NCBI GenBank assembly: GCA_965243065.1
Contig: CBDETO010000005.1
Coordinates: forward strand, 1,883,520 to 1,947,519
Direction: 5' to 3'
DNA from: Bdellovibrionales bacterium
GTDB taxonomy: Bacteria; Bdellovibrionota; Bdellovibrionia; Bdellovibrionales; UBA1609
Length of the DNA: 64,000 nucleotides
How positions within the stretch are numbered: the first letter of the stretch is position 1; the number at the start of each line of letters is the position of its first letter. Both the position numbers and the translations under genes were made by a program. Shown one piece after another: positions 1 through 64,000 of this stretch. The notes below the pieces were generated by a model, which saw nothing but the letters and a program-made list of their open reading frames with translations, ran no database searches and was not told the DNA's origin.

Positions 1-633
1 ACCATGAGTAGTGATAGCATGAGCTACCGCTAAAGAACCATCTACAGATGTCATAATCCCTGATGTTGTCATACGACCTGAAAGAGCTATATCAGTTGTT
101 TTTCCCAATTTTTTATGAAAATCCACATTGTTCCTCAGATAATCTTTTATCTCATTCTCTAGTTTTCTTCTCTTTTTCTTATCTGTTATTTTCTCTAATT
201 TTTCAAAATTTTTCTTTAATTGTTTTTCCTCCTCATTAGAAGAATTTTCATAAATATCTTTTATTTTTTCACAGATATATTGACATTCTGTTATAGACCA
301 TACAGATGTAGCTTCATCAGTTTCTTCAACTTTATTACCACTCAGGACTTCTATAGTTTTTTTAATCCATTTATCTTCTACTTTTCCTTTTAGCTCTTCC
401 TGCATCTTCTCAAAAAGTTTTGGTAATTCCTTTGTTCGTATGGATATTTCTCCTAATTGCTTTTTATAATAATCTGACTTTCTAATAGCACGCTTTAAAC
501 TCTGGCTGGAGATTCTTGTTCTTTTTACTCCTCCAAATATAGCTGTTTTTTGCATCCCCATATCATCACGATTAAGATTGGAAGGACTATGAGAAACCAG
601 GATATGAAAATTCATAAAATTTTTATCACTCAT
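1..633 (-). CDS. casC: Type I-E Cascade backbone subunit Cas7e (CasC/Cse4), 5' part only; gene runs off the left edge
   Basis: Own reverse-strand translation from ATG 633-631: MSDKNFMNFHILVSHSPSNLNRDDMGMQKTAIFGGVKRTRISSQSLKRAIRKS...ALSGRMTTSG...AVAHAITTHG. NLNRDD and R-ISSQ-LKRAIR are the CasC N-terminal signature. GGAG RBS at 641-644 (rc). Canonical position after cse2. Not in the ORF track because no stop lies in the window. Confidence 0.8.
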   Translation of the reverse strand, partial: MSDKNFMNFHILVSHSPSNLNRDDMGMQKTAIFGGVKRTRISSQSLKRAIRKSDYYKKQLGEISIRTKELPKLFEKMQEELKGKVEDKWIKKTIEVLSGNKVEETDEATSVWSITECQYICEKIKDIYENSSNEEEKQLKKNFEKLEKITDKKKRRKLENEIKDYLRNNVDFHKKLGKTTDIALSGRMTTSGIMTSVDGSLAVAHAITTHG

Positions 634-671
634 TATATTTCTCCTTTTTTTATTTTTGGTTTTTTATTATT

Positions 672-1217
672 TTAATCTTCACTAGTTTCAGCTATAAAAT
701 AATCTTTTAAAATTTGTTTTTTTGAATTTTCACCCCAATACCAAAGCCGTTCTGCAAATTTCCTAAAATCAACTTTGGGTTTGGCTTGAATAACAAGCCT
801 TCTTAATTGGATCAAATCATTGGGGCTTTCTGATCGCTTAACTTGAAAAATACGTGCTTCCTTAATTCCAAATTGTCTTAAAGCCGCTCCCATACTAAGA
901 TATTTTTGTGGGGCTTGTTTTTTGGAGTGTTCAACTTTATTCCGATTTATACTGTTTTCCTCTGGTACACTCTTTCCAGACTGTTCCTTACCGGATTCAC
1001 TGTGCTTTAAATTTTTTACAAGAAAGAACACTACTCTTTGCCATTGTTTTTCATTGTTCTTGTTTAATTTGTTTTCCAATAATTTGTAAAAAGCAGGTAA
1101 AGTTTCCAGATCTGATGGTTCTGTTACTCTTCTAATCTGTGCTCGATCACCATTGCTGAAATGGTCTTTATTATGAAATTTATTATATACACTTACAAAG
1201 TCAGGTGAATTATTCAT
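672..1217 (-). CDS. casB: Type I-E Cascade small subunit Cse2/CasB (by position and size)
   Basis: 181 aa, basic and helical-looking, no motif I can name. Call rests on its place between cse1 and cas7 in an otherwise canonical I-E order. Confidence 0.6.
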   Translation of the reverse strand: MNNSPDFVSVYNKFHNKDHFSNGDRAQIRRVTEPSDLETLPAFYKLLENKLNKNNEKQWQRVVFFLVKNLKHSESGKEQSGKSVPEENSINRNKVEHSKKQAPQKYLSMGAALRQFGIKEARIFQVKRSESPNDLIQLRRLVIQAKPKVDFRKFAERLWYWGENSKKQILKDYFIAETSED

Positions 1218-1301
1218 TCTATAAAAAGCCCTTTCCGAGAGATAAACATTGTTACTTAAGTGAAGTAAATCTTAAAAAGATAAGATGGTTTATTTAAAAT
1301 T

Positions 1302-2792
1302 TTATGCAGCATTTCTTCTTCCTTCCACCAATAATGTATTTAATTTCCTATTGAGATATTTACGACCGTATTCAATAGCTTTTAAGAGTTTTGGATCATG
1401 TTCATAAGATTGAGTAGTTTCTTTAAAAGTATTTTTAGCAAGACTACAAAATTGTTTTTTGTATGCTTGTATTTTATTAAAATCCAGGTTCCTTAAGGTT
1501 TCATGTATAAGACTTTCTGAGTTATTGAAATATATTTGTTTAGTTAGCGGCTGAAGTTGTTTTTTTATGAAATTAGATCCTTCCTTCCCTTGATTACTGT
1601 ATTCTGATTTTAAGTTTTTACCTATTGAATATATTGAATCATTCAAAAGTTTTCCTGCTTTTAAAGCACATTTCACAAGTTCTATTATTTCACCTTGTTT
1701 TTCACTCCAACCTGACTTCAAACTATATATCTCATGTTTTCTACCTGCAAGACTTTCAGTAGATTTGCCTTTGATATAGCCTCCGACAGAAAGATTGATG
1801 CTTTTTCCCCTGCCTATTCCATTCACATAATGATCCACAACTAAAGCTCGGCTATATCCTTCCTGATCGGAGACAGTATATAATAGAGATAACATTTGTT
1901 TCCATAAATACTTTTCATTAACAGATATATAATAATGTTTGTTCTCGTTTTTCTTCCAACCTATAGGAGTATGAGGGTGTCTCCAAAATCCTTCAATATA
2001 AGATAAACCAGGTTCCTTAAAAAATCCTGTAGCTTTTCTTTGTTCATTAACTTCCAATTTAACTTTAGCAGGTTGATAAAAAAGGCCCCTCAACAATCCA
2101 ATTTTATGAGCATACTCCGGTCGATTTTTATTAAAAGCTATAGGCTTCACCCAACTTGGTTTATTTTCTACATCTTGGTTTCCAATATGCTGTTCTAACA
2201 ACTTTTTATCCAAAATATTGCACCAAACTGTTTTTCTTAAATTTTGAGATTCATCATAAATAAGTGTTGTTATAGGCATAGAGCCTTTAAGCCCTTTAGT
2301 AAAAGCTCTTCCTCCGAGACTAAATCCATTTGTAGCCTGTTGAAATAAAGCTATAGTGGCTCGCCCCAAATCTATTTCCTTCAATTCATCAACTCTATTG
2401 AAATGTGCATTTGAAGATCCCGATGTGCTAGATTTCTCCGGCAAGCCTATAAATAGTTTTTGTAAACTCGTCTCTTTTTTTTTATTTATAGTTTGCATGA
2501 AAGGATATTTAGGATGAAGAACATCAAACCAATCTTGAAAATGAGACACACCTTTATCATAGTTTTCTCCATCCATGGGATTATTATAAAAGGCTTCCAA
2601 TAGATTAAAATTGTTAGGCATAAAAATAACCTGAACCATACAAATAATCATTTGTAAGCAGGCCAACTCCATATCATCTCTATTCAATGCCAATGAATAT
2701 TTACCCTGACTGCAAAGCAATGTCCTCAGAGTGATTTTCTGATTATCCTGCACGGGTATCCATTTTTCAGTCAAAAGATTGTATTCGGGCAT
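1302..2792 (-). CDS. casA: Type I-E Cascade large subunit Cse1/CasA (Cas8e)
   Basis: 496 aa. N-terminus MPEYNLLTEKWIPVQ resembles the conserved NLL-x-W-IPV start of Cse1. Directly downstream of cas3. Confidence 0.7.
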   Translation of the reverse strand: MPEYNLLTEKWIPVQDNQKITLRTLLCSQGKYSLALNRDDMELACLQMIICMVQVIFMPNNFNLLEAFYNNPMDGENYDKGVSHFQDWFDVLHPKYPFMQTINKKKETSLQKLFIGLPEKSSTSGSSNAHFNRVDELKEIDLGRATIALFQQATNGFSLGGRAFTKGLKGSMPITTLIYDESQNLRKTVWCNILDKKLLEQHIGNQDVENKPSWVKPIAFNKNRPEYAHKIGLLRGLFYQPAKVKLEVNEQRKATGFFKEPGLSYIEGFWRHPHTPIGWKKNENKHYYISVNEKYLWKQMLSLLYTVSDQEGYSRALVVDHYVNGIGRGKSINLSVGGYIKGKSTESLAGRKHEIYSLKSGWSEKQGEIIELVKCALKAGKLLNDSIYSIGKNLKSEYSNQGKEGSNFIKKQLQPLTKQIYFNNSESLIHETLRNLDFNKIQAYKKQFCSLAKNTFKETTQSYEHDPKLLKAIEYGRKYLNRKLNTLLVEGRRNAA

Positions 2793-2896
2793 CGTTTGTC
2801 CAATTTTTTAGTGGAATTTAAAAATTATTTCTGATTTTTCTATTTTTTTCAAGTGTTAAGTTAACTTTTTCTATTTTGTCCTGAAGTTAAATAGAA

Positions 2897-5524
2897 TTAG
2901 CATAGGTTTTCTTTTTTTAATCCATATTTAAGAGTATAGGAAAATCTATACCCTTTACAAGTTTCCGATTGCCATTCTTCTCTATCAGGTATTTTAGTGA
3001 ACCGCAAATAGTAGAAACCTTGAATTATCTTTGCTGAAATATAACATTCCCAAGATTTAGGAACAGGGATAGTATTTTGATATAATTCTTCCCATTTTCT
3101 TTTATCTTTTGTTTCAACATTAGGAACTGCTTCACCTTCAAGGAAATAGTAAGCTCCATTTTTTTCGATAACAGGCACAACACTTAAATTCATCTCTCCC
3201 TCTCTTGTTAAAATTGCTGCATTTTCATCTGTGTCATTGAAAAAAGTATTTACGGATGTTAAAAGTCTCGCATTGGATTGGCTAGCATCACTTTCTCTTT
3301 TATACTTTCGAAAAGCCTCTATAATGTTTTCTGGTTCTTCTGTCCATCTCTCTCTTTGATACACTTTTTCTATCCACTCTCTGTAAGCTTTGGGAAATAT
3401 AATGTAACCAAGGGATTCTTTTCCATAAAGTAATTGCTGAGTCCGCCAGAGTGCCCGCTTATTTTTATATATATATTCATGGGTTTTATAGTCCCATTTG
3501 TCTTTTTCTGGAACAACAATAGAGCAAAAAGCTTTTTCAAAACCTTCAGGCCGTTGTTTCTCATGTCTGTGCAATCTGCCTATACGTTGAAATAATAAAT
3601 CCATAGGACATAAGTAAGTAATAAGCCAATCAAAATCAATATCCAAAGATTGCTCCAAAACTTGTGTGCCAACTAAAATACAAGCATCTTTCTTACTATC
3701 TTTGCCATATTTTTGTATCACAGATTTTTCTTTTTTCATTCTATCTTTATAACGATATCGAGAGTGAAAAATATCAACGGAAATCTCTCTCTCCATAAGT
3801 CTTTCCGCTATAACCTGAGCATCATTTACCAAATTGCAGATAATACCAACTTTAGCTGATTTTTGCTTTACCGTATTTGCAATTTTTTCCAATTCGTTTT
3901 CATCAAGAGACATGTTATTGTTTCTCCACAATTCAAAGAAAGTTTTTTTATGTCTTTCATCCTGGTCTAAAGAAAATGCTCTTAAACTTGAGTATTCTTT
4001 TTTGTCTTTATTAGTTTCTCTAACAGACTGTAAGATTAGGGGGTACTTATTCATGTGATCTTCATTCATAGAAATGCTTGAATCCCAAGTTTTTAAAAGC
4101 TGTTCCTTTTGAAACCAAGGCAAAGTTGCAGATAAAAGAATAACACTGCCACCAATTTGCTTCTGTGATTTAATAACTTTTTTTAAAAGACCATACATAT
4201 AGGCATCATAAGCGTGAACTTCATCAATAATAAGAACACTTTTACCGATACCAAAAGAACGAATAAAGTAATGTTTTAACGATGTTATTGTAGATAAAAG
4301 AACCTGATCTACAGTGGTAACAGCGATTTGTCCTAAAAAAGCTCTTTTTCTGGAAACAGCTAACCATTCATTACATTGAACTATAGCTTTATTTCCTTCA
4401 GCACCTGTTTGTTCAAAACTGTTTTTAATCAATTTTTTAAAGTCTTGATTATAAGGACTTTTTCCGTGAGCCAATATAACATTTTGGCCAGAGGAAAATA
4501 TTTTTTCTGAAACAATTCTCAGACGAGGAAGAATAGCATTAGCAGTTGCTTGTGAGGGCAACGCAAAGCTGATGCTGTCTGCAAAACCTTTTGCCAAAAG
4601 CTTAGACGCAAAAGCTATTGCTGCTTCTGTTTTTCCGCTCCCTGTGCTGGCTTCCATAATGATTAAACTAGGAATGATTTTCAATTTAGGAATCAATGTT
4701 TGAACATTTCTTGATCGTAATTCTGGATAAATCTGATTCATTCCTCCTTGAGTAATAATTTCTGTTAACAAGCCAAATTTTTTTAATACTTCTTGAGCTT
4801 TTTCTCTTCTTTTATTAAACCATAAAGATAAATCATGTTGAGATTCTGTAATTTCCTTTTGAGTTGCATATTTAAAATAATCTGTATTAGAACCAAGCCA
4901 ATCACAAACAGCACAAAAACCAGCCAACAAAACAGGAGGTTGCTCTTGTATATTCATATTTTCTAAACTAATGCATTGAGGTTTTAAAAATAATTTTTCC
5001 ATGTCTTTGACAAAATATTCTCTCACTATCTGGTCTCGTCTCCTTTCTTCTTTTGGCACATAAGATGGTAAGAAATTAGGCTCTGCATTATTAGGTATTG
5101 TCCCGTGGTGACCAGCAGTGTGAGCTAGCCAGTTTTGTAAATACCTTTTTTGATTACAGTTTTCAAAAAGAATATCACTTTCATGGACAAACCATTTATA
5201 ACCTCCTTCACCATGATCATAATTTGTATTTACCTCATTAGTATTATAAGGAGCTATTTCAGGAACCTTGTTTTGAAACCGCATATCCAGTTTACCATAA
5301 TCGTGTAAAGCAATAAAAAACAGAACCAACGCTTGTATCTGATTTTCTAAAAAACCAGTCTCTTGCATAAAACTGTTCCGTATGGCAGAGCTATGATTCC
5401 ACCACTCATGAGCTACTGCTACCACATCTAAAGAATGCAAATACAAAGGATGAGACTCAATATCTCCATCTTCTTTTTTTCTAGCTTTACCCCAATATTT
5501 GAAATAAGATTTGGATTGATTCAT
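2897..5524 (-). CDS. cas3: CRISPR-associated helicase/nuclease Cas3 (HD + DEAD/DEAH helicase)
   Basis: 875 aa. N-terminal HD domain (HSLDVVAVAHEWW ... ALHDYGKLDMRFQ), helicase motif I EASTGSGKTEAA, motif II DEVHAYD, later motifs VGTQVLEQSLDIDFD and QRIGRLHRH. Confidence 0.9.
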   Translation of the reverse strand: MNQSKSYFKYWGKARKKEDGDIESHPLYLHSLDVVAVAHEWWNHSSAIRNSFMQETGFLENQIQALVLFFIALHDYGKLDMRFQNKVPEIAPYNTNEVNTNYDHGEGGYKWFVHESDILFENCNQKRYLQNWLAHTAGHHGTIPNNAEPNFLPSYVPKEERRRDQIVREYFVKDMEKLFLKPQCISLENMNIQEQPPVLLAGFCAVCDWLGSNTDYFKYATQKEITESQHDLSLWFNKRREKAQEVLKKFGLLTEIITQGGMNQIYPELRSRNVQTLIPKLKIIPSLIIMEASTGSGKTEAAIAFASKLLAKGFADSISFALPSQATANAILPRLRIVSEKIFSSGQNVILAHGKSPYNQDFKKLIKNSFEQTGAEGNKAIVQCNEWLAVSRKRAFLGQIAVTTVDQVLLSTITSLKHYFIRSFGIGKSVLIIDEVHAYDAYMYGLLKKVIKSQKQIGGSVILLSATLPWFQKEQLLKTWDSSISMNEDHMNKYPLILQSVRETNKDKKEYSSLRAFSLDQDERHKKTFFELWRNNNMSLDENELEKIANTVKQKSAKVGIICNLVNDAQVIAERLMEREISVDIFHSRYRYKDRMKKEKSVIQKYGKDSKKDACILVGTQVLEQSLDIDFDWLITYLCPMDLLFQRIGRLHRHEKQRPEGFEKAFCSIVVPEKDKWDYKTHEYIYKNKRALWRTQQLLYGKESLGYIIFPKAYREWIEKVYQRERWTEEPENIIEAFRKYKRESDASQSNARLLTSVNTFFNDTDENAAILTREGEMNLSVVPVIEKNGAYYFLEGEAVPNVETKDKRKWEELYQNTIPVPKSWECYISAKIIQGFYYLRFTKIPDREEWQSETCKGYRFSYTLKYGLKKENLC

Positions 5525-5576
5525 TTATTAAAAATAAGGTTCATGGTGACTTAAGCGGTTTATTTCTAACAATTTT

Positions 5577-5696
5577 TCACAACAACATATACAGATTATC
5601 TTTCCTATAATTAAATCTAAACTCACACTCTTTGAGATGCAAGTAAAAAGTATCCTTATTCATTCCTCTAAATTTAGATAATCTCACTTTAGCTAA
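5577..5696 (-). pseudogene. C-terminal fragment of an IS1595-family (ISXO2-like) transposase
   Basis: Own translation: ...AKVRLSKFRGMNKDTFYLHLKECEFRFNYRKDNLYMLL*. The LHLKECEFRFN-R tail is the characteristic C-terminus of IS1595-family transposases. No upstream catalytic part is present. Confidence 0.5.
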
Positions 5697-5738
5697 TGGA
5701 ATGTCCCTGAAAAACGGACAGTGAGTAAGCATCATTTT

Positions 5739-5981
5739 TTATGGCGGCCAATAAAATCCTTTTTTTCCAGGTATTTGTTTCAACTTTCCCTGTTTTTTTA
5801 ATTCAGCTAAAAGAGCATGAGCAAAACCACAATTATACGCTTGTATAAAACCGACTTCTTTACTTAATATTTGTGCTCCAAAACACTTCTTTGGCTTTAT
5901 ATTTTTATAATACTCCAATACCACATCTAAAAGCTCTTTCTGTGCTCTTTTCACTTTTTCTTTTATCTGCTCTTTTGTCAT
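5739..5981 (-). CDS. Hypothetical 80-aa protein, possibly a small winged-helix DNA-binding protein
   Basis: ORF track. C-terminal half ALLAELKKQGKLKQIPGKKGFYW looks wHTH-like. Lies just upstream of cas3 on the same strand. Weak RBS. Confidence 0.4.
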   Translation of the reverse strand: MTKEQIKEKVKRAQKELLDVVLEYYKNIKPKKCFGAQILSKEVGFIQAYNCGFAHALLAELKKQGKLKQIPGKKGFYWPP

Positions 5982-6007
5982 AATTTAATTCCCATATTTA
6001 AAAAGTA

Positions 6008-6027
6008 GTGGGGACTGAAGTCTCCAC
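6008..6027 (-). terminator. Intrinsic terminator hairpin (copy 1 of a duplicated module)
   Basis: On the minus strand: GTGGAGAC-TTCA-GTCCCCAC followed by TACTTTTT. Flanks (attgatgtgg...ccccactactttt) are shared with the copy at 6218-6240. Confidence 0.6.
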
Positions 6028-6039
6028 ATCAATACAGCC

Positions 6040-6180
6040 CTAGCCCTTTTTTTTCTTTTCTTTTCTGTAAAGCTCACTTCTTTTATTACTTACTTTTCTT
6101 TCTACATCTAAAATATGTGATACATCCTGTAAAATCTTTATTGCTTTATCAATCTCTTCTTTTATAAGCACTTTAGACAT
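6040..6180 (-). CDS. Possible 46-aa ORF (MSKVLIKEEIDKAIKILQDVSHILDVERKVSNKRSELYRKEKKKKG)
   Basis: Own translation. Sits exactly between the two duplicated terminators. Below the ORF-track length cutoff. No homolog recognised. Confidence 0.25.
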   Translation of the reverse strand: MSKVLIKEEIDKAIKILQDVSHILDVERKVSNKRSELYRKEKKKKG

Positions 6181-6217
6181 TGTTCACCTTTCTTTTTATG
6201 TTGCAATCTCAAAAGTA

Positions 6218-6240
6218 GTGGGGACCTACTAAGTCCCCAC
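6218..6240 (-). terminator. Intrinsic terminator hairpin downstream of the pilin gene (copy 2)
   Basis: Minus strand: GTGGGGAC-TTAGTAG-GTCCCCAC followed by TACTTTTG. Confidence 0.6.
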
Positions 6241-6307
6241 ATCAATCAGCCAGAACAATAAAGGATTTTAAAGAAAACTGACTGACTGTTTTCTGTACAA
6301 ATATTCA

Positions 6308-6904
6308 CTAAAACTTAGAGTCATCACAATCTTTTACCGCAGGTATCTCAACTACCTGGCCTTTCTCATTAGCTTGTATTATAGTATCAAGACTTGATAC
6401 ATCTGAATAAGCCCCAATTATAAATGTGTTTGTACCTAATAGACAAGCCGGTGCATTGACACCCTCTGTCCCCGAGTGGGCAGTCCATGTTCCAGCAGGC
6501 GAAGCACCAGTACATAAGGCTCTAGTGGTATGTGCAGCGATGCTACATTTCCCCTCACCATCAGATATAAACTGAAGTGCACTTATACCACCAATAGCAC
6601 TTACAGTACACAAATCAGGAGCGGCTTTACCCGCACCAAAACCAAAAAAACCTTTATTCTTAAAAATAGGGCTGGTACTTCTATCTGTATCCATTCCCAC
6701 TTCTTCCAGATTATGACAATAACTAGAATCCACAGCATACTTAGCACCATAGGCTTTTTGACCATTTCCGACCTCTGCCCTCATTGCCATAACAATAGTA
6801 TTTTTTTTATAATTCCTATAAGAGGGAACAGCTATACTAACGAGCACTCCAATAAGGCCCACAGTGACCAAAATTTCAATAAGTGAAAAACCTTTATTAT
6901 TCAT
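6308..6904 (-). CDS. Type IV pilin / pseudopilin (prepilin-type N-terminal cleavage/methylation domain)
   Basis: N-terminus MNNKG|FSLIEILVTVGLIGVLVSIAVPSY is the class III signal (G-FSLIE with Glu+5). Cysteines occur in the C-terminal half. AAGGAG RBS upstream. Confidence 0.8.
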   Translation of the reverse strand: MNNKGFSLIEILVTVGLIGVLVSIAVPSYRNYKKNTIVMAMRAEVGNGQKAYGAKYAVDSSYCHNLEEVGMDTDRSTSPIFKNKGFFGFGAGKAAPDLCTVSAIGGISALQFISDGEGKCSIAAHTTRALCTGASPAGTWTAHSGTEGVNAPACLLGTNTFIIGAYSDVSSLDTIIQANEKGQVVEIPAVKDCDDSKF

Positions 6905-6928
6905 TATTATATCTCCTTTTTTATTTGT

Positions 6929-7171
6929 TTATTCCTCAACTCCGATACCTGTTGATTCAAACTGCTTTTTTATGCTTTCAACTTTATGTTTTGAATCAAA
7001 CTTATTGTTCTCTCCATTTACCCAGTCTCTTAATTCAGCTAGAGCGGCCAGCTTCTTACATTCCTCTGTACTTTTAGACCAGAAGTAACCAGACAGTGAT
7101 ATGGTCGCAATGAGTACACCGGTAGAGAACAAATTGACTGCTATTATTAGGTTTCTATCTTGTTTGTTCAT
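6929..7171 (-). CDS. Small single-pass membrane protein, co-oriented with the pilin gene
   Basis: 80 aa, one hydrophobic span (LIIAVNLFSTGVLIATISL). G-rich RBS (AAAGGGGGG) just before the ATG. 24-nt gap to the pilin gene. Confidence 0.5.
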   Translation of the reverse strand: MNKQDRNLIIAVNLFSTGVLIATISLSGYFWSKSTEECKKLAALAELRDWVNGENNKFDSKHKVESIKKQFESTGIGVEE

Positions 7172-7364
7172 ATCCCCCCTTTCCCTTTCTTTTTGTTTCT
7201 TTTGTTTGTTCTTCTTTTGTGTTTTCCTGTTTTGTTTTTGTTCTCCTAAACTGACTTTTTCAGAACCGACTAACTAACTTAAAAACCCTTTTCCTTGTTT
7301 TAAGGACGATCCCTACTCCCCGCTCATGTAGGGTTCTGCATCAGATTCCCGCTTCCGCGGGAAT

Positions 7365-8476
7365 TGTAAATGTTCACAAATTCGCTGACAAAATTGAGTT
7401 TATAAGGGAGCGTTAGAAAGCTCTAAATAACCCAAGATAAGGAGGCGAGTTATGAGGGATAACACACAAGATAAGACCCTATACAGGAACTATATTAGTA
7501 AGTGGCAGTATATGATAAAAGACTATGAGTTAGTAAAGAGGAAGAAACATCCAAAGTTTCGATTTGTAAGTGATTTTTACAAATTCCATAAAACTAATCG
7601 TCAGACTTTTTTAAAATACTATCATCGCTATTTAAGTCATCCTACAGAGGGGAGTCTTGTTCCTCGTAAGAGAGGTCCTAGATGGAGGTTAAGAAGGGGG
7701 GATAATAATAGCTATATTGAGCAGGAGGTGCTAAAACACAGGGAAAATGGTGTTAATAGATACGAGATGTGTCATATACTAAACCCTCTTCTTAAGCAAA
7801 GGGGAGAGGTTCCGATATCGGCTAGTACGGTATATCGTATATTCAGGAGGAAGGGGGTAAATAAGTTGAAGCCGAAGATGATAGAGAATAAGCGCAAGAT
7901 AATAAAGGAGAAGGCGGGGGAGTTAGGTCACATAGACTGCCATCATTTGGGTAAGGACATGATAGTGAAGTCAGGGGGTAAGAGGTACTATTTGGTGTGT
8001 GTTATAGATGATTGCACGAGGATAGCTTGGGCTGAAGTGGTGGAGGATATAAAGAGTCTTACGGTGATGTTTTCGTGTTTAAAGATTTTTAATGTATTGA
8101 GCAAGAAGTATAAGATGGAGTTTAAGGAGGTTATGAGTGATAATGGTTCAGAGTTTTCTTCTCGTAATAATCAGTTATCGCATCCGTTTGAGAGGATGTT
8201 GTTGGAGTTGGGGGTAAGGCATAGATATACAAGGCCGTATAGGCCACAGACGAATGGGAAGGTGGAGAGATTTTGGAGGAGTTTAAATGAGGATTTAATA
8301 GAGGGGAGTGTATTTGAGACGATAGAGGAGTTCAAGGATGAATTGGAGCAGTATTTGATATACTATAATGAGTTTAGACCTCATCAGGGTTTGAATCAGA
8401 AAACACCTCGGCAAATGAATAACTCTTGTGAAAGAGTGAAGAAGTGATTTTGTCAGCGAATTAGTGAACACGTACA
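7365..8476 (+). mobile_element. IS481-family insertion sequence, copy 1 (1112 bp)
   Basis: Terminal inverted repeats TGTAAATGTTCACAAATTCGCTGACAAAAT (7365-7394) vs rc of 8447-8476 TGTACGTGTTCACTAATTCGCTGACAAAAT (27/30). Single DDE/rve ORF. GGAAT on both flanks (7360-7364, 8477-8481). Near-identical copy at 35949-37060. Confidence 0.85.
7452..8447 (+). CDS. IS481-family DDE transposase (rve integrase core)
   Basis: 331 aa: HIDCHHLG...VIDDCTRIAWAEV...SDNGSEFSS...RPYRPQTNGKVERFWRSL...YNEFRPHQGLNQKTP. Identical protein at 36036-37031. Confidence 0.9.
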   Translation: MRDNTQDKTLYRNYISKWQYMIKDYELVKRKKHPKFRFVSDFYKFHKTNRQTFLKYYHRYLSHPTEGSLVPRKRGPRWRLRRGDNNSYIEQEVLKHRENGVNRYEMCHILNPLLKQRGEVPISASTVYRIFRRKGVNKLKPKMIENKRKIIKEKAGELGHIDCHHLGKDMIVKSGGKRYYLVCVIDDCTRIAWAEVVEDIKSLTVMFSCLKIFNVLSKKYKMEFKEVMSDNGSEFSSRNNQLSHPFERMLLELGVRHRYTRPYRPQTNGKVERFWRSLNEDLIEGSVFETIEEFKDELEQYLIYYNEFRPHQGLNQKTPRQMNNSCERVKK

Positions 8477-8611
8477 GGAATGACAGTGCTTTCGCGAGGA
8501 CAAGCTCCACGAGGACAAGTTTCGCGAGATCTATGTCCTTTGCCCTGTGTTTCTTCGCTCCCAAACCTCTGGTTATGTGGCTCACCCACGAAATGACGCT
8601 CCTTGTCCTGG

Positions 8612-8643
8612 AAATGGCGTTTCCTACCAGGAAACGCCATTTT
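8612..8643. repeat. 13-bp-stem hairpin AAATGGCGTTTCC-TACCA-GGAAACGCCATTT flanked by T/A runs
   Basis: Read directly. An inverted (mirror) copy lies at 8941-8971. Confidence 0.7.
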
Positions 8644-8940
8644 TTTATACTCACATAAATTATGTCTTACTTATCGTATAGAACCAAAATATTTTTAAAT
8701 TTTTTTTATTATTTGATGTTTATAAAAAACCTTTTTCAAAAAATAACCAAGTTATATTAAGCATTTACTCACTGTATTTTTTTTAGTCTCTTGTCTTATT
8801 TTAAGACACTTAGGCTGCCTTTCTGGCTTCATTTTTCATGTTTGTGGGTAAGTCTTTTCTCTTTTCGTTCTTAAAAACATCTACCTCAAAACTGCTTTCC
8901 TACTCTCAAAACCCCGTTTTTGTGCACTTTTTGCCTCTAA

Positions 8941-8971
8941 AAATGGCGTTTCCTGGTAGGAAACGCCATTT
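8941..8971. repeat. Mirror copy of the 8612 hairpin (loop TGGTA = rc of TACCA)
   Basis: AAATGGCGTTTCC-TGGTA-GGAAACGCCATTT read directly. Confidence 0.7.
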
Positions 8972-9301
8972 TTGTCTAAGTACCTGTAATCACAAATATT
9001 TTTCATCCTCTCAAATGCATCTTGCGTGAATTTTGCATAATTTTCTAAAACTTTTTCACAAATTCTCGATGTGTTTATCTAATCAAAGATAAATAAAAAA
9101 GTTTATTTTTATACCCAATAGGGTATTATTTTTTCGTAACTTTTCGGTTCTTTTCTCCAGGGAAACCAAGCCTTCCTCTCGACCCCTTATATAGTCGTTT
9201 CTGAAAATCCAGGAAAGTTTATTTCACAAGGGGTCTTACCAACCAAGATGAAGTGATAAATTGAATAAAAAGTTTTTAAAATAGTCAGCCTTTTAGACAA
9301 A

Positions 9302-11911
9302 CTAACTTTCTAAATTATCTTTTAATTTTAAACAATGCTGATTTTGCGAATCAAGCTTCAATCCTTGAACTACATATTCTTTAGCTTTAATATGTTGTTG
9401 GATATGAAGAGCAAGCCACGCCATTCTAGAAAAATCATCCGCTTTAGCTTCAGATTTTCTTTTTTCCAATATATCAAGAATTGGTTGTATCAAGTGAAGT
9501 TTTTTAGTTGTACTTATATCAAGTTGAGGGTTTCGTAGTAGCATATTTATCTCATTTGCTGCATTAGAAATTTTCCAAAAATATGTAGTATCGAATTGTG
9601 ACACTTTATTAAGTGTATGAATATAATTAAAGTGATCTTTCCTTTGTTTATATATTTTTGATAACATTATCCAAGCTTGTATTGCATCGCCTTCATTGGA
9701 ATTATCTTGAAGAAATAGATTGAGAGTGTTCTCTGCTTTTTTTAGATTTGAATCAGTACTATCTTGTTCCATGTAAAATCTAGCTAAGAGAATTCTACCA
9801 GGGTTATAGATTTGACAAATTACATCCAGAATAGACTCATACTTTTCAAAAGATTCTCCGTTATCAATGTAGTTAGACACATTTTTAATAAACTCCTCTA
9901 ATCGGTTATAAAGATTCAAAGACATATCATTTTGTCCAACAGAACCAAACATTTGCAATAATTTAACATCTTCTTTGACTTTTGATTTAAGTGGATGGAT
10001 TTTTAATTTTTTTTCTCCAAAGACTTTAGCTGTAAATGGTAACTCGATAAATTCTTGTTGATCCTCTGTTTTAATTTTCTGTATTAAGGAATAACGATAC
10101 AATGATTCAATAGCGTTACCTATATCCTCTATTTCCTCTTTCTCTTTAGATGAAGAAGCCATTAATACAGCTTCTAACGCAGTTTTTGGAACTTTAGAAT
10201 TCCAGCAGGCCAACACCATAAAAGTATATTGTGCACAGGGAGTTAAATTAGCATATGTTCGTTCAAACAAAGCTGTGAGAGCTCTGTCTTGTGTTGAAAG
10301 TGCTTTTGTTATATCTTTTGTTAGTTTCAACTCCCCCATTAGAATTTTTATAATATAAGGATGTCCTTGAGATAAAGAAATAATTTTTTGAGTTTTATTA
10401 CACACAAGTGACTTATCAATATCAAGATGTCCGGCTGTTTGATTTATTAATTGTTTTGATTCTTCTTCTGTCATTCCAGAAACCTCTAAAGGGTAGTCAC
10501 CTCTAAAATCACTAAGTCTTGTAGTTATTAAAATTTTGTTTGGAGATCGAATAAAGGAATCAATCCATTCAAACATTTCTGAAGGGTTTTGTATTGTTTC
10601 AAAGTTATCAAAAATAAAAAGACAGTTTTTAAATTCTTTTGAATCTTTTAATTCATTTTCAAAAAAAACCTTGCAATTGAATTTTTTGTCATTCAATTTA
10701 TCTTCTGAAAAAATGAGCTTTGTATAATATTTAGCTATATCTTTCTGTGAAAAGACATCTGGTTGCACTTGCTTGATTTTAATGCTGTCAGAAAGTAAAT
10801 CAATATCTCTTGCACTAAACCATACTATCCCCACGTATCGCTTTTCATCATATAACTTCTTAACCACCTGAAGAGTTAATGATGTTTTGCCTATACCCCC
10901 AGCACCATGTAATGTTACAACTTCTCGCCGCTTGTCCATCAATAGATCAAATAATTTTTTTTCTAAATCTGGTCTGTCAATGTAATCTATTGCTGGTTCA
11001 GGTACATTAGAAAAACAGTTTCCCTTTAATTCAAATTCATTACGACCCTGGGTTTCACTTTCCGGCAAAGCTCCTGGAGGAGGCAAATATTTTGAAGAAT
11101 CCCCTTGTTCTCTATCACCTGTATTATATGAAAGTAGCTCATATCGCTTGTCATTAAAGCTTCCATTTGCAACAAAAAAGTCGTTTAATTCAGGATCACT
11201 TAAAATAAAAGGAATATACTTTGGTTTTCCAAACCAAATATAAATTCCATTTTCAAATGTATAGATTTTTTCTTTTTTTAAATAGTCAAATACTTTAGTT
11301 TGATTTCCTAAAAAAGAAACTCGATATTTCCCCGATAAATTTCTATATAAGTATGCCCAAGTTCTCTGGAATAAATGAAAATTTGTATAAATCATACGAA
11401 TACTCTCAGAAAGAGGGATTGCCGCCTTTCCTGCAATATCTGATTGAGGAGCACCATGCCCACGAGTCTTATTTCTAAGTGTTGCAAATAAACGTATCCA
11501 ACGATTTAAATTCACTTTAGCAGGCAAAGACTCTGATTGAATGTTGAAATAGCCAAAAGCCTCCTTTAACTTAAGTACTGAATCACATTGCCAATCACCA
11601 GTTTGATGATATTTTGTTAGTTCTGTTTGTTCTACTCTTGCTTCCTGAAGTAGGTGTTGGGAAGCAGGACCTGTTAGTATATCATCAAGAACTTTACCAC
11701 AATCCCCTGGGCTATTGTTACGAACAAGATCATATTCTAATCGATAACGATTTCTGTCTTTATCATCTGTGATAGCAGCCAACATCCCAAAAGTAATTGT
11801 TTTAATTAATGCCTCTCCAGCATTAAGTAATGTAAAAAAGTAAGAAAAATCTGAATCCTCTTTTGCTTTTTCTGTTCTCTCAAGTACTTGTTCTATAAGC
11901 TTATGTCCCAT
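9302..11911 (-). CDS. STAND-class P-loop NTPase (NB-ARC-like) with unknown ~330-aa N-terminal domain and helical-repeat (TPR-like) C-terminus; candidate defence sensor
   Basis: Walker A TLHGAGGIGKTSL, Walker B CLFIFDNFE, long C-terminal helical region. N-domain contains LRNKTRGHG (fits the HEPN Rx4-6H pattern). Track start 11935 is TTG. ATG at 11911 has an AGGGGA RBS, so that start is preferred. Confidence 0.7.
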   Translation of the reverse strand: MGHKLIEQVLERTEKAKEDSDFSYFFTLLNAGEALIKTITFGMLAAITDDKDRNRYRLEYDLVRNNSPGDCGKVLDDILTGPASQHLLQEARVEQTELTKYHQTGDWQCDSVLKLKEAFGYFNIQSESLPAKVNLNRWIRLFATLRNKTRGHGAPQSDIAGKAAIPLSESIRMIYTNFHLFQRTWAYLYRNLSGKYRVSFLGNQTKVFDYLKKEKIYTFENGIYIWFGKPKYIPFILSDPELNDFFVANGSFNDKRYELLSYNTGDREQGDSSKYLPPPGALPESETQGRNEFELKGNCFSNVPEPAIDYIDRPDLEKKLFDLLMDKRREVVTLHGAGGIGKTSLTLQVVKKLYDEKRYVGIVWFSARDIDLLSDSIKIKQVQPDVFSQKDIAKYYTKLIFSEDKLNDKKFNCKVFFENELKDSKEFKNCLFIFDNFETIQNPSEMFEWIDSFIRSPNKILITTRLSDFRGDYPLEVSGMTEEESKQLINQTAGHLDIDKSLVCNKTQKIISLSQGHPYIIKILMGELKLTKDITKALSTQDRALTALFERTYANLTPCAQYTFMVLACWNSKVPKTALEAVLMASSSKEKEEIEDIGNAIESLYRYSLIQKIKTEDQQEFIELPFTAKVFGEKKLKIHPLKSKVKEDVKLLQMFGSVGQNDMSLNLYNRLEEFIKNVSNYIDNGESFEKYESILDVICQIYNPGRILLARFYMEQDSTDSNLKKAENTLNLFLQDNSNEGDAIQAWIMLSKIYKQRKDHFNYIHTLNKVSQFDTTYFWKISNAANEINMLLRNPQLDISTTKKLHLIQPILDILEKRKSEAKADDFSRMAWLALHIQQHIKAKEYVVQGLKLDSQNQHCLKLKDNLES

Positions 11912-12384
11912 AAAAGTCCCCTGACAGAAATTCAAGAATCTACCTGCCTAATATTTAGACTAGGTAAGAAAAAAATGTTTCACTTTTAACCTTTTGATTC
12001 CATTAATAGTGTGAAAAAAAGTGCAATCGTATTGTAGTAATCAGATTATCGGAAATTTTGCCAAAATCCTTGAATCTCCTTTTTTTAATCTTTTTAGTGT
12101 TCAGAACCTCTGTTTATATCATCCGTCAAATTAGAGCTTGCAGAGATTTAAAAAGCCGCTTAGAATTAAAATTATGTTGTTTTTTCTTGAAATAACTTGA
12201 AATTAAGAGACTTTTGACCGATAAATATTACTCTTATAAGATGACATGGCTATCTGAGTGGGTTAGGAAATTAAGTGTATGCCATTTAAAATTTACGGGT
12301 TTTATCAAATATCGTATTTTCTGAAGTGTATGGTCTTTTATAATCGATTTTTTAAGCAAATAATTTGCATCTAAAGGAGGAATT

Positions 12385-12588
12385 ATGGAGGATATAAAAA
12401 AAATAGAACAAAATTTAGATAAAGAAACCAAGGAACTAATAGAACTTTCAAGGGAAATGTTACGTATCTCTCGTAAGATGAGAGAAGAAAAAGTAGAAAA
12501 AATCAAACAAAGCACTTCTACTCCTTATGAAGAAGCTATAAGGATAAACCCATACCTATCTAAATATAGTGTCATTTCTTATTACTAA
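12385..12588 (+). CDS. 67-aa charged/coiled-coil protein, first gene of a 3-gene cassette
   Basis: AAGGAGG RBS ends 4 nt before the ATG. Sequence is K/E-rich (KETKELIELSREMLRISRKMREEKVEKIK). Confidence 0.55.
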   Translation: MEDIKKIEQNLDKETKELIELSREMLRISRKMREEKVEKIKQSTSTPYEEAIRINPYLSKYSVISYY

Positions 12589-12602
12589 TTCAAGAGCTTC
12601 GA

Positions 12603-13595
12603 ATGTCAGAACAAAACACACATCGCAGAAATAAACCAGAAAAACTTGAACTTCCAGAGCTTCCGAAAAACAATCAAGGGAAAAGAACACTAAAAAATCC
12701 ACAACCTCCATTTAGTTGGACTCTGCAACAAATGAAAGCTGATGCTGAAAACCAGATATTCCAGAGGCTAATTGATAATAGAAGAAATCTTATAGGACAG
12801 ATCGAAAAACTCAGATCATCAAAAGTTATTGTTTATTATTCTGTTCATCTTCTTGATTCTGAAGATTTTGAAACAATCTTTGACCTTTTAAATACTCTAG
12901 GAAAACAAAAAAATCTTGATTTATATATTTTAAGCCCAGGAGGTTTTGCTCACCCAGCTTATAAAATTTCTCGCCTTTTTCAAAGTTATAGTGAAGATAA
13001 ATTCTCAGTTTTAATTCCTTACTATGCTAAAAGTGCTGCAACTATTTTGTCCTTAGGTGCTGATGAAATTGTCATGGGTCCTGCATCAGAATTAGGTCCC
13101 ATTGATCCTCAATTTAGGATTTCTAATAATTCTCCTTCTATATCAGCTTTAGCTCTTAAAGAAGCTCTTGATTATATTACTAAAGCGATAAAAGAAGATT
13201 CAAAAATAGCTCCCCTCTATGTCCCTTTATTGGATAAAGTAGATTTAATAACATTAGGTCATTTTGAACGGGAAATAGAAAGTGCAAAGCAATACGGAGA
13301 AATTCTGTTAACTTCCAAAAAAAAGAACCCATTAACAGAAGAGAAAGCAAAAACAGTTGCTAATGACTTTGTCCAACAATATAAGACACATGGTTTTGTA
13401 ATTGATGGGCAAGCTGCCTCTTCTTTGTTAGGTAAAAATACTATCAAGTTAATTAGTGCGGATGATCCTACTTGGCAATGTATGTGGCAATTACATAATA
13501 CATATAATCAATATATAAAAGATAAAAAAACAACTGTTAAGCTCATTGAAACTCTTAGTGCATCATATGAAAAAGGGAATCAGAAAGTAAAATGA
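12603..13595 (+). CDS. ClpP/SppA-fold serine protease of the SDH (serine dehydrogenase proteinase) type
   Basis: 330 aa. LDLYILSPGGFAHPAYKISRLF and IPYYAKSAATILSLGADEIVMGPASELGPIDPQ match the Clp-fold peptidase core as I remember it (Ser in KSAAT as nucleophile). Confidence 0.65.
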   Translation: MSEQNTHRRNKPEKLELPELPKNNQGKRTLKNPQPPFSWTLQQMKADAENQIFQRLIDNRRNLIGQIEKLRSSKVIVYYSVHLLDSEDFETIFDLLNTLGKQKNLDLYILSPGGFAHPAYKISRLFQSYSEDKFSVLIPYYAKSAATILSLGADEIVMGPASELGPIDPQFRISNNSPSISALALKEALDYITKAIKEDSKIAPLYVPLLDKVDLITLGHFEREIESAKQYGEILLTSKKKNPLTEEKAKTVANDFVQQYKTHGFVIDGQAASSLLGKNTIKLISADDPTWQCMWQLHNTYNQYIKDKKTTVKLIETLSASYEKGNQKVK

Positions 13596-13984
13596 CTGAA
13601 CTAAAAAAGATAGAACCTATTCTTCAATATATAATCCTGTGTGATGCTGTAGCTAAAGACCAATCTGGAAAGCCAGTTTATATTGGAGTGTTTGATAGAC
13701 TGAATAAACATACAGTTCTTCCACAATTTGTCGTTGCACTAAAATGGATTTGTGGTTTAGGTTCTCATGCGTTTAAGTTGAAAATACTAGATCCTAATCT
13801 CGATACCCTACAAATAATTGGTGATTTTCCAATACAATTCAAAGCAAAAACAGATGTAATTCATGCTGATTTTCCGATTATCAATTTTAATTTTGATAAA
13901 GTAGGAGTTTATTGGATAGAAATCATATTGAATGATATTAGCCATCTATCTATTCCTTTACCAGTTCATCAGTTACAATCTTAA
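13592..13984 (+). CDS. 130-aa hypothetical protein, translationally coupled to the protease
   Basis: ATG overlaps the protease stop (ATGA at 13592-13595). Beta-rich looking, no motif recognised. Confidence 0.55.
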   Translation: MTELKKIEPILQYIILCDAVAKDQSGKPVYIGVFDRLNKHTVLPQFVVALKWICGLGSHAFKLKILDPNLDTLQIIGDFPIQFKAKTDVIHADFPIINFNFDKVGVYWIEIILNDISHLSIPLPVHQLQS

Positions 13985-13991
13985 GAATTAT

Positions 13992-14008
13992 CTTTTCAGG
14001 GACGATCC
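13992..14008 (+). repeat. 17-bp direct repeat CTTTTCAGGGACGATCC (left copy)
   Basis: Exact copy at 14827-14843. Diverged inverted copy at 5698-5722. Confidence 0.8.
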
Positions 14009-14189
14009 AATCCACTCAAAGATACAAGTCCAATAAAAACTAATGAAAGTTCAAGCTAAATGGACCTATCTTTGTCGTGGCCCCGTTTCGACTGGATGGG
14101 TGTGAACAGGCAAAAACCTGCTTTCACATTTTTAGAGCCTGAAAAACAACTATTTTAATGTAAAAGTCCCAACTAAAAAACAATAGCTA

Positions 14190-14217
14190 TTGACAAATAA
14201 TTCAAAAGACCGATAAT
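14190..14217 (+). promoter_or_regulatory. Sigma70-like promoter (TTGACA-16 nt-GATAAT) in front of module copy B
   Basis: TTGACA 14190-14195, GATAAT 14212-14217. Confidence 0.5.
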
Positions 14218-14320
14218 AAGAAGTGACATCCCCACTCGTTTCGACTGGTGGGTGCGAGCAGGCGAGAGCCTGCTTTTGCTTTTTTAGAACATGAAAAAAA
14301 TTATTATTTATATTGATGGC

Positions 14321-14348
14321 TTGACTTATCCAAAAAAATACACATAAT
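14321..14348 (+). promoter_or_regulatory. Sigma70-like promoter (TTGACT-16 nt-CATAAT) in front of module copy C
   Basis: TTGACT 14321-14326, CATAAT 14343-14348. Same architecture as the 14190 promoter. Confidence 0.5.
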
Positions 14349-14421
14349 AACAGGTAACATCCCCACTTGTTTCGGTGAGTGGGTGCGAGCAGGCGAGAGC
14401 CTGCTTTCGCGTTTTTAGAGC

Positions 14422-14589
14422 ATGAAAAAAACCATTGTTTATATTGACGGATTCAATCTTTACTATCGCATAAAATATACCCCTTATAGGTGGTTAAGCC
14501 TCCAAAAGCTGTCTCAATATTATTTGGATTTAAAACAAAATCAGATAATTAACATTAAATATTTTACGGCAAAGGTAAAAAGGAAATCA
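14422..14589 (+). pseudogene. N-terminal ~56-codon stub of an NYN-domain (PIN-like RNase fold) gene, truncated by IS debris
   Basis: MKKTIVYIDGFNLYYRIKYTPYRWLSLQKLSQYY...IKYFTAKV is the typical start of bacterial NYN-domain proteins. The reading frame then runs into IS3-like sequence. Confidence 0.6.
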
Positions 14590-14812
14590 GTAGATTCCTC
14601 TTTTAGTGGGGAAGAGGTTGAAGTAAAGAAGTTGCGGGCGACAGTGAAGCGTCTCCAAGATGAGAGAGACATTTAAAAAAAAGCCGTGAGTTTCTTTGTC
14701 AAACACGACGGGTAAAGTATGAGTTTATTTTTGCTTACAAAAAAAAGATGGAGTATCTCTTTGATGTGTGAAGTTTTAGAAGTTTCCAGAAGTGGATATT
14801 GCCATTGGCTTC
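14590..14812 (+). pseudogene. Fragment of an IS3-family transposase (orfA end / frameshift region / orfB start), multiply frameshifted
   Basis: KKLRATVKRLQDERDI*KKAVSFFVK (orfA C-terminus pattern ERDILKKA-FA), KYEFIF in another frame, and SLMCEVLEVSRSGYCHWL (orfB start pattern VSRSGYY-W). Confidence 0.6.
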
Positions 14813-14826
14813 CTTCCAACTGTCCC

Positions 14827-14843
14827 CTTTTCAGGGACGATCC
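14827..14843 (+). repeat. 17-bp direct repeat CTTTTCAGGGACGATCC (right copy)
   Basis: Exact match to 13992-14008. The extended 25-nt version 14819-14843 matches rc of 5698-5722 at 21/25. Confidence 0.8.
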
Positions 14844-14864
14844 TTTGTGTTATGTTGAGTTGAA

Positions 14865-15323
14865 ATGAAAAAGATCCACAAATGCTTTTTCTTCTTAACT
14901 ACTTTTGTTTTTTTAGCTGTGTTTTCCAGTTTATGTTATTCTGCCGCTAAGAAAAGATATTCTACTTGCCCTAAAGGGTTTGAAGATTTGTTTCCGCTGG
15001 AGGATTTTGTTCAGCTGATGGTAGATATGAAAATTTATTCAAACCGGGATTTGGTTAAAGCAAAAAGAGAGGGTGATTTTCCTGAAGAGGTTCCTGATAA
15101 GCCTCTTCGGGCTTATCCTGAACTGGGAGGAAAATGGGATGTATTATGGGATGCAGTGCATGCTCGTCGTGTGTCACAAGGGGAAAATGTAGTTGAGCGA
15201 AGAAAGTTGACAGATGGGGAGCTTCGAACCCTTATGTCAGAGGCTTCTGAGGGTTTAAACAGAAAAGTGGCACTAGAGCTAGAGGAAGACTCTTTGATAG
15301 AACAGAAAGAAGGGGGGCATTGA
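14865..15323 (+). CDS. Secreted hypothetical protein (152 aa)
   Basis: Signal-peptide-like N-terminus MKKIHKCFFFLTTFVFLAVFSSLCYSA. No motif recognised. Confidence 0.5.
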   Translation: MKKIHKCFFFLTTFVFLAVFSSLCYSAAKKRYSTCPKGFEDLFPLEDFVQLMVDMKIYSNRDLVKAKREGDFPEEVPDKPLRAYPELGGKWDVLWDAVHARRVSQGENVVERRKLTDGELRTLMSEASEGLNRKVALELEEDSLIEQKEGGH

Positions 15324-15502
15324 TGATCAAAAAGAGATCACCCTGGGGGCAAAAAATCGAAGTAACAATAAAAAAGAAATAGGCCGGTGAGGGAGCGGTA
15401 AATATGGGTACTGGGAGGTTGCAAATTCCTGACCTGTTCGGTTATAAAAGTGGGAAGCTCTAAAAAGAGGGTTCTTTATTTTATTTTTTAGGAATAGATA
15501 TA

Positions 15503-15578
15503 GCGGGAGTAGCTCAATTGGTAGAGTATCAGCCTTCCAAGCTGAGGGTTGCGGGTTCGAGGCCCGTCTCCCGCTCCA
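15503..15578 (+). tRNA. tRNA-Gly (anticodon TCC), CCA encoded
   Basis: Hand-folded cloverleaf: acceptor GCGGGAG/CTCCCGC, anticodon stem TCAGC/GCTGA, loop CTTCCAA. Confidence 0.9.
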
Positions 15579-15585
15579 ACTTAAA

Positions 15586-15660
15586 GCCCATGTGGCTCAG
15601 TGGTAGAGCACACCCTTGGTAAGGGTGAGACCGTGGGTTCGATTCCCGCCATGGGCTCCA
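15586..15660 (+). tRNA. tRNA-Thr (anticodon GGT), CCA encoded
   Basis: Acceptor GCCCATG/CATGGGC, anticodon stem CACCC/GGGTG, loop TTGGTAA, T-arm GTGGG-TTCGATT-CCCGC. Confidence 0.9.
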
Positions 15661-15916
15661 AAGAAAGAAAGAAAGAAAGATGTGGTTCAGCGGGTCCGGG
15701 CCCACCCTTGTTAAGGGTATGGCCCGTGGGTTCGATTCCCGCCATGGGCTCCAAAGAAAAGATGTAGCTCAGCGGGTCCGGGCACCCCCGTTGTTAAGGG
15801 TATGGCCCGTGGGTTCGATTCCCGCCATGGGCTCCAAAGAAAGAAAGAAAGATGTGGTTCAGCGGATCCGGGCCCACCCTTGTTAAGGGTATGTCCCGTG
15901 GGTTCGATTCCCGCCA
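15661..15916 (+). repeat. Three tandem tRNA-Thr-derived pseudo-tRNA units separated by (AAAG)n spacers
   Basis: Units share the exact tRNA-Thr 3' half CCGTGGGTTCGATTCCCGCCATGGGCTCCA. The 5' acceptor strand is replaced (AAAGATG vs GCCCATG), the D-arm is altered, and the anticodon loop is TTGTTAA. ORFs 15680-15886 and 15852-16061 are artefacts of this repeat. Confidence 0.8.
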
Positions 15917-16204
15917 GGAAGTTACGGATTTTGTATTAGAGTTCCGGTTTTATGGTTTTTTAAAGGTAAAAATGGGGTTCAGTAGCTCCGAGGGGTCTTT
16001 GATTGGCAAAAGGTGTGTCTGTATGAAAGTAAAAAATGAGTGTTATATCCATATAAAATAATAATTTAGGTGATTTTTAAAAAAAAAGGGTTTTATTTTT
16101 CTCTAATATTGGCTATTAGTAAAGATTGATCCTTTATTCAATAATAAAATGGATTAGATAAAGTTTATTAAAAACTAAAAATGGAAAAAGGGAGGAACAA
16201 CTCA

Positions 16205-17389
16205 ATGGCAAAAGAAAAGTTTCAGAGAAATAAAGAGCATGTCAATGTAGGTACTATTGGTCATGTGGATCATGGAAAAACCACCTTAACAGCGGCTATT
16301 ACAACTGTATTGGCAAAAACAGGTGGGGCAGAAGTGATGAAATATGATCAAATTGATAAAGCTCCAGAAGAAAAAACTCGTGGGATTACTATTTCTACAA
16401 CTCATGTGGAATACGAAACGGAAAAGCGTCACTATGCTCATGTGGACTGTCCTGGTCATGCGGATTATGTAAAAAATATGATTACCGGGGCGGCTCAGAT
16501 GGATGGAGCTATTTTGGTTGTTTCCGCGGCGGATGGACCTATGCCTCAGACCCGTGAACATATTTTGTTGGCCCGGCAGGTGGGTGTTCCCGCTATTGTG
16601 GTTTATATGAATAAATGTGATCAGGTGAATGATACGGAACTGTTGGATTTGGTAGAAATGGAGATACGCGAGCGTTTGAATGAATATAAATTTCCTGGCG
16701 ATGATACCCCTATTATTAAAGGTTCTGCTTTAAAAGCCCTAGAAGGGGATGCCAAGGCGGAAGAGTCTATAATGGAATTGATGAAGGCCATTGATACGAA
16801 TATTCCCTCGCCGGTTAGAGATAAAGATAAGCCTTTTCTTATGCCTATTGAGGATGTGTTTTCCATTTCTGGTCGAGGCACAGTCGTTACAGGACGAATC
16901 GAAAGAGGTGTGGTGAAAGTGAGTAACGAAATAGAAATTGTGGGTATCCGTGACACGAAAAAAACAGTGGTTACAGGTATTGAAATGTTTAGAAAAGAAT
17001 TGGATCAGGGGGAAGCCGGGGATAATGCCGGTTGTTTGCTTAGAGGTGTGGATAAGACCGATGTGGAAAGAGGACAGGTTTTGGCTGCGCCAGGTACCAT
17101 CACTCCGCATAAGAAATTTAAGTGTGAATGTTATATTTTGACAAAAGATGAAGGGGGTCGTCATACGGCTTTTCTAAATGGTTATCGTCCTCAGTTTTAC
17201 TTTCGTACAACGGATGTGACAGGAGCTATTGCTTTGCCAAAAGGCACGGAAATGGTGATGCCAGGGGATAATGCTACAATGGAAGTGGAGCTTATTTCTC
17301 CTATTGCGATGGAAAAGGGAAGTAAGTTTGCGGTTCGTGAAGGTGGTAGAACGGTAGGAGCTGGTGTAGTAACTGAGGTGCTGGAATAA
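16205..17389 (+). CDS. tuf: Elongation factor Tu
   Basis: [28 protein letters not shown]..., [21 protein letters not shown] precedes the ATG at 16205 (the track start 16181 is an upstream in-frame ATG). Confidence 0.97.
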
Positions 17390-17560
17390 GGATTTATCCT
17401 TCATCGTGTTTGATCCTAGTCTCTCCTGAAGAGGATCATTCCCTTATTTATATGAAAAACCGTAAATCTTTTATTAAATGCGACTAGCGAGAGCATTTGA
17501 GACAGGGGGTAAAATTTTAAAGGATTTTACGAGCGAATAAAAAGGAGTTGTTGATAAACT

Positions 17561-17633
17561 AGGGCAGTAGCTCTAATGGTAGAGCGGCGGACTCCAAATT
17601 CGTAGGTTGGGGGTTCGAATCCCTCCTGCCCTG
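17561..17633 (+). tRNA. tRNA-Trp (anticodon CCA)
   Basis: Acceptor AGGGCAG/CTGCCCT, anticodon loop CTCCAAA, T-loop TTCGAAT. Conserved position between tuf and secE. Confidence 0.9.
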
Positions 17634-17842
17634 TATTTATTCTCAGTTAGGAGATATTAAAATAGGAAAAATAGGGAGAATAGTGGCAATTTATGGAAGA
17701 GGGATTCGAAGCGAGCGAGCGACCTGTGTTGTCTGCGACCAGAGGGAGCAGAGAACACAGGGCAGAAAATCGTGGAGGATTTTCTGAGCAAGCGAGGTGG
17801 GCCTGCGCAGAGAGCGAGCGTGATGCGAGTGAACGAAGTAGG

Positions 17843-17865
17843 CGAATCCCTCCTGCTCTGTATTT
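17843..17865 (+). repeat. Duplicate of the tRNA-Trp 3' end (CGAATCCCTCCTGCTCTGTATTT; 22/23 match to 17616-17638)
   Basis: Read directly. It brackets a ~204-bp GC-richer segment (17639-17842). Confidence 0.8.
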
Positions 17866-17940
17866 TTACAAATAGGTAAAAGTATTATGTTGAAGACATG
17901 GTGAGATTTTTGTAAAGCCAAAAAACCATTAGGATAAAAA

Positions 17941-18321
17941 ATGATAAAAGAAGAAAATGTAAAAATTATTACCTTGTCTTTTGTGGCTGCTGGTTTCCTG
18001 ACGGCTTTTGTTGTGCGGATTTTATTTGAGTTTATAGCTGTGTATTCAGGAATGGTGGCATTGGCCTACGGGCAAGAGTGGGTTCGTCATGGAATCCCTG
18101 TTCTGGCCGGTTTAGCTCTGTTTTTATTCTTACAGCTAAGGGAAAAAACGCGTATATGGGCACATGAAGTGGTGGTGGAAGTGCGTAAGGTGGTGTGGCC
18201 GTCTCGTCAAGCTACTTTAGGTATGACTGTTTTGGTGTGTATTATTTTAATGATTTCCGGTTTTGTTCTGGGTTTGTTTGATCTAGCTAGTAGTGCTGTT
18301 GTTAACTTTATTATTAACTAA
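17941..18321 (+). CDS. secE: Preprotein translocase subunit SecE
   Basis: 126 aa, 3 TM. C-terminal EVRKVVWPSRQATLGMTVLV motif. Conserved position before nusG. Confidence 0.85.
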   Translation: MIKEENVKIITLSFVAAGFLTAFVVRILFEFIAVYSGMVALAYGQEWVRHGIPVLAGLALFLFLQLREKTRIWAHEVVVEVRKVVWPSRQATLGMTVLVCIILMISGFVLGLFDLASSAVVNFIIN

Positions 18322-18389
18322 AAGGTACAGGGTAAAAATCAAACCACTAAACAAGGATAGTGGTGCAATTACTAACAAAAAGGATAGAA

Positions 18390-18947
18390 ATGGCCGAATC
18401 TGAATTAGTAACAAAAGATGAATTTAAGTGGTATATCATCAAAACAAAGACCAACTGTGAGATGAAAGCCAAGGAAGCTATTAAGCGTTTGGTAAAAGAC
18501 CAGAGTCTGGACTCTCAGTTAAAAGAAATTTTAATTCCTGAAAAAGAAGTGGTAGAAGTGGTAAAAGGTAAAAAAGTGACCCGATCTAAGAAATTTTACC
18601 CAGGTTATGTTTTTATTCAAATGCGCTTGACAGATCACTTATGGCATTTAATAAAGAATGTTTCCAATGTGGTTAATTTTGTGGGAAAACAGGGAGCTCC
18701 TACAGAGGTTCCCCTTCAGCAGATTTTTGCCATTACTCAGGTAAAGGATTCTGCTGTTCATTCCCATGCTAAAGTGTCTTTTACAACGGGAGAATATGTA
18801 AAAGTAATAGATGGTCCTTTTAAATCCTTTAGCGGAGTGGTGGAAGAAGTAAATCAGGAAAAAGGAAGAGTGAAGGTTTCTGTGAGCATTTTCGGACGCC
18901 CTACCCCGGTGGAGTTGGATTTTGCTCAAGTTTATAGGGAAGAATAG
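18390..18947 (+). CDS. nusG: Transcription termination/antitermination factor NusG
   Basis: KWYIIKT..., [11 protein letters not shown]-like C-terminus [24 protein letters not shown] 18390 has an AAGGA RBS (the track start 18360 is GTG). Confidence 0.9.
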
Positions 18948-18952
18948 AAAAT

Positions 18953-19381
18953 ATGGCTAAAAAAAAGATGATTTCTCAGATAAAACTCCAGATTCCGGCA
19001 GGAAAAGCGAATCCTGCTCCTCCGGTTGGTCCTGCTTTAGGCCAACATGGGATTAATATCATGGATTTTTGCAAGCAATTTAATGCCAGAACCCAAAAGA
19101 TGGGGGATACAGTTGTACCTGTTATTATTGATGTTTTTCAGGATCGTTCTTTTGATTTTATTACCAAAACACCACCCGTGGCGGTGTTGTTAAAGAAGGC
19201 GGCTGACATTAAGAGTGGTTCTAAGATGCCTCAAAAGGACAAAGTAGGAAAAATAGGGATAGATAAAGTGAATGAAATTGCCCGGCTTAAGTTGCCCGAT
19301 CTCAATGGCTTGGAGTTAAAATCAGCTGTTTCTCAGGTCATCGGCACGGCCAGAAGCATGGGATTGGAAGTAGAAAATTAA
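18953..19381 (+). CDS. rplK: 50S ribosomal protein L11
   Basis: [35 protein letters not shown]. Confidence 0.95.
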
Positions 19382-19441
19382 ACCAGTTTGAAGGATCATT
19401 GAGTAATTTGAAATAAACAATAAATTAATCTTTAGTAAAAA

Positions 19442-20137
19442 ATGATGAGTGGAAAAAAATATAAAGCGGTTCGAGATAAAATAAAATCAGAGGGAGTTTA
19501 TCCTTTGGATAAGGCTTTACAGATGGTGATAGAAAACCCTGTAGCGCGTTTTGATGAATCTGTGGATGCCGCTCTCGTACTGGGTGTAGATACGCGTAAG
19601 AACGATCAGCAGGTGCGGGGTTCTGTAGCCCTTCCTCATGGTTTAGGTCGGAAAGTGCGTATTTTGGTGTTTGCCAAAGGAGCTTTAGAGGAAGACGCTA
19701 AAAAAGCCGGAGCTGATTTTGTAGGGGGGGAGGATATGGTGGAGAAGATAAAACAAGGTTGGTTGGATTTTGATTGCGCCATATCCACTCCTGATATGAT
19801 GCCTGTGGTTTCAAAAGTGGCTAAAACTTTAGGTCCCAAAGGCTTAATGCCCAATCCAAAGTTAGGTACAGTGACTATAAAGGTAGCTCAGGCGGTAGAG
19901 AGAGAAAAAAAAGGTACGGCTTCTTTTCGTGCGGATAAAAATGGCATCATTCACAGTTCTGTTGGCCGTCGTTCAATGGGTCTGGATGGGGTAAAGGAAA
20001 ACCTGTTGGCTTTTTTAAGAGTGGTTATCAAATCTAAACCGGCTGGTAGCAAAGGTGTTTACTTAAAGAAGATAGCTTTATCTTCCACAATGGGGCCTTC
20101 TGTTTTGGTGGATACAAATGACCGTGCTCTTGCTTAG
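19442..20137 (+). CDS. rplA: 50S ribosomal protein L1
   Basis: 231 aa. FDESVDAALVLGVDTRKNDQQVRGSVALPHG. Conserved order after rplK. Confidence 0.95.
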   Translation: MMSGKKYKAVRDKIKSEGVYPLDKALQMVIENPVARFDESVDAALVLGVDTRKNDQQVRGSVALPHGLGRKVRILVFAKGALEEDAKKAGADFVGGEDMVEKIKQGWLDFDCAISTPDMMPVVSKVAKTLGPKGLMPNPKLGTVTIKVAQAVEREKKGTASFRADKNGIIHSSVGRRSMGLDGVKENLLAFLRVVIKSKPAGSKGVYLKKIALSSTMGPSVLVDTNDRALA

Positions 20138-20275
20138 TTGTTTTGAATGCGGATATAGATGTGTGCAGGACTAGATTCTCGCTCCCCGTTTTCATGGGGA
20201 CAAGCTTCGCGGGAATGACGAACTTACGGGAATGATGAACGGGAGTAACAGTTTAGAAGAAAAGGAAAAATCATA

Positions 20276-20806
20276 ATGATTACAAAAAGGAAAAAAGAAG
20301 AGCAGGTTAAAAGCTTATCCGAGGGTATGCAGAAAGCCAAGGCAGGTTTTCTTGTGAATTTTCAAGGTTTAAATGTGCAACAGATAACAGAAATGAGAAA
20401 AGATTTAAGAAACAAGGGACTAGCTGATATGAAAGTATGTCGAAACACTTTAATACGAAAAGCTCTATCTGCCTGGCCGGAGGCAAAAGAACATGTAGGC
20501 TCTCATTTGACAGGCTCTAATGCTTTTATCCTGGCTTTTGAGGACCCTTCCCGAGTGGCTAAAATTCTTTATGATTATGTAAAAAAAACAGAAGTTCTGC
20601 AAATCAAAGCAGGGGTATTGGAAGGAAAGGGGATCGGTGCACAAGATGTAAAAACACTGGCTACATTACCTTCTATAGAAGTTCTAAGAGCTAGGCTTTT
20701 ATCTATGCTTTCCGCTCCTATGTCTCAGTTGTTGTCTGTTCTTTCCGCCGCCCCTAAAGGCTTACTAAGGGTGTTTGATGCTTACACAGAAAAAGAAAAA
20801 GAGTAA
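20276..20806 (+). CDS. rplJ: 50S ribosomal protein L10
   Basis: 176 aa. Typical L10 N-terminus (KEEQVKSL...GFLVNFQGLNVQQITEMRKDLR). Follows rplA. Confidence 0.9.
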   Translation: MITKRKKEEQVKSLSEGMQKAKAGFLVNFQGLNVQQITEMRKDLRNKGLADMKVCRNTLIRKALSAWPEAKEHVGSHLTGSNAFILAFEDPSRVAKILYDYVKKTEVLQIKAGVLEGKGIGAQDVKTLATLPSIEVLRARLLSMLSAPMSQLLSVLSAAPKGLLRVFDAYTEKEKE

Positions 20807-20862
20807 AGAGTCAGTGGATTATATTTATTAAAAGGGAAGGGCTGGCCTGTGGATGTGGTACT

Positions 20863-20911
20863 TTACTGAGGCTTCATTAAGCCTTTGGATTTATAAAAGT
20901 ATGTTAAAAAA
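20863..20911 (+). repeat. 49-bp direct repeat, left copy (TTACTGAGGCTTCATTAAGCCTTTGGATTTATAAAAGTATGTTAAAAAA)
   Basis: Identical to 22043-22091. Contains hairpin AGGCTT-CATT-AAGCCT. Confidence 0.9.
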
Positions 20912-20942
20912 CACAAGGAATGAAAAAATCAAAATGATATTT

Positions 20943-21777
20943 ATGAAAAGAATAATTATTTTACTTTTCTTTTTTAGTAACGGAGCTTTTAGTGCTTTTT
21001 ATACAAAGTACAGTTATGAGAAGTTAAGTAAAAATAAAGAAGGTTTTAAAGAAGTCGTTTTATTTGAATGGCCATCGAGTGAGTTCCCTTTAAAGGTGTG
21101 TGTTGATAGGAATCTACCTTCCGGTTGGTTTGAAGTAATAAAAGAAGCTGCTGATATGTGGGAGGTAGCAGTTAAAAGTTTCTATAGAAAATATATATAT
21201 CCATATACTGATCGGGAAGGGAGAAGAAACTTTGCTTCTTTATTCTTTAATTTATTTAATGTTTATAGTAATTGTAAAAGCAGAGGAATAGAACCTGATG
21301 TCTATGTCAGTAGGAACCGTTTGAATAGTGCAGACTATGAGCATTCTCTTTTTTATGCTTCAAATAAAAAAAGAGTAGGAATCACTAATTATAAAGAACT
21401 CTTTGATTGGCTACGCTTGTCTTATGATATAGATTATATGGTAATAGATTTTGATAAAGAGACTCCTTTCAGTACATCTTTAGGACCTTATCACAATAGA
21501 GGGGCAGTTGTTACTTAATACAGCTATGCACGAGTTGGGACATGTTATAGGTATAGCGCATTCTAAAGAGAGGAAATTAATGTATTATTATAATACTTAT
21601 TGTTTAGGTAAAACATGTCCTCCTACGGAGAGAAATATTTATGATTTTTTAGCCTATTATTTTATTAGGACAGGTGTAAATCCCTTGATTATTTATGTTG
21701 CAGATGTACAAATAAAGAAAAAGTTAAGAGGGGAAGTTTTGGATGAGTGGGCAGTGGAATTACTTTCACCTGAGTAA
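20943..21777 (+). pseudogene. Secreted metzincin-type zinc metalloprotease, interrupted by a 1-nt frameshift near the G-run at 21501-21504
   Basis: Signal peptide MKRIIILLFFFSNGAFSA. The second frame carries HELGHVIGIAHS (HExxHxxGxxH). Frames 20853-21518 and 21508-21777 overlap. The downstream frame is open only from 21484, so the shift lies in 21484-21518. Confidence 0.6.
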
Positions 21778-22033
21778 GTACTTTATATTTATTTTGTTTA
21801 TTCTGTTAGTTGGGTGTGGGAAAAGGCCTGGATGTATTCCTCCTTGGTATATTGGAGACCCATTAAAACCCTGTGAGGAGAAGTGTAATAGAGTACAAAA
21901 ATGTGATACTGAAGAATGTAGAGAAAATTGCTCGGAACGATGTTTTAAAGAGTTAAAAGAAGAGGAAGAAAACATCTGCCGTCTTGTTAAGAAGAGGGAG
22001 AAGGAGCGTCGAGAACGGGAGGGTTGGCCCTAA
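21743..22033 (+). CDS. Small Cys-rich lipoprotein (96 aa)
   Basis: Lipobox LLVGC, then CEEKCNRVQKCDTEECRENCSERC cysteine ladder and a K/E/R-rich tail. Confidence 0.5.
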   Translation: MSGQWNYFHLSKYFIFILFILLVGCGKRPGCIPPWYIGDPLKPCEEKCNRVQKCDTEECRENCSERCFKELKEEEENICRLVKKREKERREREGWP

Positions 22034-22042
22034 TGATGGGGC

Positions 22043-22091
22043 TTACTGAGGCTTCATTAAGCCTTTGGATTTATAAAAGTATGTTAAAAAA
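22043..22091 (+). repeat. 49-bp direct repeat, right copy
   Basis: Identical to 20863-20911. Confidence 0.9.
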
Positions 22092-22165
22092 ACATTATAT
22101 CGGAAGAAATAAAATGACAATAACAAGAGAAATAGTTATGACAACAGAAACGGGGAGGAAATAAA

Positions 22166-22546
22166 ATGACAATAACAAAAGAACAATTGATTGACCACTT
22201 ATCTCAAATGCCGGTTATTGAGGTGGCAGGCTTAATTAAAGAGCTTGAGGAAAAATGGGGTGTCAGTGCTTCGGCACCGGTCGTGGCGGCAGCAGCCGCC
22301 CCCGTCGCGGGAGCCGCAGCGGCAGAAGAGGAAAAAACCGAGTTTAATGTCACTTTAGCGGGTGTAGGCAGCAATAAAATTGCGGTTATTAAAGAAGTGC
22401 GTAGTTTAACAGGTCTGGGGTTAAAAGAGGCAAAAGATCTGGTGGATGGAGCTCCTAAGTTGATAAAAGAGCAAGTTTCCAAAGAAGAAGCGGATAAAAT
22501 GAAAGCGGCTTTGGAAAAAGCAGGGGCTAAGGTAGAAGTGCAGTAA
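22166..22546 (+). CDS. rplL: 50S ribosomal protein L7/L12
   Basis: [12 protein letters not shown]..., Ala-rich hinge, [16 protein letters not shown]. Confidence 0.95.
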
Positions 22547-22547
22547 G

Positions 22548-25500
22548 ATGTCTAAAATTTCTATAACAGCATCTAATATTCGATTGAGGAAAAGTTTTGG
22601 TCGTGTTGCCAATGCTGTAGATGTTCCCAATTTAATAGAACTGCAAAAATATTCTTATGAAAATTTTTTACAAAAAGATGTAGATCCCGATAAAAGACAA
22701 AATAGGGGCCTTCAGGCGGTTTTTAAATCTATATTCCCCATTGAGGACTATAAGGGTGTCGTCCGCATGGAATTTGTTAAATATACCTTACAATATCCTG
22801 TCTATGATATTGATGAATGCCGCCAAAGAAAAATAAGCTATGCCGCTCCGTTAAGGGTTTTACTTCGGTTAATTGTATTTGATGTTCAGGAAGGTACAGG
22901 TGAGAAGACCATTAGAGATGTTAAGGAACAAGAGGTGTTTTTAGGAGAAGTCCCTCTAATGACGGACAGTGGATCTTTTATTATCAATGGAACAGAGAGA
23001 GTGATTGTTTCTCAGCTGCATCGTTCTCCAGGGGTCTTTTTTGATCACGATGGAGGCCGGTCCAATACCACGGGAAAACTCATTTACTCGGCACGGATTA
23101 TTCCTTATCGTGGTTCCTGGTTGGACTTTGAGTTTGATCATAAGGATTTAATCTATGCGCGTATTGATCGCCGTCGTAAATTTCCCGCTACTACTTTTTT
23201 AAAAGCTTTAAATTACACGGAAGAAGAAATTCTAGAATATTTCTATGATCTTTCTTTGGTCTCTGTATCACCTGATGGAAAAATCTTTCGCCCGATTGAT
23301 ATTGAAAAAATGGCCGGCCAGAAAGCCCCTTCTGATATTAAAGACCCTAAAGGAGATATTATTGTTAAAGCAGGTCGTAGAATTACCCGTCTGGTGATTA
23401 AAAAAGTATTATCTGCCCATGTGAAAAAAGTGGAACTCACCCCGGCGGATTTGAATGGGACAGTGATAGCTAAACCCATTTTTAATGCTAAAACAGGGGA
23501 GATTATTGCGGATACCAATCAAGCTATGACGGAGGAAATTTTTGAAAAAGCCAGAGCTAATGGCCTCTCCCAATTTCATCTGATCTTTTTTGATGGTTTT
23601 GCCGTGGGTGCGTACCTTTGTAATACTCTATTATTGGACAAAGTTTCCAATAAAGAAGAGGCTTTATTGGATATTTATAAACGGATGCGGCCAGGAGAAC
23701 CTCCCACTATGGAAGCGGCGGAAAACTTCTTTAGTCGTCTCTTTTTTGATCCTGAAACTTATGATTTAGGAGAAGTAGGTAGATTGAAGATGAATCATCG
23801 GTTTTACATGTCGGCATCGGAGAAAAAAAATAATTCAGGTATTTTAAATAATGCGGATATTTTAAATGTTGTTCACACTTTAATTGATTTGAAAAATGGC
23901 AAAGGGCAGGTGGATGATATTGACCATCTAGGAAATCGTCGTGTGCGTTCTGTTGGGGAGTTAGTGGAAAATCAATATCGTATTGGCCTGGTCAGAATGG
24001 AAAGAGTGATTCGGGAAAGAATGAGCATGAAGGACCTGGATACAATGATGCCTCATGATCTCATTAATGCTAAGTCGGTTTCCGCCGTTATAAAGGAGTT
24101 TTTTGGTTCCAGTCAGCTTTCTCAATTTATGGATCAGACCAACCCTTTATCTGAAATTACACATAAGCGTCGTTTATCTGCTTTAGGCCCTGGTGGTTTA
24201 ACTCGTGATCGTGCTGGCTTTGAAGTGAGAGATGTACACCCTACTCACTATGGCCGGATATGTCCTATTGAAACACCCGAAGGCCCCAATATAGGTTTAA
24301 TTGCCTCATTGGCTACCTTTGCCAGAATTAACAAATATGGTTTTATTGAAACTCCCTACTGTGAGGTCAAAGGGAATAAAGTTACTGATAAAGTAAATTA
24401 TGTTTCTGCCCTGGAAGAACAAAAGCATTGTATAGCCCAAGCGGATCCTTATTTTAATGAGGTGCCCAAGGGGCAAAATGTGACGGTTCGTATGGATGGG
24501 GAGTATAAAGTAGTAAAGAAAGAAGAAGTGTCTTTAATGGATGTTTCTCCCAGTCAGCTAGTATCCATTGCCTCTTCTTTAATTCCTTTCTTGGAGCATG
24601 ATGATGCCAATAGAGCTTTAATGGGATCTAATATGCAAAGGCAGGCGGTTCCTTTAATGAGGGCAAGTGCTCCTTTGGTGGGGACCGGTGTGGAAGGTTT
24701 AGTGGCCAGGGATTCCGTAACTAGTGTGGTTTGTAAAGCCGATGGGGTGGTGGAAGAAGTGGATGCCAGCCAGATTGTTGTGCGTCTTTTTCATAAAAGA
24801 GGAAAATTGGGTGCCTCGGTGGATATTTATAACTTGGTTAAATATCAAAAAACAAATCAAAACACCTGTTTTAATCAAAAGCCGATTGTTCAATTAGGGG
24901 ATCATGTTCGAAAAGGAGATGTCATTGCCGATGGTCCTTCCACCGATAAAGGGGAGTTAGCTTTAGGTCAAAATATTCTAGTCGCCTTTACACCTTGGGC
25001 GGGATATAATTTTGAGGATTCTATTCTCATATCCGAACGACTGATAAAGGAAGATGTATATACCTCTATTCATATTGAGGAATTTGAATGTGTGGCCAGA
25101 GACACTAAGTTGGGACAGGAGGAAATCACTTCTGATATTGCTAATGTGGGGGGAGAGGCTTTAAAGGACTTGGATAGTTCGGGCATTATTCGTATTGGAG
25201 CTAAGGTCAAACCAGGAGATATTTTAGTTGGAAAGATTACCCCTAAGGGGGAATCACAGGTTTCCCCTGAAAAAAAACTCCTGTTAGCTATTTTTGGTGA
25301 AAAAGCAGGAGAAGTGCGTGACACCTCTCTTCGGGCCCCATCCGGTGTGTATGGAACGGTTATCAATACACAAATTTATAGTCGGGACCCTATGGATAAA
25401 AATGAACGACTAGCTGAAATTCTTCATGAAAAAAGGGAAAAACTGAAAAAAGATTTTGAAATTGAGAAAAATGTTATTCAAAACAACACCATTGATCAGA

Positions 25501-26717
25501 TCAGAGAGATCTTGGTTGGGGCTAAGACAGTGGATGTTCTGCTGAGTGATGATGGTTCAGAGGAACTGCTCCCTAAAGGGCATATTATTGAAAGTCAGGA
25601 TGTGGATAAAATTCCTTTCCCTCTGTTGGCTTATATACCTTTGAAGGAGGATGCGGTTGCAGAGGCTGTTTCCCAATTAGTGGAGGCAGCTAGAAATCGG
25701 TTATCGGCGGTGGAAATGGTTTTTCAAGATAGAGTGGAGCGTCTTTCCAAGGGAGATGAGATGCCCCCTGGTGTGATTAAAATGGTAAAGGTGTATGTGG
25801 CTGTTAAGAGAAAACTACAAGTGGGAGATAAATTTGCCGGTCGTCATGGAAACAAAGGGGTTATATCTCATGTTTTGCCAGAGGAGAGCATGCCTTACAT
25901 GGCCGATGGCACTCCGGTTGATATGGTGCTCAATCCTTTGGGAGTGCCTTCTCGTATGAATATAGGACAAATTTTGGAAACGCACTTGGGTTGGGCGGCT
26001 TATGCTTTAGGTCGGCAACTTCAGGATTATATTGATCAGTTTAATGCTGATCACACTAAAACCGCTTTGTTGGATTTTTACAAAGGGAATAAGGATATTA
26101 CAAATAGAATAAAAAAAGGAGATGAAACCTCTTTAAAAAAGATGGTTCAGGGAATGAGAGAGGGTGTTTTTATTGCCACTCCTGTTTTTGATGGAGCAAA
26201 GGAAAAAGATGTTAAGGATCTATTAACGGCCACCGATCTGCCTCGTTCCGGCCAGACAGTGTTGTTTGATGGTAGAACAGGAGAGCCTTTTCAGAGACCG
26301 GTTACTGTGGGAGTGATGTATATGCTAAAATTACATCACCTGGTGGAAGAAAAAATTCATGCTCGTTCTATTGGACCGTACTCGTTGGTATCTCAGCAGC
26401 CCTTAGGAGGGAAGGCGCAGTTCGGAGGCCAACGTTTAGGGGAAATGGAGGTATGGGCTATCGAAGCTTACGGAGCGGCTTATTGTCTTCAGGAGTTTTT
26501 AACAGTGAAATCGGATGATGTGGCCGGGCGAAGAAGAATGTACGAAAGTATTGTTAAAGGAGAAAATATTTTAGAACCAGGGATTCCAGAGTCTTTTAAT
26601 GTTTTAATTAAGGAGTTACAGGGTCTAGGTTTAAATGTGGAGATGATAGAATCAGAGTTTTTGACAGAAGCTCCAAAAACTGGCGGCAAACCAGAACTAG
26701 AATCAATAAAGAACTAA
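22548..26717 (+). CDS. rpoB: DNA-directed RNA polymerase subunit beta
   Basis: 1389 aa. Classical motifs ([51 protein letters not shown]). Starts 1 nt after the rplL stop. Confidence 0.98.
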
Positions 26718-26765
26718 AAAGTGACAGAAAAATCAGATCCAATGGATCTAAAAAGGGAGTGAAAA

Positions 26766-29700
26766 GTGAGAGATTTACTAAATTTTTTTGATAAGCCAAA
26801 AGATCCATTAGCTTTTAATAGTGTTAGAGTTTCTTTGGCTTCGCCGGAAGTTATACAGTCCTGGAGTTATGGAGAAGTCAGAAAACCGGAAACTATAAAC
26901 TATCGGACTTTTAAACCGGAGCGGGAAGGCTTATTTTGCGCTAAAATTTTTGGACCAGTTAGGGACTATGAGTGTTTATGTGGAAAATACAAAGGAATGA
27001 AGTATCGTGGCGTTGTGTGTGAAAAATGTGGTGTGGAGGTGACCAGGTCTAAAGTGAGAAGGGAGCGTATGGGGCATATTCAACTGGCTGCTCCTGTGGC
27101 TCATGTATGGATGCTGCGTTCTCTACCCAGCCGGATTGGGATATTGTTGGATATGAATTTTAAAGAAGTGGAGCGGGTTCTTTATTGTGAATCTTATGTG
27201 GTCTTAGACCCTAAAGAAACAGACTTACATAAAGGTCAGCTTTTATCTGAAGCGGAATATCAAGCAGCTCAATTAAAGTACGGTCCTCATTTTACAGCTT
27301 CTATAGGGGGTGAGGCTATTCGTGATTTGTTAAAAGATCTGGATTTGGCATTTTTATCCAGAAAAATTCGTCGGGAATTAAAAGAAACGCAATTAATCAC
27401 TCTCAGTAAAAAACTGACAAAGCAATTAAAAGTGGTGGAAACTTTTTTACATTCCAAGAACAGACCGGAATGGATGATGATGTCTGTCCTTCCTGTGATT
27501 CCTCCTGATCTTCGGCCTTTGGTTCCTTTAGATGGCGGGCGATTTGCCGCTTCCGACTTAAACGATCTCTATCGTCGTGTGATTAACCGGAATAATCGTT
27601 TAAAAAAGCTTCAAGAATTAAATGCTCCGGAAGTTATTATTCGAAATGAAAAAAGAATGCTTCAAGAGGCTGTGGATTCTCTTTTAGATAATGGCCGAGG
27701 AGGCAAAACATTTACCAGTGCTAATAAAAGACCTTTGCGTTCTTTAAGTGATATGCTGAAGGGAAAACAAGGTCGTTTCCGACAAAATCTCCTTGGGAAA
27801 AGGGTGGATTACTCGGGACGATCGGTGATCGTGGTGGGGCCAGAGCTACGATTGCACCAATGTGGCTTACCTAAAAAGATGGCTTTGGAATTGTTTAAAC
27901 CTTTTGTCTATAACAGATTACACGAAAAGGGTTTAACAGTCGTAAAACAAGCAAAAAAAATGGTGGATCAGGAAAGTGTAGAGGTATGGGATATTTTGTC
28001 TGAGGTGGTGAAAGAGCATCCTGTTTTACTCAACCGGGCTCCCACTTTGCATCGTCTTGGTATTCAAGCTTTTGAACCTGTTTTGCATGAAGGTAACGCG
28101 ATTCAACTCCATCCTTTGGTGTGTACCGCTTTTAATGCGGATTTTGATGGAGACCAGATGGCAGCCCATGTTCCTTTGTCTGTGGAGGCCCAGGTGGAGG
28201 TCCGTGTTTTAATTATGTCCACCAATAATATTTTAAGTCCTGCCAATGGTAAGCCCATTATTAATCCCACTCAGGATATTGTATTAGGTATTTATTGGAT
28301 GACCCGTATTCGCCCGGGGGCTAAGGGAGAAGGTAAGATTTTTGGCAGTGTGCAAGATGTGATCTATGCTTATGAAAATGGGTATGTGGATCTACAAGCG
28401 GCTATTAAATGCCGTATAAAAAATAAGCTGGTGGATATTTCCGTAGGGCGTGCTCTACTAAGTGATGCTATTCCTCATCAAGTGCCACTTGAGGATTACA
28501 ATAAGTTGATGAATAAGAAAGCTTTAGCGGATTTGATTGATAAAACTTTTCGTTTATGTGGCGGGAAGAAAACGGTTTTGCTGGCGGATGCCTTAAAGAA
28601 CTATGGTTTTAAATATTCTACTATAGCCGGTATTTCTATCTGTTTAGATGATTTGGTGATTCCTAAGTCTAAAGACACTTTGTTGAAGCAAGCTCGTCAG
28701 AAAGTAGAGGAGATTCGGGCGCAGTACGATGAAGGTCTTATTACGGATAGTGAAAGGTATAATAAAGTTGTGGATATATGGACTCATTGTGGAGATCGGG
28801 TAGCTAAGGAGATGATGGGCAATTTGGAAAAGGAAACATTTACTTTAAAAGATGGAACAAAAGTGGAGTCGGATAGTTTTAACTCTATTTTTATTATGGC
28901 GGACTCCGGGGCAAGAGGTTCAGCGGCTCAGATTCGCCAGTTGGCTGGTATGCGGGGTTTAATGGCAAAGCCTTCTCAGGAGATTATTGAAACACCTATT
29001 ACGGCTAACTTTCGTGAAGGATTAACAGTTTTACAATATTTTATTTCCACTCATGGAGCGCGTAAGGGCTTAGCGGATACAGCATTAAAGACGGCTAACT
29101 CTGGTTACTTAACTCGTAAGTTAGTGGATGTGGCTCAGGATGTGGTGATTACAGAAGTGGATTGTAGGTCTGATGAGTATGTGGAAGTGCGTGCCCCTGT
29201 AGAGGCAGGAGGTATGGAGCAATCTCTAGGAGATCGTATATTAGGTAGAATCTCATTTGAGAATATCAGAAACCACGATAGTGGAGAGATGTTAGTGGAA
29301 GCGGGTCAGGAAATAGATGAAAATGTTTTATCCCGAATGGAAAAGGCTGGTATTACCAGTATCAAAATTCGTTCCGCTTTAACCTGCCAGGCTCATAGAG
29401 GAATTTGTATCAAATGTTATGGCCGTGATCTGGCTCGTGGTAAAACAGTTAACTTAGGTGAGCCGGTTGGAGTGATCGCCGCTCAATCTATTGGTGAGCC
29501 TGGTACTCAACTTACTATGAAAACCTTCCACACAGGAGGGACCGCCTCCCGTTCGGTAGAGCAGTCCGTGCATACAGCCCATCATGATGGAAGGGCTAAG
29601 TTTAACAATATTATTTTTGTTGAGAATAAAAATAAAAAATGGGCAGTGATGAATCGAGGTGGAGAGTTAATTATTGAAGATGAGGCGGGTCGTGAAAAAG

Positions 29701-30923
29701 AAAAATTAACTGTGCCCTATGGTTCTGTTTTAAGCGTAAAAGAAGGGGATCAGGTTAAGAAAGGGAACTTACTTGCGGAGTGGGATCCTTACTCTGATAT
29801 TATTGTGGCGGATGGATCTGGTCAGGTTAAGTTTATTGCTATTGAAGAAGGGGTATCTATGAGTGAGCAGATAGATCCCGTGACCGGTTTTGCTACCAAG
29901 GTGATTATCAAAAGCAAGTCTTCGGATCAAAAACCAACTGTGGCTATTGTGGATAAAGATGGAAGCCCTATCTTTGTTCCTGGTCGTAATACTCCTGTGT
30001 CCTATACTATACCTGTGGGGGCTCATTTGCTTGTGGCCGATGGGGATACGATTCAAGCGGGGGATATGATTGCAAAAATTCATAAAAAATCCACAAAAAC
30101 GAAAGATATTACAGGTGGTTTGCCTCGGGTGGCTGAATTGTTTGAAGCTAGAAAACCAAAAGAAGCGGCTATTATTTGTGAGGTCAATGGAACAGTGAGT
30201 TTTGGAAAAGATTTAAAAGGAAAACAAAGAGTGATCGTCACATCTAAAGATGATGAACAAAAAGAATATTTAATTCCAAAAGGGAAGCATATAGCCGTTC
30301 GGGAAGGGGAGTATATTAAAGCGGGAGAAACCATCATGGATGGTCCCAGTGACCCTCATGATATTTTACACATCTCTGGTAGTCAGGCTCTTTCTTCTTA
30401 TTTAGTAGATGAGATACAATCTGTGTATCGTTTGCAGGGTGTGGTCATTAACGACAAACATATTGAAGTGATTGTCAGTCAGATGCTCAGAAAAGTGGAG
30501 ATAGTGGATTCAGGAGACACAAAATACCTCGTTGGAGAACATGTGGAAAAAGTGGAAGTACGGCATGTGAACGAACAGATAGTAAAAGCCGGAGGAAAAC
30601 CAGCTCAGTTTAAGCGTCTTCTTATGGGTATTACCCGTATGTCTCTTAGTACGGACAGCTGGATTTCAGCTGCTTCTTTCCAAGAAACAACAAAAGTGCT
30701 TACCGAGGCGGCGGTTCAATCCAAGAGAGATAATTTAGCGGGCTTAAAAGAAAATATTGTTATGGGTCGTCTTATACCAGCCGGTACGGGACTTAGTGCT
30801 TATAGAAAATGGAAGTTGGTTTTTGAAGAAGAAGAGGAAGAAGAAAAAGTGGCTTTACCTGGTATGGGATTTTCTAATAAAGTAGAACAAAAAGAATCAG
30901 ATAGCCCATCCGTTAACCGATAA
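26766..30923 (+). CDS. rpoC: DNA-directed RNA polymerase subunit beta'
   Basis: 1385 aa. Zn-finger CLCGKYKG...CEKCGVEV, catalytic [13 protein letters not shown] start with AAGGGAG RBS. Confidence 0.98.
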
Positions 30924-30996
30924 TATAGCCTATAGTTTTTTGAATATTAAGCCGATCTAGTAAGAAAGCATTTTATAATTAAAAAAGGAGTAGAAA

Positions 30997-31242
30997 ATGA
31001 CAGCATTTATACTTACGGGCTTAGTGGCCACTACAGGAAGCCTTGGAACTTTAGCTATTCAAGGTGTGAACAGGGTTAATGAGGTAAAAGCTAATAAAAA
31101 AATATCCTGTACAGCAAAAACCCAGATTCAGATGAACCAGTACAATCAATGCTTGAGAAGGCAGAAAGAACAGTTAGCTTTTGGTAGTGCAGAAGTTGTG
31201 GATTGTGAAAAGCCTAAGGCTAAAGAGTGTGATACTCCTTAA
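30997..31242 (+). CDS. Small hypothetical protein (81 aa, 4 Cys, hydrophobic N-terminus)
   Basis: AAGGAG RBS. 3' end overlaps the convergent ung stop by 4 nt. Confidence 0.4.
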   Translation: MTAFILTGLVATTGSLGTLAIQGVNRVNEVKANKKISCTAKTQIQMNQYNQCLRRQKEQLAFGSAEVVDCEKPKAKECDTP

Positions 31243-31934
31243 TTCGGCAGACTCCAGTCAATTACCTCTTTCCCATGCTCTTTTAAATAAGTATTGGCTT
31301 TGGAAAAATGAGCGCAGCCAAAAAAACCCCGATCAGCGGAAAAAGGAGAAGGGTGTGGGGCTTTTAATACCAGATGCTTTTCTTGATTAATGAAATAGCC
31401 TTTTTTTTGAGCAAAACTGCCCCATAGCATGAATACCAAATGCTCCCTTTCTTCGTTTAATAAGTGTATAACTTTGTCTGTAAAAAACTCCCACCCTTTA
31501 TTTTGATGAGAACCGGCTTTGCCCGCCTCCACTGTCAAAGTGGAATTGAGAAGTAAAACTCCTTGTTTTGCCCAATAATTTAAACACCCGTGCGGGGGTT
31601 TAACAATACCTATGTCGGACTGTAATTCTTTGAAAATGTTGACTAAAGAGGGAGGGGCGGGAACAGAAGGTCGAACAGAAAAGCAAAGGCCATGCGCCTG
31701 ACGAGGACCGTGGTAGGGATCCTGGCCTAAAATAACCACTTTGACATCTTCAAAAGCAACTGCATCAAAAGCGGAAAAATACTCTTCTGGTCGAGGATAA
31801 ATACATTTTTTTAGTTTTATTTCTTGCACTAAAAAGGCTTTTAAATCCTGCATATAAGGTTGTTGAAATTCGGACAATAAACGGGTTTTCCAACTCTCTG
31901 ATAAACACACCTGGTTTTCGGTAATCATAGCCAT
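31239..31934 (-). CDS. ung: Uracil-DNA glycosylase (family 1)
   Basis: VVILGQDPYHGPRQAHGLCFSV and APHPSPFSA motifs. Confidence 0.92.
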   Translation of the reverse strand: MAMITENQVCLSESWKTRLLSEFQQPYMQDLKAFLVQEIKLKKCIYPRPEEYFSAFDAVAFEDVKVVILGQDPYHGPRQAHGLCFSVRPSVPAPPSLVNIFKELQSDIGIVKPPHGCLNYWAKQGVLLLNSTLTVEAGKAGSHQNKGWEFFTDKVIHLLNEEREHLVFMLWGSFAQKKGYFINQEKHLVLKAPHPSPFSADRGFFGCAHFSKANTYLKEHGKEVIDWSLPN

Positions 31935-32200
31935 TTTGTTATCCCTTGGGTATTATTTTCCTTAACTTTTCAGTTCTTTCCACCGGGGCAGCCAAGCCTT
32001 TAAATTCAGAATTTTCAAGCAGGATTGGTATAACTCCGGTATATTCACTTACACTATGTATATAAGATTTGTTTTTTTGTATAATTTTTATATAGTACCT
32101 TATCAAAAATAGAGGATATTGTCACTTTGATTTCTGTTTCTCGGTTTAAAATAAAGGGGAGCTTGACAAAATGGGGCTAAGTAACCACATTTAATATAGG

Positions 32201-32548
32201 ATGAAAGATAAAAAGAAAACGGTTTTATTAGAACCCTCTGGCGAGGAAAAAGCTTTTGTATATCAACAAGCTTTGGAACTAAGCCCTTTATTAGATAAAA
32301 GCGCACCGATTGCTGTGATCTTAGAAAAAAATGAATTTCAAAACCGATCTAAGTACTCTGTTACTTTTATTTTAATTCCCGATAAACTCAATATTAAAAT
32401 TACATCCGAAGGGGATAATTTGTTTGATGTTTGTATTACCGCTAAAAACAAAGCTAAAAAAACAATTAGTTATTTAATAAATCAGATGGACTCTCCTGCA
32501 AGAACCATTAAGATGGAGCACTTTAAAAAATTTCCCTATCCTCAATAA
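32201..32548 (+). CDS. Hypothetical; weak resemblance to HPF/RaiA ribosome-associated factor
   Basis: 115 aa. ITSEGDNLFDVCITAKNKAKKTISYL resembles the E-x-DMY-AID-x-DKL-RQL helix of the S30AE family. Tentative. Confidence 0.3.
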   Translation: MKDKKKTVLLEPSGEEKAFVYQQALELSPLLDKSAPIAVILEKNEFQNRSKYSVTFILIPDKLNIKITSEGDNLFDVCITAKNKAKKTISYLINQMDSPARTIKMEHFKKFPYPQ

Positions 32549-32549
32549 T

Positions 32550-32912
32550 TTAATATAACCCCCTAGTGATAGGTGTTTTTCCTGTTTCTTCACTTTCCGT
32601 ACCTGTAAATTCCGGTCCTTTTGGTTTTTTATTATCATCTCCATCGTCGTCATCTCCTCCGTCACCATCGCTTCCTCCGTCGTTGTCATTTCCTCCGTCA
32701 CCGTCACCATCGCTTCCTCCGTCGTCGTCATTTCCTCCATTGCTAGTAGTGCTCCCATCTCCATTTGTACTGGCTTTGGGTGTTTCAGAATTAGATATGT
32801 TTATACTGGGATTTTGAAAACTGCCTGATTCAGCCATAGGGGCGCAGTTATGAAACATAACAGCTAGGATAAAACCTATAACAGAAGATGTAAAAGTTTT
32901 TAAGTTCTTCAT
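32550..32912 (-). CDS. Secreted acidic Gly/Asp-repeat protein (120 aa)
   Basis: Signal peptide, then GGNDDDGGSDGDGDGGNDNDGGSDGDGGDDDDGDDN. Two other-frame ORFs in the track (32474-32764, 32566-32817) are shadows of this repeat. Confidence 0.5.
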   Translation of the reverse strand: MKNLKTFTSSVIGFILAVMFHNCAPMAESGSFQNPSINISNSETPKASTNGDGSTTSNGGNDDDGGSDGDGDGGNDNDGGSDGDGGDDDDGDDNKKPKGPEFTGTESEETGKTPITRGLY

Positions 32913-33161
32913 TTTTTATCATCCTTTATACCGAACCGGTTAGGAAAAAAGGGAGAACCTTCATAGCCCCCTTTTTCTCTCTTTTTCCTGGGAAAAGAGA
33001 GGATCGGAAAACATAAACAAGAATTTGGTATAAAAAAAGGTTTTCCACTTTTATTTAATCGGATTAATGTTGAGAAAAATTAAATCTTTAAGGAATTTTT
33101 ATTGCCGATTTAAAGCTTTTTTGATGTATATCGAACAGATTAGTATAGGAGTGAAGGAAAA

Positions 33162-34004
33162 ATGGACACCTGTCAAAAAATAATATGGACTAAAATGAGT
33201 GGAGCTGGAAACAGTTTTTGGATTACTTATTTGTCTCCTTCTTTTTTTCCTGACTTTGTGGATAAAGATTGGCCCGAGGTGGCTCGAAAAATTTGTCAAA
33301 GAGAAGATACCTCTGATACAGGGGATGGTTTAGTGGTTTTGGTCCCTTCCCGCACCTGTGACCTTAAGTGGTTATTTTATAATGCTGATGGTTCTTCTGC
33401 TGAAATGTGTGGCAATGCTGCTTGTTGTGTGACAGAGTATGCTTTTAAAAAAGGGGTAGTGCCGGCGGATCGTTCCTCAGTTACATTTGAAACTTTGGCT
33501 CAGAAAATAAAAGGGGATTTAGTGCGGGAAAAGGCCCGTATTTTTCTTAAACAAAATGAGAGTATTGAGGGGCCTTTTAAGATGGATTTTAATAGTAAAA
33601 CTATATCTTATATGTTTATAAATAGCTCTGTGCCTCATGCTGTAATTAAGCTGACAAAATGGTCAGAAGCAAAAGAGTGGACGGTGAGAAAAGAGTTGGC
33701 AAGAGTTTTAAGAAGAAAAACCACCCACCACAAAAATGGAATGAATGTTTCTTTTTACTGCTGTTCAGAGGAGGAAGGTCGGTTATTTGCTCGTACTTTT
33801 GAAAGGGGTGTGGAAGATTTTACTTCCGCTTGTGGAACGGGTGCTTTAGCCGTGGCACAGATACACAGACAGGCTTTTTCCCTTATGGATTTTATGCTTG
33901 TGGAAATGCCGGGAGGGCAGCTAAAAGTGGGGTTTCATTCTGATAAAACCGTTTCTCTTATGTCGCCCGTAAAATGGTTAAAAGAAATGGAGTGGCACTT
34001 TTAA
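33162..34004 (+). CDS. dapF: Diaminopimelate epimerase
   Basis: KMSGAGNSF, NADGSSAEMCGNAACC, ERGVEDFTSACGTGALA (both catalytic Cys contexts). Confidence 0.85.
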   Translation: MDTCQKIIWTKMSGAGNSFWITYLSPSFFPDFVDKDWPEVARKICQREDTSDTGDGLVVLVPSRTCDLKWLFYNADGSSAEMCGNAACCVTEYAFKKGVVPADRSSVTFETLAQKIKGDLVREKARIFLKQNESIEGPFKMDFNSKTISYMFINSSVPHAVIKLTKWSEAKEWTVRKELARVLRRKTTHHKNGMNVSFYCCSEEEGRLFARTFERGVEDFTSACGTGALAVAQIHRQAFSLMDFMLVEMPGGQLKVGFHSDKTVSLMSPVKWLKEMEWHF

Positions 34005-34044
34005 GTTCTATTGATACGAACCTGTATAGAAATGGTGTGAAATT

Positions 34045-35307
34045 ATGAAAAAAAAAGCTCTCTTACTAAGGCCATCTTTGCGATTTTATCCTATAAAGAT
34101 AAAGCAAAGAATACAAGAGACAACAGATAGTGTTTCTTTTGTATTTGAAGTTCCCAAAGAGCACAAAGAGTTATTTTATTACACTCCCGCTCAATTTCTT
34201 ACTTTTGAATTTCAAATTAAAGAAGAAAAATTTTTAAGAAGTTATTCTCTATCGTCTTGTCCGCTTTTAAATGAGGATTTAAAAACAACAGTTAAAAGGG
34301 TCAAAGACGGAGTGGTTTCTAACTATATGATAGATTTTTTAAAAACAGGAGACACTCTTCTTTCCCGGAAACCCGCCGGTCGCTTTTTTAAACCTCCAAC
34401 AGATCTAAAACCAAAACACTATTTTCTTTTTGCAGGAGGAAGCGGCATTACTCCTTTGTTCTCTATTATCAAAACCACTCTTCTTAGTGATCCTCATAAT
34501 AAGGTCAGCTTGTTTTATGCCAATAAAGAGGAGACTTGCATTATTTATTATAAGGAACTTCAGGATTTAGTGTCTCGTTACCAGGAGAGATTTAATATTA
34601 TCCATGTTTTAAGCCAGTCAAAAACCGCGGGCGGCGATATTTATGGCAGACTTAAAACAGAACATTTGGAAAAATATTTTGCTGATAAGGAAATAACCAA
34701 CCCTCACTATCTCTATTATTTATGTGGCCCTTTGGGTTTTATGCAAACAGTGCAGGATTTTTTAATACATAAGCAAGTAAAACGAGTCAATATTCGAAAA
34801 GAAAGTTTTTTTTCCACTTCTTCCCAAATATCAGGCACTTTGAGAAAGGATCATATAATAAAACCTCTGAAAGAGGGGTCTTTAAAAGAAGAATCGGAGA
34901 GGGCATCTATAAAACCACTTTCTACAGAAGAAGACAAACCAAAACAGGAAAATGATTTTACGAATGATTCCATAACGGAACCAGAAGTGTTGCTTTCGGG
35001 AAAAAAAGGAGAGAGTGAAAAAGCAAAGCCGCAAGTCATTAGAGCCTGTATTAATGAAGAGCTTATTGAAATTTCGGCTCAAGCAGATATTCCTATATTG
35101 GAACAACTACTATCTGCTGGATATTCTCCTCCTTTTTCTTGTCTTTCCGGTTCTTGTATGTCCTGTCTAGCTGTTTTAAATACAGGCCGGATCCGTCAGG
35201 AAGAAAGAGGTATTTTAGAAGACGAAAACCTGAAAAATCATGAAATTCTCACTTGTCAGGCTAAACCGGAGTCCCTATTAGTGGAAGTGGACTATGATAA
35301 TATGTGA
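34045..35307 (+). CDS. FNR-type flavin reductase fused to a plant-type 2Fe-2S ferredoxin domain (PaaE-like), with a ~75-aa S/E/K-rich linker
   Basis: RSYSLSS (FAD), GGSGITP (NAD(P)H), C-terminal CLSGSCMSC...C (Cx4Cx2C...C). Confidence 0.7.
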   Translation: MKKKALLLRPSLRFYPIKIKQRIQETTDSVSFVFEVPKEHKELFYYTPAQFLTFEFQIKEEKFLRSYSLSSCPLLNEDLKTTVKRVKDGVVSNYMIDFLKTGDTLLSRKPAGRFFKPPTDLKPKHYFLFAGGSGITPLFSIIKTTLLSDPHNKVSLFYANKEETCIIYYKELQDLVSRYQERFNIIHVLSQSKTAGGDIYGRLKTEHLEKYFADKEITNPHYLYYLCGPLGFMQTVQDFLIHKQVKRVNIRKESFFSTSSQISGTLRKDHIIKPLKEGSLKEESERASIKPLSTEEDKPKQENDFTNDSITEPEVLLSGKKGESEKAKPQVIRACINEELIEISAQADIPILEQLLSAGYSPPFSCLSGSCMSCLAVLNTGRIRQEERGILEDENLKNHEILTCQAKPESLLVEVDYDNM

Positions 35308-35440
35308 TTTGTAAATTATGGATTTATACCGGTTCGGTATAGAATTATGTTATAATATCGTTATGGCTAGCCGGAATATAATCATGGTCAGGCTAAACTT
35401 ATAGAGTTGTGTTAATCTCATCATGGAGAGGCTTGGGTAT

Positions 35441-35920
35441 ATGAAACTTTTATTTGTCTGTTTTGGAAATATTTGTCGCTCCCCTACTGCAGAAGCTATT
35501 ATGAATAAAATGGTTGAACAGGCTGGCCGGTCGGATCAGATCATTTGTGATTCTGCGGGTACTTCTCGACATCATGCCGGTCGTCCGGCTGACCCCAGAA
35601 TGAAAAAACAAGCGGAAACAAAGGGTTACAGTATCACCAGCATCAGCCGCTCTTTTGAGGTGGAGGACTTTGAACAGTGGGATTGGATTATTACAATGGA
35701 TAACTCTAATTACGAAGATGTTATGTCTTTAGCAACAACAGAAGAGTATAAGAAGAAAATTATTAAAATGGCGGACTTTTGCACATTAAAAAATGGTGAT
35801 TTTATTCCCGATCCCTATTATGGGGAATCCCGAAGTTTTGCTCATGTTATTTCTTTACTGGAGAATGCTTGTTCTCATCTTTTAAAACACTTAGTAAAGA
35901 CAAAAGACAGCGCTTCCTGA
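35441..35920 (+). CDS. Low-molecular-weight protein-tyrosine phosphatase
   Basis: MKLLFVCFGNICRSPTAEA (CX5R-S P-loop) and a DPYY motif near the C-terminus. Track start 35423 lacks an RBS. Confidence 0.85.
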   Translation: MKLLFVCFGNICRSPTAEAIMNKMVEQAGRSDQIICDSAGTSRHHAGRPADPRMKKQAETKGYSITSISRSFEVEDFEQWDWIITMDNSNYEDVMSLATTEEYKKKIIKMADFCTLKNGDFIPDPYYGESRSFAHVISLLENACSHLLKHLVKTKDSAS

Positions 35921-35948
35921 GTTATTAGATTCCTGCTTTTACGGGAAT

Positions 35949-37060
35949 TGTAAATGTTCACAAATTCGCTGACAAAATTGAGTTTATAAGGGAGCGTTAG
36001 AAAGCTCTAAATAACCCAAGATAAGGAGGCGAGTTATGAGGGATAACACACAAGATAAGACCCTATACAGGAACTATATTAGTAAGTGGCAGTATATGAT
36101 AAAAGACTATGAGTTAGTAAAGAGGAAGAAACATCCAAAGTTTCGATTTGTAAGTGATTTTTACAAATTCCATAAAACTAATCGTCAGACTTTTTTAAAA
36201 TACTATCATCGCTATTTAAGTCATCCTACAGAGGGGAGTCTTGTTCCTCGTAAGAGAGGTCCTAGATGGAGGTTAAGAAGGGGGGATAATAATAGCTATA
36301 TTGAGCAGGAGGTGCTAAAACACAGGGAAAATGGTGTTAATAGATACGAGATGTGTCATATACTAAACCCTCTTCTTAAGCAAAGGGGAGAGGTTCCGAT
36401 ATCGGCTAGTACGGTATATCGTATATTCAGGAGGAAGGGGGTAAATAAGTTGAAGCCGAAGATGATAGAGAATAAGCGCAAGATAATAAAGGAGAAGGCG
36501 GGGGAGTTAGGTCACATAGACTGCCATCATTTGGGTAAGGACATGATAGTGAAGTCAGGGGGTAAGAGGTACTATTTGGTGTGTGTTATAGATGATTGCA
36601 CGAGGATAGCTTGGGCTGAAGTGGTGGAGGATATAAAGAGTCTTACGGTGATGTTTTCGTGTTTAAAGATTTTTAATGTATTGAGCAAGAAGTATAAGAT
36701 GGAGTTTAAGGAGGTTATGAGTGATAATGGTTCAGAGTTTTCTTCTCGTAATAATCAGTTATCGCATCCGTTTGAGAGGATGTTGTTGGAGTTGGGGGTA
36801 AGGCATAGATATACAAGGCCGTATAGGCCACAGACGAATGGGAAGGTGGAGAGATTTTGGAGGAGTTTAAATGAGGATTTAATAGAGGGGAGTGTATTTG
36901 AGACGATAGAGGAGTTCAAGGATGAATTGGAGCAGTATTTGATATACTATAATGAGTTTAGACCTCATCAGGGTTTGAATCAGAAAACACCTCGGCAAAT
37001 GAATAACTCTTGTGAAAGAGTGAAGAAGTGATTCTGTCAGCGAATTAGTGAACACGTACA
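35949..37060 (+). mobile_element. IS481-family insertion sequence, copy 2
   Basis: Co-linear with copy 1 (offset 28584). One difference noticed in the right end (gattCtgtcag). Flanked by GGAAT at 35944-35948 and 37061-37065. Confidence 0.85.
36036..37031 (+). CDS. IS481-family DDE transposase (copy 2)
   Basis: Protein identical to 7452-8447. Confidence 0.9.
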   Translation: MRDNTQDKTLYRNYISKWQYMIKDYELVKRKKHPKFRFVSDFYKFHKTNRQTFLKYYHRYLSHPTEGSLVPRKRGPRWRLRRGDNNSYIEQEVLKHRENGVNRYEMCHILNPLLKQRGEVPISASTVYRIFRRKGVNKLKPKMIENKRKIIKEKAGELGHIDCHHLGKDMIVKSGGKRYYLVCVIDDCTRIAWAEVVEDIKSLTVMFSCLKIFNVLSKKYKMEFKEVMSDNGSEFSSRNNQLSHPFERMLLELGVRHRYTRPYRPQTNGKVERFWRSLNEDLIEGSVFETIEEFKDELEQYLIYYNEFRPHQGLNQKTPRQMNNSCERVKK

Positions 37061-37113
37061 GGAATGACAGATCTTTCGAGGGTTAGGACTATTTCAATGG
37101 CCGACTAATAACT

Positions 37114-38100
37114 CTATAGAACATGTAAGTTGTTTCGTTGTAAAAAAGAATGTTCATTATAGGACTCGTAGTGGCCTTTTTGGTTTTTTCTGATCCTTGC
37201 ACAAGCTGTTTCTTTGTCATGTGTGAAAAAAATAAGCCAGTTTTCCTCTTCTGCCTTCTGATATATAGCTTGTTTTTCCTCTATCAGTTTTTCCGGCCAG
37301 CGGTCATAACCCATAGTGATGGGGAGATGCACCCAAGCTCTGCCGGGAATAAGGTCCCCGGCAAAAAAAATTTTTTGCCCTTTTTCGTTCTGGAATATAG
37401 TGTGCATTTGCCCGGGAGTGTGACCATCGGTGAATATAAAAGATAGACCGAACCGGTCAAGAATTGGCATCCTTCGGATTTGTTCTTCCCTTGGGAGGGA
37501 AGAAAAACGATCGGAAAATTCAAAACCCGATGGGTGTAAATGGTTTTCTAAAATACCAGATGGTTTATTAGTTTCAACAATTATCAACCGACCACTTTGT
37601 TTAAGCTTATCTGTTAAGCCAGGGATAAAAGAAGCCCGGTCTCTTAAATGAGGTTGGCAAGCCCGGTCAAAAGCTTGTTTTCCTACGATGTAAAGAGCTT
37701 TAGGAAAACAAAGATCTGTGTTCCCTTTTTTTATTTCCGAGTAAGCGGGGAGTAGTCCTCCTGCATGATCAAAATGTAAATGTGATAAAATCACATAATC
37801 AATATCTTCCTCTGTCATTCCCAGAGTGGATAGATTTTTCAGTAACTCGTGGCTGTCTTTATTTTGTACGCCATATCGTTCAGCTAGTTTTGGTTCAAAA
37901 AAGGCCCCTATACCTGTTTCACATAAAATTTTAATTTCTCCCATTTCAATAAGAAGGCTGCGACAGGAGAGTTGAATACGGCCCTCGGAATCCGGGTTTT
38001 GCCAACGAGACCAAAGAACCCGTGGAGCATTGCCAAACATAGCTCCCCCATCCAAACATTGACCGTTACCTTCAATAGAAGAAAATAAAAATGGGTTCAT
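37114..38100 (-). CDS. MBL-fold metallo-hydrolase
   Basis: SHLHFDHAGG zinc motif. 328 aa. Confidence 0.75.
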   Translation of the reverse strand: MNPFLFSSIEGNGQCLDGGAMFGNAPRVLWSRWQNPDSEGRIQLSCRSLLIEMGEIKILCETGIGAFFEPKLAERYGVQNKDSHELLKNLSTLGMTEEDIDYVILSHLHFDHAGGLLPAYSEIKKGNTDLCFPKALYIVGKQAFDRACQPHLRDRASFIPGLTDKLKQSGRLIIVETNKPSGILENHLHPSGFEFSDRFSSLPREEQIRRMPILDRFGLSFIFTDGHTPGQMHTIFQNEKGQKIFFAGDLIPGRAWVHLPITMGYDRWPEKLIEEKQAIYQKAEEENWLIFFTHDKETACARIRKNQKGHYESYNEHSFLQRNNLHVL

Positions 38101-38363
38101 ATTTTAATATCTCCACTTTATATCTAGCGGGTATTATCCTCTTTTCCACCAGGACAAGTTTTTCCGTCCCTTTTCGGTTTTTTTCCTTCCTGGGTACAGG
38201 GGCCAGTTTAACACTGGAATTTTCAAACAGGATCGGTTATCTTTTTTACGATTTGACTTTTCCTCTTATTCAAGATGAAATGTTTGCTCTTCGTGCTCAT
38301 TTATAAATAAGTCTTTCAAAGTTAAGATCAGTATAACAAGAAAAATAACATAGTGACAGAGTT

Positions 38364-39056
38364 ATGTTTGAAAATATTGAACAATCTTTATTAAGTTTTC
38401 TAACCACCTTTGCGTATGATCCCTGGGTTTTTTACAGTATTATTATTCTTTTAATGACCTTAACGACTTTTGGTGTGCCTATTTCAGAAGAGGTGGTGAT
38501 TATTTCGGCGGCCCTGGTGACCTATATGGGAGCCCATCCGGAGTTGTACCCTCCCCCTCCTTTCGCTGTGGAGAGTGGGCAAAGTCCTGTTCAGCCTTTT
38601 ACTACAGCTTTAGTATGTTTTCTTGCTGTATTTTTAAGTGATTTGTTGGTTTATATGCTGGGTTTTATTTTTAGGGATAACATCATTAACCATCCTATAA
38701 TTAAAAGATTTTTTTCCAAAAAAAGAAAAGAAAAAATAGATATATGGGTATCCCGGTATGGGGCTTTTGTTTTAGGTATATTGCGTTTTACTCCTGGGTT
38801 GCGGTTTATCGGTTATCTCACCTGTGGGGTGGTCCGTATTCCCATTCATAAATTTGTTCTTATTAATGGAGGAGTGGCTTTACTGGTAGTTCCTTCTCAA
38901 GTATTTATTATTTCTATTTATGGCGAAGCTATTGTCGCTAATTTGAAATTGGTTTCTGTCGTTTTACTGGTTTTATGTGTCTTTTTTATTTTGACCATGT
39001 TGTTCACTCAATTATATAAATTTTTAAAGAAAATGAAAGGGGCCCATCTAGTTTGA
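38364..39056 (+). CDS. DedA/VTT-domain family membrane protein
   Basis: 230 aa, multi-TM, LRFTPGLRFIGYLTCG motif. Confidence 0.55.
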   Translation: MFENIEQSLLSFLTTFAYDPWVFYSIIILLMTLTTFGVPISEEVVIISAALVTYMGAHPELYPPPPFAVESGQSPVQPFTTALVCFLAVFLSDLLVYMLGFIFRDNIINHPIIKRFFSKKRKEKIDIWVSRYGAFVLGILRFTPGLRFIGYLTCGVVRIPIHKFVLINGGVALLVVPSQVFIISIYGEAIVANLKLVSVVLLVLCVFFILTMLFTQLYKFLKKMKGAHLV

Positions 39057-39219
39057 TTCCCGCGGAAGCGAGAATTTAGTTGCATTGTGGCCCTAGAAGG
39101 CTAATACAACTGAAAGCTACTTTGGTGGCTTTCAGTCCCGCGAAAGCGGGAATTTAGTTAGCTGACTTCCTTGGAAGAATTTCAAAATTTATAAAAATCA
39201 AAAGAGGAATGATGAAACA

Positions 39220-40185
39220 ATGAAATTCAGATGTGTTTCTCTTAATAAAGCTTGTTGTATTATCCAGGAAAGGGGAGTGGTCGCTATCCCTACAGAAACA
39301 GTATATGGTTTAGCTGGTTCTGTATTTAGTGAGGTGGCTTTAAAAAAAATCTTTCGTATAAAAAAACGTCCTCTTTTTAATCCCTTAATTGTTCATTGTA
39401 AAGACACAAGACAAATGAGAGAATTTCATAATGTGAGTCATCCTTTGTTGGATAAAATGATGGCCTATTTTTCTCCAGGGCCTCTTACTTTTATTTTGAG
39501 TAAAACTAAAAAAGTGCATCCCCTTATTACGGCGGGACATAAAGTGGGTTTAAGGGTGCCTCAGCATCCTATCACCTTGGAGTTAATAAAAAAAACCACA
39601 GCCCTTTGTGCTCCTAGTGCTAATTTATTTGGTCGGCTAAGTCCCACTAGAGCGGAGCATGTTCAGGACATATTTAAAGGAGCTGTTCCTGTTTTGGATG
39701 GAGGGGAATGCAAAGGTGGAATTGAATCTACCGTGTTGGAACCTGATTTTAATAATAAAGTTCTAAATATTTTAAGGCCAGGGCTTATTTCTAAAGAGGA
39801 TTTACAGAAGTGGTTACAAAACTTAGACCAAAAAGATTGGACTGTGCGCTTTTCTTCTTCTTCGCTCAGTCCTGGACAGTTAAAAAAACATTATAGGCCA
39901 AAGGTTCCTTTAGTGATTATGGAAACTCACAAAACACCCCCTCCCACAAAGAGGAAAATAGAACAATATCTTTCTTCGTTTTTTCCTGGAAAAATTTTTA
40001 AGAAATTAGCATTAAAAAACTCAGCCATCTTAAGTGCTCGGGTGCTCTACCATGAAATGAATGTTTTATCTCAAAACCCCTCACAGGTTATTTATGTTGT
40101 TAAAGATAATAAAAATATAGGCCCTTCTTGGAAGGCTATATGGGATCGTCTGGATAAAGCTTGTTCTCGAAGGCTTGTTTTATAA
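39220..40185 (+). CDS. tsaC: L-threonylcarbamoyladenylate synthase (Sua5/YwlC long form)
   Basis: VVAIPTETVYGLAG, APSANLFGRLSPT, ESTVLE. 321 aa implies a C-terminal Sua5 domain. Confidence 0.85.
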   Translation: MKFRCVSLNKACCIIQERGVVAIPTETVYGLAGSVFSEVALKKIFRIKKRPLFNPLIVHCKDTRQMREFHNVSHPLLDKMMAYFSPGPLTFILSKTKKVHPLITAGHKVGLRVPQHPITLELIKKTTALCAPSANLFGRLSPTRAEHVQDIFKGAVPVLDGGECKGGIESTVLEPDFNNKVLNILRPGLISKEDLQKWLQNLDQKDWTVRFSSSSLSPGQLKKHYRPKVPLVIMETHKTPPPTKRKIEQYLSSFFPGKIFKKLALKNSAILSARVLYHEMNVLSQNPSQVIYVVKDNKNIGPSWKAIWDRLDKACSRRLVL

Positions 40186-40213
40186 AGTAGCATCTATATA
40201 AATCGGCAAACTG

Positions 40214-40580
40214 TTTTCCTGAAGTTCGCCAAATAAAACCCTTTGGGTTTAAAAGAGTGGTAAATTTATCATAGTTTTCCTGAAGTTCGCCAAATAAAAC
40301 CCTTTGGGTTAATGATGAACCTTTCGGAAGAGAATAGGATTTAAAAGGCTCGGACATGCGGTTTGCCACAAATTTGTCATTCCCGCGAAAGCGGGAATCT
40401 AGTTGCTCATGTGTCAAATCCGAACTCGCTTTTAAGCCCTATTCTCTTCCGAAAGAAGCTTTTTTCTTTATGTGAGAGATTTTACCAAAGTTTATCAAAT
40501 AAAACCCTTTGGGTTTAAAAGAGTGGTAAATTTATCATAGTTTTCCTGAAGTTCGCCAAATAAAACCCTTTGGGTTTAAA
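40214..40580. repeat. 61-bp tandem repeat (TTTTCCTGAAGTTCGCCAAATAAAACCCTTTGGGTTTAAAAGAGTGGTAAATTTATCATAG), ~1.6 + ~1.6 copies split by a 183-bp insert containing a MITE-like element
   Basis: Units at 40214, 40275 (truncated at 40310) and 40494-40580. Each has hairpin AAACCC-TTT-GGGTTT. Confidence 0.75.
40321..40455. mobile_element. MITE-like element M1 (135 bp) with perfect 18-bp terminal inverted repeats CTTTCGGAAGAGAATAGG
   Basis: TIRs at 40321-40338 and 40438-40455. The core contains CATGCGGTTTGCCACA, a REP hairpin ATTCCCGCGAAAGCGGGAAT and TCCGAACTCGCTTTT. Confidence 0.65.
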
Positions 40581-40639
40581 TCTGGTATGGATTTTGCATA
40601 GCTTATTTTTAAAAAACTATGATACTATAAAGAAAGGAG

Positions 40640-41314
40640 ATGAAGATGAGTAAATCCATAATATCACCAGCAGATGAGATTTGGGCACTTATAAAAGAGA
40701 CTCAAAGAAATTTAGAGCGGTTTTCGGCAGAAGCAGAGAAGCGGCAAGCAGAAGCAGAGAAGCAAAGGGCAGAGGAAAAGAAGCAAAGGGCAGAAGAAAA
40801 GAAGCAGCAGGCTAAGCGATGGGCTGAAGCAGAGAAACGTAGTGCTGAAATAGATCGGCAGATACAAAAAATAGGGGGCCGGTTTAATGAACGATGGGGA
40901 GCTTTAGTGGAGTCTTTAGTTGAGGGAAAGCTGGTAAAGATTTTTCAAGGTCATGGGATAGATATAACACAAACTCATACTCGTTCTAAATCAGAGTGGA
41001 GAAAACCGGATGGTCGTATTGAAAGACGGGAGTTTGATATTATTGTGGCTAATGGAACAGAGGTTGTGGTTGTAGAAGTAAAAACCACTTTAGTTCCCAA
41101 AGATGTCACTGTTTTTTTAGAAACCCTTAGGGATTTTAGAAATTACTTTCGAAGATATAAGACGGAAACGATCTACGGGGCGGTAGCCTATCTAGCCAGT
41201 GAGAGTAGGGCGCATTTGCTTGCGGAGGAAGAGGGTTTATTTCTTATCCGAGCTACAGGGGACAGTGCCAGTCTGGTTAATAGAAAAGACTTTAAACCCA
41301 AAGCTTTTAGCTGA
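40640..41314 (+). CDS. Coiled-coil + PD-(D/E)XK nuclease-fold protein
   Basis: N-terminal AEAEKRQAEAEKQRAEEKKQRAEEKK repeats. C-terminal EFDIIVANGTEVVVVEVKTTL fits the D...E-x-K motif. Confidence 0.55.
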   Translation: MKMSKSIISPADEIWALIKETQRNLERFSAEAEKRQAEAEKQRAEEKKQRAEEKKQQAKRWAEAEKRSAEIDRQIQKIGGRFNERWGALVESLVEGKLVKIFQGHGIDITQTHTRSKSEWRKPDGRIERREFDIIVANGTEVVVVEVKTTLVPKDVTVFLETLRDFRNYFRRYKTETIYGAVAYLASESRAHLLAEEEGLFLIRATGDSASLVNRKDFKPKAFS

Positions 41315-41456
41315 AGAATCATTTTTCAGTGTGGAGCTAATCTCCATAGATCTGTCATTCCCGTGAAGCTTGAACTTTGTCATGCCCACGCAAGCCCTGT
41401 CATTCCCGCGCAAGCCCTGTCATTCCCGCGAAAGCGGGAATCTCATTGCTCTTGCT

Positions 41457-41571
41457 CTTCAGTAGAGAATAGAGAGCAAAAAACTCAAACATGCGGTTTG
41501 CCACAGTAGCAACCTTTGGTTGCTCTGTGCTCAAATCCGAACTCGCTTTTGCTCTCTATTCTCTCCTGAAG
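41457..41571. mobile_element. MITE-like element M2 (115 bp), 25-bp TIR (1 mismatch)
   Basis: CTTCAGTAGAGAATAGAGAGCAAAA ... TTTTGCTCTCTATTCTCTCCTGAAG. Same conserved core ends as M1, but with inner hairpin AGCAACC-TTTG-GGTTGCT. Confidence 0.65.
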
Positions 41572-41622
41572 AGTCTATCTCTATCCTGCTTTGTATGTCA
41601 TCCTCATAGCTAACGGGAAGCC

Positions 41623-41652
41623 ATTTTGTCAGTGAATTAGTGAACATTTACA
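41623..41652. mobile_element. Orphan terminal inverted repeat of the IS481-family element
   Basis: ATTTTGTCAGTGAATTAGTGAACATTTACA vs IS right end ATTTTGTCAGCGAATTAGTGAACACGTACA (27/30). No transposase adjacent. Confidence 0.6.
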
Positions 41653-41749
41653 ATCGTGAAGTTTGAACTTTGTCATGCCCTCGGAAGCGGGCATCTCATT
41701 GGCTACGAGGAATAATGATCTATAAGTAAATACATCCTTCAAGAAAACA

Positions 41750-41839
41750 GCTTTGCTTCTATACGAGGCTTTGCTTCTATACGAGGCTTTGCTTCTATAC
41801 GAGGCTTTGCTTCTATACGAGGCTTTGCCTCCTATTCTC
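41750..41839. repeat. 18-bp tandem repeat GCTTTGCTTCTATACGAG x4 + 1 degenerate
   Basis: Read directly. ORFs 41629-41841 and 41753-42019 are repeat artefacts. Confidence 0.85.
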
Positions 41840-42334
41840 AATATTTGTTTGTTTCAATTTGATACAAATAAGAATCCTTTTATTGAGGAAGATTTATTTT
41901 TATTTACCTTTCTAGAATTTCTATTTTCATTAAAGATTAAAAGAACTTACTTATATATCTTGTTTTTAAAAATGAGGGTAGCTCAGCCTATTGAGCTTCA
42001 TAAACTAAATATGGACTAAATATTTTATTTGTTAATTAATTTTTTTATGATAGCCTTAATTATAAGGTCATGCTTTTAAGGGTTTTCTTGTTTTAATGAT
42101 GATGGGCTTTTGTGTATCTTTTTGGAGGCCAAGGACACTTTTCAGTGGAAAAGAGGAGTCAAAAAATTTAGATTGCTATAGATCTGTCATTTCTGCGGAA
42201 GATTGTCATTCCCGCGAAAGCGGGAATCCAGATCTGCTAAACTGAAAGCCCCTAGCTTATTCATCTCAAAAAATGGGAAAAATTTTTATAAAATAGAGTT
42301 GACAAGGATGTTTAAAATATGAATATTGTTTTTA

Positions 42335-42446
42335 ACATACATACATACATACATACATACATACATACATACATACATACATACATACATACATACATAC
42401 ATACATACATACATACATACATACATACATACATACATACATACAT
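42335..42446. repeat. Tetranucleotide microsatellite (ACAT)28
   Basis: 112 bp, perfect. ORFs 42286-42486 and 42319-42963 (YIHT / MYVC repeats) are artefacts. Confidence 0.95.
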
Positions 42447-42489
42447 AAAGTATATTCATTTCTTCTTCTCCCGTTTTTTTCAACATGTC

Positions 42490-42637
42490 CTTTTCAAGAG
42501 AAAAGAAGAGTCAAAAACTCAGACATGCGTTTTGCCACAAATATGTCATTCCCGCGAAAGCGGGAATCTAGTTGCTCTTGTGCTCAAGCTTGTCCTCGTG
42601 AAAACGGGGATCCGACTCGCTTTTTCCTCTTATTCTC
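42490..42637. mobile_element. MITE-like element M3 (148 bp)
   Basis: CTTTTCAAGAGAAAAGAAGAGTCAAAAACTCAGACATGCGTTTTGCCACA ... TCCGACTCGCTTTTTCCTCTTATTCTCTTCTGAAAAG. Carries two inner hairpins. Confidence 0.6.
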
Positions 42638-43123
42638 TTCTGAAAAGATGTTGTTTTCTATATACGATCGTCAGGCAGAGTACTGTGGCTTTATACCGAA
42701 CGGGTATAGCTGTGGAAACCTATCTTTTCAACAGAGTTGATATAGTGAAGAAGCTCTGTTTCCATTTTTTATGTCATTTCACAAAACAAATTATACCGGT
42801 TCGGTACGGGATTCCTGTTCTTTGTTTTTACGAGGACAAGCTTCACGGGAAGGACAAACATTTACAGGAATATTGTCATTTCTACAAAGTATGTCATGCC
42901 CGCGGAAGCGGGCATCTCATAAGCTACGGCTTTGTCACCTCCGCGAAAGCGAGGGTCTTATAGCTACGAGGAATAATGATCTATGAGTAAAAATATGTTC
43001 TTCAGGAAAACAGTGTTACCTTTCTGGATTCCCGCTTTCGCGGGAATGACAGTGCTTTCGCGGGAATATTGTCACCCCCGTGAAAACGGGGGTCTTGTTC
43101 ATTTACTGGATTCCCGCTTTCGC

Positions 43124-43178
43124 GGGAATGACAGTGCTTTTACAGGAATGACAGTGCTTTTACGGGAATGACAGTGCT
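43124..43178. repeat. ~20-bp tandem repeat GGGAATGACAGTGCTTTTAC x~3
   Basis: Read directly. Second array at 43374-43447. Confidence 0.75.
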
Positions 43179-43204
43179 GGCGCAGGCAATGATAGATGGA
43201 TAAG

Positions 43205-43344
43205 CTTTTCAGGAGAGAAGTAGGGGGCAAAAGCGAGTTCGGATCCCCGCTTTCGCGGGGACAAGCTTGATACAGAGCAACCGAAGGTTGCTTCTGTGGC
43301 AAAACGCATGTCTGAGCCTTTTGACTCCTACTTCTCTCCTGAAG
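43205..43344. mobile_element. MITE-like element M4 (140 bp), inverted orientation relative to M1-M3
   Basis: Its rc reads CTTCAGGAGAGAAGTAGGAGTCAAAAGGCTCAGACATGCGTTTTGCCACA...TCCGAACTCGCTTTTGCCCCCTACTTCTCTCCTGAAAAG. Confidence 0.6.
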
Positions 43345-43373
43345 AACAAGAGCGACTGGATTCCCGCTTTCGC

Positions 43374-43447
43374 GGGAATGACAATGCTTTTACGGGAATG
43401 ACAGTGCTTTTACGGGAATGACAATGCTTTTACGGGAATGACAGGGG
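43374..43447. repeat. 20-bp tandem repeat GGGAATGACA(A/G)TGCTTTTAC x3.5
   Basis: Read directly. Confidence 0.8.
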
Positions 43448-43644
43448 AAGAGGGAAGGAATGCAATTAAACAGGAAGTAATTTAGTTAAGGGATGTAAGT
43501 AATAAATTAACTAAAAAAGGGTATTAAACTGATCGTGTTTGAAAATTTCAGATTTAGAAGCTTGGTTAACAAGGGGAAAAAATCCTGAAAGGTACGAAAA
43601 AATAATACCCTTTGGGTATTAAACAAAACCAAGGAGGATGTTAA

Positions 43645-45405
43645 GTGTCTATATACAAGAATGTAAGAAAGTTTTTGGTCAAAGTATTTAGTAAAAACAA
43701 AGAAGGATCAGCGGCCATTATTTTATCTTTGATGGTTTCGGCAGGGGTGCTCAGCACCATTTACTTTACTCAAAAAATGACAGGGGGTTTTTTATCTGAG
43801 CATTCACAGTCTATAGAGGAATGGGAAAAGCATTTGGTAACGGAGTCGGCTCAAACCCTGGCAGCTTACCTGGTGGCCAATAATCTTATTCTTTGTCGTC
43901 AAGATGGTTGGACGGGCAAGCAATCTAATTGTAAGTGGACTCTGGCCCCTAAGACAGAGAGTCCTGCTGATTTTCATTTATCGGATGAAGGGGACTCAGC
44001 AGAGGGGCTATCCTATAAAGGTAAATACACTTTGGATGATGTGGAGAAGGAATATAAAGTGACTTTTCAGTTGGTGGATTGGCGGAGCACCTCTATAGAG
44101 AATTTGATTGGTGATGTGCCGGAGGCGGTTTGCAGAGATAAGAACACTTTGGAAGTGATTAGTGATGCGTCTTGTTTAAAGTATGAGGATTCTACTGACC
44201 CGATTAATCAGGTTTGTCAGGTGAGCGGCAGTGATGACAGTGATACACTCTGTGAATATATAAAACCGGTAGATGGGGACTATTGGATTGTTTTAACAAA
44301 AGTGGAGGTGGATTATAAAGACCCTGTCTCCAAGGCGGATTTAAAACATGTAGCTTTGTCAGGGATAAGGCGTCCTTTAAGTTCTATTAAATTCGGTATG
44401 ATTGTTTCTGGAAGGAAGTGCTCTTTAAGTTGTCCAGGGGGTGTGCAGGCCAATTCGTTCACTCAGTGTCGAGGTTCGTTCCTACCTACAGAGGCAGGAG
44501 AATATACAGGTACAGCCTCTAATATAGTATCTATAAAAAACGAAGGGCCAGGAGCCATCTACTCTCTTTCTTTATTGAGGGAGTCTGTTGGGTTGACGGG
44601 AATTCAAGATTCTTACGAGGAAGATGTGACATCGGATATAGTTAAAGAAGCCAAATCCACAGAGCAGGTGTTTTTGCCTAATGAAACCATAACATTTGAG
44701 TATTTTTATGATTGCCCTGTAGAAGTAAGAAGATCCATTGTATATAAGACCGGGGACCAGGATCGTGTGGAGGTAACAAGTACCACTAAAGATGTTCCTT
44801 TTGAGCAGTTTTCATACTCGCTTAGTTTTGATGCCGATGATCCAGCGGGAGTTTGTTACAAAACTGAGGCATCCCCTGATTTGCCAGACAAAACGCACGA
44901 AGATGTCGATTTTGTAACTATGAGCAGTCCGCGTTTGGCTTCGGCTTCTTGTACTTTAGGGGACACGGCTTGTAGTGCAGGAGGAAGTACCGGAAGCTGT
45001 AAGTTTGCAGGTTTAGAGCCAGCCAGAACATTTATAATTCCTTTAGAAGTGACTGCCCAACATTTAGGTCTTGTTAAAGAAATTGTGACTACGATTACAA
45101 AAAAAGAAGTACCGATGATTATTACTAACGTTACAGATGGTGGAAGTTGTTGTAGTGGTTGTAGCGGCAACCCACACAACGGTAGCTTCAGAGACAGATG
45201 CGATGGTAGAAATGGCCCCGGCTACAGCGGCGGCGGAAGTAGCGGCGGCGGAAGTAGCGGCGGCGGAAGTAGCGGCGGCGGAAGTAGCGGCGGCGGAAGT
45301 AGCGGCGGCGGAAGTAGCGGCGGCGGAAGTAGCGGCGGCGGAAGTAGCGGCGGCGGAAGTAGCGGCGGCGGAAGTAGCGGCGGCGGCTATGGAGGACCAT
45401 GGTGA
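43645..45405 (+). CDS. Large Cys-rich exported protein (586 aa) with TadG-like hydrophobic N-terminus and C-terminal (SGGGS)10 repeat
   Basis: GTG start with AAGGAGG RBS. N-terminus KNKEGSAAIILSLMVSAGVLSTIYF resembles the TadE/TadG-like N-terminal segment. Many Cys. No enzymatic motif recognised. Confidence 0.6.
   Translation: MSIYKNVRKFLVKVFSKNKEGSAAIILSLMVSAGVLSTIYFTQKMTGGFLSEHSQSIEEWEKHLVTESAQTLAAYLVANNLILCRQDGWTGKQSNCKWTLAPKTESPADFHLSDEGDSAEGLSYKGKYTLDDVEKEYKVTFQLVDWRSTSIENLIGDVPEAVCRDKNTLEVISDASCLKYEDSTDPINQVCQVSGSDDSDTLCEYIKPVDGDYWIVLTKVEVDYKDPVSKADLKHVALSGIRRPLSSIKFGMIVSGRKCSLSCPGGVQANSFTQCRGSFLPTEAGEYTGTASNIVSIKNEGPGAIYSLSLLRESVGLTGIQDSYEEDVTSDIVKEAKSTEQVFLPNETITFEYFYDCPVEVRRSIVYKTGDQDRVEVTSTTKDVPFEQFSYSLSFDADDPAGVCYKTEASPDLPDKTHEDVDFVTMSSPRLASASCTLGDTACSAGGSTGSCKFAGLEPARTFIIPLEVTAQHLGLVKEIVTTITKKEVPMIITNVTDGGSCCSGCSGNPHNGSFRDRCDGRNGPGYSGGGSSGGGSSGGGSSGGGSSGGGSSGGGSSGGGSSGGGSSGGGSSGGGSSGGGYGGPW
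45226..45387 (+). repeat. Perfect 15-bp tandem repeat AGCGGCGGCGGAAGT x10 (+12 nt), in-frame (SGGGS)n
   Basis: Read directly. Other-frame ORFs 45137-45430 and 45188-45424 are shadows. Confidence 0.95.
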
Positions 45406-45429
45406 TTCTGGAGGGAGTCCTCATAGGTA

Positions 45430-48400
45430 ATGAATAACCTTTTAGAAGAACTGTTATTAGTTAGTATATTAGGAGATATTTTTTGTAAGTTTAAAGTGAG
45501 AGGTACTTTGAAAAAAAGAACAAAAAATCAAGATATGCCAATCCGGTATAGAAAGAAGGAGGATCTTCAAAACTTCTCATTTCCTTTTGGAAAAAACAAA
45601 GAGACGATTGGAAAAATCAAACTTTGGTATAACAATTTAAGTGGAATATTTTTTATAAACAATAAAGGTTCCTTCGTAGTCTCCCAACTTGTGGCGGCAT
45701 TTATAATGGGCATTAGTGGAGTGGCCTTGGTGGCCTATATGCAGGGGCAGTCCAGACAAACCCATGAAGTTGAGCAAGAGCAGGACTTATCTTTTAATAT
45801 TCACTCCAATATTATATCCGATCTACGTGCCCTATTGGTAGAGGCCAATATAGATAACACCGGGGAGAAGCAAGCCCAGAGTAAAGAAGGTGTATGTTCT
45901 TTTTTAGAGCCACCCACTAAAATGGCAGGTGTAGAGTTAATCCAATTCAACATAGGCTCTAATTTAAGTGCGGAGGCTAGGGCCAGTTTTTCAGAAAGCC
46001 GTTGGGAGGCTTTTTTTGACAAGAGTGAGTATGAGCTGTCTTCCGATGATACACCTTGTGAGGCTATGGATCCTGATTTTACGGATAGTCTGTTTAGCCG
46101 CTGTTTTAAGTATATAGGTAAGCAAAATGAGACGGCCAATGAGGTTTATGTGATAGCCCGTATTATACCGAAGAAATTTCCAGAGCAAACCGATATTGAT
46201 TTAAGCCAGTCTAACACCTTAGATGCGAAGGCAGTGCTATTTGAGCTTCAGTCCTTGGTATCTGTTTTTAAGGGGGATGATTATGATGAGAAGGGACTTT
46301 ATGTGAGCAAGCAATATAGCCTGATATGGGCTAATGCGGTGTCGGAATGTCATGCTGAGTCTGCCAATAGTGCCAGGACAGTGGCTGTTCAGTTTTCCGG
46401 TTCGGGCACGGGTAGGTTAAGCCGTAAGACTATAATCAATACTCCAGAGTATGATGCATCAGCATGTAGTGAGTTGGAGTTTCAAGATATCACCCCTGAG
46501 ATGCGTATGTCTCATAGTATTGATAGTGACGGCAATGTGGGTGTGGATTCTATACGGGCACGGACAGCCTGTAGAAGAAATGTGTTTCGCTGTAAGGGAG
46601 AGAGCAGTGATAGTTCGAAAGATTATGAGCCTGTGATTTTTACAATGGGGCTTTCTAATGATAGTGGAGGGCCTTTTGATCTTAAGAAGGTAGGACTTAC
46701 TTTTAAGGATGAAAGCAATGTGGAAGTGGCCTCGGGTAGTCCGGGAAAACTCACCGTAGAGGTATATAACGAGGTTTGGGATTTTGATGCTAATAAAGTT
46801 TTTAAAAAAAACCATCCCGCGGCCATTCTTAATCCCGGTCACGCTGTTTATAAATTTACTTTAAAAGATAAAAGCGATGGGGATAACTCTTTAAAAGGTT
46901 TTTGTGATGATGTTTGTGATTCAGGGAAAAAGATATTCCCTTTCGTTACAATGGACTTATATAAAGCCCCTGGGGCCACCTGTACCTCTTATTCCAGCGA
47001 ATATGAGAAGGAGGAGAAAAACCGTTTTCGCTGTATCGTATGCCATTCTAAAATATGCACTAAAATAGGAATGGGCACTTTTGGTACTATTGAAGATGAG
47101 CTAGATAAAGATGGTAATCTACTGGTGCAGGGTTTGGTGGATGAGCCTTTGGATGGGACTTTGCCGGAATGCGCTTTACCTAAAAATAACAGTGGAGGTA
47201 AGTATGATTTACCGGACTTTAAAAGTAGTAGCTCTGTGGGTGGTTCTGGGGACTGTATAGCGATAAAGCTTCCTAATTTAGAATCTTTTAAAAGTTTTGA
47301 TAGCGCTCAGTATGAGTTTAAAAACTGTAGTAATTCGCTTCCTATTTTATGTTTTGCCAGCGGGCACTATGTACCGGCTGTAGATCTTTCTTCTCCTACT
47401 TCTAAGCCTGCTATATTCACCGGAAGTTTTAATAAAGCTCAAGAAGCTTGTTATAAAATGGGTAGGGAAATAGTCAAGAAAACGGACTTAGCAGGTTTTT
47501 TTATGTATTTTTGGCTTACTATTTCTGGCGATGTTGACTCTGTTGCAGGGGGTTTAGGACTTCCCTCTTTTTCAGATGCCAATTACTTTGATTATGTTAA
47601 TAATGCTACTCGTGGAATATTTATAGCTCCTTCTTATAAAATAGAAGAACTATCAAATTTTTTAAAAGAGGGTGAGGGTTATTTAAAAAAATTTACAGAT
47701 GGGGGACACACCTCTGCCTGGGTGGCCATGAGAAAAGACGGAGGAGGCCAGGTCATAGGCTCCATTCCCTGGGCAAAGGTGGCTGACTCCAAAGTGGCGA
47801 TTTTCAGAAGGAAGGCACTTTTATCCACTGATCCACCTACTAGACCTAGCCCTATCTTACTAAAAAACACCTACTCGGTTCCCTCTTCCGACACAGACAC
47901 TATCTTAACTCACAATATTCAATACAAAGGGGTTTATAATTTACCAGGTGGCAGTGGTATCACAGGAAAAGCCCTTTGCCGAAAAGGCCCTGGAGATTTT
48001 GTTTTAAGCAGCAGTGCTGTTCGTGTACAACAAGCTCCTGGAGCTTGTACTGCAAAGGGAGCTAAATTCCTTCCTCCTTTAAGCTCTTTGGAGTGGGCTA
48101 AGGCCATGACCCTTATAAATCCCAATGATGAGTCTTATCCTTTTCCTGACCCGGGTGATTTATCATCAGGTACAAACCATATTTTTTCTATAAATATTCC
48201 GGCAACAGGGGCTTGGGTGGCCTTAAGCAAGTCAACAGGAAAGGATGGTAAAAATACAGAGAACTGGCGATTAAGTGACGCTTATTTTCCAGATGCAAAG
48301 TCTCTTTTTAATGCGGACAATGTAGATGAGCCTATGCCAGATAAAGGTTCCGACTATATCGGTGTAGTGGATTATGAAGGGACCCCTGTTGTGCCGACCA

Positions 48401-49014
48401 ATTTAACCATAAGTAATGTCCGTGATCGTAGTTTTATTAACACTTATAAGAAGATCTGTTATGAGGCGCATGATAATGATCAGGTCAGCCTTAAGCCCCC
48501 GGCAGGGGTGAATGGTGCTTGTGGAAGTGGAGTAGATGCGACAGATGAGGGATTTATAGATGAGAAGCGTAAGAGTGTGAAGTTTATGACGGAGTGGGTG
48601 GAGGAGCACACCTCTGGGGAGTTTGTGATAAACATGCAGGCAATAGATGAGTTACAGCAGCGAGCAGAGCATTTATACTGTGAGAAAGTGGGAGATGGGG
48701 AGTGTAGAGCTTGTGAGGCAGATTGTGATGCAAAGGCGGCCCAATGTGTAGATGCCTGTCCTGAGGATTGTTGTACCACGAGCAACAGTTGCACAGTGCC
48801 AGGTGACCTTAGCAGTTGCACATCCACAACAACCTGTTCTAAGTGTCCGGCCTGTTTGCAAGCCTGTGAAAATGAGAAGATTCGGTGTAAGAATGAGTGT
48901 CGTACATGTGGTGGCACGGTTTATCCGAGTTGTGATGATGAGGGTTTTTGTGAATGTAAGTGGCCTTTTGAAGCTTGGACCCCTTCTGTGTTACCAGATG
49001 GGGCTCCTTTATAA
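45430..49014 (+). CDS. Very large Cys-rich exported/surface protein (up to 1194 aa); true start uncertain (45430 or 45535)
   Basis: Hydrophobic segment FVVSQLVAAFIMGISGVALVAYM about 85 aa from the first ATG. Cysteines throughout. C-terminal ~130 aa is a dense Cys knot (CRACEADCDAKAAQCVDACPEDCC...CSKCPACLQACENEKIRCKNECRTCGG). 24 nt after the preceding ORF. Confidence 0.6.
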   Translation: MNNLLEELLLVSILGDIFCKFKVRGTLKKRTKNQDMPIRYRKKEDLQNFSFPFGKNKETIGKIKLWYNNLSGIFFINNKGSFVVSQLVAAFIMGISGVALVAYMQGQSRQTHEVEQEQDLSFNIHSNIISDLRALLVEANIDNTGEKQAQSKEGVCSFLEPPTKMAGVELIQFNIGSNLSAEARASFSESRWEAFFDKSEYELSSDDTPCEAMDPDFTDSLFSRCFKYIGKQNETANEVYVIARIIPKKFPEQTDIDLSQSNTLDAKAVLFELQSLVSVFKGDDYDEKGLYVSKQYSLIWANAVSECHAESANSARTVAVQFSGSGTGRLSRKTIINTPEYDASACSELEFQDITPEMRMSHSIDSDGNVGVDSIRARTACRRNVFRCKGESSDSSKDYEPVIFTMGLSNDSGGPFDLKKVGLTFKDESNVEVASGSPGKLTVEVYNEVWDFDANKVFKKNHPAAILNPGHAVYKFTLKDKSDGDNSLKGFCDDVCDSGKKIFPFVTMDLYKAPGATCTSYSSEYEKEEKNRFRCIVCHSKICTKIGMGTFGTIEDELDKDGNLLVQGLVDEPLDGTLPECALPKNNSGGKYDLPDFKSSSSVGGSGDCIAIKLPNLESFKSFDSAQYEFKNCSNSLPILCFASGHYVPAVDLSSPTSKPAIFTGSFNKAQEACYKMGREIVKKTDLAGFFMYFWLTISGDVDSVAGGLGLPSFSDANYFDYVNNATRGIFIAPSYKIEELSNFLKEGEGYLKKFTDGGHTSAWVAMRKDGGGQVIGSIPWAKVADSKVAIFRRKALLSTDPPTRPSPILLKNTYSVPSSDTDTILTHNIQYKGVYNLPGGSGITGKALCRKGPGDFVLSSSAVRVQQAPGACTAKGAKFLPPLSSLEWAKAMTLINPNDESYPFPDPGDLSSGTNHIFSINIPATGAWVALSKSTGKDGKNTENWRLSDAYFPDAKSLFNADNVDEPMPDKGSDYIGVVDYEGTPVVPTNLTISNVRDRSFINTYKKICYEAHDNDQVSLKPPAGVNGACGSGVDATDEGFIDEKRKSVKFMTEWVEEHTSGEFVINMQAIDELQQRAEHLYCEKVGDGECRACEADCDAKAAQCVDACPEDCCTTSNSCTVPGDLSSCTSTTTCSKCPACLQACENEKIRCKNECRTCGGTVYPSCDDEGFCECKWPFEAWTPSVLPDGAPL

Positions 49015-49147
49015 AGTGTGAGTCTTTTATTTTGGAAAAACATTTCGAAGATGAATAAATCAGAGAGGGAATTTGTCATTCCCGCGAAAGCCCTGTCATT
49101 CCCGCGCAAGCGGGAATCTAGTAAATGAACGAGACCCCCGCTTTCGC

Positions 49148-49265
49148 GGGGGTGACAGAAAAGGCGGGGGTGACAGAAAAGGCGGGGGTGACAGAAAAGG
49201 CGGGGGTGACAGAAAAGGCGGGGGTGACAGAAAAGGCGGGGGTGACAGAAAAGGCGGGGGTGACC
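49148..49265. repeat. 18-bp tandem repeat GGGGGTGACAGAAAAGGC x6.5
   Basis: Read directly. It abuts the stop of the convergent MFS gene. ORFs 49073-49291 and 49125-49589 are artefacts. Confidence 0.9.
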
Positions 49266-50545
49266 TATTTTCGCATGAAGGACATGGATAAATACCCAGT
49301 CACTATTAAATTCAGAACGGCCAAAAAAAGAAAAATCTCCGGTTCATTTAAACCCAAACTAAAAAGAAAAATTAAAGTAAAAGAGGCTAAAACCATAAAA
49401 ATAGCATCTATAATATTGCTGCCGGCAATCACTCTCGATAAATGTGGCTTAGAGGATGTGGTTTGTAAAAAAGTCATTAAAGGAACAAAAAATAAACCGC
49501 CTGAAAAAGCAATCATACTAAAATCAAATATAATTCTAAAACTACCCGGCTTTTTTATAAAATCCTTAAACATAACCAAGCTTTGGTGAGAGTTCGTTAC
49601 ATTAGGAAATTGAAAAAATAAATCAAACAAAAACACACTTAGCCCTAAAGCTCCAATAGGGATTAAACCCAGTTTTAATTGATGCCGAGAAACCATTTTA
49701 CAAGCTATACAGCCTAAGCCAATACCAATGGAAAATAAAGTGAGTAGAAAAATCACCACCTGTTCGTTACCTCCTAAAACTTTTTTTCCATACCCTGGTA
49801 TAAGAGAAAGCAAGGCCGCACCATAAAACCAAAACCAGGCCAGCCCTAAAATAGGCAAGCGAATATTTTTTTTTGTAAAAATGTAATGTATTAAATTACA
49901 AGTGGCGGTAAATGGATTATACTGAATAGATAACTTCGCATCTAAAGAAGAAGCCTTAGGAATGCCCACACTAAATAACAGCCCAATAACAGATAAACCC
50001 ATCACTCCTATACTCACATAAAATGTCCCTGACCCAGGAATAGCCACTACAATACCCCCAAAGATAGTGCCCATTAAAATAGCCAAAAAGGTGGAACTTT
50101 GAAGTAAAGCATTGGCCTCCACTAATTTATCGGAACTTACCTGTTGCGGAATGTAGCTATACTTTAAAGGGCTAAAAAGGGAAGACTGCAAACCCATAAA
50201 AAATAAAGCCGATAGAAGAACCGGTAAGCTTCCTATCATAAAACCCAATACAGCTAAAGACATTATAAAAAATTCCAATATTTTTACATAAACAATGAGG
50301 CGGGCTTTTTCGTATTTGTCCGCCATCTGCCCCGCTAGAGCGGAAAATAAGAAAAAAGGAAAAATAAAGATACCCCCGCATAAAGCAATCAGCTGTTCGG
50401 GACTAAAGCCTCCTAAACTCATAGATTGAAAGGTAATTAAAATGACAAGAGCGTTTTTAAAAAAGTTGTCGTTAAAGGCCCCAAAGAACTGAGTGCAACA
50501 AAGCGGCCAGAATTTTTTGTTGAAAATAAGAGAATGGGGACTCAT
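49265..50545 (-). CDS. MFS transporter, lysophospholipid-transporter (LplT)-like
   Basis: 426 aa, ~12 TM. N-terminal FWPLCCTQFFGAFNDNFFKNALVIL resembles the LplT/Aas-associated MFS family. Confidence 0.6.
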   Translation of the reverse strand: MSPHSLIFNKKFWPLCCTQFFGAFNDNFFKNALVILITFQSMSLGGFSPEQLIALCGGIFIFPFFLFSALAGQMADKYEKARLIVYVKILEFFIMSLAVLGFMIGSLPVLLSALFFMGLQSSLFSPLKYSYIPQQVSSDKLVEANALLQSSTFLAILMGTIFGGIVVAIPGSGTFYVSIGVMGLSVIGLLFSVGIPKASSLDAKLSIQYNPFTATCNLIHYIFTKKNIRLPILGLAWFWFYGAALLSLIPGYGKKVLGGNEQVVIFLLTLFSIGIGLGCIACKMVSRHQLKLGLIPIGALGLSVFLFDLFFQFPNVTNSHQSLVMFKDFIKKPGSFRIIFDFSMIAFSGGLFFVPLMTFLQTTSSKPHLSRVIAGSNIIDAIFMVLASFTLIFLFSLGLNEPEIFLFLAVLNLIVTGYLSMSFMRK

Positions 50546-50548
50546 TGT

Positions 50549-51223
50549 TTACTGCTGCCGCCCCGAATTTAAAGGGCTATCCGGTTGTTCATCCGGGTGG
50601 GATTTTTTAAAGGCAGGAAGCCTTTTGCATAACTCTTCTATGGCCAACAATCTAGGAAAGTCTTTTAAGTTTACACCAAATCTTCTGGCATTATAAAGTT
50701 GTGGAATAATAAAAAGTTCCGCTGCCGTTAAATGGTTTCCTACGGCAAAAAGACTCTCTTTATTTTTTGCCACTTTTTTCTCTAAAGATAAAAGACCTTC
50801 ATGAATCCAAAAACCAGGCCACCGGTTTTGATTTGATCCGCTGAGCATTCCATTTGCTTTTAAGTATTGGAGCACTTTTAAATTTTGTAAAGGTTGTATG
50901 CCGCTATTGATAATTTCGCAAATACTGATTATGGTCGCTTTTTTTACTGGATGATGAGAAAACAAGACAGGCAAGGGATAAATATCTTCCAGGTACTGTA
51001 AAATAGCCATAGACTGCGTTATCACCTTATTGCCATGAATAAGGCAGGGCACTTGTCCTTCCGGGTTCCACTTTTTATATTGTTTGCTTTTTTGCTCCCC
51101 ACCTTGTTTTAAAAGATTAATAGGCACATACTCAAAGGGAATGTTCTTTAAATAAAGAGCAATACGGACACGATAAGAACAGGAACTGCGATAATAACTA
51201 TAAAGTTTTATTTGTTGACTCAT
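50549..51223 (-). CDS. maiA: Maleylacetoacetate isomerase / GST zeta class
   Basis: LYSYYRSSCSYRVRIALYLKNIPFEYVPINL...NPEGQVPCL...QSMAILQYLEDIYP. Confidence 0.8.
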   Translation of the reverse strand: MSQQIKLYSYYRSSCSYRVRIALYLKNIPFEYVPINLLKQGGEQKSKQYKKWNPEGQVPCLIHGNKVITQSMAILQYLEDIYPLPVLFSHHPVKKATIISICEIINSGIQPLQNLKVLQYLKANGMLSGSNQNRWPGFWIHEGLLSLEKKVAKNKESLFAVGNHLTAAELFIIPQLYNARRFGVNLKDFPRLLAIEELCKRLPAFKKSHPDEQPDSPLNSGRQQ

Positions 51224-51471
51224 TTTTCAGAATATTTTTTCCAACGAGGGGCAAAACCAATCATAAAACAATAGAGCTTTGCCAGGTATTTATTAATACC
51301 CCTTTCTCGCATCCCTTGATAACATAATTGTTTAAATTCTTTCAGGGAATCTCCTTTGTATAACAGATCCCCGTTTTTAAAACAAAGACTACAATATATA
51401 TTAGATTCTCTCTTTCCTGGATCTTTATTAAATGGCATAAGACAACTATCACAACTGTTTTTTGTTTTCAA
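51220..51471 (-). CDS. Zinc-ribbon domain protein (83 aa)
   Basis: CDSC...CSLC pairs. 4-nt overlap with maiA. Confidence 0.5.
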   Translation of the reverse strand: MKTKNSCDSCLMPFNKDPGKRESNIYCSLCFKNGDLLYKGDSLKEFKQLCYQGMRERGINKYLAKLYCFMIGFAPRWKKYSEK

Positions 51472-51647
51472 AGTGAAGCCTTCTGTTTTGAGGTTTATGC
51501 TATTACATCGGTCCTAAAAAAGTTTAAATAAAATGAGCTTCTTTTCTCGCCAATATTATTCTTTTAAAATAACAAAACTATAAATAAAATCAAATGGTTA
51601 GGACTTTCTCTGGGTGGATTATTTACATTTTAATATAATAGTGTGTG

Positions 51648-52565
51648 TCATGATTGAATGGCAGAGTAAATCCAAAGGTCAAAAACAGGGGCCCAAAGGA
51701 ACAATAATACGCTAAAGTTCAACCATATAAAAAAAGGCTTCCATTTTAATTTTTTGGAAAACTTTATAAATTCCAAAAATACTTTTATACAAAAAGGAAC
51801 CAGGATCAAAATATAAATCACATTCATTTTAAAAAACAAAGGGGAAAGAAGAGCTAATCCCAGATAAGATAATAAATAAAAACCCATATAATAAAATGTT
51901 TTATTTAAGCCTAAGTTAAGAGGGAGAACAGGAATACCTGCTGACTGATAGTCTTTCTTATAGTGTAAAGCAAGGGACCAAAAATGGGGCATCTGCCATA
52001 AAAAAAGGATAAAGAATAAATAAAGACTTTCTATGGAGAAAATGGAGGAAGAGGGAACAGAATAACCAATCATTACAGGTAAAGCTCCTGGTAAGGCTCC
52101 TGGAACCGCAGCAAAAGCCCATTTTTTCTTCCAAAAAACAGTGTAAAAAAAATTATAAAGTAAAACCGCTAATAAAGCGAGACCGGCTGTTAAAGGTTTG
52201 AGTGCTAATAGTGTCAGCAAGCCTAAAATAACTTGGGTGACCCCTAGAGCAAAAGCTTGAAGAGCCGTTATTTTCCCACGAGGCACGGGCCGTTTTTGGG
52301 TGCGTTTCATTATGCAATCCAGACGCCACTCGTAAGATTGGTTGAGAGCAAAACTACCGCTGACCACCAGATATAAACCTGCTAACAACCAAAGAAAAGG
52401 CCAGGGAACAGCAGATATAGAAACCACATATTCCGCCTTCGAAGACAAGGCTAAGGTGTAGCCAGCCCCCGCACTCACTAAAGCAAAAAATACAATACCG
52501 GACTTGGTAAGCTTAAAGTAGTCTTTTAGAGAAAAATACATAATATTTTTACCCTTCGGTCTCAT
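51648..52565 (-). CDS. ctaB: Protoheme IX farnesyltransferase (heme O synthase)
   Basis: UbiA-family motif NQSYEWRLDCIMKRTQKRPVPRGKI, multi-TM. The ATG at 52541 (AAGGG RBS) is a likelier start than 52565. Confidence 0.85.
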   Translation of the reverse strand: MRPKGKNIMYFSLKDYFKLTKSGIVFFALVSAGAGYTLALSSKAEYVVSISAVPWPFLWLLAGLYLVVSGSFALNQSYEWRLDCIMKRTQKRPVPRGKITALQAFALGVTQVILGLLTLLALKPLTAGLALLAVLLYNFFYTVFWKKKWAFAAVPGALPGALPVMIGYSVPSSSIFSIESLYLFFILFLWQMPHFWSLALHYKKDYQSAGIPVLPLNLGLNKTFYYMGFYLLSYLGLALLSPLFFKMNVIYILILVPFCIKVFLEFIKFSKKLKWKPFFIWLNFSVLLFLWAPVFDLWIYSAIQS

Positions 52566-52639
52566 TTTTCCGTAATTATAGGTGTATAAAAGTATAGGTA
52601 GATGAATATTACAAGTGGAAAAGTCTTTAATTTTTGAAT

Positions 52640-52951
52640 TTATAGGACGGAAGATTCAGGAACACGGGTTATGATGTCCATTTCACAGAATAAGAAGAGA
52701 ACAACGAGTAAAAACACCCCAGTTAAAAAAATCACGGGAAATAATTTGTTATCGTATTTTAAGTGCATGAAAAAAAGTAAAACTAAAGCCGCTTTTACTG
52801 TAGCAATACCCATAGCTATAAAGGTATTTAACATGCCAAAATCCAGTTGAGCTACTACTACAGTTAAAAATGTTAAAACCAAAAGGCTCAATAACACTTT
52901 AATATAGAGGTTAAGAGGAACAATAGGGTGATGTATAGTGCTTGTATTCAT
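52640..52951 (-). CDS. Prokaryotic cytochrome oxidase subunit IV family protein
   Basis: 103 aa, 3 TM. KAALVLLFFMHLKYD motif typical of the CyoD/CtaF family. Confidence 0.7.
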   Translation of the reverse strand: MNTSTIHHPIVPLNLYIKVLLSLLVLTFLTVVVAQLDFGMLNTFIAMGIATVKAALVLLFFMHLKYDNKLFPVIFLTGVFLLVVLFLFCEMDIITRVPESSVL

Positions 52952-52964
52952 TGTCTTTATTTTT

Positions 52965-53969
52965 TTATAAGGTGTCTCTGTTACAATTTACTGTCTTGCA
53001 AAGAGTGTCACATACTGTTTCATTAATTTTTTCATTCCTTGTGAAGTGCGAATCGTAAAAGTCTCCATCTTCGTTTATTTTCCCCCAATGATTCCAAACA
53101 TTAGGGCCATGAACATAGCAATGTAGCGACCTACTAAACCGTTGATCACTGGCATAATGACACTTATTTCGCCTACTCAATTGGTTTTGATATTCCTTTC
53201 GAGAACAATACACTTTTAATTTACAATTTTTGGTTGAGCAAGTATTTTTTAATAAATTATGAAGGGCAATAAAGGCAAAGGGGTTGTCTTCATTGCTGGC
53301 GATGCTCAAGAAGGTATATCCTGATCCCTCCAGGTTTTCCCCAATTCCATATTCTATAGAACTATTTCCCTGACCCTCTCCTAGTTTTTTAAAACTGGCT
53401 TTTAAAATTTCACTTTCCTTATCGTGGTGCACGATAGCTAAAGCCACTGATTTTGTCTTAGCCACCCAAAACAAAAACTCCCCTACTTCCCGTTGAGACC
53501 AATCCTTTATAAGTTTTATAACCGGGGCCGTGTCAATATCAATCATAACACCAAAATTCCATTCATTTACTTCTCGGTCTAGATAATCTTCTCTGGCCTT
53601 AATATGGGTCATTTCTGAGAACAGCTGATCTAACTTAGATATGAGATCTATGGGTAGTTTTTCGCATTTACTCGATTCATTTCTATATACTTTTTCACAC
53701 TGATCTGTGCATTCTTTGTACTCTTCGCTTTTTTCGTCATCTTTCCTAAGATCTTTACAATAAGGACCTGTATAGTCGGAGAAAATAAAGCGACCATAGT
53801 AATCATCATCAGTCATGGATCGAATAGGTGAACCTTCTTTATCGCTGATGCGCTCACGAGCCGCGCGTTCTCTTGCTGTCTCTTCTGGGTTATTACAATA
53901 AAGTAGTAAGACAGAAACCAGCAGTAAAACCAATAATATTTTTATGTGTTTTAAAATCTGGATAACCAT
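52965..53969 (-). CDS. Cys-motif lipoprotein/secreted protein, paralog family member P1
   Basis: Signal/lipobox LLLYC. YCKD...CTDQCEKV...KCEKLPIDLISKL...REVGEFLFWVAK. Shared architecture with 54011-54952 and 58312-59406. Confidence 0.6.
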   Translation of the reverse strand: MVIQILKHIKILLVLLLVSVLLLYCNNPEETARERAARERISDKEGSPIRSMTDDDYYGRFIFSDYTGPYCKDLRKDDEKSEEYKECTDQCEKVYRNESSKCEKLPIDLISKLDQLFSEMTHIKAREDYLDREVNEWNFGVMIDIDTAPVIKLIKDWSQREVGEFLFWVAKTKSVALAIVHHDKESEILKASFKKLGEGQGNSSIEYGIGENLEGSGYTFLSIASNEDNPFAFIALHNLLKNTCSTKNCKLKVYCSRKEYQNQLSRRNKCHYASDQRFSRSLHCYVHGPNVWNHWGKINEDGDFYDSHFTRNEKINETVCDTLCKTVNCNRDTL

Positions 53970-54010
53970 ACATATATTCCTTATGTGTGCTTCTCATCGG
54001 AAATTAGGGT

Positions 54011-54952
54011 TTATTCACAACCTTTATTATCATCTTTACAAACAAAACCACAGACATCGTTATTCATGATGGGGTCTATTAAAATGGTCCCTAAACCCCC
54101 TGTGCGTAATATTTCTTTTTGTATATGATTAAAAAAGTCTTCATCTTTTATGTTTCTAGCTATTTCATTTCTTAAGTCTTCCGAGTGGATATAGTTATCA
54201 TCTTGTTGTTCTTTACAATAAATTCTTAGTATGCAAGTTTCTATGTGACGAGTTCCTACATAAGAAAAAGAGCAAAGGTCTGTTTTAATCATTTCATGGG
54301 TCATCTGTAGTAAGTCATAATTAGAGTGGAAAACAATAAGCTGAAAGAAGCTTTCGTCAAAAGAGATTTTTTTAGCAAGACCTTCTTCTACAGCAAAACC
54401 CGTATCTCCTTGCGGTCCACCATATCGGCTACGATCTCCCACAGAAGCTAACATTTCATAGATCATTTCATTTCTAACTGGTTCTTTAAATAGAAGCAGC
54501 TCATTTACAGGTGCTTTGTTTGTGGTGAACCATATTATAAGCTCTCTTGCTTCATCTATCGTATAAGCTTGAATGATTCTAACTAGAACCTTATAGTCCA
54601 AAGCTAACAGAAGACGAAATTCCTTTTGGGGATTAATAAATTCTAAAGACCGGAGAACGGGATTTTCCAGTAAGGGTATTAAATCTTCTAAATCAGCAAT
54701 AGTATCTTTGGGCAAAGAACGACATTGTTTCCTGACTTTCTCATTTGATTTATGGAAAATACGGTTACAAATTTGTTTGCACTCTCTATGTTCTGAACAA
54801 CAGTTATCCCCCCTGCAAAAAGAAGCCAAGGGTTTTCCGGCACGTACTCCATCTGCGATATCTTCGGTATCGCCCACTCCATTAATAGGAGGAGGGGAGC
54901 ATTGAGTGAAAAATAAAAAAGATATAACACAGGTAAAAAGCCATAATCTCAT
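54011..54952 (-). CDS. Cys-motif lipoprotein, paralog P2
   Basis: ATG 54952 preceded by AGGAG (track start 54970 is GTG). Lipobox FFTQC. FCRGDNCCSEHRECKQICNRI...QCRSLPKDTIADL...EARELIIWFTT. Confidence 0.6.
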   Translation of the reverse strand: MRLWLFTCVISFLFFTQCSPPPINGVGDTEDIADGVRAGKPLASFCRGDNCCSEHRECKQICNRIFHKSNEKVRKQCRSLPKDTIADLEDLIPLLENPVLRSLEFINPQKEFRLLLALDYKVLVRIIQAYTIDEARELIIWFTTNKAPVNELLLFKEPVRNEMIYEMLASVGDRSRYGGPQGDTGFAVEEGLAKKISFDESFFQLIVFHSNYDLLQMTHEMIKTDLCSFSYVGTRHIETCILRIYCKEQQDDNYIHSEDLRNEIARNIKDEDFFNHIQKEILRTGGLGTILIDPIMNNDVCGFVCKDDNKGCE

Positions 54953-55342
54953 AGTAAGTCTCCTAACCACTTTAGAAAAGTTTATTTTATTTTTTCATAG
55001 CCTTTAAAAACAGTCAAATATAAGTCTCTAGTTTTTTCGTTAGATTTTAAAGAGTATCTATCTGCTGCTGCCTGTTTCGCTTGTTTTTTACAGCCTTTAA
55101 TCCAGTAGAGATAAGGTGTTTCTTCTTTTTTATCGTAGGACATTATAAGGACCGGGGATTAAGAATTGGGTGTTGGGGAGCAAGGATCAAACCATAAAAG
55201 TATAAGTGAAAATTTTTCACTCTTTATATATATTGTCAGGCAGTATTGCCTGCGCACAAGTGGGGGTAGAGGGATTTCGTCCCCCGGAGCAAGCTTTACG
55301 AAAATGACAGTTCACCTACCCTCACTAGTGGGAACGGGGATT

Positions 55343-56605
55343 CTATACCGGTTTGGTATAAAAAAAGCTCAAAATCTTTTCTAAGGCGGATGCAATAGGC
55401 ACTTTTTCTCGCTTTCCCGTTGGGCGTGTTACTAATTCCACCAGGTTCTTTATTCTGTCTCTAGTGCCTAGATTAATCCGTAAAGGAAAACCTAAAAGGT
55501 CAGCATCTTTGAACTTCACTCCTGGTTTTTCATCTCTATCATCTAAAAAAGTATCTATTCCTTTTTTACATAGAGATTGATACAGGTGATTTGCTAAATC
55601 CCTTGTTTTTTGATCTTCTGGATCCAACAAACAAATATGCACCAAAAAAGGGGCTATGGCTTTGGGCCATATTATACCGTTTTTGTCATGGCTATGTTCC
55701 ACTACAGCTTGAATTGTGCGGGTAATACCAATGCCATAACAACCCATCTTTACTGTTTGTTTATTTCCTTGTTGATCTAAATAATGGAGCTTCATTTTTT
55801 TAGAATATTTATCTCCTAGATAAAAAATGTGTCCCACTTCAATCCCCCGGCAGGAACGAAGCACTTGGTTATCAGGTCCTTTATCCCCTGGTTTGACATC
55901 AGGACATATTTCCTTGTTAGCAGCAAAAGAATCTGTGAATAAAAGTTCATCTTCTCCATGCTCTGCTAAAATATGAAACTCCTCTGATAGATCTCCTCCT
56001 ATTTCTCCACTGTCTGCTTTTACCGCGCGAAAAGGTATATCTAATCTGGAAAAAATAGCCTGATATACGGACTCCATTTTTTTATAACTTTCCTTGGCTT
56101 GCTCTTCATTGAGATCAAAGCTATAAGCATCTTTCATAATAAATTCTCTAGCTCTCATAAGACCAAAGCGCGGACGGATTTCATCTCGAAATTTATTTTG
56201 AATTTGATAGAGACAAAAAGGAAGATCCCGATAACTGTTGATATTGTTTTTTATGTAATTTGAAATCACTTCCTCATGGGTGGGGCCTAAGCAAAACTCC
56301 TGACCCGTGCGGTTTTTCATTTTTTGTAGAAGATCCCCATATATGTGTAACCTTTCACTCTGTCTCCAGAGTTCTGTGGGCTGCACCATAGGCATAAGGA
56401 TTTCCACACAGTTCTTTTTGTTTAATTCTTCACGAACTATGTTTTCAAACTTGTGAATGGCCCTAACCATAAAAGGCCCATAAGTGAAAATACCGGAAGT
56501 GAGTTTTTTAATAAAACCTCCTCTTACCAATAAAGCATGGCTGGGTAGGGCTGTATCTGCCGGAACTTCTTTTAAAGTTTTTACTCCTGTTTTAGACCAT
56601 TTCAT
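55343..56605 (-). CDS. proS: Prolyl-tRNA synthetase, bacterial-type but lacking the INS editing domain
   Basis: LKEVPADTALPSHALLVRGGFIKKLTSGIFTY, GPTHEEVI, FRDEIRPRFGLMRAREF, RGIEVGHIF. 420 aa, with about 15 aa where the ~180-aa INS domain of E. coli ProRS lies. Confidence 0.9.
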   Translation of the reverse strand: MKWSKTGVKTLKEVPADTALPSHALLVRGGFIKKLTSGIFTYGPFMVRAIHKFENIVREELNKKNCVEILMPMVQPTELWRQSERLHIYGDLLQKMKNRTGQEFCLGPTHEEVISNYIKNNINSYRDLPFCLYQIQNKFRDEIRPRFGLMRAREFIMKDAYSFDLNEEQAKESYKKMESVYQAIFSRLDIPFRAVKADSGEIGGDLSEEFHILAEHGEDELLFTDSFAANKEICPDVKPGDKGPDNQVLRSCRGIEVGHIFYLGDKYSKKMKLHYLDQQGNKQTVKMGCYGIGITRTIQAVVEHSHDKNGIIWPKAIAPFLVHICLLDPEDQKTRDLANHLYQSLCKKGIDTFLDDRDEKPGVKFKDADLLGFPLRINLGTRDRIKNLVELVTRPTGKREKVPIASALEKILSFFYTKPV

Positions 56606-56611
56606 AATATA

Positions 56612-57061
56612 TTACTGCTCCTGTCTTTGTTCTTCTTCCAGAAAAGAAAGCATTTTTAAAGCAGTTTGAACAGATAAACGGGCTATATGTCCTTTTTCTC
56701 CCCCGGACCGCGCTAAGGCTTGTTCTTTACTTTCTGTCATAAGTATTCCAAAAATAATAGGGCGGTTCATTTTTAATTGCACCTGCATACACCCCTGCTC
56801 CACCATCCGACAGCAAGCATCGAAATGAGTTGTCTCTCCGCGAATCACAGCCCCCAGGGCAATAACAGCTTGATAGTTTTTTTGAAACAGCCATTGGGCT
56901 GATAAAGGGATTTCCACCACTCCCGGCACTTCTCTTATTTCAAAGTTATGGATACCGGTTTTTTTTAATTCATCTAATGCTCCTTCTTTTAATCGAGCAG
57001 AAATATCTAAGTTGAATAAAGATAGCACTAAACCTATTTTTTTTAGCTCTTTTTTTTTCAT
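56612..57061 (-). CDS. ribH: 6,7-dimethyl-8-ribityllumazine synthase
   Basis: VPGVVEIP, LGAVIRGETTHFD. Confidence 0.88.
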   Translation of the reverse strand: MKKKELKKIGLVLSLFNLDISARLKEGALDELKKTGIHNFEIREVPGVVEIPLSAQWLFQKNYQAVIALGAVIRGETTHFDACCRMVEQGCMQVQLKMNRPIIFGILMTESKEQALARSGGEKGHIARLSVQTALKMLSFLEEEQRQEQ

Positions 57062-57359
57062 ATCTATACTGATCTTGTTTAATCTCCGTTTTCAGGAAAA
57101 TGGGGAACAAAAATTCTATACCGGATCGGTATATTTGTATATGTTTTTTTAATGAGATAATATCGTTTTTTTGAAAAATTTATCAACTTCTTTGAAGATA
57201 ATACCGATCCTTAGAAGGAGGGGTGTGACATAGAAAGTAAGAGTATGTTATACCGAACCGGTCAGGAATGGGCGACACCTGCACTTCGTTCACTCTTGGG
57301 AAGGAGCTTCCCGTAGGAAGAAGTTTACAGAAATCATAAAATTCAAACAGGATCAGTAT

Positions 57360-58100
57360 ATGTCATTAATTCATAAAAATCACATAGAACACAAAACCAG
57401 CTTTTCAAGTGATAGGGAAAAAATGTGGCAGTTTTTTTTTCAATATCTTCGTCATAGAGGCATTTATGCCAGTCTCGTTTTTTCCTTTAATGCGTGCCGA
57501 GAGTGGCTGTGGTTTGCCTCCCATAGAAAAACGGCGGCTAATTTAATGAGCATGAATCTTATTGAAAAAGATCTGGAAAGCCATAAGCATGCTACCTATT
57601 ATGTTCCCACCCCGATTATTCCCTTTTTCAAGCTGATAAAAAGCTTAACTCTTTCTCCCTCTTCTGTGTTTGTGGATTATGGGGCTGGTAAAGGTCGGGC
57701 TATGATTTTAGCCGCAGAAAGTGGTGCTTTTTCTAAAATAAAAGGTTTAGAATTTAGTCCCTCTTTATTTGAGATAGCTCAGGAGAATATCCAGTCTTAC
57801 AAAAATAGGACCGGTCAAAACTGTTTTGAATTAATGCACGCTGATGTATTGACATATCAGGTTCAAAAGGAGGATAATTTCTTTTATTTTTTTCATCCCT
57901 TTAATGATGATATGTTAAGCGCGTGTTTGCAGAATATTTATCTTTCTTTGAAGGAGCATCCCAGAAAAGTTTTGTTAGTTTATCAAATTAACTCTCGAGA
58001 AAATACAAGTCATATCACAAAGGATGGAGTCTTTAAATTATTGAAAGCTTTTTTTTCTTATGGTGTGCGATTTTATATTTATGAACATTTCCCCGACTGA
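57360..58100 (+). CDS. Class I SAM-dependent methyltransferase
   Basis: Motif I VDYGAGKGRAMILAAE. 246 aa. Confidence 0.6.
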   Translation: MSLIHKNHIEHKTSFSSDREKMWQFFFQYLRHRGIYASLVFSFNACREWLWFASHRKTAANLMSMNLIEKDLESHKHATYYVPTPIIPFFKLIKSLTLSPSSVFVDYGAGKGRAMILAAESGAFSKIKGLEFSPSLFEIAQENIQSYKNRTGQNCFELMHADVLTYQVQKEDNFFYFFHPFNDDMLSACLQNIYLSLKEHPRKVLLVYQINSRENTSHITKDGVFKLLKAFFSYGVRFYIYEHFPD

Positions 58101-58311
58101 TATAGGAGATCACCGCTTTACTGCCATTTATCCTTATAGGTAGAATTTCAATACCTACATCAATAGTAACCAAACATTACCTGAGCTTTGTATTTTTCAA
58201 AAATAGGAGAGTTTAAAACTCCAAAAATGGAGTTTAATAGCTTGTAAAATAGAAAATTTGAACTTATACTTGATCGGATTGAACATATATCCGTTTGCTG
58301 AGGAAGATAAA

Positions 58312-59406
58312 ATGTGGAAATTAATATTATCTATTTTAATAGGTTTTGTTCTCCTATTAAGTTGTCATCAACACAATACAGATGGTCCTCCCGAAGGAAC
58401 TCCTGTTGGGTCTGATGAGGGCCAGATAGAAGGACCCACATTAAATGAGGGGGATAATCCGCTTTTTACTTCTTTTACTCTTCCAACCTGTTCAGAAAAT
58501 GATTGTTGTTATAAAAACACAGATTGTTTTTCACAGTGTGAGAGTCTATTTCCTTTAGGGGAGGATAAAAAAAGATGTTTAAAATTACCTATAGAGTGGG
58601 TAGATAAAATGCAGGAAACTGTAGATAGTAATTTAAAAGATCCAAAATGGGATCATCTAGTATATATGGAGTTATCTGTCTTTTGGTCTATATTAGCTAT
58701 TTCTGAAAAGCCCTGGTTAGATAAAATAAGTGATTATAATAATAGAGAAGCGCGCCAGGTCTTGTACTGGCTAGCCTCCCAACCAGATATAAATGAGAAA
58801 GTTTTAAGTCATCTGCCAGGTCATCGGATACGATCACTGTTTTTGGCTTTATTTAGAAAAAACACCCGCTCTACATTGTTGGATGATAACGCTTTACTTT
58901 CTAGCCTGAAAGAACCCATAGAAGAAGATCAAAATACTTTTTTTGAAATAGCTGATAAGGTTAATAATAGTCTTATATCTATAGTGCATGAGCAGATTGT
59001 GGCTAAACATCTTTGTGATTATTCTATCAATCATCCCCGGCCTGTCCATTATATCAGTGATAGCCGTTATCAGGCTTGTGTGTTAGCTGTTTATTGTTAC
59101 ATTACAGGGGTTTATACAGAGGATTCGTATATGGTCACCAAAGAAAATGGTCGAAACGGACAAGTGTTGAGGGAGCGTCTGGCTAATGAATGGGAGGAAG
59201 ATAGTAAAGAAATAACTGATTTTATCGAGGCCCCCAACGATAAAGGAGGACTGGGAATTATGGATAATGCGGATGATTGGCCTGATGCAGCTTGTGTAAA
59301 ACTGAAGCAACTATGGGATGATGGGAACCTCAAATTTGGATTGCAGCAAAGGGAAAGGCCCTCTTGGTGGTTTCCTGAGTTTGAAGACGCGTATTATTGG
59401 GAATAG
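58312..59406 (+). CDS. Cys-motif lipoprotein, paralog P3
   Basis: ATG 58312 with GAGGAAG RBS (track start 58258 is TTG). Lipobox LLLSC. TCSENDCCYKNTDCFSQCESL...RCLKLPIEWVDKM...REARQVLYWLAS. Confidence 0.6.
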   Translation: MWKLILSILIGFVLLLSCHQHNTDGPPEGTPVGSDEGQIEGPTLNEGDNPLFTSFTLPTCSENDCCYKNTDCFSQCESLFPLGEDKKRCLKLPIEWVDKMQETVDSNLKDPKWDHLVYMELSVFWSILAISEKPWLDKISDYNNREARQVLYWLASQPDINEKVLSHLPGHRIRSLFLALFRKNTRSTLLDDNALLSSLKEPIEEDQNTFFEIADKVNNSLISIVHEQIVAKHLCDYSINHPRPVHYISDSRYQACVLAVYCYITGVYTEDSYMVTKENGRNGQVLRERLANEWEEDSKEITDFIEAPNDKGGLGIMDNADDWPDAACVKLKQLWDDGNLKFGLQQRERPSWWFPEFEDAYYWE

Positions 59407-59436
59407 TTTCTTATGCCCATCCTTTGGTATTGGTAT

Positions 59437-59523
59437 GATGTCCACTCTTGCGAGGACGGGGTACTGATATTTCCAAACTTTCTAAGCCAGCTTTAACGAT
59501 GTCCACTCTTGCGAGGACGGGGT
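59437..59523. repeat. Two 26-bp direct repeats GATGTCCACTCTTGCGAGGACGGGGT separated by 35 bp
   Basis: Copies at 59437-59462 and 59498-59523, between convergent genes. Each can form a short bulged hairpin (GTC..CTC-TTGC-GAG-GAC). Confidence 0.8.
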
Positions 59524-59591
59524 TTTAAGTAAAAAGAGGCTCTGAAAGCCCCCCCTTCCATTTCCTTTCGGATCGGTGTAAAAAAGAGATA

Positions 59592-60785
59592 TTACTCTTC
59601 AGGGTTTGGATCTATTGGTTCGTCTATCGTTGTTGTTTCTTCTATTTTCTCTTCTTCTGTTTGCTCCCCCTCTTCTAAAGCTTGTTCGGCTGCTTGTTGG
59701 ATACGAGCATCTTCCATTGGATTTTCAAAAATATCATTTACAGATTCTACTTCTTCGATCATTTGAGGTTCAAAATGTTCTGTCGGCTCATTAAAAATTT
59801 CATCCACCTTTTTCTTCTTATGTCCACCTAGGGCTATAATTACAGAAGCTAAAAAAGTGTAGCCCCTGGAATAATTTGTGCCATTGATGTCAATATCTCC
59901 AGAAAGTCGTAAAGTGACATAAGGAAAATGCCAGCCTAACCATCCTGTAAAGCCAATTAAACCGGGGTTAGTTGAAAAAAATTTTAAGCTGCCAGCATTA
60001 ACGCGCTTGAGTAGATTAGTTCTATCTCCTAATACAGAAGAGGATTTATCCCTAGCTATAGACCAAAAACCATAAGAATAAAAGCCTATTTCAGCTATAT
60101 CCGACTTTAACATAGCCCCTGCTTTCCATTGTAAAATGGAGGATAAAGCCTGCGAGCGTATTTTAAAACCTCCATAAATAAAAGGATAAAACACCTCTCC
60201 AACGGCTCCATAAATCCATAAAGAAGGGGTAAAATGCAGACTTGCATCATCTGTAATGGGCTTTTCCGTTTGCGTTTTTATGGCAAAAAAAGGAAAAGAA
60301 AAACTAAACTCGGGTATAAAACCAAAGACTTTAGCTATTCTTTGTTGACTGCGAAAGGCTAAACCTGCCCTTTTTATTTGAGGTCCTGAAAAGCGCAAAC
60401 TTTCCCCATTTCCGCTTTGAGCAAACCAAAATCCGCTGGAAAACACCTCTACTTCAAACCAATTAGTGAGGCTATACCCTAAACTTAACTCCATATTCAT
60501 ATATTGAAAAAAAGGAGGGGAGGCATTGCTGTCAAGACCAAGGACCTGACGCAGAGGCTGAGAGGTAAAATTCTGTGTATAATTACTTTCTGTATAATAA
60601 TATCCTGTATTAAATTCTGTGTGAAATACGCCCCCACCACGGGAGAGAGGGAGAGTGAGGGAATCTTCTTGTGCTTTTAGTGAAAAAGGCGTGAAAACAA
60701 GAAAAAGGATGAAAAAGCAGGGATTTACTATCAAAAAATCAGGAATAGTACGAAGGATTATAAGAAATACATTTTTTAATTTCAT
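59592..60785 (-). CDS. Hypothetical exported protein, possibly an outer-membrane beta-barrel, with acidic C-terminal tail
   Basis: Start at ATG 60785 (MKLKNVFLII...FSLKAQ signal). Alternating aromatic/Gly-rich segments. C-terminal E/D-rich tail. No motif recognised. Confidence 0.45.
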   Translation of the reverse strand: MKLKNVFLIILRTIPDFLIVNPCFFILFLVFTPFSLKAQEDSLTLPLSRGGGVFHTEFNTGYYYTESNYTQNFTSQPLRQVLGLDSNASPPFFQYMNMELSLGYSLTNWFEVEVFSSGFWFAQSGNGESLRFSGPQIKRAGLAFRSQQRIAKVFGFIPEFSFSFPFFAIKTQTEKPITDDASLHFTPSLWIYGAVGEVFYPFIYGGFKIRSQALSSILQWKAGAMLKSDIAEIGFYSYGFWSIARDKSSSVLGDRTNLLKRVNAGSLKFFSTNPGLIGFTGWLGWHFPYVTLRLSGDIDINGTNYSRGYTFLASVIIALGGHKKKKVDEIFNEPTEHFEPQMIEEVESVNDIFENPMEDARIQQAAEQALEEGEQTEEEKIEETTTIDEPIDPNPEE

Positions 60786-61092
60786 ATTGATTTTTATGGG
60801 ACCTTTACCAAAATGCAATATTTTGGTGCTGTCACGAACTCCTATAAGGCCTGTCAATCAAACAAAAATCTGGCAAATACAATAATTATTTTAATATTAA
60901 GATGAAATAAGCCGAAAAATCAAGGTGAAAACAGGAGAATGAAAATAATACACTCATTAGCCGATAATAGGATCTTGATACTTCTGTGATTTAAAACTTC
61001 CTGGTTTTTACAGCTAATAAAAAATTTATATAGATAAGGGCTGAGAAATTTTAAAAGTGGGTGTTCTTTATTCAATATTTATTTGAGGGAAT

Positions 61093-63015
61093 ATGAGAAA
61101 AAATTATGAGAAAAAAGTTTTAATTGTTGAGGATGATAAAAACCTCGCTGAAAGCCTAGAGAATATTTTAAAAAAAAAAAAAATAGATACACAAGTGGTT
61201 CATTCTGCTCAAAAGGCAGAGCATTTTTGTTCTTTGAATAAATATGGATTACTTATAGTGGATGTGGTTCTTCCAAAAGTTAATGGAATTGATTTTTTAA
61301 AAAATATTATTGCTCAAGGTCTGTTAGACTCTCAATGTGCAGTATGGATTATCTCAGGTGTGTTAAATCAATATGTTGTATCCAAAGATATAAAAGATCA
61401 TGTAGATGGTTTTTTTAAAAAGCCTTTAAATCTCTCTTCCATTGAAGAAAAATTGGATACCTTATTTAATTCGTCTAACATCCTACTAAATAACATACCC
61501 TTTTTTTATATGGATTGGGATAATAATAAAAATGTTTTGAATAACAAAAAACATATTATCGCTGGCCATGAAATCATGTTTATTTGGTCTTATCTTTCCG
61601 CTATTCGTTTTAGTGGGTTATTAAATATAAGTTTCCATGATATGCGAGGGGAAGAAGATATTTTGTTCAAAGATGGAAATATTGTGAGTTTTGCAAATGG
61701 AGATGTGAATTCGTATCTAGGGGTTTTGTTAGTGAAAAATGACCTGGTGTCTAAGAAGGATATTAAAACATTACTCAATGAAGACACAGATGTTCCTTTA
61801 GGTGAGCGGCTGGTGAATGGTTGTTATATTAGTCCTCATCATTTGCATAAAATGCTCAAAGAACAACTCGCTATTCGTCTATTTCAAGTTATGGGGCATT
61901 CCTTGCTCTCTATTAAATGTGTGGATTTTACAGCTTCTACAAATTTTAATTATTCCACTTCTTTAGATAAAAGAGATCTTTTGTCTTTAGTAAGTAATTG
62001 GATAAAATCGAAGGTGAATAAAGAGTGGCTGAAAGATTTTTTTAATGAATGTAAAAATGTACGTATTAAACCTTTAAAAAAACCCTCTGTGACCAGGTAT
62101 TTTAGTGATTCCCGTAATTTAGCCTTTCTATCTTCTCCTGCTGTTACAGGTATAAAAACAGTATCAGAGGTCATTAAGGAAATGAATAAAGCAGAGGAGA
62201 CAGCTAGGCACGAGCTCTATTGTCGGATCTTAGTTAAAGAAAGTTGCTTGGAATATAATACTTCGAACAATGGTCATCTCCAGGCCCATGGAGATTATAA
62301 ATCCTTAATAAAGAAATATGCCAATTTTCTTAAAGCCGCAGACACAAAAAATTATTTTGAACTTATGAATGTGCCCCTCAATGCGTCTGTGAACGAAGTG
62401 GAGGCTAGCTATAAGAACCTGGTAAAAATCTTTCACCCGGATAGAAGAAATCGCAATATGCCAAAAGACCTGGAAGAAATAAGTGATAAGTGCTTTATTT
62501 TAGTGGGTGAAATGCATCAAACTTTGAGTAATCCAGAAAAAAAGGCACAATATCTTAAAAAGTTGGAAGTTAAAACTTATATGGATAGTTTTCAAGTTAA
62601 AGAGATGTATATGACAGGAAAGAACAATCTGAAATCAGGTCTTTACTCTTCCGCTTTAAAACAATTTGAGCTTATTTTTAATAATCGGTTGGCTCCTAAT
62701 GATACGATACTATACTATTTGTGGTCCAAGATAAAAAGTATGACTTTAGCTATGAATAAAGAAGAGCAAAATAAAATGAAAGAGCTTTTTGACAGTGTTG
62801 CTTTGGAGTGTCGTCAGACCGCTCTATTTTATTCTGTTAAAGGTTTGTTTATGAAAACGATAGGATATAAAAAACAGGCTTTTAGTTGTTTTTCAAAGGC
62901 TTTATTAATAGACCCTAAATTCACAATGGCTCGTGTAGAAAAATCTTCCTTGCAGAGAATGCAAAAAAAGAGTTTAAAATCATCTGTTATGGCTCTTTTT
63001 AAAAAGGGCGCGTGA
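61093..63015 (+). CDS. Response-regulator receiver domain protein fused to a J-domain (DnaJ-like) and TPR-like C-terminus
   Basis: REC: KVLIVEDDKNLAESL...LLIVDVVLPKVNGIDFLK...FFKKP. J-domain: NYFELMNVPLNASVNEVEASYKNLVKIFHPDRR (HPD). Confidence 0.7.
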   Translation: MRKNYEKKVLIVEDDKNLAESLENILKKKKIDTQVVHSAQKAEHFCSLNKYGLLIVDVVLPKVNGIDFLKNIIAQGLLDSQCAVWIISGVLNQYVVSKDIKDHVDGFFKKPLNLSSIEEKLDTLFNSSNILLNNIPFFYMDWDNNKNVLNNKKHIIAGHEIMFIWSYLSAIRFSGLLNISFHDMRGEEDILFKDGNIVSFANGDVNSYLGVLLVKNDLVSKKDIKTLLNEDTDVPLGERLVNGCYISPHHLHKMLKEQLAIRLFQVMGHSLLSIKCVDFTASTNFNYSTSLDKRDLLSLVSNWIKSKVNKEWLKDFFNECKNVRIKPLKKPSVTRYFSDSRNLAFLSSPAVTGIKTVSEVIKEMNKAEETARHELYCRILVKESCLEYNTSNNGHLQAHGDYKSLIKKYANFLKAADTKNYFELMNVPLNASVNEVEASYKNLVKIFHPDRRNRNMPKDLEEISDKCFILVGEMHQTLSNPEKKAQYLKKLEVKTYMDSFQVKEMYMTGKNNLKSGLYSSALKQFELIFNNRLAPNDTILYYLWSKIKSMTLAMNKEEQNKMKELFDSVALECRQTALFYSVKGLFMKTIGYKKQAFSCFSKALLIDPKFTMARVEKSSLQRMQKKSLKSSVMALFKKGA

Positions 63016-63021
63016 TTTTAT

Positions 63022-64000
63022 TTAAAATAAATATCGCCGATAGGAAACGGAGGAGATGACTCCTAATGCTGTCATCGTAGTTAATAGACTAGAACCTCCA
63101 TAAGAAAGGAGAGGAAGAGGGATCCCTACAACCGGTAAAATCCCCATAGTCATCCCAATATTGATAAACATGTGCCAGAACATATAAAAAGACATTCCTA
63201 CACAAAGGAATACTCCTACTTTGTCCTTGGATTGAAAAGCGGTGTGAAATCCAATGATAATTAAAAATAAAAATAATAAAATAGTGATCACACTGCCAAC
63301 AAACCCATGTTCTTCGCTTAAAACACTGAAGATAAAGTCTGTGTGACGCTCTGGTAGAAATTCCAATTGTGATTGGGTGCCTTTTTGAAATCCTTTACCT
63401 AAAAATTGTCCACTACCTATAGCAATTTTTGATTGAATTGTATTATAACCCGTTCCTCTAGGATCTCGTCCAGGAGAAATAAAAGTTAAAATTCTGTTTT
63501 TCTGATAATCTTTTAAAATAAACTGCCAGGCGATAGGGGAGATAGATAAAATAAAAAAAGTCAAAAAAAGTAAAATGTTTTTATGTACTTTTGCAAATAT
63601 GATGATAGAAATGGTGATAATGAGTATCATTAAAGCTGTCCCTAGATCGGGTTGAGCAATAATTAATAACACCGGAAGAAGAATAAGACATAGAGGTTTT
63701 ATCAGTTCTGTTAAGGTCATAGCTCTCCAGCTTCTCTTTGTTGATAGGAGACGAGCTAAAATAAAAATGAGAATGATTTTAAATGTCTCAGAGGGTTGAT
63801 AATTAAATAGCCCTAAATCCAACCATCTTCTGGAACCGCTGAGAACATTACCAAAAAAAGAAACCATAATTAAAAAAGTTAAATTTAATCCATAAAGGAT
63901 ATAGGCTACTCTTGTAAAGATGTGATAATTAATAAGCGAAATCAGAAGGAAAGTGCCTATACCCAGGGAGATCCAAATAAGTTGAAGATAAAATAAATGA
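63022..64000 (-). CDS. rodA: SEDS-family peptidoglycan polymerase RodA/FtsW, 3' part; N-terminus lies beyond the right edge
   Basis: RRWLDLGLFNYQPSETFKI, LPERHTDFIFSVLSEEHGF, GILPVVGIPLPLLSYGGSS. The frame stays open upstream of the track's Met to position 64000 (own translation ...LFYLQLIWISLGIGTFLLISLINYHIFTRVAYILYGLNLTFLIMVSFF). Confidence 0.85.
   Translation of the reverse strand, partial: HLFYLQLIWISLGIGTFLLISLINYHIFTRVAYILYGLNLTFLIMVSFFGNVLSGSRRWLDLGLFNYQPSETFKIILIFILARLLSTKRSWRAMTLTELIKPLCLILLPVLLIIAQPDLGTALMILIITISIIIFAKVHKNILLFLTFFILSISPIAWQFILKDYQKNRILTFISPGRDPRGTGYNTIQSKIAIGSGQFLGKGFQKGTQSQLEFLPERHTDFIFSVLSEEHGFVGSVITILLFLFLIIIGFHTAFQSKDKVGVFLCVGMSFYMFWHMFINIGMTMGILPVVGIPLPLLSYGGSSLLTTMTALGVISSVSYRRYLF

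Follow-up and report, generated by a model that had tools for sequence, protein, structure and literature searches.

A large family of bacterial NLR-like STAND proteins with a candidate HEPN-type RNase module and recurrent embedding in type I restriction-modification loci

The minus-strand gene at positions 9302-11911 of a 64,000-nucleotide stretch of DNA from a Bdellovibrionales bacterium (contig CBDETO010000005.1; the whole analyzed stretch is called "the window" below, and all coordinates refer to it) encodes an NLR-like (STAND) protein. It is an intact member of a large bacterial family without a name of its own, whose members probably detect infection and respond by degrading RNA with their N-terminal module. 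With moderate confidence, we interpret this protein as a self-contained, single-protein NLR-like (Avs-like) sensor of phages or other mobile elements with an HEPN-type RNase effector, i.e., as a probable abortive-infection sensor. This interpretation draws on a well-defined NTPase core, a nearly invariant set of HEPN-like residues in the N-terminal module, and the defense contexts in which relatives of the gene are found.

The open reading frame list and the translation give a complete gene that ends in a stop codon at 9302-9304. The frame spans 9302-11935 if counted from an upstream TTG, while the ATG at 11911 yields a protein of 869 aa whose N-terminus (MGHKLIEQVL) agrees with the family consensus MxHxxIxQVL and that aligns at 100% coverage to homologs of ca. 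865 aa. An 869-aa protein at this place had already been proposed in a first-pass annotation of the sequence, which gave no strand, and both this proposal and the motifs quoted with it (RNKTRGH, GAGGIGKTS, and LFIFDNFE, all found at the checked coordinates) hold up. At 90% identity, the family falls into at least 1,957 clusters, nearly all of them ca. 865 aa long. Clustering at 50% left 738 representatives. The best 150 of these 738 show the ca. 865-aa architecture or are fragments of such proteins, apart from two longer ones, i.e., P0374 with transposase-like HTH domains upstream (probably a gene-call merge) and P0376, which differs only by a longer TPR region. Proteins of ca. 300 aa that looked like standalone versions of the N-terminal domain came from gene copies that are split or frameshifted, with the remainder of the gene adjoining (308+554 aa and 472+381 aa). 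A contig scan with an alignment as query found family members in 297 of 185,579 species genomes, spread over more than 12 phyla, while the same kind of scan with a single protein query had found none. The distribution of the family across these phyla is patchy and HGT-like, and members from different phyla share 48-50% identity.

The central part of the protein (aa 319-540; 10292-10957, minus strand) matches the Pfam family NB-ARC (PF00931; E=1.5e-13, 51 bits against a gathering cut-off of 23.5), which was also detected in all 50 family members that we scanned. Its Walker A motif, GAGGIGKTS (10880-10906, minus strand), contains K342 and T343, each present in 269 of 269 non-redundant members. 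The Walker B motif, LFIFDNFE (10598-10621, minus strand), is atypical in reading DNFE instead of DD or DE: D435 is found in 269/269 members, the second acidic position is taken by N436 (268/269), and an invariant glutamate, E438, follows two residues on. In NB-ARC proteins, the RNBS-B/sensor-1 motif reads "TTR" and the ARC1 motif "GxP". The window protein has a TTR at aa 463-465 (within ILITTR, aa 460-465) with T463 and R465 at least 98.5% and T464 at least 90% conserved, and a GHP motif at aa 516-518 with all three residues at least 98.5% conserved. The Pfam match and the conserved motifs fully support the assignment of the protein to the NB-ARC (AP-ATPase) type of STAND NTPases, as the first-pass annotation had suggested.

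Downstream of this core, the C-terminal region (aa 541-869; 9305-10291, minus strand) consists of a winged-helix/ARC-like part followed by a TPR-like presumed sensor. This C-terminal region is the least conserved of the protein (per-domain conservation of 0.51 for aa 651-869 vs 0.57-0.65 elsewhere). The helical repeats initially proposed for this region are recovered at the family level, with Pfam models TPR_2, TPR_16, TPR_14, and TPR_8 matching 9-17 of 50 members, while in the window protein itself only TPR_8 appears with a sub-threshold match (E=0.053). AfsR/SARP-type regulators likewise combine NB-ARC with TPR, and one could read the protein as a non-defense signaling STAND, e.g., a MalT- or AfsR/SARP-like regulator, whose N-terminal module would be a binding or output domain and no toxin. 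The NCBIfam model FxSxx_TPR indeed matches weakly (E=3e-7, far under the cut-off), and conservation of the whole protein across phyla is unusually high for a gene caught in an arms race. Against this, Pfam detects no HTH, wHTH, or BTAD domain, the spread over ca. 297 of 185,579 species genomes is patchy, no conserved target operon lies next to the gene, and the invariant R/N/H/E/K constellation of the N-terminal module described below looks catalytic.

The gene neighborhoods of relatives speak against a signaling role as well and place the family in defense contexts. Type I restriction-modification (R-M) genes lie within 5 kb of the family gene in 15 of 83 related loci (binomial P=2.7e-12 vs a null of 1.53%), and Pfam matches confirmed HsdM, HsdS, and HsdR. 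The association is often intimate: the family gene sits between hsdS and hsdR in 8/83 loci and directly downstream of hsdS or hsdM in 11/83, with junctions that often overlap or are shorter than 50 bp. In the family tree, such R-M-embedded copies turn up on many separate branches, and the HsdR proteins encoded with them are only 20-35% identical. Elsewhere, a copy from P. aeruginosa resides on an ICE where it adjoins a Lamassu-like cassette, a 67%-identical relative adjoins GmrSD, and further neighbors match models for MADS, AriA, bSEFIR, PDC-S05, and PDC-S23 or are integrases and PARIS-like genes. The protein does not group with signaling regulators, and a non-defense function seems very unlikely to us.

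Within the window, the gene is separated by a 691-bp intergenic region from a divergent pair encoding an SDH-type ClpP-like protease (12603-13595) and a DUF6941 protein (13592-13984), and the type I-E genes cas3/cse1/cse2 (672-5524) lie ca. 3.8 kb away. This setting, divergent from a protease cassette and near cas genes, had been recognized correctly from the sequence and had raised the idea of one defense locus or a two-module system in which, e.g., the protease would act as effector or activator of the STAND protein. The genes are indeed adjacent and divergent, share the intergenic region, and are all of low GC content (ca. 0.30-0.34). However, tblastn at E≤1e-3 found no homologs of the SDH protease or of DUF6941 within 10 kb on either side in any of the 83 related loci, and the 67%-identical relative lacks them as well. 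Since the pair is missing from 83/83 related loci, the two-module reading is effectively refuted as a property of the family, hardly credible overall, and the STAND gene is a single-gene system. Unbiased clustering of neighbors in the 83 loci likewise revealed no universal partner gene, and the window copy has no hsd gene nearby.

The case for an RNase effector comes from the N-terminal module, which AlphaFold2 models with confidence (pLDDT 92-94, pTM 0.85-0.90). Its first part (aa 1-183; 11363-11911, minus strand) is predicted to be an all-alpha domain with core helices at aa 4-19, 21-45, 136-150, and 157-182, and a long insert of 90 aa with five helices (aa 46-135) separates the second from the third. 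Helix 2 (aa 21-45) carries the motif E33-A-L-I-K37 (11801-11815, minus strand), in which E33 is found in 266/266 ungapped sequences and K37 in 267/268 non-redundant members. The second motif, R146-N-K-T-R-G-H152 (11456-11476, minus strand), is an Rx5H with Asn following Arg, and both of its key residues, R146 and H152, are present in 268/269 non-redundant homologs each, alongside N147 (269/269) and the following G153 (268/269). In the models, R146 and N147 end the helix that begins at aa 136 and runs to aa 148 or 150, H152 falls into a loop from aa 149 or 151 to 156, and a helix at aa 157-177 comes next. The five residues E33, K37, R146, N147, and H152 match the Walker motifs in conservation across the 269 non-redundant members and make up five of the eight positions of the helical domain that are at least 98.5% conserved. 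HEPN domains are defined by an Rx4-6H motif with a polar residue (N, D, or H) after the arginine and by an acidic residue in helix 2, typically within Ex3[KR], and they tolerate an insert between helices 2 and 3 (PMC3710099). As judged from the models, the placement of Rx5H and Ex3K in the window protein matches this published layout (PMC3710099).

The motif in itself says little, since R[NDH]x3-5H arises in 23% of shuffled sequences and is thus no more than chance as a bare pattern. The still looser Rx4-6H occurs five times in the protein vs 1.8±1.3 times in shuffles, and only the instance at aa 146-152 is conserved. Direct coupling analysis (DCA) after filtering of N-terminal gap artefacts (Meff ca. 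189; noisy and only suggestive) links residues 31-32 with 142 and 151, helix 2 with helix 4, and helix 1 with helix 3. Together with predicted secondary structure, these noisy couplings suggest a possible four-helix up-down topology that may bring E33 close to H152.

Searches by profile and fold recovered no known domain or solved structure for this module. The N-terminal 306 aa of the window protein had no Pfam match even at E≤10, and none of 32 family N-domains matched any Pfam family, including those of the HEPN clan, at this permissive threshold. The N-terminal ca. 305 aa also matched nothing in NCBIfam, PADLOC, PHROGs, or (by phmmer) PDB sequences, where a profile search with the N-domain gave only a spurious match (E=0.16), and hhalign of the family alignment against E. 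coli RnlA, a weak test with a single target sequence, yielded no match. Foldseek was run on the entire N-region (against PDB and BFVD) and on the helical domain by itself (against PDB). It gave no significant match (best E-values of 0.2-0.5, TM-scores of at most 0.26), and none of the 50 matches that each search listed was an HEPN entry. Foldseek performs weakly on small helical bundles carrying large inserts. For this reason, and given the 50 matches listed, we treat its negative result as weak evidence and not as a refutation. As there was no HEPN match by Foldseek or in the permissive Pfam scans, we consider it likely but not proven that the N-terminal module is an HEPN RNase. Of the HEPN-type effector proposed at the outset, the conserved R and H, their HEPN-like placement, and the added Ex3K motif stand, while fold and profile matches failed to appear.

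The helical domain is followed by a beta-rich sub-domain (aa 184-305; 10997-11362, minus strand) with strands within aa 185-301 that packs against it in the AlphaFold model. It has invariant or near-invariant residues of its own (G222, N249, G250, S261, and S285) and a conserved linear motif of low model confidence, LPxSETxG (aa 282-289; 11045-11068, minus strand), and the H152 loop coevolves with its residues 210, 253, and 265 in the noisy DCA. These features lend themselves to a different reading in which the protein is still a defense STAND while its N-terminal ca. 300 aa would be one new alpha+beta effector enzyme without evolutionary ties to HEPN. The R/N/H/E/K residues would then join the conserved residues R197, D244, N249, E258, S261, and Y262 of the beta sub-domain in a different active site, e.g., that of a nuclease of another kind or of an enzyme acting on nucleotides or NAD, and any resemblance to HEPN would be convergent or coincidental. 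Apart from the coevolution of the H152 loop with a beta module that has near-invariant polar residues, this reading gains from the prediction of both sub-domains as one rigid unit (pTM 0.85), from the frequency of R[NDH]x3-5H in shuffled sequences, from two confident models that lack any Foldseek match in PDB or BFVD, and from permissive Pfam scans that brought up no HEPN profile. However, an all-alpha domain in which helix 2 carries a conserved Ex3K and an RNx4H spans a helix end and the adjoining loop is exactly what defines HEPN, R-M-embedded contexts are typical of HEPN genes, and the Foldseek result weighs little. We therefore regard a novel, non-HEPN effector as unlikely while taking it seriously, and we retain an HEPN-type RNase as our working interpretation.

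Comparison with known systems places the protein close to, but outside of, named families. A search of PADLOC-DB v2.0.0 at E≤0.01 gave a single, spurious match to a DRT-associated model (E=0.0014, 16 bits), so that no Avs or other STAND model of PADLOC matched and membership in an Avs family was not borne out. Like Avs1-5 and Avs7-24, the window protein is a single polypeptide in which a candidate effector at the N-terminus precedes the STAND NTPase core and a presumed TPR-like sensor at the C-terminus, is located in defense islands and spread by HGT across its family, and would be expected to be activated by ligand-induced oligomerization. In contrast to Avs proteins, it is small (869 aa) with only ca. 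330 aa after the NB-ARC module, and the whole protein including the sensor is unusually conserved. A recent census that described Avs7-24 and 589 STAND clades applied a 400-aa sensor cut-off (Lee et al. 2026, PMC13581612) that the ca. 330 aa of the window protein do not reach, and the effector of the window protein would escape its criterion because no CDD/Pfam-type profile covers this module.

Both HEPN-STAND-TPR fusions and HEPN genes linked to R-M systems are well known, with Npun_F6454, MED222_16016, Desac_1927, and B. cereus gi 229028907 as examples of such fusions that appear as "other fusions" in one HEPN family row of Table 1 in that work (Anantharaman et al. 2013, PMC3710099). They share with the window protein an N-terminal Rx4-6H domain followed by a STAND ATPase and TPRs and a predicted role as RNase effectors of conflict systems. 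Compared by description only, the window protein differs in that its N-domain has no Pfam match at all and that an extra beta module precedes the NTPase. Another parallel is PrrC, which is encoded within hsdMSR of PrrI, a type Ic R-M system (PMC3710099), at the position between hsdS and hsdR that the family gene also holds in 8/83 loci. PrrC and RloC similarly unite an NTPase with an HEPN-type RNase (a candidate one in our case) in one protein. However, their NTPase is of the ABC instead of the STAND NB-ARC type, their RNase domain is C-terminal instead of N-terminal, and the family studied here has a presumed TPR sensor; in addition, an R-M system lies beside a minority of family genes and not beside the window copy. 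N-terminal HEPN fusions to DUF499 ATPases of BREX-related (Hma) systems and the standalone HEPN defense RNases DARNA/PD-T7-3 and ApeA also employ an HEPN RNase as a last-resort, ATPase- or ligand-gated suicide effector, with an active site formed by HEPN dimerization that we count as a further likeness.

We propose that the protein would rest as an inactive nucleotide-bound monomer until its TPR region binds an infection-derived ligand; for R-M-embedded copies, the signal could be connected with restriction having failed or been inhibited. An exchange of nucleotides would then trigger oligomerization via the NB-ARC module. In the oligomer, N-terminal modules would meet, and two Rx5H motifs could jointly build one composite endoRNase site that, like those of other HEPN enzymes, needs no metal ion. 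The cell would finally stop growing because its tRNA, mRNA, or rRNA is cut, a form of abortive infection. The beta sub-domain, predicted to lie against the H152 loop, probably helps to hold the RNA or controls access to the active site.

A more specific idea, which we consider decidedly unlikely, is that the protein acts as a guard NLR whose TPR region monitors the integrity of R-M systems or the presence of anti-restriction proteins and unleashes a ca. 300-aa alpha+beta RNase module with no fold counterpart in PDB. This module would have a new nuclease fold or else be an HEPN domain that has diverged very far and has a beta domain built into it. Such a guard function would explain why the gene has entered unrelated type I R-M operons between hsdS and hsdR repeatedly and independently, and also the conservation of the sensor across phyla.

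In bacterial immunity, STAND/NLR-like sensors play a major part, although most of their clades are uncharacterized, and the effector module described here escapes standard domain-based annotation of defense systems. Because the family is large, compact, and remarkably uniform, it should be experimentally tractable. If the proposed RNase activity is true, it would add a widespread HEPN-type family to the Avs proteins and provide a test case for how STAND oligomerization may activate a dimerization-dependent RNase. The recurrent embedding between hsdS and hsdR, in turn, offers a way to ask whether an NLR-like protein backs up or guards restriction as PrrC does.

Translated from the ATG at position 11911, the STAND gene (window 9302-11911, minus strand) encodes a protein of 869 aa; an upstream TTG would extend the ORF to 11935, and the family consensus agrees with MGHKLIEQVL, the first residues from the ATG. 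The motifs that a first-pass annotation had read in this ORF were all found at verified coordinates on the minus strand, i.e., RNKTRGH (11456-11476), the Walker A motif GAGGIGKTS (10880-10906), and the Walker B motif LFIFDNFE (aa 431-438; 10598-10621), and its assignment to NB-ARC-type STAND proteins is borne out by the Pfam NB-ARC match on aa 319-540 (51 bits vs. a gathering score of 23.5). The Walker B motif (hhhhDNFE) is atypical for NB-ARC in that N436 (268/269 non-redundant full-length family members, the set used for all conservation counts) replaces the usual second acidic residue next to an invariant E438, and this may shift hydrolysis relative to binding.

The N-terminal module was modelled with high confidence by AlphaFold2 (aa 1-320: pLDDT 92.1, pTM 0.85; aa 1-183: pLDDT 94.1, pTM 0.90) and consists of an all-alpha part (helices at aa 4-19, 21-45, five between 54 and 122, 136-150, and 157-182) followed by a beta-rich part (aa 185-301). 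The sole low-confidence stretch of this region (pLDDT ~56) contains a conserved LPxSETxG motif, here LPESETQG (aa 282-289; window 11045-11068, minus strand), with S285 conserved in at least 98.5% of members; the motif might serve as a latch, be modified, or mediate an interaction.

HEPN domains, as defined in PMC3710099, contain an Rx4-6H motif in which N, D, or H follows the arginine; helix 2 bears an acidic residue, mostly within Ex3[KR], and helices 2 and 3 are often separated by an insert. Each of these features is found in the N-module. The Rx4-6H pattern alone means little, with five instances in the STAND protein compared to 1.8±1.3 in shuffled sequences, and it is conservation that counts. 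R146 (268/269), N147 (269/269), H152 (268/269), and G153 (268/269) as well as E33 (266/266 ungapped) and K37 (267/268) are as conserved as Walker A K342 and Walker B D435, and five of the just eight positions in the helical part with at least 98.5% conservation are the signature residues E33, K37, R146, N147, and H152. Mean-field DCA, which is noisy at this depth (Meff ~189), coupled residues 31-32 to 142 and 151, core helices h2 to h4 and h1 to h3, and the H152 loop to residues 210, 253, and 265 of the beta module.

Homology-level evidence for a HEPN domain is absent. Even at E≤10 the first 306 aa had no Pfam match, and searches of NCBIfam, PADLOC, PHROGs, and PDB sequences with them were empty as well; none of 32 N-domains from the family matched a HEPN-clan Pfam profile at E≤10, a profile search of the PDB with the N-domain was empty, Foldseek gave no significant match for either model in the PDB or for the whole N-region in BFVD, and hhalign of the family against RnlA was negative. 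We consider it reasonably probable that the N-module is, in line with the HEPN-type domain suggested in the first-pass annotation, a strongly diverged HEPN RNase into which a beta domain is integrated. A non-HEPN novel fold is a less probable alternative.

A full-length search (E≤1e-10) recovered no fewer than 1,957 clusters when sequences were grouped at 90% identity; the top 120 all have lengths of 861-920 aa, show 47-72% identity and, where annotated, carry only the names "NB-ARC domain-containing protein" or "hypothetical protein". An exhaustive profile search restricted to the N-region yielded 738 representatives at 50% clustering, and the N-module appears specific to this family, since each of the 150 listed is a protein of this ~865-aa architecture, a fragment of one, or one of two longer proteins. 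Apparent standalone N-domain proteins were rejected as split genes. Of the longer proteins, P0374 (1224 aa), probably a gene-call merge, has transposase-like HTH_23/HTH_28/HTH_29 domains N-terminal to the N-module, and P0376 (1266 aa) has an extended TPR C-terminus. With each species represented by one genome, 297 genomes were found to encode the family (37-52% identity) across Acidobacteriota, Chloroflexota, Proteobacteria, Verrucomicrobiota, Planctomycetota, Bacteroidota, Myxococcota, Nitrospirota, Gemmatimonadota, Patescibacteria, Omnitrophota, and others, a sparse and phylum-crossing spread that indicates horizontal transfer. The C-terminal third is least conserved (0.51 vs. 0.57-0.65 elsewhere), which fits a sensor role, yet is still unusually conserved, suggesting that the ligand is conserved as well.

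In the window, the neighbours described in the first-pass annotation are present. An SDH-type ClpP-like serine protease (12603-13595, plus strand; PF01972, E=6.9e-19; phrog_11747, E=1.9e-38) and a DUF6941 protein (13592-13984, plus strand) are encoded divergently from the STAND gene, overlap by 4 bp, look like their own two-gene operon, and have no match in PADLOC. The suggestion that they form one locus or a two-module system with the STAND gene had to be abandoned, since no homolog of either lies within 10 kb in any of 83 related loci (0/83). Unbiased clustering of all neighbouring ORFs likewise revealed no universal partner gene. The STAND protein is therefore a single-gene system, with the protease pair forming a separate element.

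On the other side, type I-E cas3 (HD plus helicase), cse1/cas8e, and cse2/cas11e (672-5524, minus strand) belong to an operon that runs past the left edge of the window, and an rve-family (IS3/IS481-like) transposase with HTH_32 (7452-8447, plus strand) between its cas3 end and the STAND gene suggests that mobile elements assembled or rearranged the island. Near the STAND gene there is also an ORF for a pilin-like protein whose N-terminus carries a methylation motif (N_methyl; 6308-6904, minus strand); it has a counterpart at the locus of a 67%-identical relative (L084:4484-5119), possibly because the surrounding regions share ancestry. The STAND gene, cas genes, and IS form a low-GC block adjoining a tRNA-Gly/Thr-tufB cluster. 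GC content is ~0.31 across the block of cas, STAND, and protease genes and climbs to 0.38-0.48 at tRNA-Gly(tcc), tRNA-Thr(ggt), tuf, and tRNA-Trp (14000-17700), a step that fits insertion of the defence genes beside a tRNA/tuf hotspot.

The sole recurrent neighbours of the relatives are Pfam-confirmed type I restriction-modification (R-M) subunits, i.e., HsdM (N6_Mtase with HsdM_N), HsdS (Methylase_S), and HsdR (HSDR_N, SWI2_SNF2, T1RH-like_C). They lie within 5 kb in 15/83 related loci (binomial P 2.7e-12 against a 1.53% null published for proximity to any defence system), with the STAND gene immediately following hsdS or hsdM in 11 of the 83, often with a 4-bp overlap, and the order hsdM-hsdS-gene-(0-3 genes)-hsdR in 8. 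The embedded copies are scattered over the family tree, and their HsdR proteins share just 20-35% identity between groups, compared to 52-70% for the STAND proteins, from which we conclude that this association arose repeatedly. R-M linkage is among the commonest contexts of HEPN genes (PMC3710099), and the embedded copies take the position occupied in the PrrI operon by prrC, a HEPN anticodon nuclease. In two Flavobacteriales MAGs, the otherwise normal HsdR encoded downstream of the STAND gene (L029:5296-9168 and L030:12618-16382) contains an inserted segment resembling a Y1/REP-associated transposase (..NHVHVLFRP..) bordered by GGPPGPP-type proline-rich repeats. Contexts beyond R-M systems point to defence as well: a Pseudomonas aeruginosa copy resides on an ICE with a Lamassu-like cassette, the 67%-identical relative adjoins GmrSD, other neighbours match MADS, AriA, bSEFIR, PDC-S05, and PDC-S23 models, and six related loci contain integrases.

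The kind of system is already known: Avs/NLR-like STAND sensors have been described in detail (PMC13581612), and HEPN-STAND-TPR fusions were pointed out in 2013. The family itself is a member of no system in PADLOC-DB v2.0.0, and we found no experimental work on it in the literature. The region that follows the NTPase falls short of the 400-aa cut-off in a 2026 census of STAND sensors, and the effector is without a profile. Architecture, conservation, gene autonomy, and defence context are directly supported by our data. On the model of Avs proteins and HEPN enzymes, the TPR region would bind a ligand and trigger nucleotide-dependent oligomerisation, bringing N-terminal modules together into a composite Rx5H RNase site that would cleave RNA and cause growth arrest. 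The most novel, though improbable, reading of this family is an R-M-guarding NLR with an RNase module of new fold.

Follow-up and report, generated by a model that had tools for sequence, protein, structure and literature searches.

A mobile three-gene cassette that looks like an undescribed relative of a named protease-based anti-phage system

Three tightly packed genes on one strand of the window (the whole 64,000-nucleotide stretch of Bdellovibrionales DNA analysed here) raise the question of whether they form a functional unit and what such a unit would do. The genes and their surroundings are as follows.

672–5524: Cas3, Cse1 and Cse2 genes, with cas3 ending 6.9 kb upstream of the cassette
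7452–8447: rve-family transposase
9302–11935, divergent from the cassette: STAND NTPase, NB-ARC (Pfam)
12374–12380, plus strand: Shine–Dalgarno sequence AAGGAGG of gene 1, read from the sequence, 4 nt 5' of the ATG at 12385
12385–12588, plus strand: gene 1, 67-aa open reading frame
12603–13595, plus strand: gene 2, 330-aa open reading frame
13592–13984, plus strand: gene 3, 130-aa open reading frame

Positions and strand of the three open reading frames were as the first-pass annotation had given them. The same holds for the ribosome-binding site of gene 1, described there as strong, for the 14-nt gap between genes 1 and 2, and for the start of gene 3, which overlaps the protease stop codon in an ATGA at 13592–13595. 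Both peptide motifs quoted for the 330-aa protein are present in its translation. The STAND NTPase gene is divergent from the cassette and cas3 lies about 7 kb away, also as described. Insertion-sequence debris had been said to surround the cassette; upstream this is borne out by the rve-family transposase, whereas the downstream piece (14719–14868) is read from translation only.

Comparison with the nearest relative, locus L137, gave dN/dS values of 0.22, 0.14 and 0.15 for genes 1, 2 and 3, respectively, which indicates that all three are under purifying selection. Because of this selection, and because all three slots are conserved across phyla, we take the open reading frames to be real genes and not chance ones.

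We checked gene neighbourhoods across genomes and found the trio in MAGs labelled 'Bdellovibrionales', in one Shapirobacteria (CPR) MAG, in metagenome contigs and in one MAG labelled Heimdallarchaeota, hence as an Asgard archaeon. It is a genuine, co-conserved cassette. An unbiased metagenome scan placed a gene of the DUF6941 family, to which gene 3 belongs, directly downstream of all 11 proteases of the cassette subfamily, but of none of the 43 other SDH-family proteases (Fisher p = 1e-11); on viral contigs, it followed 0 of 19 SDH proteases. Divergence of the protease and of DUF6941 was correlated (Spearman 0.71 over 105 non-independent pairs). Across 15 loci of distant lineages, the junctions of the trio measure −35 to +15 nt, and that of genes 1 and 2, a gap in the window, is an overlap of 8 to 23 nt in most relatives. 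Among 1.84 billion representatives there are only about 16 clusters at 50% identity, a patchy distribution. No relative of DUF6941 was found on viral contigs, and tblastn of DUF6941 against phage and plasmid collections returned nothing significant. The DUF6941-linked protease subfamily was found neither in 24 SDH loci on viral contigs nor in the phage collection; the 24 viral-contig proteases are of other subfamilies, none of them with DUF6941.

L137 also delimits the unit. The block 12149–13990 is the only similarity between it and the window locus, with sharp boundaries 1.84 kb apart.

12149–12384, plus strand: upstream end of the transferable unit, with promoter region and 5' leader; homology with L137 starts at 12149
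12214–12242, plus strand: sigma-70-like promoter candidate TTGACC / 17 nt / TAAGAT, from a consensus scan (9/12 matches)
13985–13990, plus strand: downstream end of the transferable unit, where similarity to L137 runs out 6 nt past the stop codon

The promoter site falls within the block conserved with L137, and we regard it as a candidate only, since the region holds no more such sites than shuffled sequence would lead one to expect. A search of the cassette leader and flanks found no Rfam RNA, and at the ends of the unit we found no terminal repeats or attC-like structure, only short repeats at chance level. The L137 copy adjoins holB/gshA/tig, the insertion site is different in every genome, and GC content is 31% in the cassette versus 43% in tuf. 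As judged from these sequence comparisons, the cassette is a self-contained, horizontally mobile three-gene unit.

Its neighbours are often restriction-modification, Lamassu-like, toxin–antitoxin, STAND/CRISPR or recombinase genes. They are STAND and I-E cas genes in the window, a Type ISP RM system at another locus and, elsewhere, an LmuB-like protein with SLFN_AlbA_2, PDC-M33A, type II RM, a type I MTase-S fusion, an N6_N4 MTase, a MutH-like nuclease and large serine recombinases. One copy (L022) is part of a small element that also carries a large serine recombinase and a divergently oriented HTH gene, and two more (L129 and L130) adjoin a serine recombinase. The defence-island setting proposed in the first-pass annotation holds in that defence and mobility neighbours recur, but at some loci most neighbours are housekeeping genes (L002, L137 and, on one side, L129), and the neighbourhoods were tallied, which is not a controlled test for enrichment. 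The STAND and CRISPR genes, counted there as part of the setting, turned out not to be conserved partners. The I-E genes are absent from other loci, and we rejected the STAND NTPase as a functional partner, as no homologue of it lies beside the trio in the other genome loci searched (L001–L021).

The 330-aa protein matches Pfam PF01972, SDH_protease (6.9e-19; 68.4 bits versus a cut-off of 31.3; residues 50–317), which upholds its earlier description as a ClpP-fold SDH-type serine protease. Its best PHROG match is phrog_11747, a family of unknown function (1.9e-38). The NCBIfam equivalog NF047768 Clp_like_SDH scored 75.7 bits, below its cut-off of 250, so the protease represents a divergent subfamily. 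TIGR00706 SppA_dom was likewise below threshold (17.6 versus 155), and Pfam gave weak matches to NfeD1b_N (18.5 versus 40) and CLP_protease. Ser144 (KSAAT), Asp168 (GPIDPQ) and His263 (THGF) do not vary among 27 sequences, of which the most distant are 35% identical, and form a putative catalytic triad. The N-terminal part has a conserved motif, PEKLxLPE, and residues 37–71 make up a long helix. In the AF2 model (pLDDT 80), Ser144 sits at a strand-to-helix elbow. The best Foldseek matches of this model were SppA, NfeD 1510-N and ClpP (E about 1e-5, target TM about 0.5–0.6), and among the closest solved folds is an SppA structure (4kwb) whose active sites hold bound C-termini; a sequence search of solved structures gave no match. 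No TM segment was detected (maximum 19-residue hydropathy 1.12). By its residues, model and hydropathy, the protease is predicted to be soluble and catalytically competent.

Among the observations that the first-pass annotation had named as speaking against its own reading were genes that are not co-conserved and a protease that groups with the membrane proteases SppA and NfeD. Neither was made. The trio is co-conserved, and the protease falls outside the membrane SppA/NfeD group, having no TM segment and a Ser-Asp-His set in place of a Ser-Lys dyad.

Several loci carry a decayed protease gene, with the N-terminal two-thirds deleted in L001/L006 and the gene split in L003 and L059, where the splits could be long-read indel errors. 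Genes 1 and 3 are intact in all of these. A costly protease would be expected to decay first and leave its partners intact, as seen here, and the L001/L006 deletions are at most suggestive of protease toxicity.

The product of gene 3 matches Pfam PF22091, DUF6941 (1.2e-16; 61.6 bits versus 27; profile positions 1–124 of 125), a family of about 1000 clusters. Its AF2 model (pLDDT 91.9) is an all-beta sandwich that Foldseek matched to the Wzt carbohydrate-binding domain and PDE6delta/UNC119 (TM about 0.5) and to a protein of phage A403 (TM 0.75), which is encoded in the accessory region of the lysogeny module. There was no enzyme and no pore-former among the Foldseek matches, no TM segment was detected, and a sequence search of solved structures yielded only repeat-protein artefacts with no matched stretch. 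From the model, DUF6941 looks like a non-enzymatic beta-sandwich. Close-fold homologues stand alone in PVC bacteria, in the housekeeping synteny DnaJ-RsmE-acyltransferase-DUF6941-Alr, which argues against an intrinsic toxin. The conserved residues LQ..CD, GK, W and GVYW are common to these stand-alone homologues, so DUF6941 may do something generic.

The protein encoded by gene 1 is rich in K and E and ends in a conserved 'NPY' tail (TPYEEAIRINPYLSKYSVISYY). It gave no Pfam match and no HTH domain was found in it. We compared 15 homologues of the gene. In every case, the protein in the upstream slot of the trio ends in the same ~45-aa tail containing 'NPY'. This tail occurs in bare proteins of 58–68 aa and in 127–131-aa fusions that fill the same gene slot, its N-terminal extension being, by lineage, nothing, an XRE HTH_3 domain or a LexA_DNA_bind winged helix (Pfam; 1.5e-15 and 2.6e-15, respectively, in the relatives). 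The window, the Bdellovibrionales-labelled clade, L047–49, L060, L072, L129 and the Heimdall-labelled L127 have the version without a DNA-binding domain. Likeness of the tail between lineages is short: hhalign of two tail families gave E = 2.4e-4 over the last 26 columns, with a probability of 43%. Two SDH proteases without DUF6941 (L074 and L078) are likewise preceded by the tail, as NPYY, which points to the protease as the partner of the tail. The first-pass annotation had suggested a toxin–antitoxin logic with a tightly coupled small partner, and had placed that role on the 130-aa protein; antitoxin- or substrate-like features are indeed found, but on the upstream 67-aa protein, since its C-terminal NPY tail is universal and other lineages carry an HTH domain on it. 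We also considered gene 1 as a RiPP precursor and rejected this, because the tail is fused to HTH domains as well and no modification or export genes lie alongside. A 'Gemmatimonadota' copy of the small gene was discarded, its contig being probably chimeric.

Does the cassette belong to a system that already has a name? The first-pass annotation could match it to none, which is right as far as PADLOC goes: no PADLOC-DB v2 family was hit at E <= 1 by any of the three proteins. A literature search found no description of the cassette and no mechanism for SDH-family proteases. However, DefenseFinder lists a system named FS_HP_SDH_sah, which reportedly goes back to the work of Fillol-Salom et al. 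in 2022 (Cell 185:3248) on phage-inducible chromosomal islands, and its layout is a small hypothetical protein followed by an SDH_sah protease. The signature enzymes of both belong to PF01972, both have a small unannotated protein directly upstream of the protease and translationally coupled to it (here 67 aa, with the 14-nt gap), and both are found on mobile elements and in defence hotspots. FS_HP_SDH_sah is a two-gene system, whereas the cassette has an obligatory third gene, DUF6941, that is absent from all other SDH subfamilies examined. A Klebsiella phage HP+SDH pair (71 aa and 331 aa, 14-nt overlap, beside XRE/ImmA) served as the example for comparison. The 71-aa protein of the phage pair lacks the NPY tail, unlike the upstream partner of the cassette, and the two proteases are about 28% identical over 54% of the length. 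Prophages and small plasmids also carry SDH proteases at positions typical of defence genes: one in an E. coli prophage lies directly after cI, in the slot of rexAB in lambda, and in a 4.15-kb ColE1 plasmid one is the main cargo. The cassette looks like an undescribed three-gene relative of the named system.

Parts of its architecture recur in better-known systems. As in type II toxin–antitoxin modules, the small first gene appears to pair a conserved C-terminal tail with an optional N-terminal DNA-binding domain, and tight coupling, mobility, defence-island residence and decay that removes the presumed toxin first are common to both. The cassette differs in having three genes instead of two and in its presumed toxin, a compartment-type protease of roughly 330 aa and not a small RNase, kinase or similar. 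SppA and NfeD 1510-N, to which the cassette protease is structurally closest, are likewise serine proteases of the ClpP fold; 1510-N cuts stomatin, encoded in the same operon, in its C-terminal region. Both provide precedents for a C-terminal peptide, of the partner or of the protease itself, in the active site, and hence a model for the NPY tail. They are membrane-bound housekeeping enzymes with a Ser-Lys dyad, whereas the cassette protease is predicted to be soluble, has Ser/Asp/His and is mobile. CalpL/CalpT/CalpS is a Lon-SAVED three-gene cassette of type III CRISPR whose protease targets a small protein encoded next to it. It resembles our locus in its three genes, its dedicated protease with a small neighbouring partner and its immune context, but our cassette has another protease fold, no SAVED/cyclic-oligoadenylate sensor, no sigma/anti-sigma pair and no conserved CRISPR link.

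Our leading, still tentative, reading is that the cassette is a mobile conflict module, likely anti-phage or addiction-type, in which an antitoxin-like tail protein gates a protease effector and DUF6941 serves as sensor or adaptor. The upstream small protein would be the gatekeeper: its NPY tail would dock on the protease in the manner of a substrate or pseudo-substrate and hold it silent, and the versions with an XRE- or LexA-type HTH domain would, like type II antitoxins, also autoregulate the operon. The downstream beta-sandwich would be a binding module, acting as trigger sensor or substrate adaptor. Upon a trigger such as infection, the tail protein would be displaced or consumed, and the protease would then cleave host or phage targets. 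Here we infer the protein–protein interactions, the direction of control, the trigger and the anti-phage phenotype; the role of DUF6941 is the weakest link. That the cassette is an undescribed autonomous immune or addiction module, with the NPY protein, in some versions fused to a DNA-binding domain, as degron or pseudo-substrate gating the ClpP-fold protease and DUF6941 sensing the invader or selecting substrates, seems to us a possibility worth holding, though a doubtful one.

Alternatively, the cassette may be a mobile-element switch in which the protease cleaves an upstream transcription factor at its NPY tail, the signal being sensed through DUF6941, with the element itself or neighbouring genes de-repressed as the output. 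ImmR/ImmA (of ICEBs1 and phages) and CapH/CapP, regulators of defence operons, work along such lines: relatives of the cassette encode an XRE or winged-helix protein upstream of, and overlapping, a dedicated protease, such pairs reside in mobile elements, and XRE HTH_3 or LexA_DNA_bind domains are found on the upstream protein in several lineages. The HTH and recombinase genes of the L022 element, the serine recombinase beside L129 and L130 and the XRE/ImmA beside the Klebsiella phage pair all fit, and the HTH-bearing versions agree with a pure repressor-cleavage switch equally well. Yet the protease of ImmR/ImmA and CapH/CapP is a COG2856 zinc metallopeptidase, not a ClpP-fold serine enzyme, and the cassette adds a third gene and has no constant downstream regulated operon. 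The upstream partner has no DNA-binding domain in the window and in many other versions, so transcriptional control cannot be the core function; the neighbouring genes are not conserved, which leaves no constant regulated target, and the transferable unit consists of the three genes only. We consider such a switch unlikely. DUF6941 could instead be the effector or toxin, activated by protease cleavage or released when the protease destroys a labile upstream antitoxin, as the first-pass annotation had it. Its ATGA translational coupling and strict co-occurrence with the protease would suit this role, as would the DUF6941-like fold in the lysogeny-module accessory region of phage A403, and protease-activated effectors are an established logic elsewhere (bacterial gasdermins, CalpL/T/S). 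A 130-aa beta-sandwich whose fold matches are glycan- or lipid-binding, with no enzyme or pore-former match and no TM segment, speaks against this role, as do its close-fold homologues standing alone in PVC housekeeping synteny. DUF6941 is moreover intact where the protease is deleted (L001/L006), which is hard to square with a toxin that needs protease control, unless that control is activation. We judge this explanation improbable.

Two further explanations would take the cassette out of conflict biology altogether. It might perform housekeeping proteolysis, as an SppA/NfeD-type or Clp-type quality-control protease with accessory proteins; the Foldseek matches to SppA, NfeD 1510-N and ClpP, the weak Pfam matches and the housekeeping neighbours at some loci agree with this. 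Such a role is very improbable given a protease with no TM segment, no stomatin or NfeD OB-domain partner and an invariant Ser/Asp/His set, encoded by a patchily distributed unit (the 16 or so clusters) whose site differs per genome, whose 1.84-kb boundaries are sharp and whose GC content is low against core genes. The trio might also be the remnant of a phage head-morphogenesis module, in which gene 1 would encode a scaffold-like helical protein, gene 2 a ClpP-like prohead protease and gene 3 an Ig-like decoration protein. The three protein shapes fit superficially, and the protease has weak PHROG and NCBIfam matches to head maturation proteases (E about 3e-6 to 5e-3), but these lie far below its match to the PHROG family of unknown function. 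No capsid, portal or terminase gene lies beside any of about 20 loci, the DUF6941-linked subfamily occurs in none of the 24 viral-contig loci nor in the phage collection, and the trio is kept as an isolated unit under purifying selection. We give the head-module explanation almost no weight.

The gated-protease reading bears on a family of enzymes found in prophage exclusion slots, satellites and small plasmids, and forming the signature of a named anti-phage system. The universal tail of the upstream partner, its optional DNA-binding domain and the coupled beta-sandwich suggest who binds whom and which mutants to make. If a phenotype proved absent, the cassette would remain a well-defined selfish three-gene module. 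With its promoter-like site, the 1.84-kb unit is compact enough to serve as a model of protease-based immunity and gives a first lead to what DUF6941 does, and it occurs where defence repertoires are poorly known, including the Shapirobacteria and Heimdallarchaeota-labelled MAGs. If true, the immune or addiction-module reading would explain for the first time how SDH-protease defence systems work and would give DUF6941 its first function.

The cassette occupies 12385-13984 as three tightly packed genes on one strand, and its layout and surroundings could be read in the sequence as the first-pass annotation had described them, with AAGGAGG ahead of gene 1 (12374-12380), gene 2 following gene 1 after 14 nt and gene 3 overlapping gene 2 by ATGA, near a divergent STAND NTPase, cas genes including cas3 and a transposase:

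672-5524, type I-E cse2, cse1 and cas3
7452-8447, rve transposase
9302-11935, minus strand, NB-ARC STAND NTPase, divergent from the cassette
12385-12588, plus strand, gene 1, 67-aa ORF with no Pfam match
12603-13595, plus strand, gene 2, 330 aa, Pfam SDH_protease (PF01972, 6.9e-19)
13592-13984, plus strand, gene 3, 130 aa, Pfam DUF6941 (PF22091, 1.2e-16)

Downstream lie tRNA-Gly and tRNA-Thr genes, followed by tuf. Between cas3 and the transposase, a 198-aa ORF (6308-6904, minus strand) carries a type IV pilin N-terminal methylation motif. The NB-ARC core of the STAND NTPase spans residues 327-548; the N-terminal ~320 residues matched no Pfam, PADLOC or NCBIfam family and may hold an undescribed effector domain. 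This gene was ruled out as a conserved partner of the trio, since no homologue adjoins the trio at the loci searched (L001-L021).

The trio, whose co-conservation the earlier annotation had left to be checked, is a real cassette conserved across very distant lineages. A search from DUF6941 recovered all three genes in five further distinct loci from Bdellovibrionales-labelled MAGs (L001 and L006 being the same place and counted once) and the protease-DUF6941 pair in one Shapirobacteria MAG, while single look-ups found the same three slots in a Heimdallarchaeota-labelled MAG and on other contigs. In a protease-based metagenome scan (80 loci; subfamily membership set at >=270 bits on a purpose-built profile), DUF6941 was immediately downstream of 11/11 evaluable subfamily proteases, against 0/43 other SDH proteases (Fisher p = 1e-11), and followed none of 19 SDH proteases on viral contigs. 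Gene junctions stayed within -35 to +15 nt across trio loci. Pairwise divergences of protease and DUF6941 were correlated (Spearman 0.71, computed on non-independent pairs), and dN/dS against the nearest relative was 0.22 for gene 1, 0.14 for gene 2 and 0.15 for gene 3. Two loci labelled as a Gemmatimonadota MAG and a ROBB21-1 metagenome (L132, L134) are 99.9% identical to 12269-13326 and, following a poly-A run within the protease gene, jump at the same junction to unrelated high-GC sequence; they are probably chimeric assemblies that mislabel the source of the 67-aa protein.

The cassette is also mobile and often accompanied by defence genes. Similarity to the nearest relative's locus is confined to 12149-13990 (87.6% nucleotide identity), from 236 nt ahead of gene 1, a part that contains a promoter-like site (TTGACC/17/TAAGAT), to 6 nt beyond the gene 3 stop. 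In that relative the cassette adjoins holB, gshA and tig, and its site differs in every genome; terminal repeats were looked for at the unit ends and none were found. GC content is 31% in the cassette, 32% in the STAND gene, 33% in cas3 and 43% in tuf. Neighbours at other loci include a type ISP restriction enzyme, an LmuB-like SMC ATPase with SLFN_AlbA_2, PDC-M33A, a type II RM pair and a type I methylase-specificity fusion, an N6_N4 methylase, a MutH-like nuclease, large serine recombinases and, judged by eye from translations, IS66-like ORFs and paired small ORFs resembling HigB/HigA toxin-antitoxin. At some trio loci the neighbours are mainly housekeeping genes, and this evidence is a tally of loci, not a controlled test.

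Two sets of repeats follow the cassette in the window. Directly after it (14097-14453) are three copies of a 63-119-nt unit, 73-78% identical to each other and without an Rfam match; copies 2 and 3 have a hairpin GAGCAGGCGAGAGCCTGCTT with a T-run, terminator-like by scan score, and TTGACA-type promoter-like sites ahead of them, and copy 1 has diverged. These copies may belong to a small repeated element or encode sRNAs. Between the real tRNA-Thr (15586-15660) and tuf, three degenerate tRNA-Thr-like copies (15664-15916; 81-nt unit, spacing 83 and 89 nt, common 3' end GGTTCGATTCCCGCCA) are called by neither ARAGORN nor Rfam and could represent pseudo-tRNAs or remnants of stacked attachment sites from integrative elements.

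The assignment of gene 2 to the ClpP-fold SDH-type serine proteases was borne out by the Pfam match and by an AF2 model (pLDDT 80) with a ClpP-type fold and Ser144 at the strand-to-helix elbow. Foldseek matched this model to SppA (4kwb, 3rst), the NfeD protease 1510-N (6m4b, 3bpp) and ClpP, and a sequence search detected no solved relatives. Ser144 (KSAAT), Asp168 (GPIDPQ) and His263 (THGF) are unchanged across 27 aligned proteases with identity down to 35%; the same holds for the SPGG loop and for a PEKLxLPE motif in the N-terminal part. On the NCBIfam model Clp_like_SDH the protein scores 75.7, far below the equivalog cut-off of 250. The protease gene is cut to its C-terminal third in L001/L006 (7546-7998) and split in two in L003 (4992-5967) and L059 (4349-5440), and the small gene and DUF6941 stay intact at all of these loci; the splits may be long-read indel or assembly errors.

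Among trio loci the upstream protein has a variable N-terminus and constant last ~45 residues. It occurs in a bare form of 58-68 aa (the window, the Bdellovibrionales-labelled clade, L047-49, L060, L072, L129, L136 and the Heimdall-labelled L127), with an XRE HTH_3 domain (130-131 aa; L050-55, L059, L128) or with a LexA-type winged helix (127-130 aa; L007, L022, L056). At the C-terminus all forms have an amphipathic helix, then a short linker, then ...(I/V)NPY(Y/L/I)...(I/V)xY-COOH; of the three LexA-type proteins, two (L022, L056) have a diverged NPY core. Profile-profile comparison of two tail families aligned the same C-terminal end (E = 2.4e-4, 26 columns, probability 43%). The same NPYY tail also stands ahead of the proteases at L074 and L078, both from another SDH subfamily and without DUF6941; the protease is therefore most likely what the tail addresses. 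By a crude ORF criterion, a small ORF abuts the protease start at 41/72 SDH-family loci, and these ORFs belong to several unrelated families.

The DUF6941 model is of high confidence (pLDDT 91.9) and shows a beta-sandwich of nine strands, whose PDB neighbours (TM ~0.5) are binding modules: the Wzt carbohydrate-binding domain, PDE6delta and UNC119. The best viral structural neighbour (TM 0.75) is a 134-aa hypothetical protein from the lysogeny/accessory region of Anoxybacillus phage A403 (L131, MG969427, 35864-36268), flanked by ImmR/ImmA immunity genes and a nuclease and by a serine recombinase; no SDH protease was found nearby. The whole family comprises ~1000 clusters, against ~16 for the cassette protease subfamily (50% identity, 1.84 billion representatives). 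Stand-alone genes occur in PVC, Verrucomicrobiota and Kiritimatiellia MAGs (L008-L020), mostly in a conserved housekeeping synteny of DnaJ, RsmE, acyltransferase, DUF6941 and alanine racemase (Alr; e.g. L010, 1831-7596), which includes no SDH protease and from which L009 and L013 differ; the proteins retain the family's invariant residues. DUF6941-like stretches number 15 in P0185 (1759 aa) and 8 in P0239 (1838 aa), both giant proteins, and two in several ~281-aa proteins, so that DUF6941 also serves as a repeat module.

The claim that no named system matches the cassette held only in part. PADLOC gave zero matches for the three proteins, and a literature search found no paper mentioning DUF6941 or describing the three-gene cassette, but the DefenseFinder system FS_HP_SDH_sah shares its layout of small protein and SDH protease. 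That system, reportedly from the work of Fillol-Salom et al. (2022) on phage-inducible islands, presumably combines a hypothetical protein with an SDH_sah protease. Since it has two genes and the cassette three, the cassette is best filed as a new three-gene variant of this kind of defence module and not as a member of FS_HP_SDH_sah. Elsewhere, a Klebsiella phage has a 71-aa ORF, lacking the NPY tail, that overlaps a 331-aa SDH protease beside XRE/ImmA; E. coli lambdoid prophages have an SDH protease directly after cI, in the slot of rexAB in lambda; and a 4.15 kb ColE1 plasmid has one as its main cargo. These contexts support a conflict role for the SDH enzyme family; the proteases, aligned over part of their length, share only ~25-39% identity with that of the window, and no DUF6941 gene was annotated or detected at the three kinds of locus. 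In one prophage (L140, E. coli 13C1065T, NZ_CP019259, 6163-7993) the gene, an SDH family Clp fold serine proteinase, lies immediately downstream of cI and before N, and is matched in 49/5426 complete E. coli genomes. The gene name FS_HP_SDH_sah, a DefenseFinder-listed system, appears in PMC13532340.

From these comparisons we infer, tentatively, both function and mechanism, and our preferred reading is as follows: the SDH protease would be the effector, the tail protein an antitoxin-like gate whose C-terminus would occupy the protease, with an optional HTH for autoregulation as in type II antitoxins, and DUF6941 would act as sensor or adaptor. This is supported by structural precedents among the Foldseek matches, in which C-terminal peptides occupy the active sites of SppA and 1510-N, by an HTH that is dispensable while the tail is universal, and by decay of the protease where genes 1 and 3 persist. 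The main rival, an ImmR/ImmA-type switch by repressor cleavage, would account for HTH-bearing upstream proteins but not for the many HTH-less versions or for the lack of a constant regulated target, and we consider it unlikely.

The first-pass interpretation stood as regards a conserved cassette often found with defence genes. Its proposal of DUF6941 as a gated toxin appears quite improbable, being weakened by the predicted binding-module fold, by stand-alone PVC homologues that share the conserved residues in housekeeping synteny and by the survival of DUF6941 where the protease is lost. A housekeeping protease is poorly supported given the mobility and neighbourhood data, the rarity of the subfamily and the absence of any hydrophobic segment of membrane-span length from all three proteins. 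A phage-head remnant is likewise poorly supported, as the top-scoring PHROG (1.9e-38), far ahead of head-maturation proteases, is a family of unknown function. With its putative anti-phage role, the cassette could serve as a compact and testable model of a family of proteases that so far lacks an explanation, and as a first clue to DUF6941.

Follow-up and report, generated by a model that had tools for sequence, protein, structure and literature searches.

A predicted gene for a structured RNA of about 60 nt, not described in the literature surveyed, accompanies one clade of NYN-domain proteins in many phyla, on plasmids and in prophages. The window analyzed here, a stretch of 64,000 nt from a Bdellovibrionales bacterium, carries three tandem units of this kind at 14067–14451, the last of which leads into a truncated NYN gene. 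In our judgment, belief and doubt are evenly balanced on the proposal that this locus is what remains of a widespread module of two genes, one for the ~60-nt small RNA and one for an NYN RNase of the HEC-09 type, in which the RNA restrains the RNase. Searches of the literature on NYN proteins, HEC-09, and type III toxin–antitoxin (TA) systems or RNA antitoxins yielded no description of the RNA, and the main text of the 224-motif paper contains no occurrence of NYN, PF01936 or DUF88.

Three partial module copies in the window

A sequence-only reading of this region had proposed a promoter and a double hairpin with a T-run, present in triplicate in front of an NYN gene. A repeat finder confirmed the three tandem units, recovering a 63-nt core at 14097, 14249 and 14380 (73–78% identity; spacing of 152 and 131 nt) and a 119-nt repeat at 14204–14322 and 14335–14453 (84% identity, 131 nt apart). 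The full architecture held for units B and C, including their near-consensus promoters (Table 1), but not for unit A, which has no promoter and a degraded hairpin 1. Aligned pairwise over the leader and start, unit A is 72% identical to B and 69% to C. The region contains four promoter-like sites against 4.9 expected, a count that is not significant by itself, and five terminator sites against 1.1 ± 1.2 expected, with hairpin 2 plus T-run of both B and C among them.

Two covariance models were used throughout: R1, trained solely on 11 copies from the source genome, and R2, trained on 53 loci out of a set of 80 with NYN genes in other lineages. RNA B scored 78.6 bits with R1 and 69.5 bits with R2, and folds at −26.3 kcal/mol (z = −3.95); RNA C scored 78.3 and 64.9 bits, and folds at −27.5 kcal/mol (z = −4.16). 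Unit A reached 56.3 bits with R1, of whose training set it is a member, gave no R2 match at E ≤ 0.001, and had a folding z of only −1.15. The compensatory change claimed for its hairpin 2 is nevertheless real (GCGA..TCGC to GTGA..TCAC). Judging from their sequence, units B and C are probably RNA genes that can still be expressed.

The first ten NYN codons belong to the repeated unit: MKKIIIYIDG ends unit B, and MKKTIVYIDG begins the NYN gene of unit C. The triplication is a pile of partial module copies, each with a promoter and an NYN start, and not a processed array of the ToxI kind. Nor is it a recent simple duplication, since B and C share only 81% identity (107/132) and carry different, covarying hairpin-1 variants; slip duplication of recent date was ruled out as its origin on these grounds. 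The absence of a Shine–Dalgarno sequence before the NYN start, noted in the sequence-only reading, stood for this locus as a trait of the lineage; in other phyla, rows of the alignment often show an AGGA- or GGGG-type sequence behind the U-run.

Table 1. Features of the triplicated locus, with their positions in the window and strand.
Feature	Position	Strand	Description
17-nt dispersed repeat	13992..14008	.	terminal part of an IS3-family element; solo copy upstream of the array
Unit A, degraded RNA copy	14076..14134	+	hairpin 1 eroded; hairpin 2 and T-run intact; promoter absent
Decayed NYN-start remnant behind unit A	14139..14161	+	counterpart, by alignment, of the start region ATGAAAAAAA...TTTATA in B and C
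Unit B promoter, TTGACA-16-GATAAT	14190..14217	+	promoter scan, 11/12 matches
RNA B, ~60 nt (putative)	14226..14285	+	conserved A, hairpin 1 (UUCG-type loop), terminator hairpin 2, U-run
NYN stub B, 10 codons MKKIIIYIDG	14291..14320	+	ended by the −35 box of unit C
Unit C promoter, TTGACT-16-CATAAT	14321..14348	+	promoter scan, 10/12 matches
RNA C, ~60 nt (putative)	14357..14416	+	architecture as in RNA B; other covarying hairpin-1 variant
NYN (HEC-09-like) gene stub	14422..14589	+	residues 1 to ~56–60 only; ORF continues into IS debris to 14676
IS3-family debris	14601..14846	+	internal piece (orfA end, orfB start) 14601–14815, fused to element end 14812–14846

The nuclease gene of the window has been destroyed by an IS3-family insertion. 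As had been claimed from the sequence, the NYN gene is cut after about 56 codons by IS3 debris, leaving a stub of ~56–60 residues that corresponds to positions 1–60 of the HEC-09 profile (E = 1.7e-11), shares 59% identity with an intact paralogue over the aligned part and ends before the second half with its catalytic Asp residues; Pfam NYN gave no significant match on the 84-aa window ORF. Using blastn, we found that 14601–14815 is 83–84% identical over 215 nt to eight other copies of the element; a full copy encodes HTH_Tnp_1 and HTH_21+rve ORFs. About 760 nt of the element are absent between the internal piece and the element end. The 17-nt repeat, which in full elements sits ~970 nt downstream of the piece matching the debris, has an exact second copy at 14827–14843 and occurs 17 times in the genome.

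Elsewhere in the window, the neighboring genes encode a STAND NTPase and an SDH-protease/DUF6941 pair. A contig from an independent metagenome run (X6) is identical to the window over 13710–14384, and the runs holding the stretch are mainly sponge metagenomes. The sole RNA library with a match (X16) yielded one 188-nt contig at 14524–14711, outside the RNA units; contigs of this kind cannot reveal small RNAs or their ends, so the result does not bear on expression.

A two-hairpin RNA with covarying stems

Across its homologues, the RNA unit opens with a σ70-type promoter and a conserved A located 4 nt before a C-run. Next come a hairpin of 9–10 bp, its loop usually UUCG, and a conserved junction, GGGYGCRR, that leads into the bulged hairpin of the terminator with its U-run. 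Hairpin 2 has the form of an intrinsic terminator, G+C-rich with a covarying stem and followed by a U-run that is conserved in the alignment. Among 63 sequences, both stems covary strongly: 92.2% of cells are paired, compared with 74.6% in shuffles, and 207 cells have changed on both sides, compared with 60. None of 500 shuffles reached the observed pairing or double-change values, and slid controls pair at no more than 54%. Conserved unpaired nucleotides occur in the C-run at the 5′ end, in the junction and in the bulge. No pseudoknot was predicted in the unit, and neither the minimum-energy nor the centroid fold contains an alternative antiterminator pairing, the two hairpins coexisting in both.

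A correctly placed TTGNNN-16..18-(T/A)ANNNT motif was found in 42/81 copies and in 11/623 control windows, and the A before the C-run is present in 51/63 sequences. Together, promoter and conserved A would mark out a discrete RNA of ~60 nt; the 5′ start of RNA B is provisionally placed at this A. Rfam returned no match at 14076–14589 up to E = 10; across 15 loci of other phyla, its sole overlap was isrB at E = 0.91, below the gathering score. A tRNA-like element was ruled out, tRNA and Rfam matches being absent, as was a guide RNA, since there is no variable single-stranded segment and only the covarying stems vary.

The NYN partner and its distribution

Paralogues of the truncated gene match Pfam NYN (PF01936) at 32.7–42.4 bits, against a cut-off of 24.2 (E = 1e-10). 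At full length, the intact paralogue matches the profile of the PADLOC defense candidate HEC-09 (PDLC04163), with E = 1.1e-42 over residues 1–211 and profile positions 1–202 of 203. HEC-09, for Hma-embedded candidate 09, is described as a single NYN-domain protein of ~200 aa, for which its authors report similarity to MARF1-like NYN domains and three shared active-site aspartates (bioRxiv 10.1101/2024.01.29.577857). Likewise, a fold search with the AF2 model (pLDDT 91) placed 2qip, the MARF1 NYN domain and the ZC3H12 RNase domains nearest, while a profile search of PDB sequences gave no match. The conserved acidic residues are Asp9, Asp120, Asp143 and Asp145, and the protein is predicted to be an RNase. 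The clade associated with the RNA scores ~140 bits on the HEC-09 profile, compared with ~270 bits for core members, which identifies it as a sister group of core HEC-09. The words "non-coding" and "ncRNA" do not occur in the text of the HEC-09 paper, whose passages on the protein mention no RNA component (bioRxiv 10.1101/2024.01.29.577857). The clade also resembles the NYN.COG1432/LabA-like cluster, listed as "function unknown" in a 2017 survey of the PIN superfamily, in sharing PF01936 and in having as its closest solved structure 2qip, which is named for the cluster; the survey's account of the cluster describes no associated RNA (PMC5499597).

The search of relatives for intact loci by covariance model, as proposed in the sequence-only reading, found the module at nearly all of them. 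All eight NYN loci in the source genome, which underlie nine HEC-09 profile matches, carry the RNA unit, and no intact NYN gene without it was seen in that genome. Among the 80 loci of other lineages, R1 matched 68 at E ≤ 1, with hits in Chloroflexota, Gemmatimonadota, Actinobacteriota, Acidobacteriota, Planctomycetota, Verrucomicrobiota, Deinococcota and Proteobacteria. R2 matched 78/80, of which 25 were new detections outside the 53 training loci; its two misses were a locus whose contig ends 23 nt past the gene and an NYN gene without a start codon. Among the outcomes named in advance as speaking against the idea, neither the lack of the module at intact NYN homologues nor a duplication confined to this genome was therefore what we observed, the unit being conserved far beyond it.

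With respect to the NYN gene, the RNA lies upstream on the same strand at 59 of the 80 loci, downstream and convergent at 16, and upstream and divergent at three. This variety fits a separate, trans-acting gene rather than a mere 5′ leader. At the 59 upstream loci, the RNA match, which extends ~13 nt beyond the U-run, ends −1 to 55 nt ahead of the NYN match. NYN homologues were present on 407 plasmid records, including plasmids of 3.4–5 kb, and a Mycobacterium prophage carries the RNA in convergent orientation (E = 8e-15). Among viral-contig loci, 8/22 have the RNA upstream at E < 1e-4. The plasmid and prophage context of the module is mobile or addiction-like.

Decay of the module is asymmetric, the RNA being kept while NYN has been lost repeatedly. 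The source genome contains 14 RNA copies, only four of them beside an intact NYN gene, and orphan copies with intact promoters remain after NYN loss. A congener carries five RNA units with a 70-nt period. In one Anaerolineales genome, examined by eye, one of the two top-scoring HEC-09 genes has a variant two-hairpin leader and the other nothing obvious.

A proposed type III-like mechanism and its alternatives

In type III TA systems (ToxIN, CptIN, TenpIN, AbiQ/antiQ), a structured RNA is transcribed from one promoter and separated by a Rho-independent terminator from the gene for an endoribonuclease of the ToxN/AbiQ/CptN/TenpN superfamily; the antitoxin consists of tandem direct repeats, from which cleavage by the toxin releases the units, and the RNA binds and inhibits the toxin. 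The likeness to ToxI/ToxN drawn in the sequence-only reading holds for the promoter, the structured RNA, the terminator and the RNase-fold gene, an arrangement in which RNA should exceed protein, but does not extend to the triplication. The RNA stands upstream with a terminator in between at 59/80 loci and at 8/8 loci of the genome, though not at the 19 convergent or divergent ones, which in this differ from type III systems. Further similarities are the occurrence of NYN modules on plasmids, in prophages and in defense-type neighborhoods, and the tandem RNA repeats of some NYN loci, such as the congener's five units of 70 nt and a 33-nt repeat present about three times on an E. coli plasmid. 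Unlike type III antitoxins, however, the RNA at most NYN loci is a lone unit delimited by a promoter and a terminator of its own rather than by cleavage of an array, and both Pfam and the fold search assign the protein to the NYN (PIN-like) fold instead of ToxN/AbiQ.

We infer the following mechanism. The RNA would be made as a discrete, abundant transcript. The small gap at upstream loci leaves little space for a separate promoter, so that NYN expression there would depend solely on read-through of the RNA terminator, which would keep the RNA in large excess over the protein. The RNA would bind the NYN protein and restrain its RNase activity, as in type III TA and abortive-infection systems, and loss of the RNA supply, expected upon plasmid loss or when a phage shuts off host transcription, would free the nuclease. 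In the window, partial module copies have accumulated as A, B and C at the locus wrecked by IS3; B and C may persist because they could serve the genome's four intact NYN paralogues at other sites.

Several observations point away from restraint of a toxin, the published HEC-09 test described below among them. R2 matched at neither of the two top-scoring HEC-09 genes of the Anaerolineales genome, and four members of the genus (G001, G005, G011 and G016) have RNA matches without a HEC-09 match. Within the genus and at one other sponge-symbiont locus, the unit also heads unrelated genes (Gp49/HigB-like, GmrSD_N, SLFN_AlbA_2, Ion_trans, Multi_ubiq and DUF2188), for which a general leader function is the simpler explanation. 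The RNA might accordingly be a cis-acting autoregulatory or attenuating leader whose terminator throttles NYN, with NYN or a host factor binding or cleaving hairpin 1 and no toxin being neutralized. Such a leader would have a parallel in RNases whose own mRNA carries a stem-loop through which they control it; Regnase, which recognizes stem-loops, regulates its own mRNA. The short gaps at the 59 upstream loci and the strong terminator found before NYN in 8/8 plasmid genes inspected agree with this account, as does a unit portable enough to head other genes. Nevertheless, we consider it unlikely, given that the RNA cannot be an NYN leader at the 19/80 convergent or divergent loci, that the predicted folds offer no antiterminator, and that orphan RNA copies with intact promoters outlast NYN.

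Alternatively, RNA and NYN could form a ribonucleoprotein with a non-toxic task, the RNA serving as cofactor, scaffold or substrate, for example in a sensor or processing complex, and being neither inhibitor nor part of an addiction module. Their tight adjacency whatever the orientation and the conserved unpaired nucleotides are compatible with such a complex. So is the report that the only member of the related core HEC-09 family to have been assayed, cloned together with its native promoter region, protected against none of the phages tried and showed no defense phenotype (bioRxiv 10.1101/2024.01.29.577857). This account is nonetheless improbable in our view: a variable guide segment is missing, the family shows enrichment on very small plasmids and in the accessory regions of prophages, and repeated loss of NYN with retention of the RNA is the pattern expected of an antidote and not of a cofactor useless alone. 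It is hardly credible that the unit is a generic promoter–terminator cassette or a mobile-element end acting at the DNA level and traveling with accessory genes, with no RNA function. Although IS ends bracket the array in the window and copies in the genome adjoin IS elements or further repeats, conservation of hairpin 1 and the junction, compensatory changes included, extends over at least eight phyla of unrelated IS content, and the partner is one protein clade, not a transposase. Moreover, five genomes of other phyla hold only one or two copies each, and 6/8 of these adjoin an NYN gene.

Returning to restraint of the RNase by the RNA, we tentatively propose, with doubt slightly outweighing belief, a new phylum-spanning family of type III-like TA or abortive-infection systems, in which an NYN RNase is neutralized by a dedicated two-hairpin RNA of ~60 nt that has a promoter and terminator to itself, and each NYN clade has its cognate RNA family. 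Candidate families would be the UUCG-loop hairpin, a GCGAUUAAGUU-containing form on enterobacterial plasmids and the repeated CCCC-hairpin units of small E. coli plasmids. If true, this would provide a function for a large share of the bacterial NYN proteins now listed as "function unknown" and recast HEC-09 as a two-component system. There are thousands of bacterial NYN proteins (PF01936/COG1432), on which a conserved small RNA with covarying stems gives a concrete handle. The pairing predicts an RNA–protein partnership and a read-through regulatory logic, and possibly RNA antitoxins of a new class, directed at another toxin fold. The RNA family itself is new to Rfam and spans at least eight phyla, hundreds of plasmids of well-studied genera, and prophages. 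Eukaryotic Regnase/ZC3H12 and MARF1 RNases share the NYN/PIN-like catalytic fold with HEC-09-type NYN proteins but are multidomain proteins with no dedicated small RNA gene and only 8–19% identity to the model.

At enterobacterial and Xanthomonas plasmid loci, R2 matches were weak or absent; other structured RNAs, only possibly akin to the unit, could be seen there by eye in front of a terminator. On the 4.6-kb E. coli plasmid, the 33-nt hairpin repeat (2.6–3.1 copies) is followed by a terminator and then the NYN gene.

Tandem units and a truncated NYN gene in the window

The three tandem units proposed by the sequence-only reading (A, B and C) were recovered head-to-tail by reading positions 13600–15400 and with a repeat finder. 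A promoter scan upheld the near-consensus promoters of B (TTGACA-16-GATAAT) and C (TTGACT-16-CATAAT), and the sequence after each contains, as described, two hairpins and a T-run before the NYN start: first a hairpin with a UUCG-type loop, then a bulged hairpin rich in G+C that runs into a U-run, with ATG AAA AAA 5 nt beyond. The terminator scan returned five sites, compared with 1.1 ± 1.2 in shuffles, and RNA folding gave z scores of −4.16 for unit C and −3.95 for unit B, but only −1.15 for unit A, in which the promoter is absent and hairpin 1 eroded. The repeated unit extends into the downstream gene by 10 codons (MKKIIIYIDG in B, MKKTIVYIDG in C). B and C share 81% identity (107/132) and differ in hairpin 1 by paired changes, which rules out a fresh duplication and indicates a stack of partial module copies. 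An independent metagenome run contained one contig identical to the window over 13710–14384.

The gene itself is cut by IS3 debris, as first read: its NYN similarity gives way to DNA that, from 14601, is 83–84% identical to an internal piece of eight other copies of one element, whose HTH_Tnp_1 and HTH_21+rve ORFs are an IS3-family architecture. The window locus is a wreck, with a nuclease devoid of its catalytic half and a dead unit A; promoters, folds and terminators are intact in units B and C. NYN genes are cut repeatedly just past YIDG, with another module following one stub and a dispersed repeat the other, and in the extracted locus L070 a promoter box is fused to codon 3; such junctions hint at a recombination-prone spot at the A-rich start of the NYN gene.

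Upstream of the array, 9302–13984 looks like a defence-island neighbourhood; its STAND NTPase, SDH-type protease and DUF6941 protein gave no convincing match to PADLOC models. The intact tRNA genes and the fragments that follow, all upstream of tuf, may represent a partly duplicated, decayed tRNA array (15503–15830). Elsewhere in the genome, weak tblastn matches on the 17-kb contig G000:C4 recur mostly at an 824-nt period, with two gaps twice that, which suggests a long tandem repeat array. At another locus (L154), the match of a 126-aa ORF to a C-5 cytosine DNA methylase stops after the first third, and the ORF is directly followed by a full IS3-family copy, which probably interrupted the gene.

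Features of the window (bare positions) and of other loci
Feature	Position	Strand	Remarks
NB-ARC/STAND NTPase gene, 877 aa	within 9302–13984	minus	upstream of array
ClpP-like SDH-type serine protease	12603–13595		operon with DUF6941 gene; upstream of array
DUF6941 protein	13592–13984		operon with SDH-type protease
17-nt repeat bracketing whole array	13992 and 14827		part of IS3-family element's end; 17 copies in genome
63-nt core, three copies	14097, 14249, 14380		repeat finder
B/C repeat, 119 nt	14204–14322 and 14335–14453		84% identical, 131 nt apart; repeat finder
NYN stubs of 8 and 10 codons	G000:C5:2038778–2038900 and window 14291–14320
Last ORF, NYN-like for about 56–60 residues	14422–14676		similarity to NYN proteins
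ORF, 152 aa	14865–15323		hydrophobic N-terminus, no Pfam match; directly after IS debris
Two intact tRNA genes	15503–15575, 15586–15657		upstream of tuf
tRNA-like fragments	15680–15745, 15762–15828		below Rfam threshold; upstream of tuf
tuf	16181–17389
Methylase fragment ORF, L154	134–514 of G000:C5:472000–474000
Five-unit RNA array, congener locus L053	2773–3127 of G012:C7:957500–962500	minus	70-nt period
Four RNA units, L065 ('Porisulfidus' MAG)	1403–3112 of OZ241323.1		one strand
NYN match, Cupriavidus necator N-1 plasmid	NC_015724.1, 297856–298572

A conserved, covarying RNA gene linked to a single NYN clade

NYN loci in the window's genome were located by blastn with the unit and tblastn with an intact paralogue, and a search with the profile of HEC-09, a PADLOC defence candidate, gave nine matches in eight loci. 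All eight have the promoter, two hairpins and U-run directly upstream. When 11 of the genome's copies were aligned, 11 of the 17 predicted pairs showed compensatory changes, such as GCAGGC/GCCUGC to GCGACC/GGUCGC in the inner stem of hairpin 2. A covariance model built from these copies (R1) picked out 14 genomic copies at E < 1e-5, including its 11 training copies. Four of the 14 head intact NYN genes of 212–231 codons; the others head a frameshifted gene, an IS-truncated gene, stubs of 6–60 codons, an IS end, or Gp49/HigB-like and DUF2188 genes. No intact NYN gene without the unit was found in this genome.

Searches with the intact paralogues gave matches to Pfam NYN at E 1e-10 and to the HEC-09 profile, over its full extent, at E 1e-42. 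Their AlphaFold2 model (pLDDT 91) is closest to 2qip and the MARF1 NYN domain, with ZC3H12 RNase domains matching more weakly, and D9, D120, D143 and D145 (paralogue numbering), acidic residues expected at an NYN/PIN active site, are invariant or nearly so in 12 sequences.

Relatives of the NYN alignment were sought in one genome per species, yielding at least 544 confirmed among at least 578 pattern matches, and the best 80 of these (36–74% identity) were taken as loci. They span Bdellovibrionota (the window's own lineage, sponge-associated), Chloroflexota, Gemmatimonadota, Actinobacteriota, Acidobacteriota, Planctomycetota, Verrucomicrobiota, Deinococcota and Proteobacteria, among others. 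The sequence-only reading had called for a covariance-model search of relatives: R1, trained on the window's genome only, matched 68 of the 80 best loci at E ≤ 1, and R2, a model from 63 diverse copies, matched 78 at E ≤ 0.01 (53 in its training set, 25 new detections). Intact NYN homologues elsewhere thus generally carry the module, and with the unit in many phyla and B and C so diverged, the array is no recent simple duplication unconserved in other genomes. At the two loci where R2 found no RNA, the contig ends 23 nt past the NYN gene in one, and in the other the gene is without its start, a promoter box being fused to codon 3. R2 detected only one or two copies in each of five genomes of other phyla, six of the eight copies adjoining an NYN gene. 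Rfam gave no match to the unit.

At 59 of the 80 loci, across many phyla, the RNA is upstream on the same strand, its match ending −1 to 55 nt before the NYN match starts. It lies just past the stop codon, in convergent orientation, at 16 (mostly Solirubrobacterales, Acidimicrobiales and other Actinobacteriota; checked by eye at five loci) and upstream on the opposite strand at three, in Acidobacteriota.

Across 63 sequences, in an alignment fitted to the model and therefore favouring structure, 92.2% of pair cells were standard versus 74.6% in shuffles, and 207 cells were changed on both sides versus 60, values attained by none of 500 shuffles; sliding the partners by 1–3 columns as a control gave 30–54% pairing. 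Stems are almost wholly different between phyla, while the loops, 5′ C-run, GGGYGCRR junction and bulge are constant. An A stands at −4 upstream of the C-run in 51 of 63 copies, and the pattern TTGNNN-16..18-(T/A)ANNNT, ending 10–16 nt before the first paired C, occurs in 42 of 81 copies versus 11 of 623 control windows. With this A and a promoter pattern so placed, the unit has, judging from its sequence, the look of an independent transcription unit encoding a ~60-nt RNA.

Mobile elements, arrays and other downstream genes

A homologue of the protein was found in 407 plasmid records (Klebsiella 207, Xanthomonas 55, Escherichia 43), among them plasmids of only 3.4–5.4 kb, and in three phage records. 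The Mycobacterium prophage prophiGD43A-1 carries an NYN gene between integrase and repressor, with a convergent RNA (E 8e-15), and among 22 viral-contig loci the RNA is upstream in eight at E < 1e-4 and in three more at E < 0.1. A structured segment and strong terminator precede the NYN start in all eight plasmid loci inspected. R2 scores these loci weakly or not at all, and by eye their RNAs look like other families, GCGAUUAAGUU being a motif common to several. On the E. coli plasmid CP057030 (4612 bp), a 33-nt unit (C-run, 7-bp hairpin and spacer) is repeated 2.6–3.1 times before a terminator and NYN, which is the classical type III (RNA-antitoxin) arrangement.

In the congener array of five tandem units (L053), a promoter precedes only the first, and units two to five are nearly identical; the array lies between the end of a gene upstream and a SLFN_AlbA_2/HATPase_c_4/HTH gene, before which it stands, with no NYN gene adjoining. 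The four units of L065 have the same promoter each, one lying before NYN and three downstream of it before unrelated short ORFs. Unrelated genes are also headed by the unit in sponge symbionts, and four congeners carry the RNA without a HEC-09 match.

Candidate functions of the RNA/NYN pair

The type III-like layout first proposed stands as regards RNA–terminator–NYN order and arrays in relatives; it fails for the window array, which consists of partial module copies. By analogy, we see an even chance that the pair is an RNA-antitoxin (type III-like) system, in which both the toxin fold (NYN) and the RNA family would be new relative to known type III systems. Occurrence on very small plasmids and in the accessory regions of prophages fits type III logic, as do the existence of repeat arrays, the one-sided decay (10 of 14 RNA copies without intact NYN, no intact NYN without RNA) and an RNA variant that differs between NYN clades within the window's genome. 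Where the RNA is upstream, the gap before the NYN start is too short to offer much space for a second promoter; the nuclease would then be made only by read-through, leaving RNA in excess over protein. Were the RNA an antidote, the four intact paralogues could keep the orphan B and C copies. Actinobacteriota NYN genes appear, from the sequence of convergent loci, to begin only a short way past a promoter of their own; if their mRNAs are leaderless, a 5′ RNA would not be tolerated, and this would account for the relocated RNA gene in that phylum.

Other observations count against a type III-like system. HEC-09 owes its status as a defence candidate to its embedding in Hma systems, and the representative tested did not protect against any of the phages used (bioRxiv 10.1101/2024.01.29.577857). 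The single unit at most loci, the unit before unrelated genes in sponge symbionts and the RNA without a HEC-09 match in four congeners weigh on the same side. The main rival, a cis-acting attenuator or autoregulatory operator, is in our view rather unlikely: RNA–NYN coupling is independent of orientation, which favours a partner acting in trans over a mere leader. A non-toxic ribonucleoprotein we consider improbable, and a cassette acting at the DNA level highly so.

Supplements aside, the literature searched contains no account of an RNA that partners NYN genes; none appears in the passages available from the HEC preprint, the 224-motif paper or the PIN-superfamily survey, and those on HEC-09 (bioRxiv 10.1101/2024.01.29.577857) make no mention of RNA. 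On the C. necator plasmid, the NYN match overlaps a gene whose annotation is an antitoxin Xre/MbcA/ParS toxin-binding domain protein, and a passage of the PIN-superfamily survey (PMC5499597) mentions an NYN homologue with a DUF2384 domain, so that fusions to a TA-type domain may exist among NYN proteins.

Follow-up and report, generated by a model that had tools for sequence, protein, structure and literature searches.

A 1.2-kb segment bounded by direct repeats separates rplJ from rplL in a sponge-associated Bdellovibrionales bacterium, and we regard it, with a probability of about 0.6, as a lineage-specific accessory cassette inside the operon rplKAJL-rpoBC, carried by a small clade of sponge-associated Bdellovibrionales. 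The cassette consists of a frameshifted metzincin gene (M) and a Cys-rich lipoprotein gene (L). It is probably not a transposon, and its turnover is better explained by duplication, deletion, and recombination in which no dedicated recombinase takes part. Few gene adjacencies in bacteria are as conserved as that of rplJ and rplL, and the two genes are generally taken to be expressed together. We analyzed a stretch of 64 kb, called the window in this text, and compared it with its relatives; all genomes compared are MAGs or metagenome contigs.

The features of the locus are listed in Table 1. The flanking genes had been named as rplJ and rplL in a first-pass annotation made from the letters of the window alone, and the Pfam matches (Ribosomal_L10, Ribosomal_L12_N, and L12) agree with this assignment. 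The gap from rplJ to rplL is 1.36 kb. The insert has a GC content of 31-32% (40-45% in the flanks) and contains three open reading frames, at 20853-21518, 21508-21777 (in the +1 frame), and 21743-22033. Upstream of rplJ, at 20206-20223, lies a REP-like palindrome, TTCGCGGGAATGACGAAC, of which the window contains 7 copies (0 expected).

Table 1. Features of the rplA-rplL region (positions in the window)
Feature	Position	Strand	Evidence or remark
rplA (L1)	19442..20137	+	ORF and orthologues in relatives; L007 gene table PF00687
rplA-rplJ spacer and rplJ leader	20138..20275	+	REP-like palindromic element, 17-nt tandem unit
rplJ (L10)	20276..20806	+	Pfam PF00466 Ribosomal_L10, 1.1e-23
l3' relic (lipoprotein gene 3' end), weak	20831..20862	+	local alignment to 22013-22042; adjoins S1 on the left
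S1, left repeat copy	20863..20911	+	repeat search; 7-bp hairpin inside
Leader 1, upstream of metzincin start	20912..20942	+	alignment; homologous to L003 rplL leader CACGAGGAATGAAAGAAACAAAGTGA
M, N-terminal frame	20943..21518	+	signal peptide MKRIIILLFFFSNGAFSAF; stop after frameshift
GGGG run, +1 frameshift (one extra G)	21501..21504	+	GGG in L013, GAG in L003
M, C-terminal frame	21505..21777	+	HELGHVIGIAH, Met-turn KLMYY, tail ADVQIKKK...WAVELLSPE; Pfam M10 1.4e-5
L, Cys-rich lipoprotein gene, 96 aa	21743..22033	+	lipobox LLVGC, 9 Cys, own GAGGGG Shine-Dalgarno
S2, right repeat copy	22043..22091	+	repeat search
Leader 2, S2 to uORF	22092..22113	+	alignments
uORF, 16 codons, partial copy of rplL 5' end	22114..22164	+	ends 1 nt before rplL ATG
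rplL (L7/L12)	22166..22546	+	Pfam PF16320 Ribosomal_L12_N 1e-18, PF00542 L12 1e-30

The position of the cassette differs among the relatives. L003 has this cassette in the rplA-rplJ spacer, 17 nt past the rplA stop codon, and the Logan contig L006 agrees with that placement. The L003 cassette is flanked by a perfect 95-nt repeat (4592-4686 = 5761-5855), which is in a different register from the repeat of the window and corresponds to the final 95 nt of L. The cassette is absent from L007 and L008. In L009, only the last ~150 nt of M and an intact L remain, located upstream of the rplJ leader; its rplJ-rplL spacer is free of the cassette and contains remnants of two genes, a clear one from the 3' end of L (p <= 0.0004) and one from the 3' end of rplJ (score 26-29, p < 0.0005). 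In the spacers of L003 and L007, candidate remnants of the 3' end of L looked plausible by eye and were not significant. The more distant L004 and L005 have the plain order rplA-rplJ-rplL-rpoB, and a 32-nt copy of the rplJ 3' end (94%) is found in L005. An ancestral arrangement, with the same genes at this place and intact reading frames in all relatives, had been named as a case that would refute the proposed insertion; it does not agree with the relatives, since the cassette is elsewhere in L003 and absent from L007, and the lesions of M differ. An exact look-up of the L7/L12 protein of the window, made for an excised allele, returned nothing on record.

A comparison of flanking genes over 6.2 kb placed the window, L003, and L007 at roughly equal distances, in an unresolved trichotomy (104/99/93 informative sites); thus, the ancestral position of the cassette cannot be polarized. 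As read from these sequences, the history of the cassette in the operon appears to be longer and more mobile than one insertion.

The two copies of S, the 49-nt direct repeat (TTACTGAGGCTTCATTAAGCCTTTGGATTTATAAAAGTATGTTAAAAAA), are 100% identical, as the first-pass annotation had stated, and their starts are 1180 nt apart; a third copy was not found in the window. That annotation had also proposed that the repeat is a duplicated rplJ-rplL spacer, and this proposal is supported by a single S-like copy in the rplJ-rplL spacer of the relatives that have no cassette there (L003 and L007). The first 12 nt of S1 (GGCTTACTGAGG, counting the preceding GG) resemble the rplJ codons for G-L-L-R. Outside the 49-nt core, the homology continues in a degenerate form for ~30 nt on the left, into the l3' relic (p = 0.01-0.03 in a shuffle test), and for ~45 nt on the right. 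The 49 nt are the perfect core of a duplicated module of ~130 nt with degenerate flanks. The perfect identity of the S copies points to a recent recombination event; the earlier suggestion of a recent insertion or recombination is upheld in this respect, but not in the sense of a clean, one-off 49-bp target duplication, because the homology runs past the edges. A discrete target duplication, or selection on S, could explain equally well why the 49 nt end so sharply within sequence that has diverged. By eye, the window leader next to M is closer to the resident rplL leader of L003 than to the leader of the L003 cassette, a likeness that would not fit a simple cassette-borne leader.

No hallmark of a self-mobile element was found. 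Pfam detected no transposase or integrase domain in the three insert ORFs, whose neighbors are rplJ and rplL; a repeat search of 19500-23500 gave no terminal inverted repeats pairing the insert ends; and no relatives of the cassette were present in viral contigs or PLSDB plasmids. The ends of the element are not constant, being S (49 nt) in the window and 95 nt of L in L003. A Xer/dif-like site noticed by eye in S (TATGTTAAA) was rejected, since the cassette of L003 has boundaries other than S and the likeness is a 9-nt match in AT-rich sequence. Inverted core sites of the integron attC type (RYYYAAC...GTTRRRY) were absent from S, again by eye.

In the reading that we prefer, turnover would depend on the module. 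Three parts may make it up: what remains of the 3' end of L, then S, which presumably arose as a duplicate of the rplJ 3' end, and lastly a leader of the rplL type. The central 49 nt are the sole stretch of the module that is still, or again, identical. Homologous or illegitimate recombination by the host between such modules could move, duplicate, or delete the cassette through tandem duplication, asymmetric deletion, Campbell-type excision with re-integration, and gene conversion. Recombination between modules would give rise to the states seen in the sister lineages: the cassette between rplJ and rplL (window), the cassette between rplA and rplJ with a 95-nt redundancy that makes it longer than one unit (L003), and no cassette (L007). 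Several multi-step scenarios fit the exact path of rearrangement equally well.

Module recombination would also account for a coalescence of M that is far younger than that of the core genes. When the window is compared with L003, 4 of 73 4-fold sites differ in M and 280 of 970 in the flanks (p = 2e-6). The neutral-site divergence of M is thus ~5-fold below that of the flanking core genes, which suggests a recent exchange between lineages. AT-rich composition was considered as the source of this low synonymous divergence and was rejected, since M remains low in differences even if the count is limited to 4-fold sites ending in A/T (2/59 in M, 130/578 in the flanks, p = 1.5e-4).

A more elaborate account of the same data is rather unlikely in our estimation. 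According to it, M-L would be a hitch-hiker of the operon without a recombinase, passing horizontally between co-resident lineages of sponge symbionts as a circular or tandem intermediate longer than one unit, which carries a copy of the rplL leader and inserts in spacers of the operon that the cell expresses most strongly. The cassette would persist because the lipoprotein profits from expression at the level of ribosomal proteins, and the protease would be dispensable and decay. If this account is true, its signature would consist of a coalescence that is 5-fold younger for M, the use of two insertion sites, and perfect terminal repeats in circular permutation, and an exchange between lineages would make the cassette a minimal mobile unit that exploits the expression of a ribosomal operon.

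It is improbable that the arrangement is old and stable and that the S copies have been kept identical as a functional cis element upstream of M and rplL, such as a hairpin for RNA processing or stability, or a translation enhancer. The 7-bp stem that had been pointed out in S is present (GAGGCUU/AAGCCUU, 4-nt loop), but its fold is no better than that of shuffled sequences (z = -0.9). The window and L007 both keep the hairpin, each with its own loop (-10 to -12 kcal/mol; z -0.9 and -1.1), S is always located upstream of rplL in the clade, and the perfect tract stands within much more diverged sequence, all of which would suit a cis element. However, the hairpin is lost in both L003 copies (z +0.3 and +0.8), the sequence at the position of S in L009 is quite different, and S differs by ~15-25% between lineages, which argues against a strong sequence constraint. 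Moreover, M is a pseudogene, so a conserved element upstream of it would be needless. S was also considered as a terminator or a promoter and rejected: it was unflagged in the scans, and its hairpin does not exceed those of the shuffles in stability.

The reading of the first-pass annotation, a recent one-step insertion of foreign DNA in the manner of a mobile element with the 49 bp as its target-site duplication, is quite improbable. The repeat is perfect with sharp edges, S is resident spacer sequence in the relatives, the insert is richer in AT than its flanks, and none of the other lineages examined has the cassette between rplJ and rplL; these observations would be expected from such an insertion. 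Nevertheless, the degenerate homology past both edges, the different repeat that bounds the L003 copy at its different site, and the absence of a transposase or integrase domain and of terminal inverted repeats are contrary to it, as is the relic of the L 3' end, which is present in the empty spacer of L009 and, weakly, to the left of S1. Target duplications made by IS elements and transposons are far shorter than 49 bp.

Turnover through modules can be compared with Campbell-type or tandem-duplication units. As in those units, direct repeats (49 and 95 nt) flank the cassette, the empty site keeps one repeat copy (the L003 and L007 spacers), and the two forms are circular permutations of each other, S-M-L-S in the window and L3'-S'-M-L in L003, as expected of a circular or tandem intermediate. 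Unlike in those units, a circular or tandem form is putative here, the repeats are very short substrates for RecA, and at least one junction in a move from spacer to spacer has to be illegitimate.

Insertions into this cluster of operons are rare, and duplication followed by asymmetric loss was proposed as their mechanism (PMC8046335). The present case is like them in that a few unrelated genes lie inside an extremely conserved cluster of ribosomal protein and RNA polymerase genes, and the relics at the junctions (duplicates of the rplJ 3' end and, in the uORF, of the rplL 5' end, besides the lipoprotein 3' relics) fit the model of Brandis (2021). The insertions in that survey are located between operons or after rplL and are old and family-wide, and none of them splits rplJ from rplL. 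In contrast, the present cassette splits rplJL, is polymorphic among lineages diverged by ~10%, occupies two alternative spacers, and has perfect flanking repeats and one dying gene. The isogenic-like sister lineages, with their empty state and the alternative state one spacer upstream, provide a natural experiment, a datable case of genes entering, moving within, and leaving a 'frozen' operon by way of short duplicated modules. We consider the case an unusual but moderate evolutionary curiosity. Its practical value is modest and concerns operon evolution and the annotation of symbiont MAGs, in which the metzincin fragments are now called as separate hypothetical proteins; the NCBI/ENA calls P0002 and P0004 are the N-terminal fragment of M.

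The metzincin gene of the window is a pseudogene that is decaying quickly. The ORF at 20853-21518 carries the sequence like a signal peptide, and the ORF at 21508-21777 carries HELGHVIGIAHS and matches Pfam Peptidase_M10 with 25.5 bits (cut-off, 24), a match that spans only profile positions 108-138 of 159. The frameshift of M was confirmed as one extra G, which is seen relative to both L003 and L013. Deletion of one G yields a protein of 277 aa that is colinear with the intact 279-aa homologue P0003. M shares several traits with matrixin-like metzincins (MEROPS M10/Pfam PF00413): the zinc motif HExxHxxGxxH, shortly followed by a Met-turn (LM), a signal peptide, a length of ~250-280 aa, and an M10 profile match around the active site, although the match covers only ~30-60 residues at or near the gathering score; it differs from them in that the window copy is a pseudogene and the remainder of the sequence belongs to an orphan family. 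The zinc motif is encoded at ~21532-21564, and H-E-x-x-H and the third H are invariant in an alignment of nine family sequences, in which the L-M column of the Met-turn is conserved in at least 70%. P0003 itself scores 21.7 bits against Peptidase_M10, under the cut-off, and remote relatives score 22.6-27.6 bits. Beyond the profile region, the family has 15 hits among 1.84 billion representatives, and a search of metagenomes with the M alignment gave no matches. An AlphaFold2 model of P0003 from a 4-row alignment has a mean pLDDT of 35.6, too low to confirm the fold expected of a metzincin (five-stranded sheet plus three helices). P0003 and P0008 are encoded on one ENA contig of 1.07 Mb, and the remote relative P0042 is alone on a contig of 1.1 kb.

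It is highly improbable that M is still expressed as a functional metzincin by programmed +1 ribosomal frameshifting at GGG-G, with the cassette acting as an active module of protease and partner. The GGGG run might allow tRNA-Gly to re-pair in the +1 frame, the run is identical in two assemblies, and the frame is open past the shift, through the zinc motif to the conserved C-terminus. However, L013, a strain 99.7% identical to the window, has GGG together with a 374-nt out-of-frame deletion and another 1-nt deletion, L003 has GAG and its own 2-nt deletion, and L009 has lost most of M. Furthermore, the differences are spread evenly over the codon positions (17/12/28), and there is no evident stimulatory element.

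In contrast to M, the lipoprotein gene is intact and maintained, and it is probably still useful. Its ORF, which overlaps the 3' end of M by 35 nt, is intact in all assemblies with 9/9 Cys conserved, its dN/dS is 0.18-0.33, and its protein is identical in three assemblies. The call of a Cys-rich lipoprotein in the first-pass annotation is correct. By reading of the sequence, the signal and lipobox region (pattern [LVI][ASTVI][GAS]C) is ...FIFILFILLVGC GKRPG; the lipobox is LLVGC in L003 and FVAGC in L009.

That the insert is a chimera or a repeat-induced misjoin of the assembly, and is not truly between rplJ and rplL, is scarcely conceivable: every sequence is a metagenome assembly, the contig of L002 breaks 9 nt into S1, and L006 starts and stops within the 95-nt repeat of L003, but the arrangement was recovered in assemblies from two other samples, with L001 (ENA ROBB21-1, SAMN13943211) matching window positions 20171-22458 at 2287 of 2288 nt and crossing rplJ-S1-M-L-S2-rplL with both repeats in a single scaffold, and L002 and L013 (ENGE20-1, SAMN12347673; the third sample) also carrying it, L013 crossing S1-M-L-S2-rplL, and the source contig of the window is reported to be ~2.08 Mb.

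The first-pass annotation had asked how the stoichiometric expression of L10 and L12 is maintained across the insert, and we found little evidence of such a problem. No + strand terminator and no usable promoter were predicted in the insert, and the only promoter-like site on the + strand, at 22138-22167, ends at the rplL start codon; thus, we infer that the cassette is transcribed by read-through from the ribosomal protein promoters. On the right side of the insert, rplL keeps the ~125-nt upstream region seen in the relatives (S, leader, uORF, and Shine-Dalgarno), and its Shine-Dalgarno sequence is conserved across them. The right-hand module would, in this manner, supply rplL with its native upstream region, including the coupled uORF and a strong Shine-Dalgarno sequence, and so allow its expression to survive; as this region is kept, the L10:L12 ratio may still be set at translation initiation. 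The adjacency of rplJ and rplL would then be dispensable as long as rplL retains its own translation-initiation region.

In Escherichia coli and Bacillus subtilis, rplJL is autoregulated by L10(L12)4 at the rplJ leader (PMC4538822). The locus of the window resembles these operons in that the pair is downstream of rplKA and a long leader precedes rplJ. It differs from them in the 1.36-kb gap, in the REP-like repeats of the leader, and in having no Rfam L10 leader: there was no match in the window at the gathering threshold, nor at E <= 5 in 19900-22700, and Rfam found nothing in or around the insert. It also differs in the clade-specific uORF before rplL, which was copied from the rplL 5' end (26 nt at 96%, E = 7e-6). 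A DNA-pattern scan of metagenomes for the uORF matched only LXNI01020399. The uORF is conserved in L003, L007, and L009, in which its TGA overlaps the rplL ATG.

The ribosomal protein gene cluster of the window has the order tuf, tRNA, secE, nusG, rplK, rplA, rplJ, insert, rplL, rpoB, and rpoC. The first-pass annotation had described a 1.2-kb insertion between rplJ and rplL, carrying a frameshifted secreted metzincin gene and a Cys-rich lipoprotein gene (together, the cassette) between direct repeats, and all of these elements were confirmed by sequence reading, repeat computation, ORFs, and Pfam. The 49-nt repeat, TTACTGAGGCTTCATTAAGCCTTTGGATTTATAAAAGTATGTTAAAAAA, was found with 100% identity at 20863-20911 and 22043-22091, and no third copy was present within the 64-kb window. 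With the GGGG run at 21501-21504 shortened by one G, the metzincin is restored to 277 aa and is colinear over its full length with an intact 279-aa homologue (P0003). The locus does not represent a novel type of system; it is an unusual, well-documented variant on the insertion of genes into a conserved operon. A survey of Gammaproteobacteria and Bacilli reported no insertion between rplJ and rplL (PMC8046335).

Features of the rplJ-rplL region (window coordinates unless a contig is named)
Feature	Position	Remarks
rplA	19442-20137	
rplJ (L10)	20276-20806	Pfam
Insert ORF 1 (metzincin, N-terminal part)	20853-21518	start likely 20934 or 20943; signal peptide MKRIIILLFFFSNGAFSAF
Insert ORF 2 (metzincin, C-terminal part)	21508-21777	+1 frame; HELGHVIGIAHS; Pfam Peptidase_M10 1.4e-5
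Insert ORF 3 (lipoprotein)	21743-22033	96 aa; lipobox LLVGC; nine Cys
uORF, 16-17 codons	22114-22164; L003 6651-6703; L007 8613-8665; L009 1365-1417	directly upstream of rplL
rplL (L7/L12)	22166-22546	Pfam
rpoB	22548-26717	
Metzincin gene of L003	4722-5480	
Lipoprotein gene of L003	5561-5854	
REP/MITE-like palindromic family (GTCATTCCCGCGAAAGCGGGAAT...)	20206-20223, 40372-40389, 42201-42218, 42541-42558, 42842-42859, 43369-43386, 49071-49088	

An artefact origin of the arrangement, against which the first-pass annotation had advised a check, was rejected because assemblies from two other samples carry it. An ENA scaffold from sample ROBB21-1 (SAMN13943211; L001) matches window 20171-22458 at 2287/2288 nt and crosses rplJ, the left repeat, both metzincin fragments (with an identical GGGG run), the lipoprotein gene, the right repeat, and rplL. 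In the third sample, ENGE20-1 (SAMN12347673), the contig L002 extends from rplA across rplJ and breaks off 9 nt into the left repeat; the contig L013 picks up at the following base and continues through the left repeat, both cassette genes, the right repeat, and rplL.

The first-pass annotation had also proposed a comparison of synteny, and we found that relatives carry the cassette elsewhere, in part, or not at all. By a genome scan and an L10 protein search, the organism of the window is an uncultured member of the Bdellovibrionales found in sponge metagenomes. In L003 (JAPPLY010000054, RHO3_bin_33; 90% L10 identity), the cassette lies between rplA and rplJ, and the rplJ-rplL spacer contains one copy of a sequence like the 49-nt repeat. 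Both spacers are cassette-free in L007 (85%) and in L008, an Illumina scaffold with 100% identity to it. In L009 (LXNI01020399; 81%), where the contig begins within the metzincin remnant, the last ~150 nt of the metzincin gene and an intact lipoprotein gene (98 aa) lie directly upstream of the rplJ leader. L004 (70%) and L005 (64%) have a plain rplA-rplJ-rplL-rpoB order. In 6.2 kb of flanking genes, 104, 99, and 93 informative sites favored the three topologies of the window, L003, and L007, an unresolved trichotomy; L009 fell outside this group, and L004 and L005 further out. Three near-equidistant lineages are thus in three different cassette states. In the long ENA contig L007 (contig_34), gene calls break rpoB and rpoC into two or three pieces each (9183-16528), probably owing to long-read homopolymer errors, and indels in this contig should not be over-interpreted.

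In the comparison of the window with L003, the metzincin gene unexpectedly differs in age from the flanking core genes. At 4-fold degenerate sites, the flanking core genes differed at 280/970 (28.9%) and the metzincin gene at 4/73 (5.5%; p = 2e-6), an approximately 5-fold lower divergence (window 20943-21742, L003 4764-5560). AT-richness was rejected as the cause, since the deficit remained at A/T-ending sites alone (130/578 and 2/59; p = 1.5e-4). Overall, the metzincin genes are 92% identical, and the adjoining non-coding repeat and leader segments only 67-82%. As the metzincin gene gained three indels between 99.7%-identical strains, 92% identity is impossible across the full core-genome divergence. 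Judged from these values, the gene, perhaps with part of the lipoprotein gene, must have been exchanged between the lineages, or have entered both from a shared origin, well after their split; its low divergence beside the more diverged repeat and leader implies a recent inter-lineage import of ~0.8-1 kb.

The metzincin gene is a pseudogene with lineage-specific lesions. The window and L001 share the extra G in the GGGG run. L013 (scaffold_53857), which is 99.7% identical, has GGG, a 374-nt deletion (21107-21480) between TAGGA microhomologies, and a 1-nt deletion at 21599; all three changes are in this gene, with zero differences in the lipoprotein gene, the right repeat, and rplL. L003 is unbroken at the frameshift site, and a 2-nt deletion truncates its C-terminus; L009 has lost ~80% of the gene. 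Differences between the window and L003 by codon position were 17/12/28 in the metzincin gene and 96/42/525 in the flanks. We found 3 matches to the metzincin among 5.8 billion proteins and 15 among 1.84 billion representatives (26-31% identity), and by these searches it is a member of a tiny orphan family. All members have HELGH...H, a Leu-Met turn, and a Cys pair, and the Pfam M10 match is confined to the active-site surroundings, at about the gathering score. Every assembly has an intact lipoprotein gene (96-98 aa), with all nine Cys conserved, dN/dS of 0.18-0.33, and identical protein in the three window-type assemblies; no homologue was detectable beyond the clade.

Homology between the two junctions runs past both edges of the 49-nt repeat and extends ~130 nt in local alignment, in three parts. 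On this alignment, the duplicated module is longer than the 49 nt, which form its perfect core. To the left of the core, ~30 nt (20831-20862) is similar to the end of the lipoprotein coding sequence, final codons and stop included (22013-22042; shuffle p = 0.01-0.03), and to its right, ~45 nt at ~65% identity reaches the ATG region of the metzincin gene at one junction and that of the uORF at the other. A copied rplJ 3' end appears to be the ancestor of the core. At the corresponding position, the L009 spacer has a clear copy encoding GLLRVFDTYER* (score 26-29, 0/2000 shuffles as good); in the window, only GGCTTACTGAGG is still recognizable (rplJ counterpart, GGCTTACTAAGG). Immediately preceding the L009 copy is GAGAGGGTTGGCCCTGATG (p<=0.0004), a strong relic of the 3' end of the lipoprotein gene, and thus the end of the lipoprotein gene was once between rplJ and rplL in this now cassette-free spacer too. 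Such a relic was not significant in the L003 and L007 spacers (shuffle test).

A perfect 95-nt direct repeat (4592-4686 = 5761-5855) frames the L003 cassette and consists of the lipoprotein gene's 3' end. L003 4657-5790 recurs with 100% identity in a Logan contig from another run (L006), the ends of which fall within both repeat copies. The L003 block reads lipoprotein 3' end, repeat-like sequence, leader, metzincin, lipoprotein, and the window reads repeat, leader, metzincin, lipoprotein, repeat; that is, one unit in a different register. Both would be greater-than-unit-length, circularly permuted copies, as expected from a hypothetical tandem or circular intermediate.

The insertion is real, and it is more intricate than first supposed. 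Alternative sites, permuted perfect repeats, and young coalescence hint at a recombinase-less mobile cassette; that it is a horizontally exchanged 'operon hitch-hiker' seems unlikely, with a chance of about one in five. No transposase or integrase domain (Pfam) and no terminal inverted repeats (repeat search) were detected in the insert, no phage or plasmid relatives of it were found, and the cassette ends differ between insertion sites. Across the order, the rplJ-rplL spacer is prone to duplication. In L005, the rplJ 3' end recurs 70 nt downstream as a 32-nt copy (94%; 6496-6527, 6566-6597); L004 has a ~165-nt duplication inside a 300-nt spacer (6572-6653, 6734-6819), and its rplJ leader contains a ~66-nt unit in 2.5 tandem copies (5752-5919); and the clade's own spacer duplication is the uORF derived from the rplL 5' end. 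The observations fit host-mediated duplication and asymmetric deletion, together with gene conversion and recombination between short repeated modules. Duplication with asymmetric loss has been proposed to explain the rare insertions found in this operon cluster (PMC8046335).

Between rplJ and rplL, no intrinsic terminator was predicted on the + strand, and the region had no Rfam matches. The sole + strand promoter-like match (22138-22167) extends up to the start codon of rplL and cannot serve that gene. With the right-hand module, the upstream context of rplL is that of the relatives (repeat, leader, uORF, and the Shine-Dalgarno sequence GGGGAGGAAA). The uORF partially duplicates the 5' end of rplL (26 nt at 96%) and is conserved in L003, L007, and L009, where its TGA overlaps the rplL ATG (ATGA). 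In the window, its stop precedes the ATG by 1 nt; L004 and L005 lack the uORF. It may have a role in coupling or tuning the translation of L7/L12. The cassette is likely transcribed by read-through from the ribosomal-protein promoters, with rplL translation set locally, which would explain the tolerance of the rplJ/rplL split in this lineage. The rplJ leader, at which L10(L12)4 acts in E. coli and B. subtilis (PMC4538822), is untouched by the window's insertion.

The REP/MITE-like element has 7 matches in the window (0 expected), and one lies within the rplJ leader. L003 and L009 have similar elements in their rplJ leaders, and in L009 such elements also lie beside the truncated metzincin gene; L007 has none there. 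In the ENGE20-1 strain (L002 1-949, window 19989-20871), window 20165-20213 is present twice, as an extra ~65-nt tandem copy in the rplJ leader; thus, this leader is length-polymorphic between strains.
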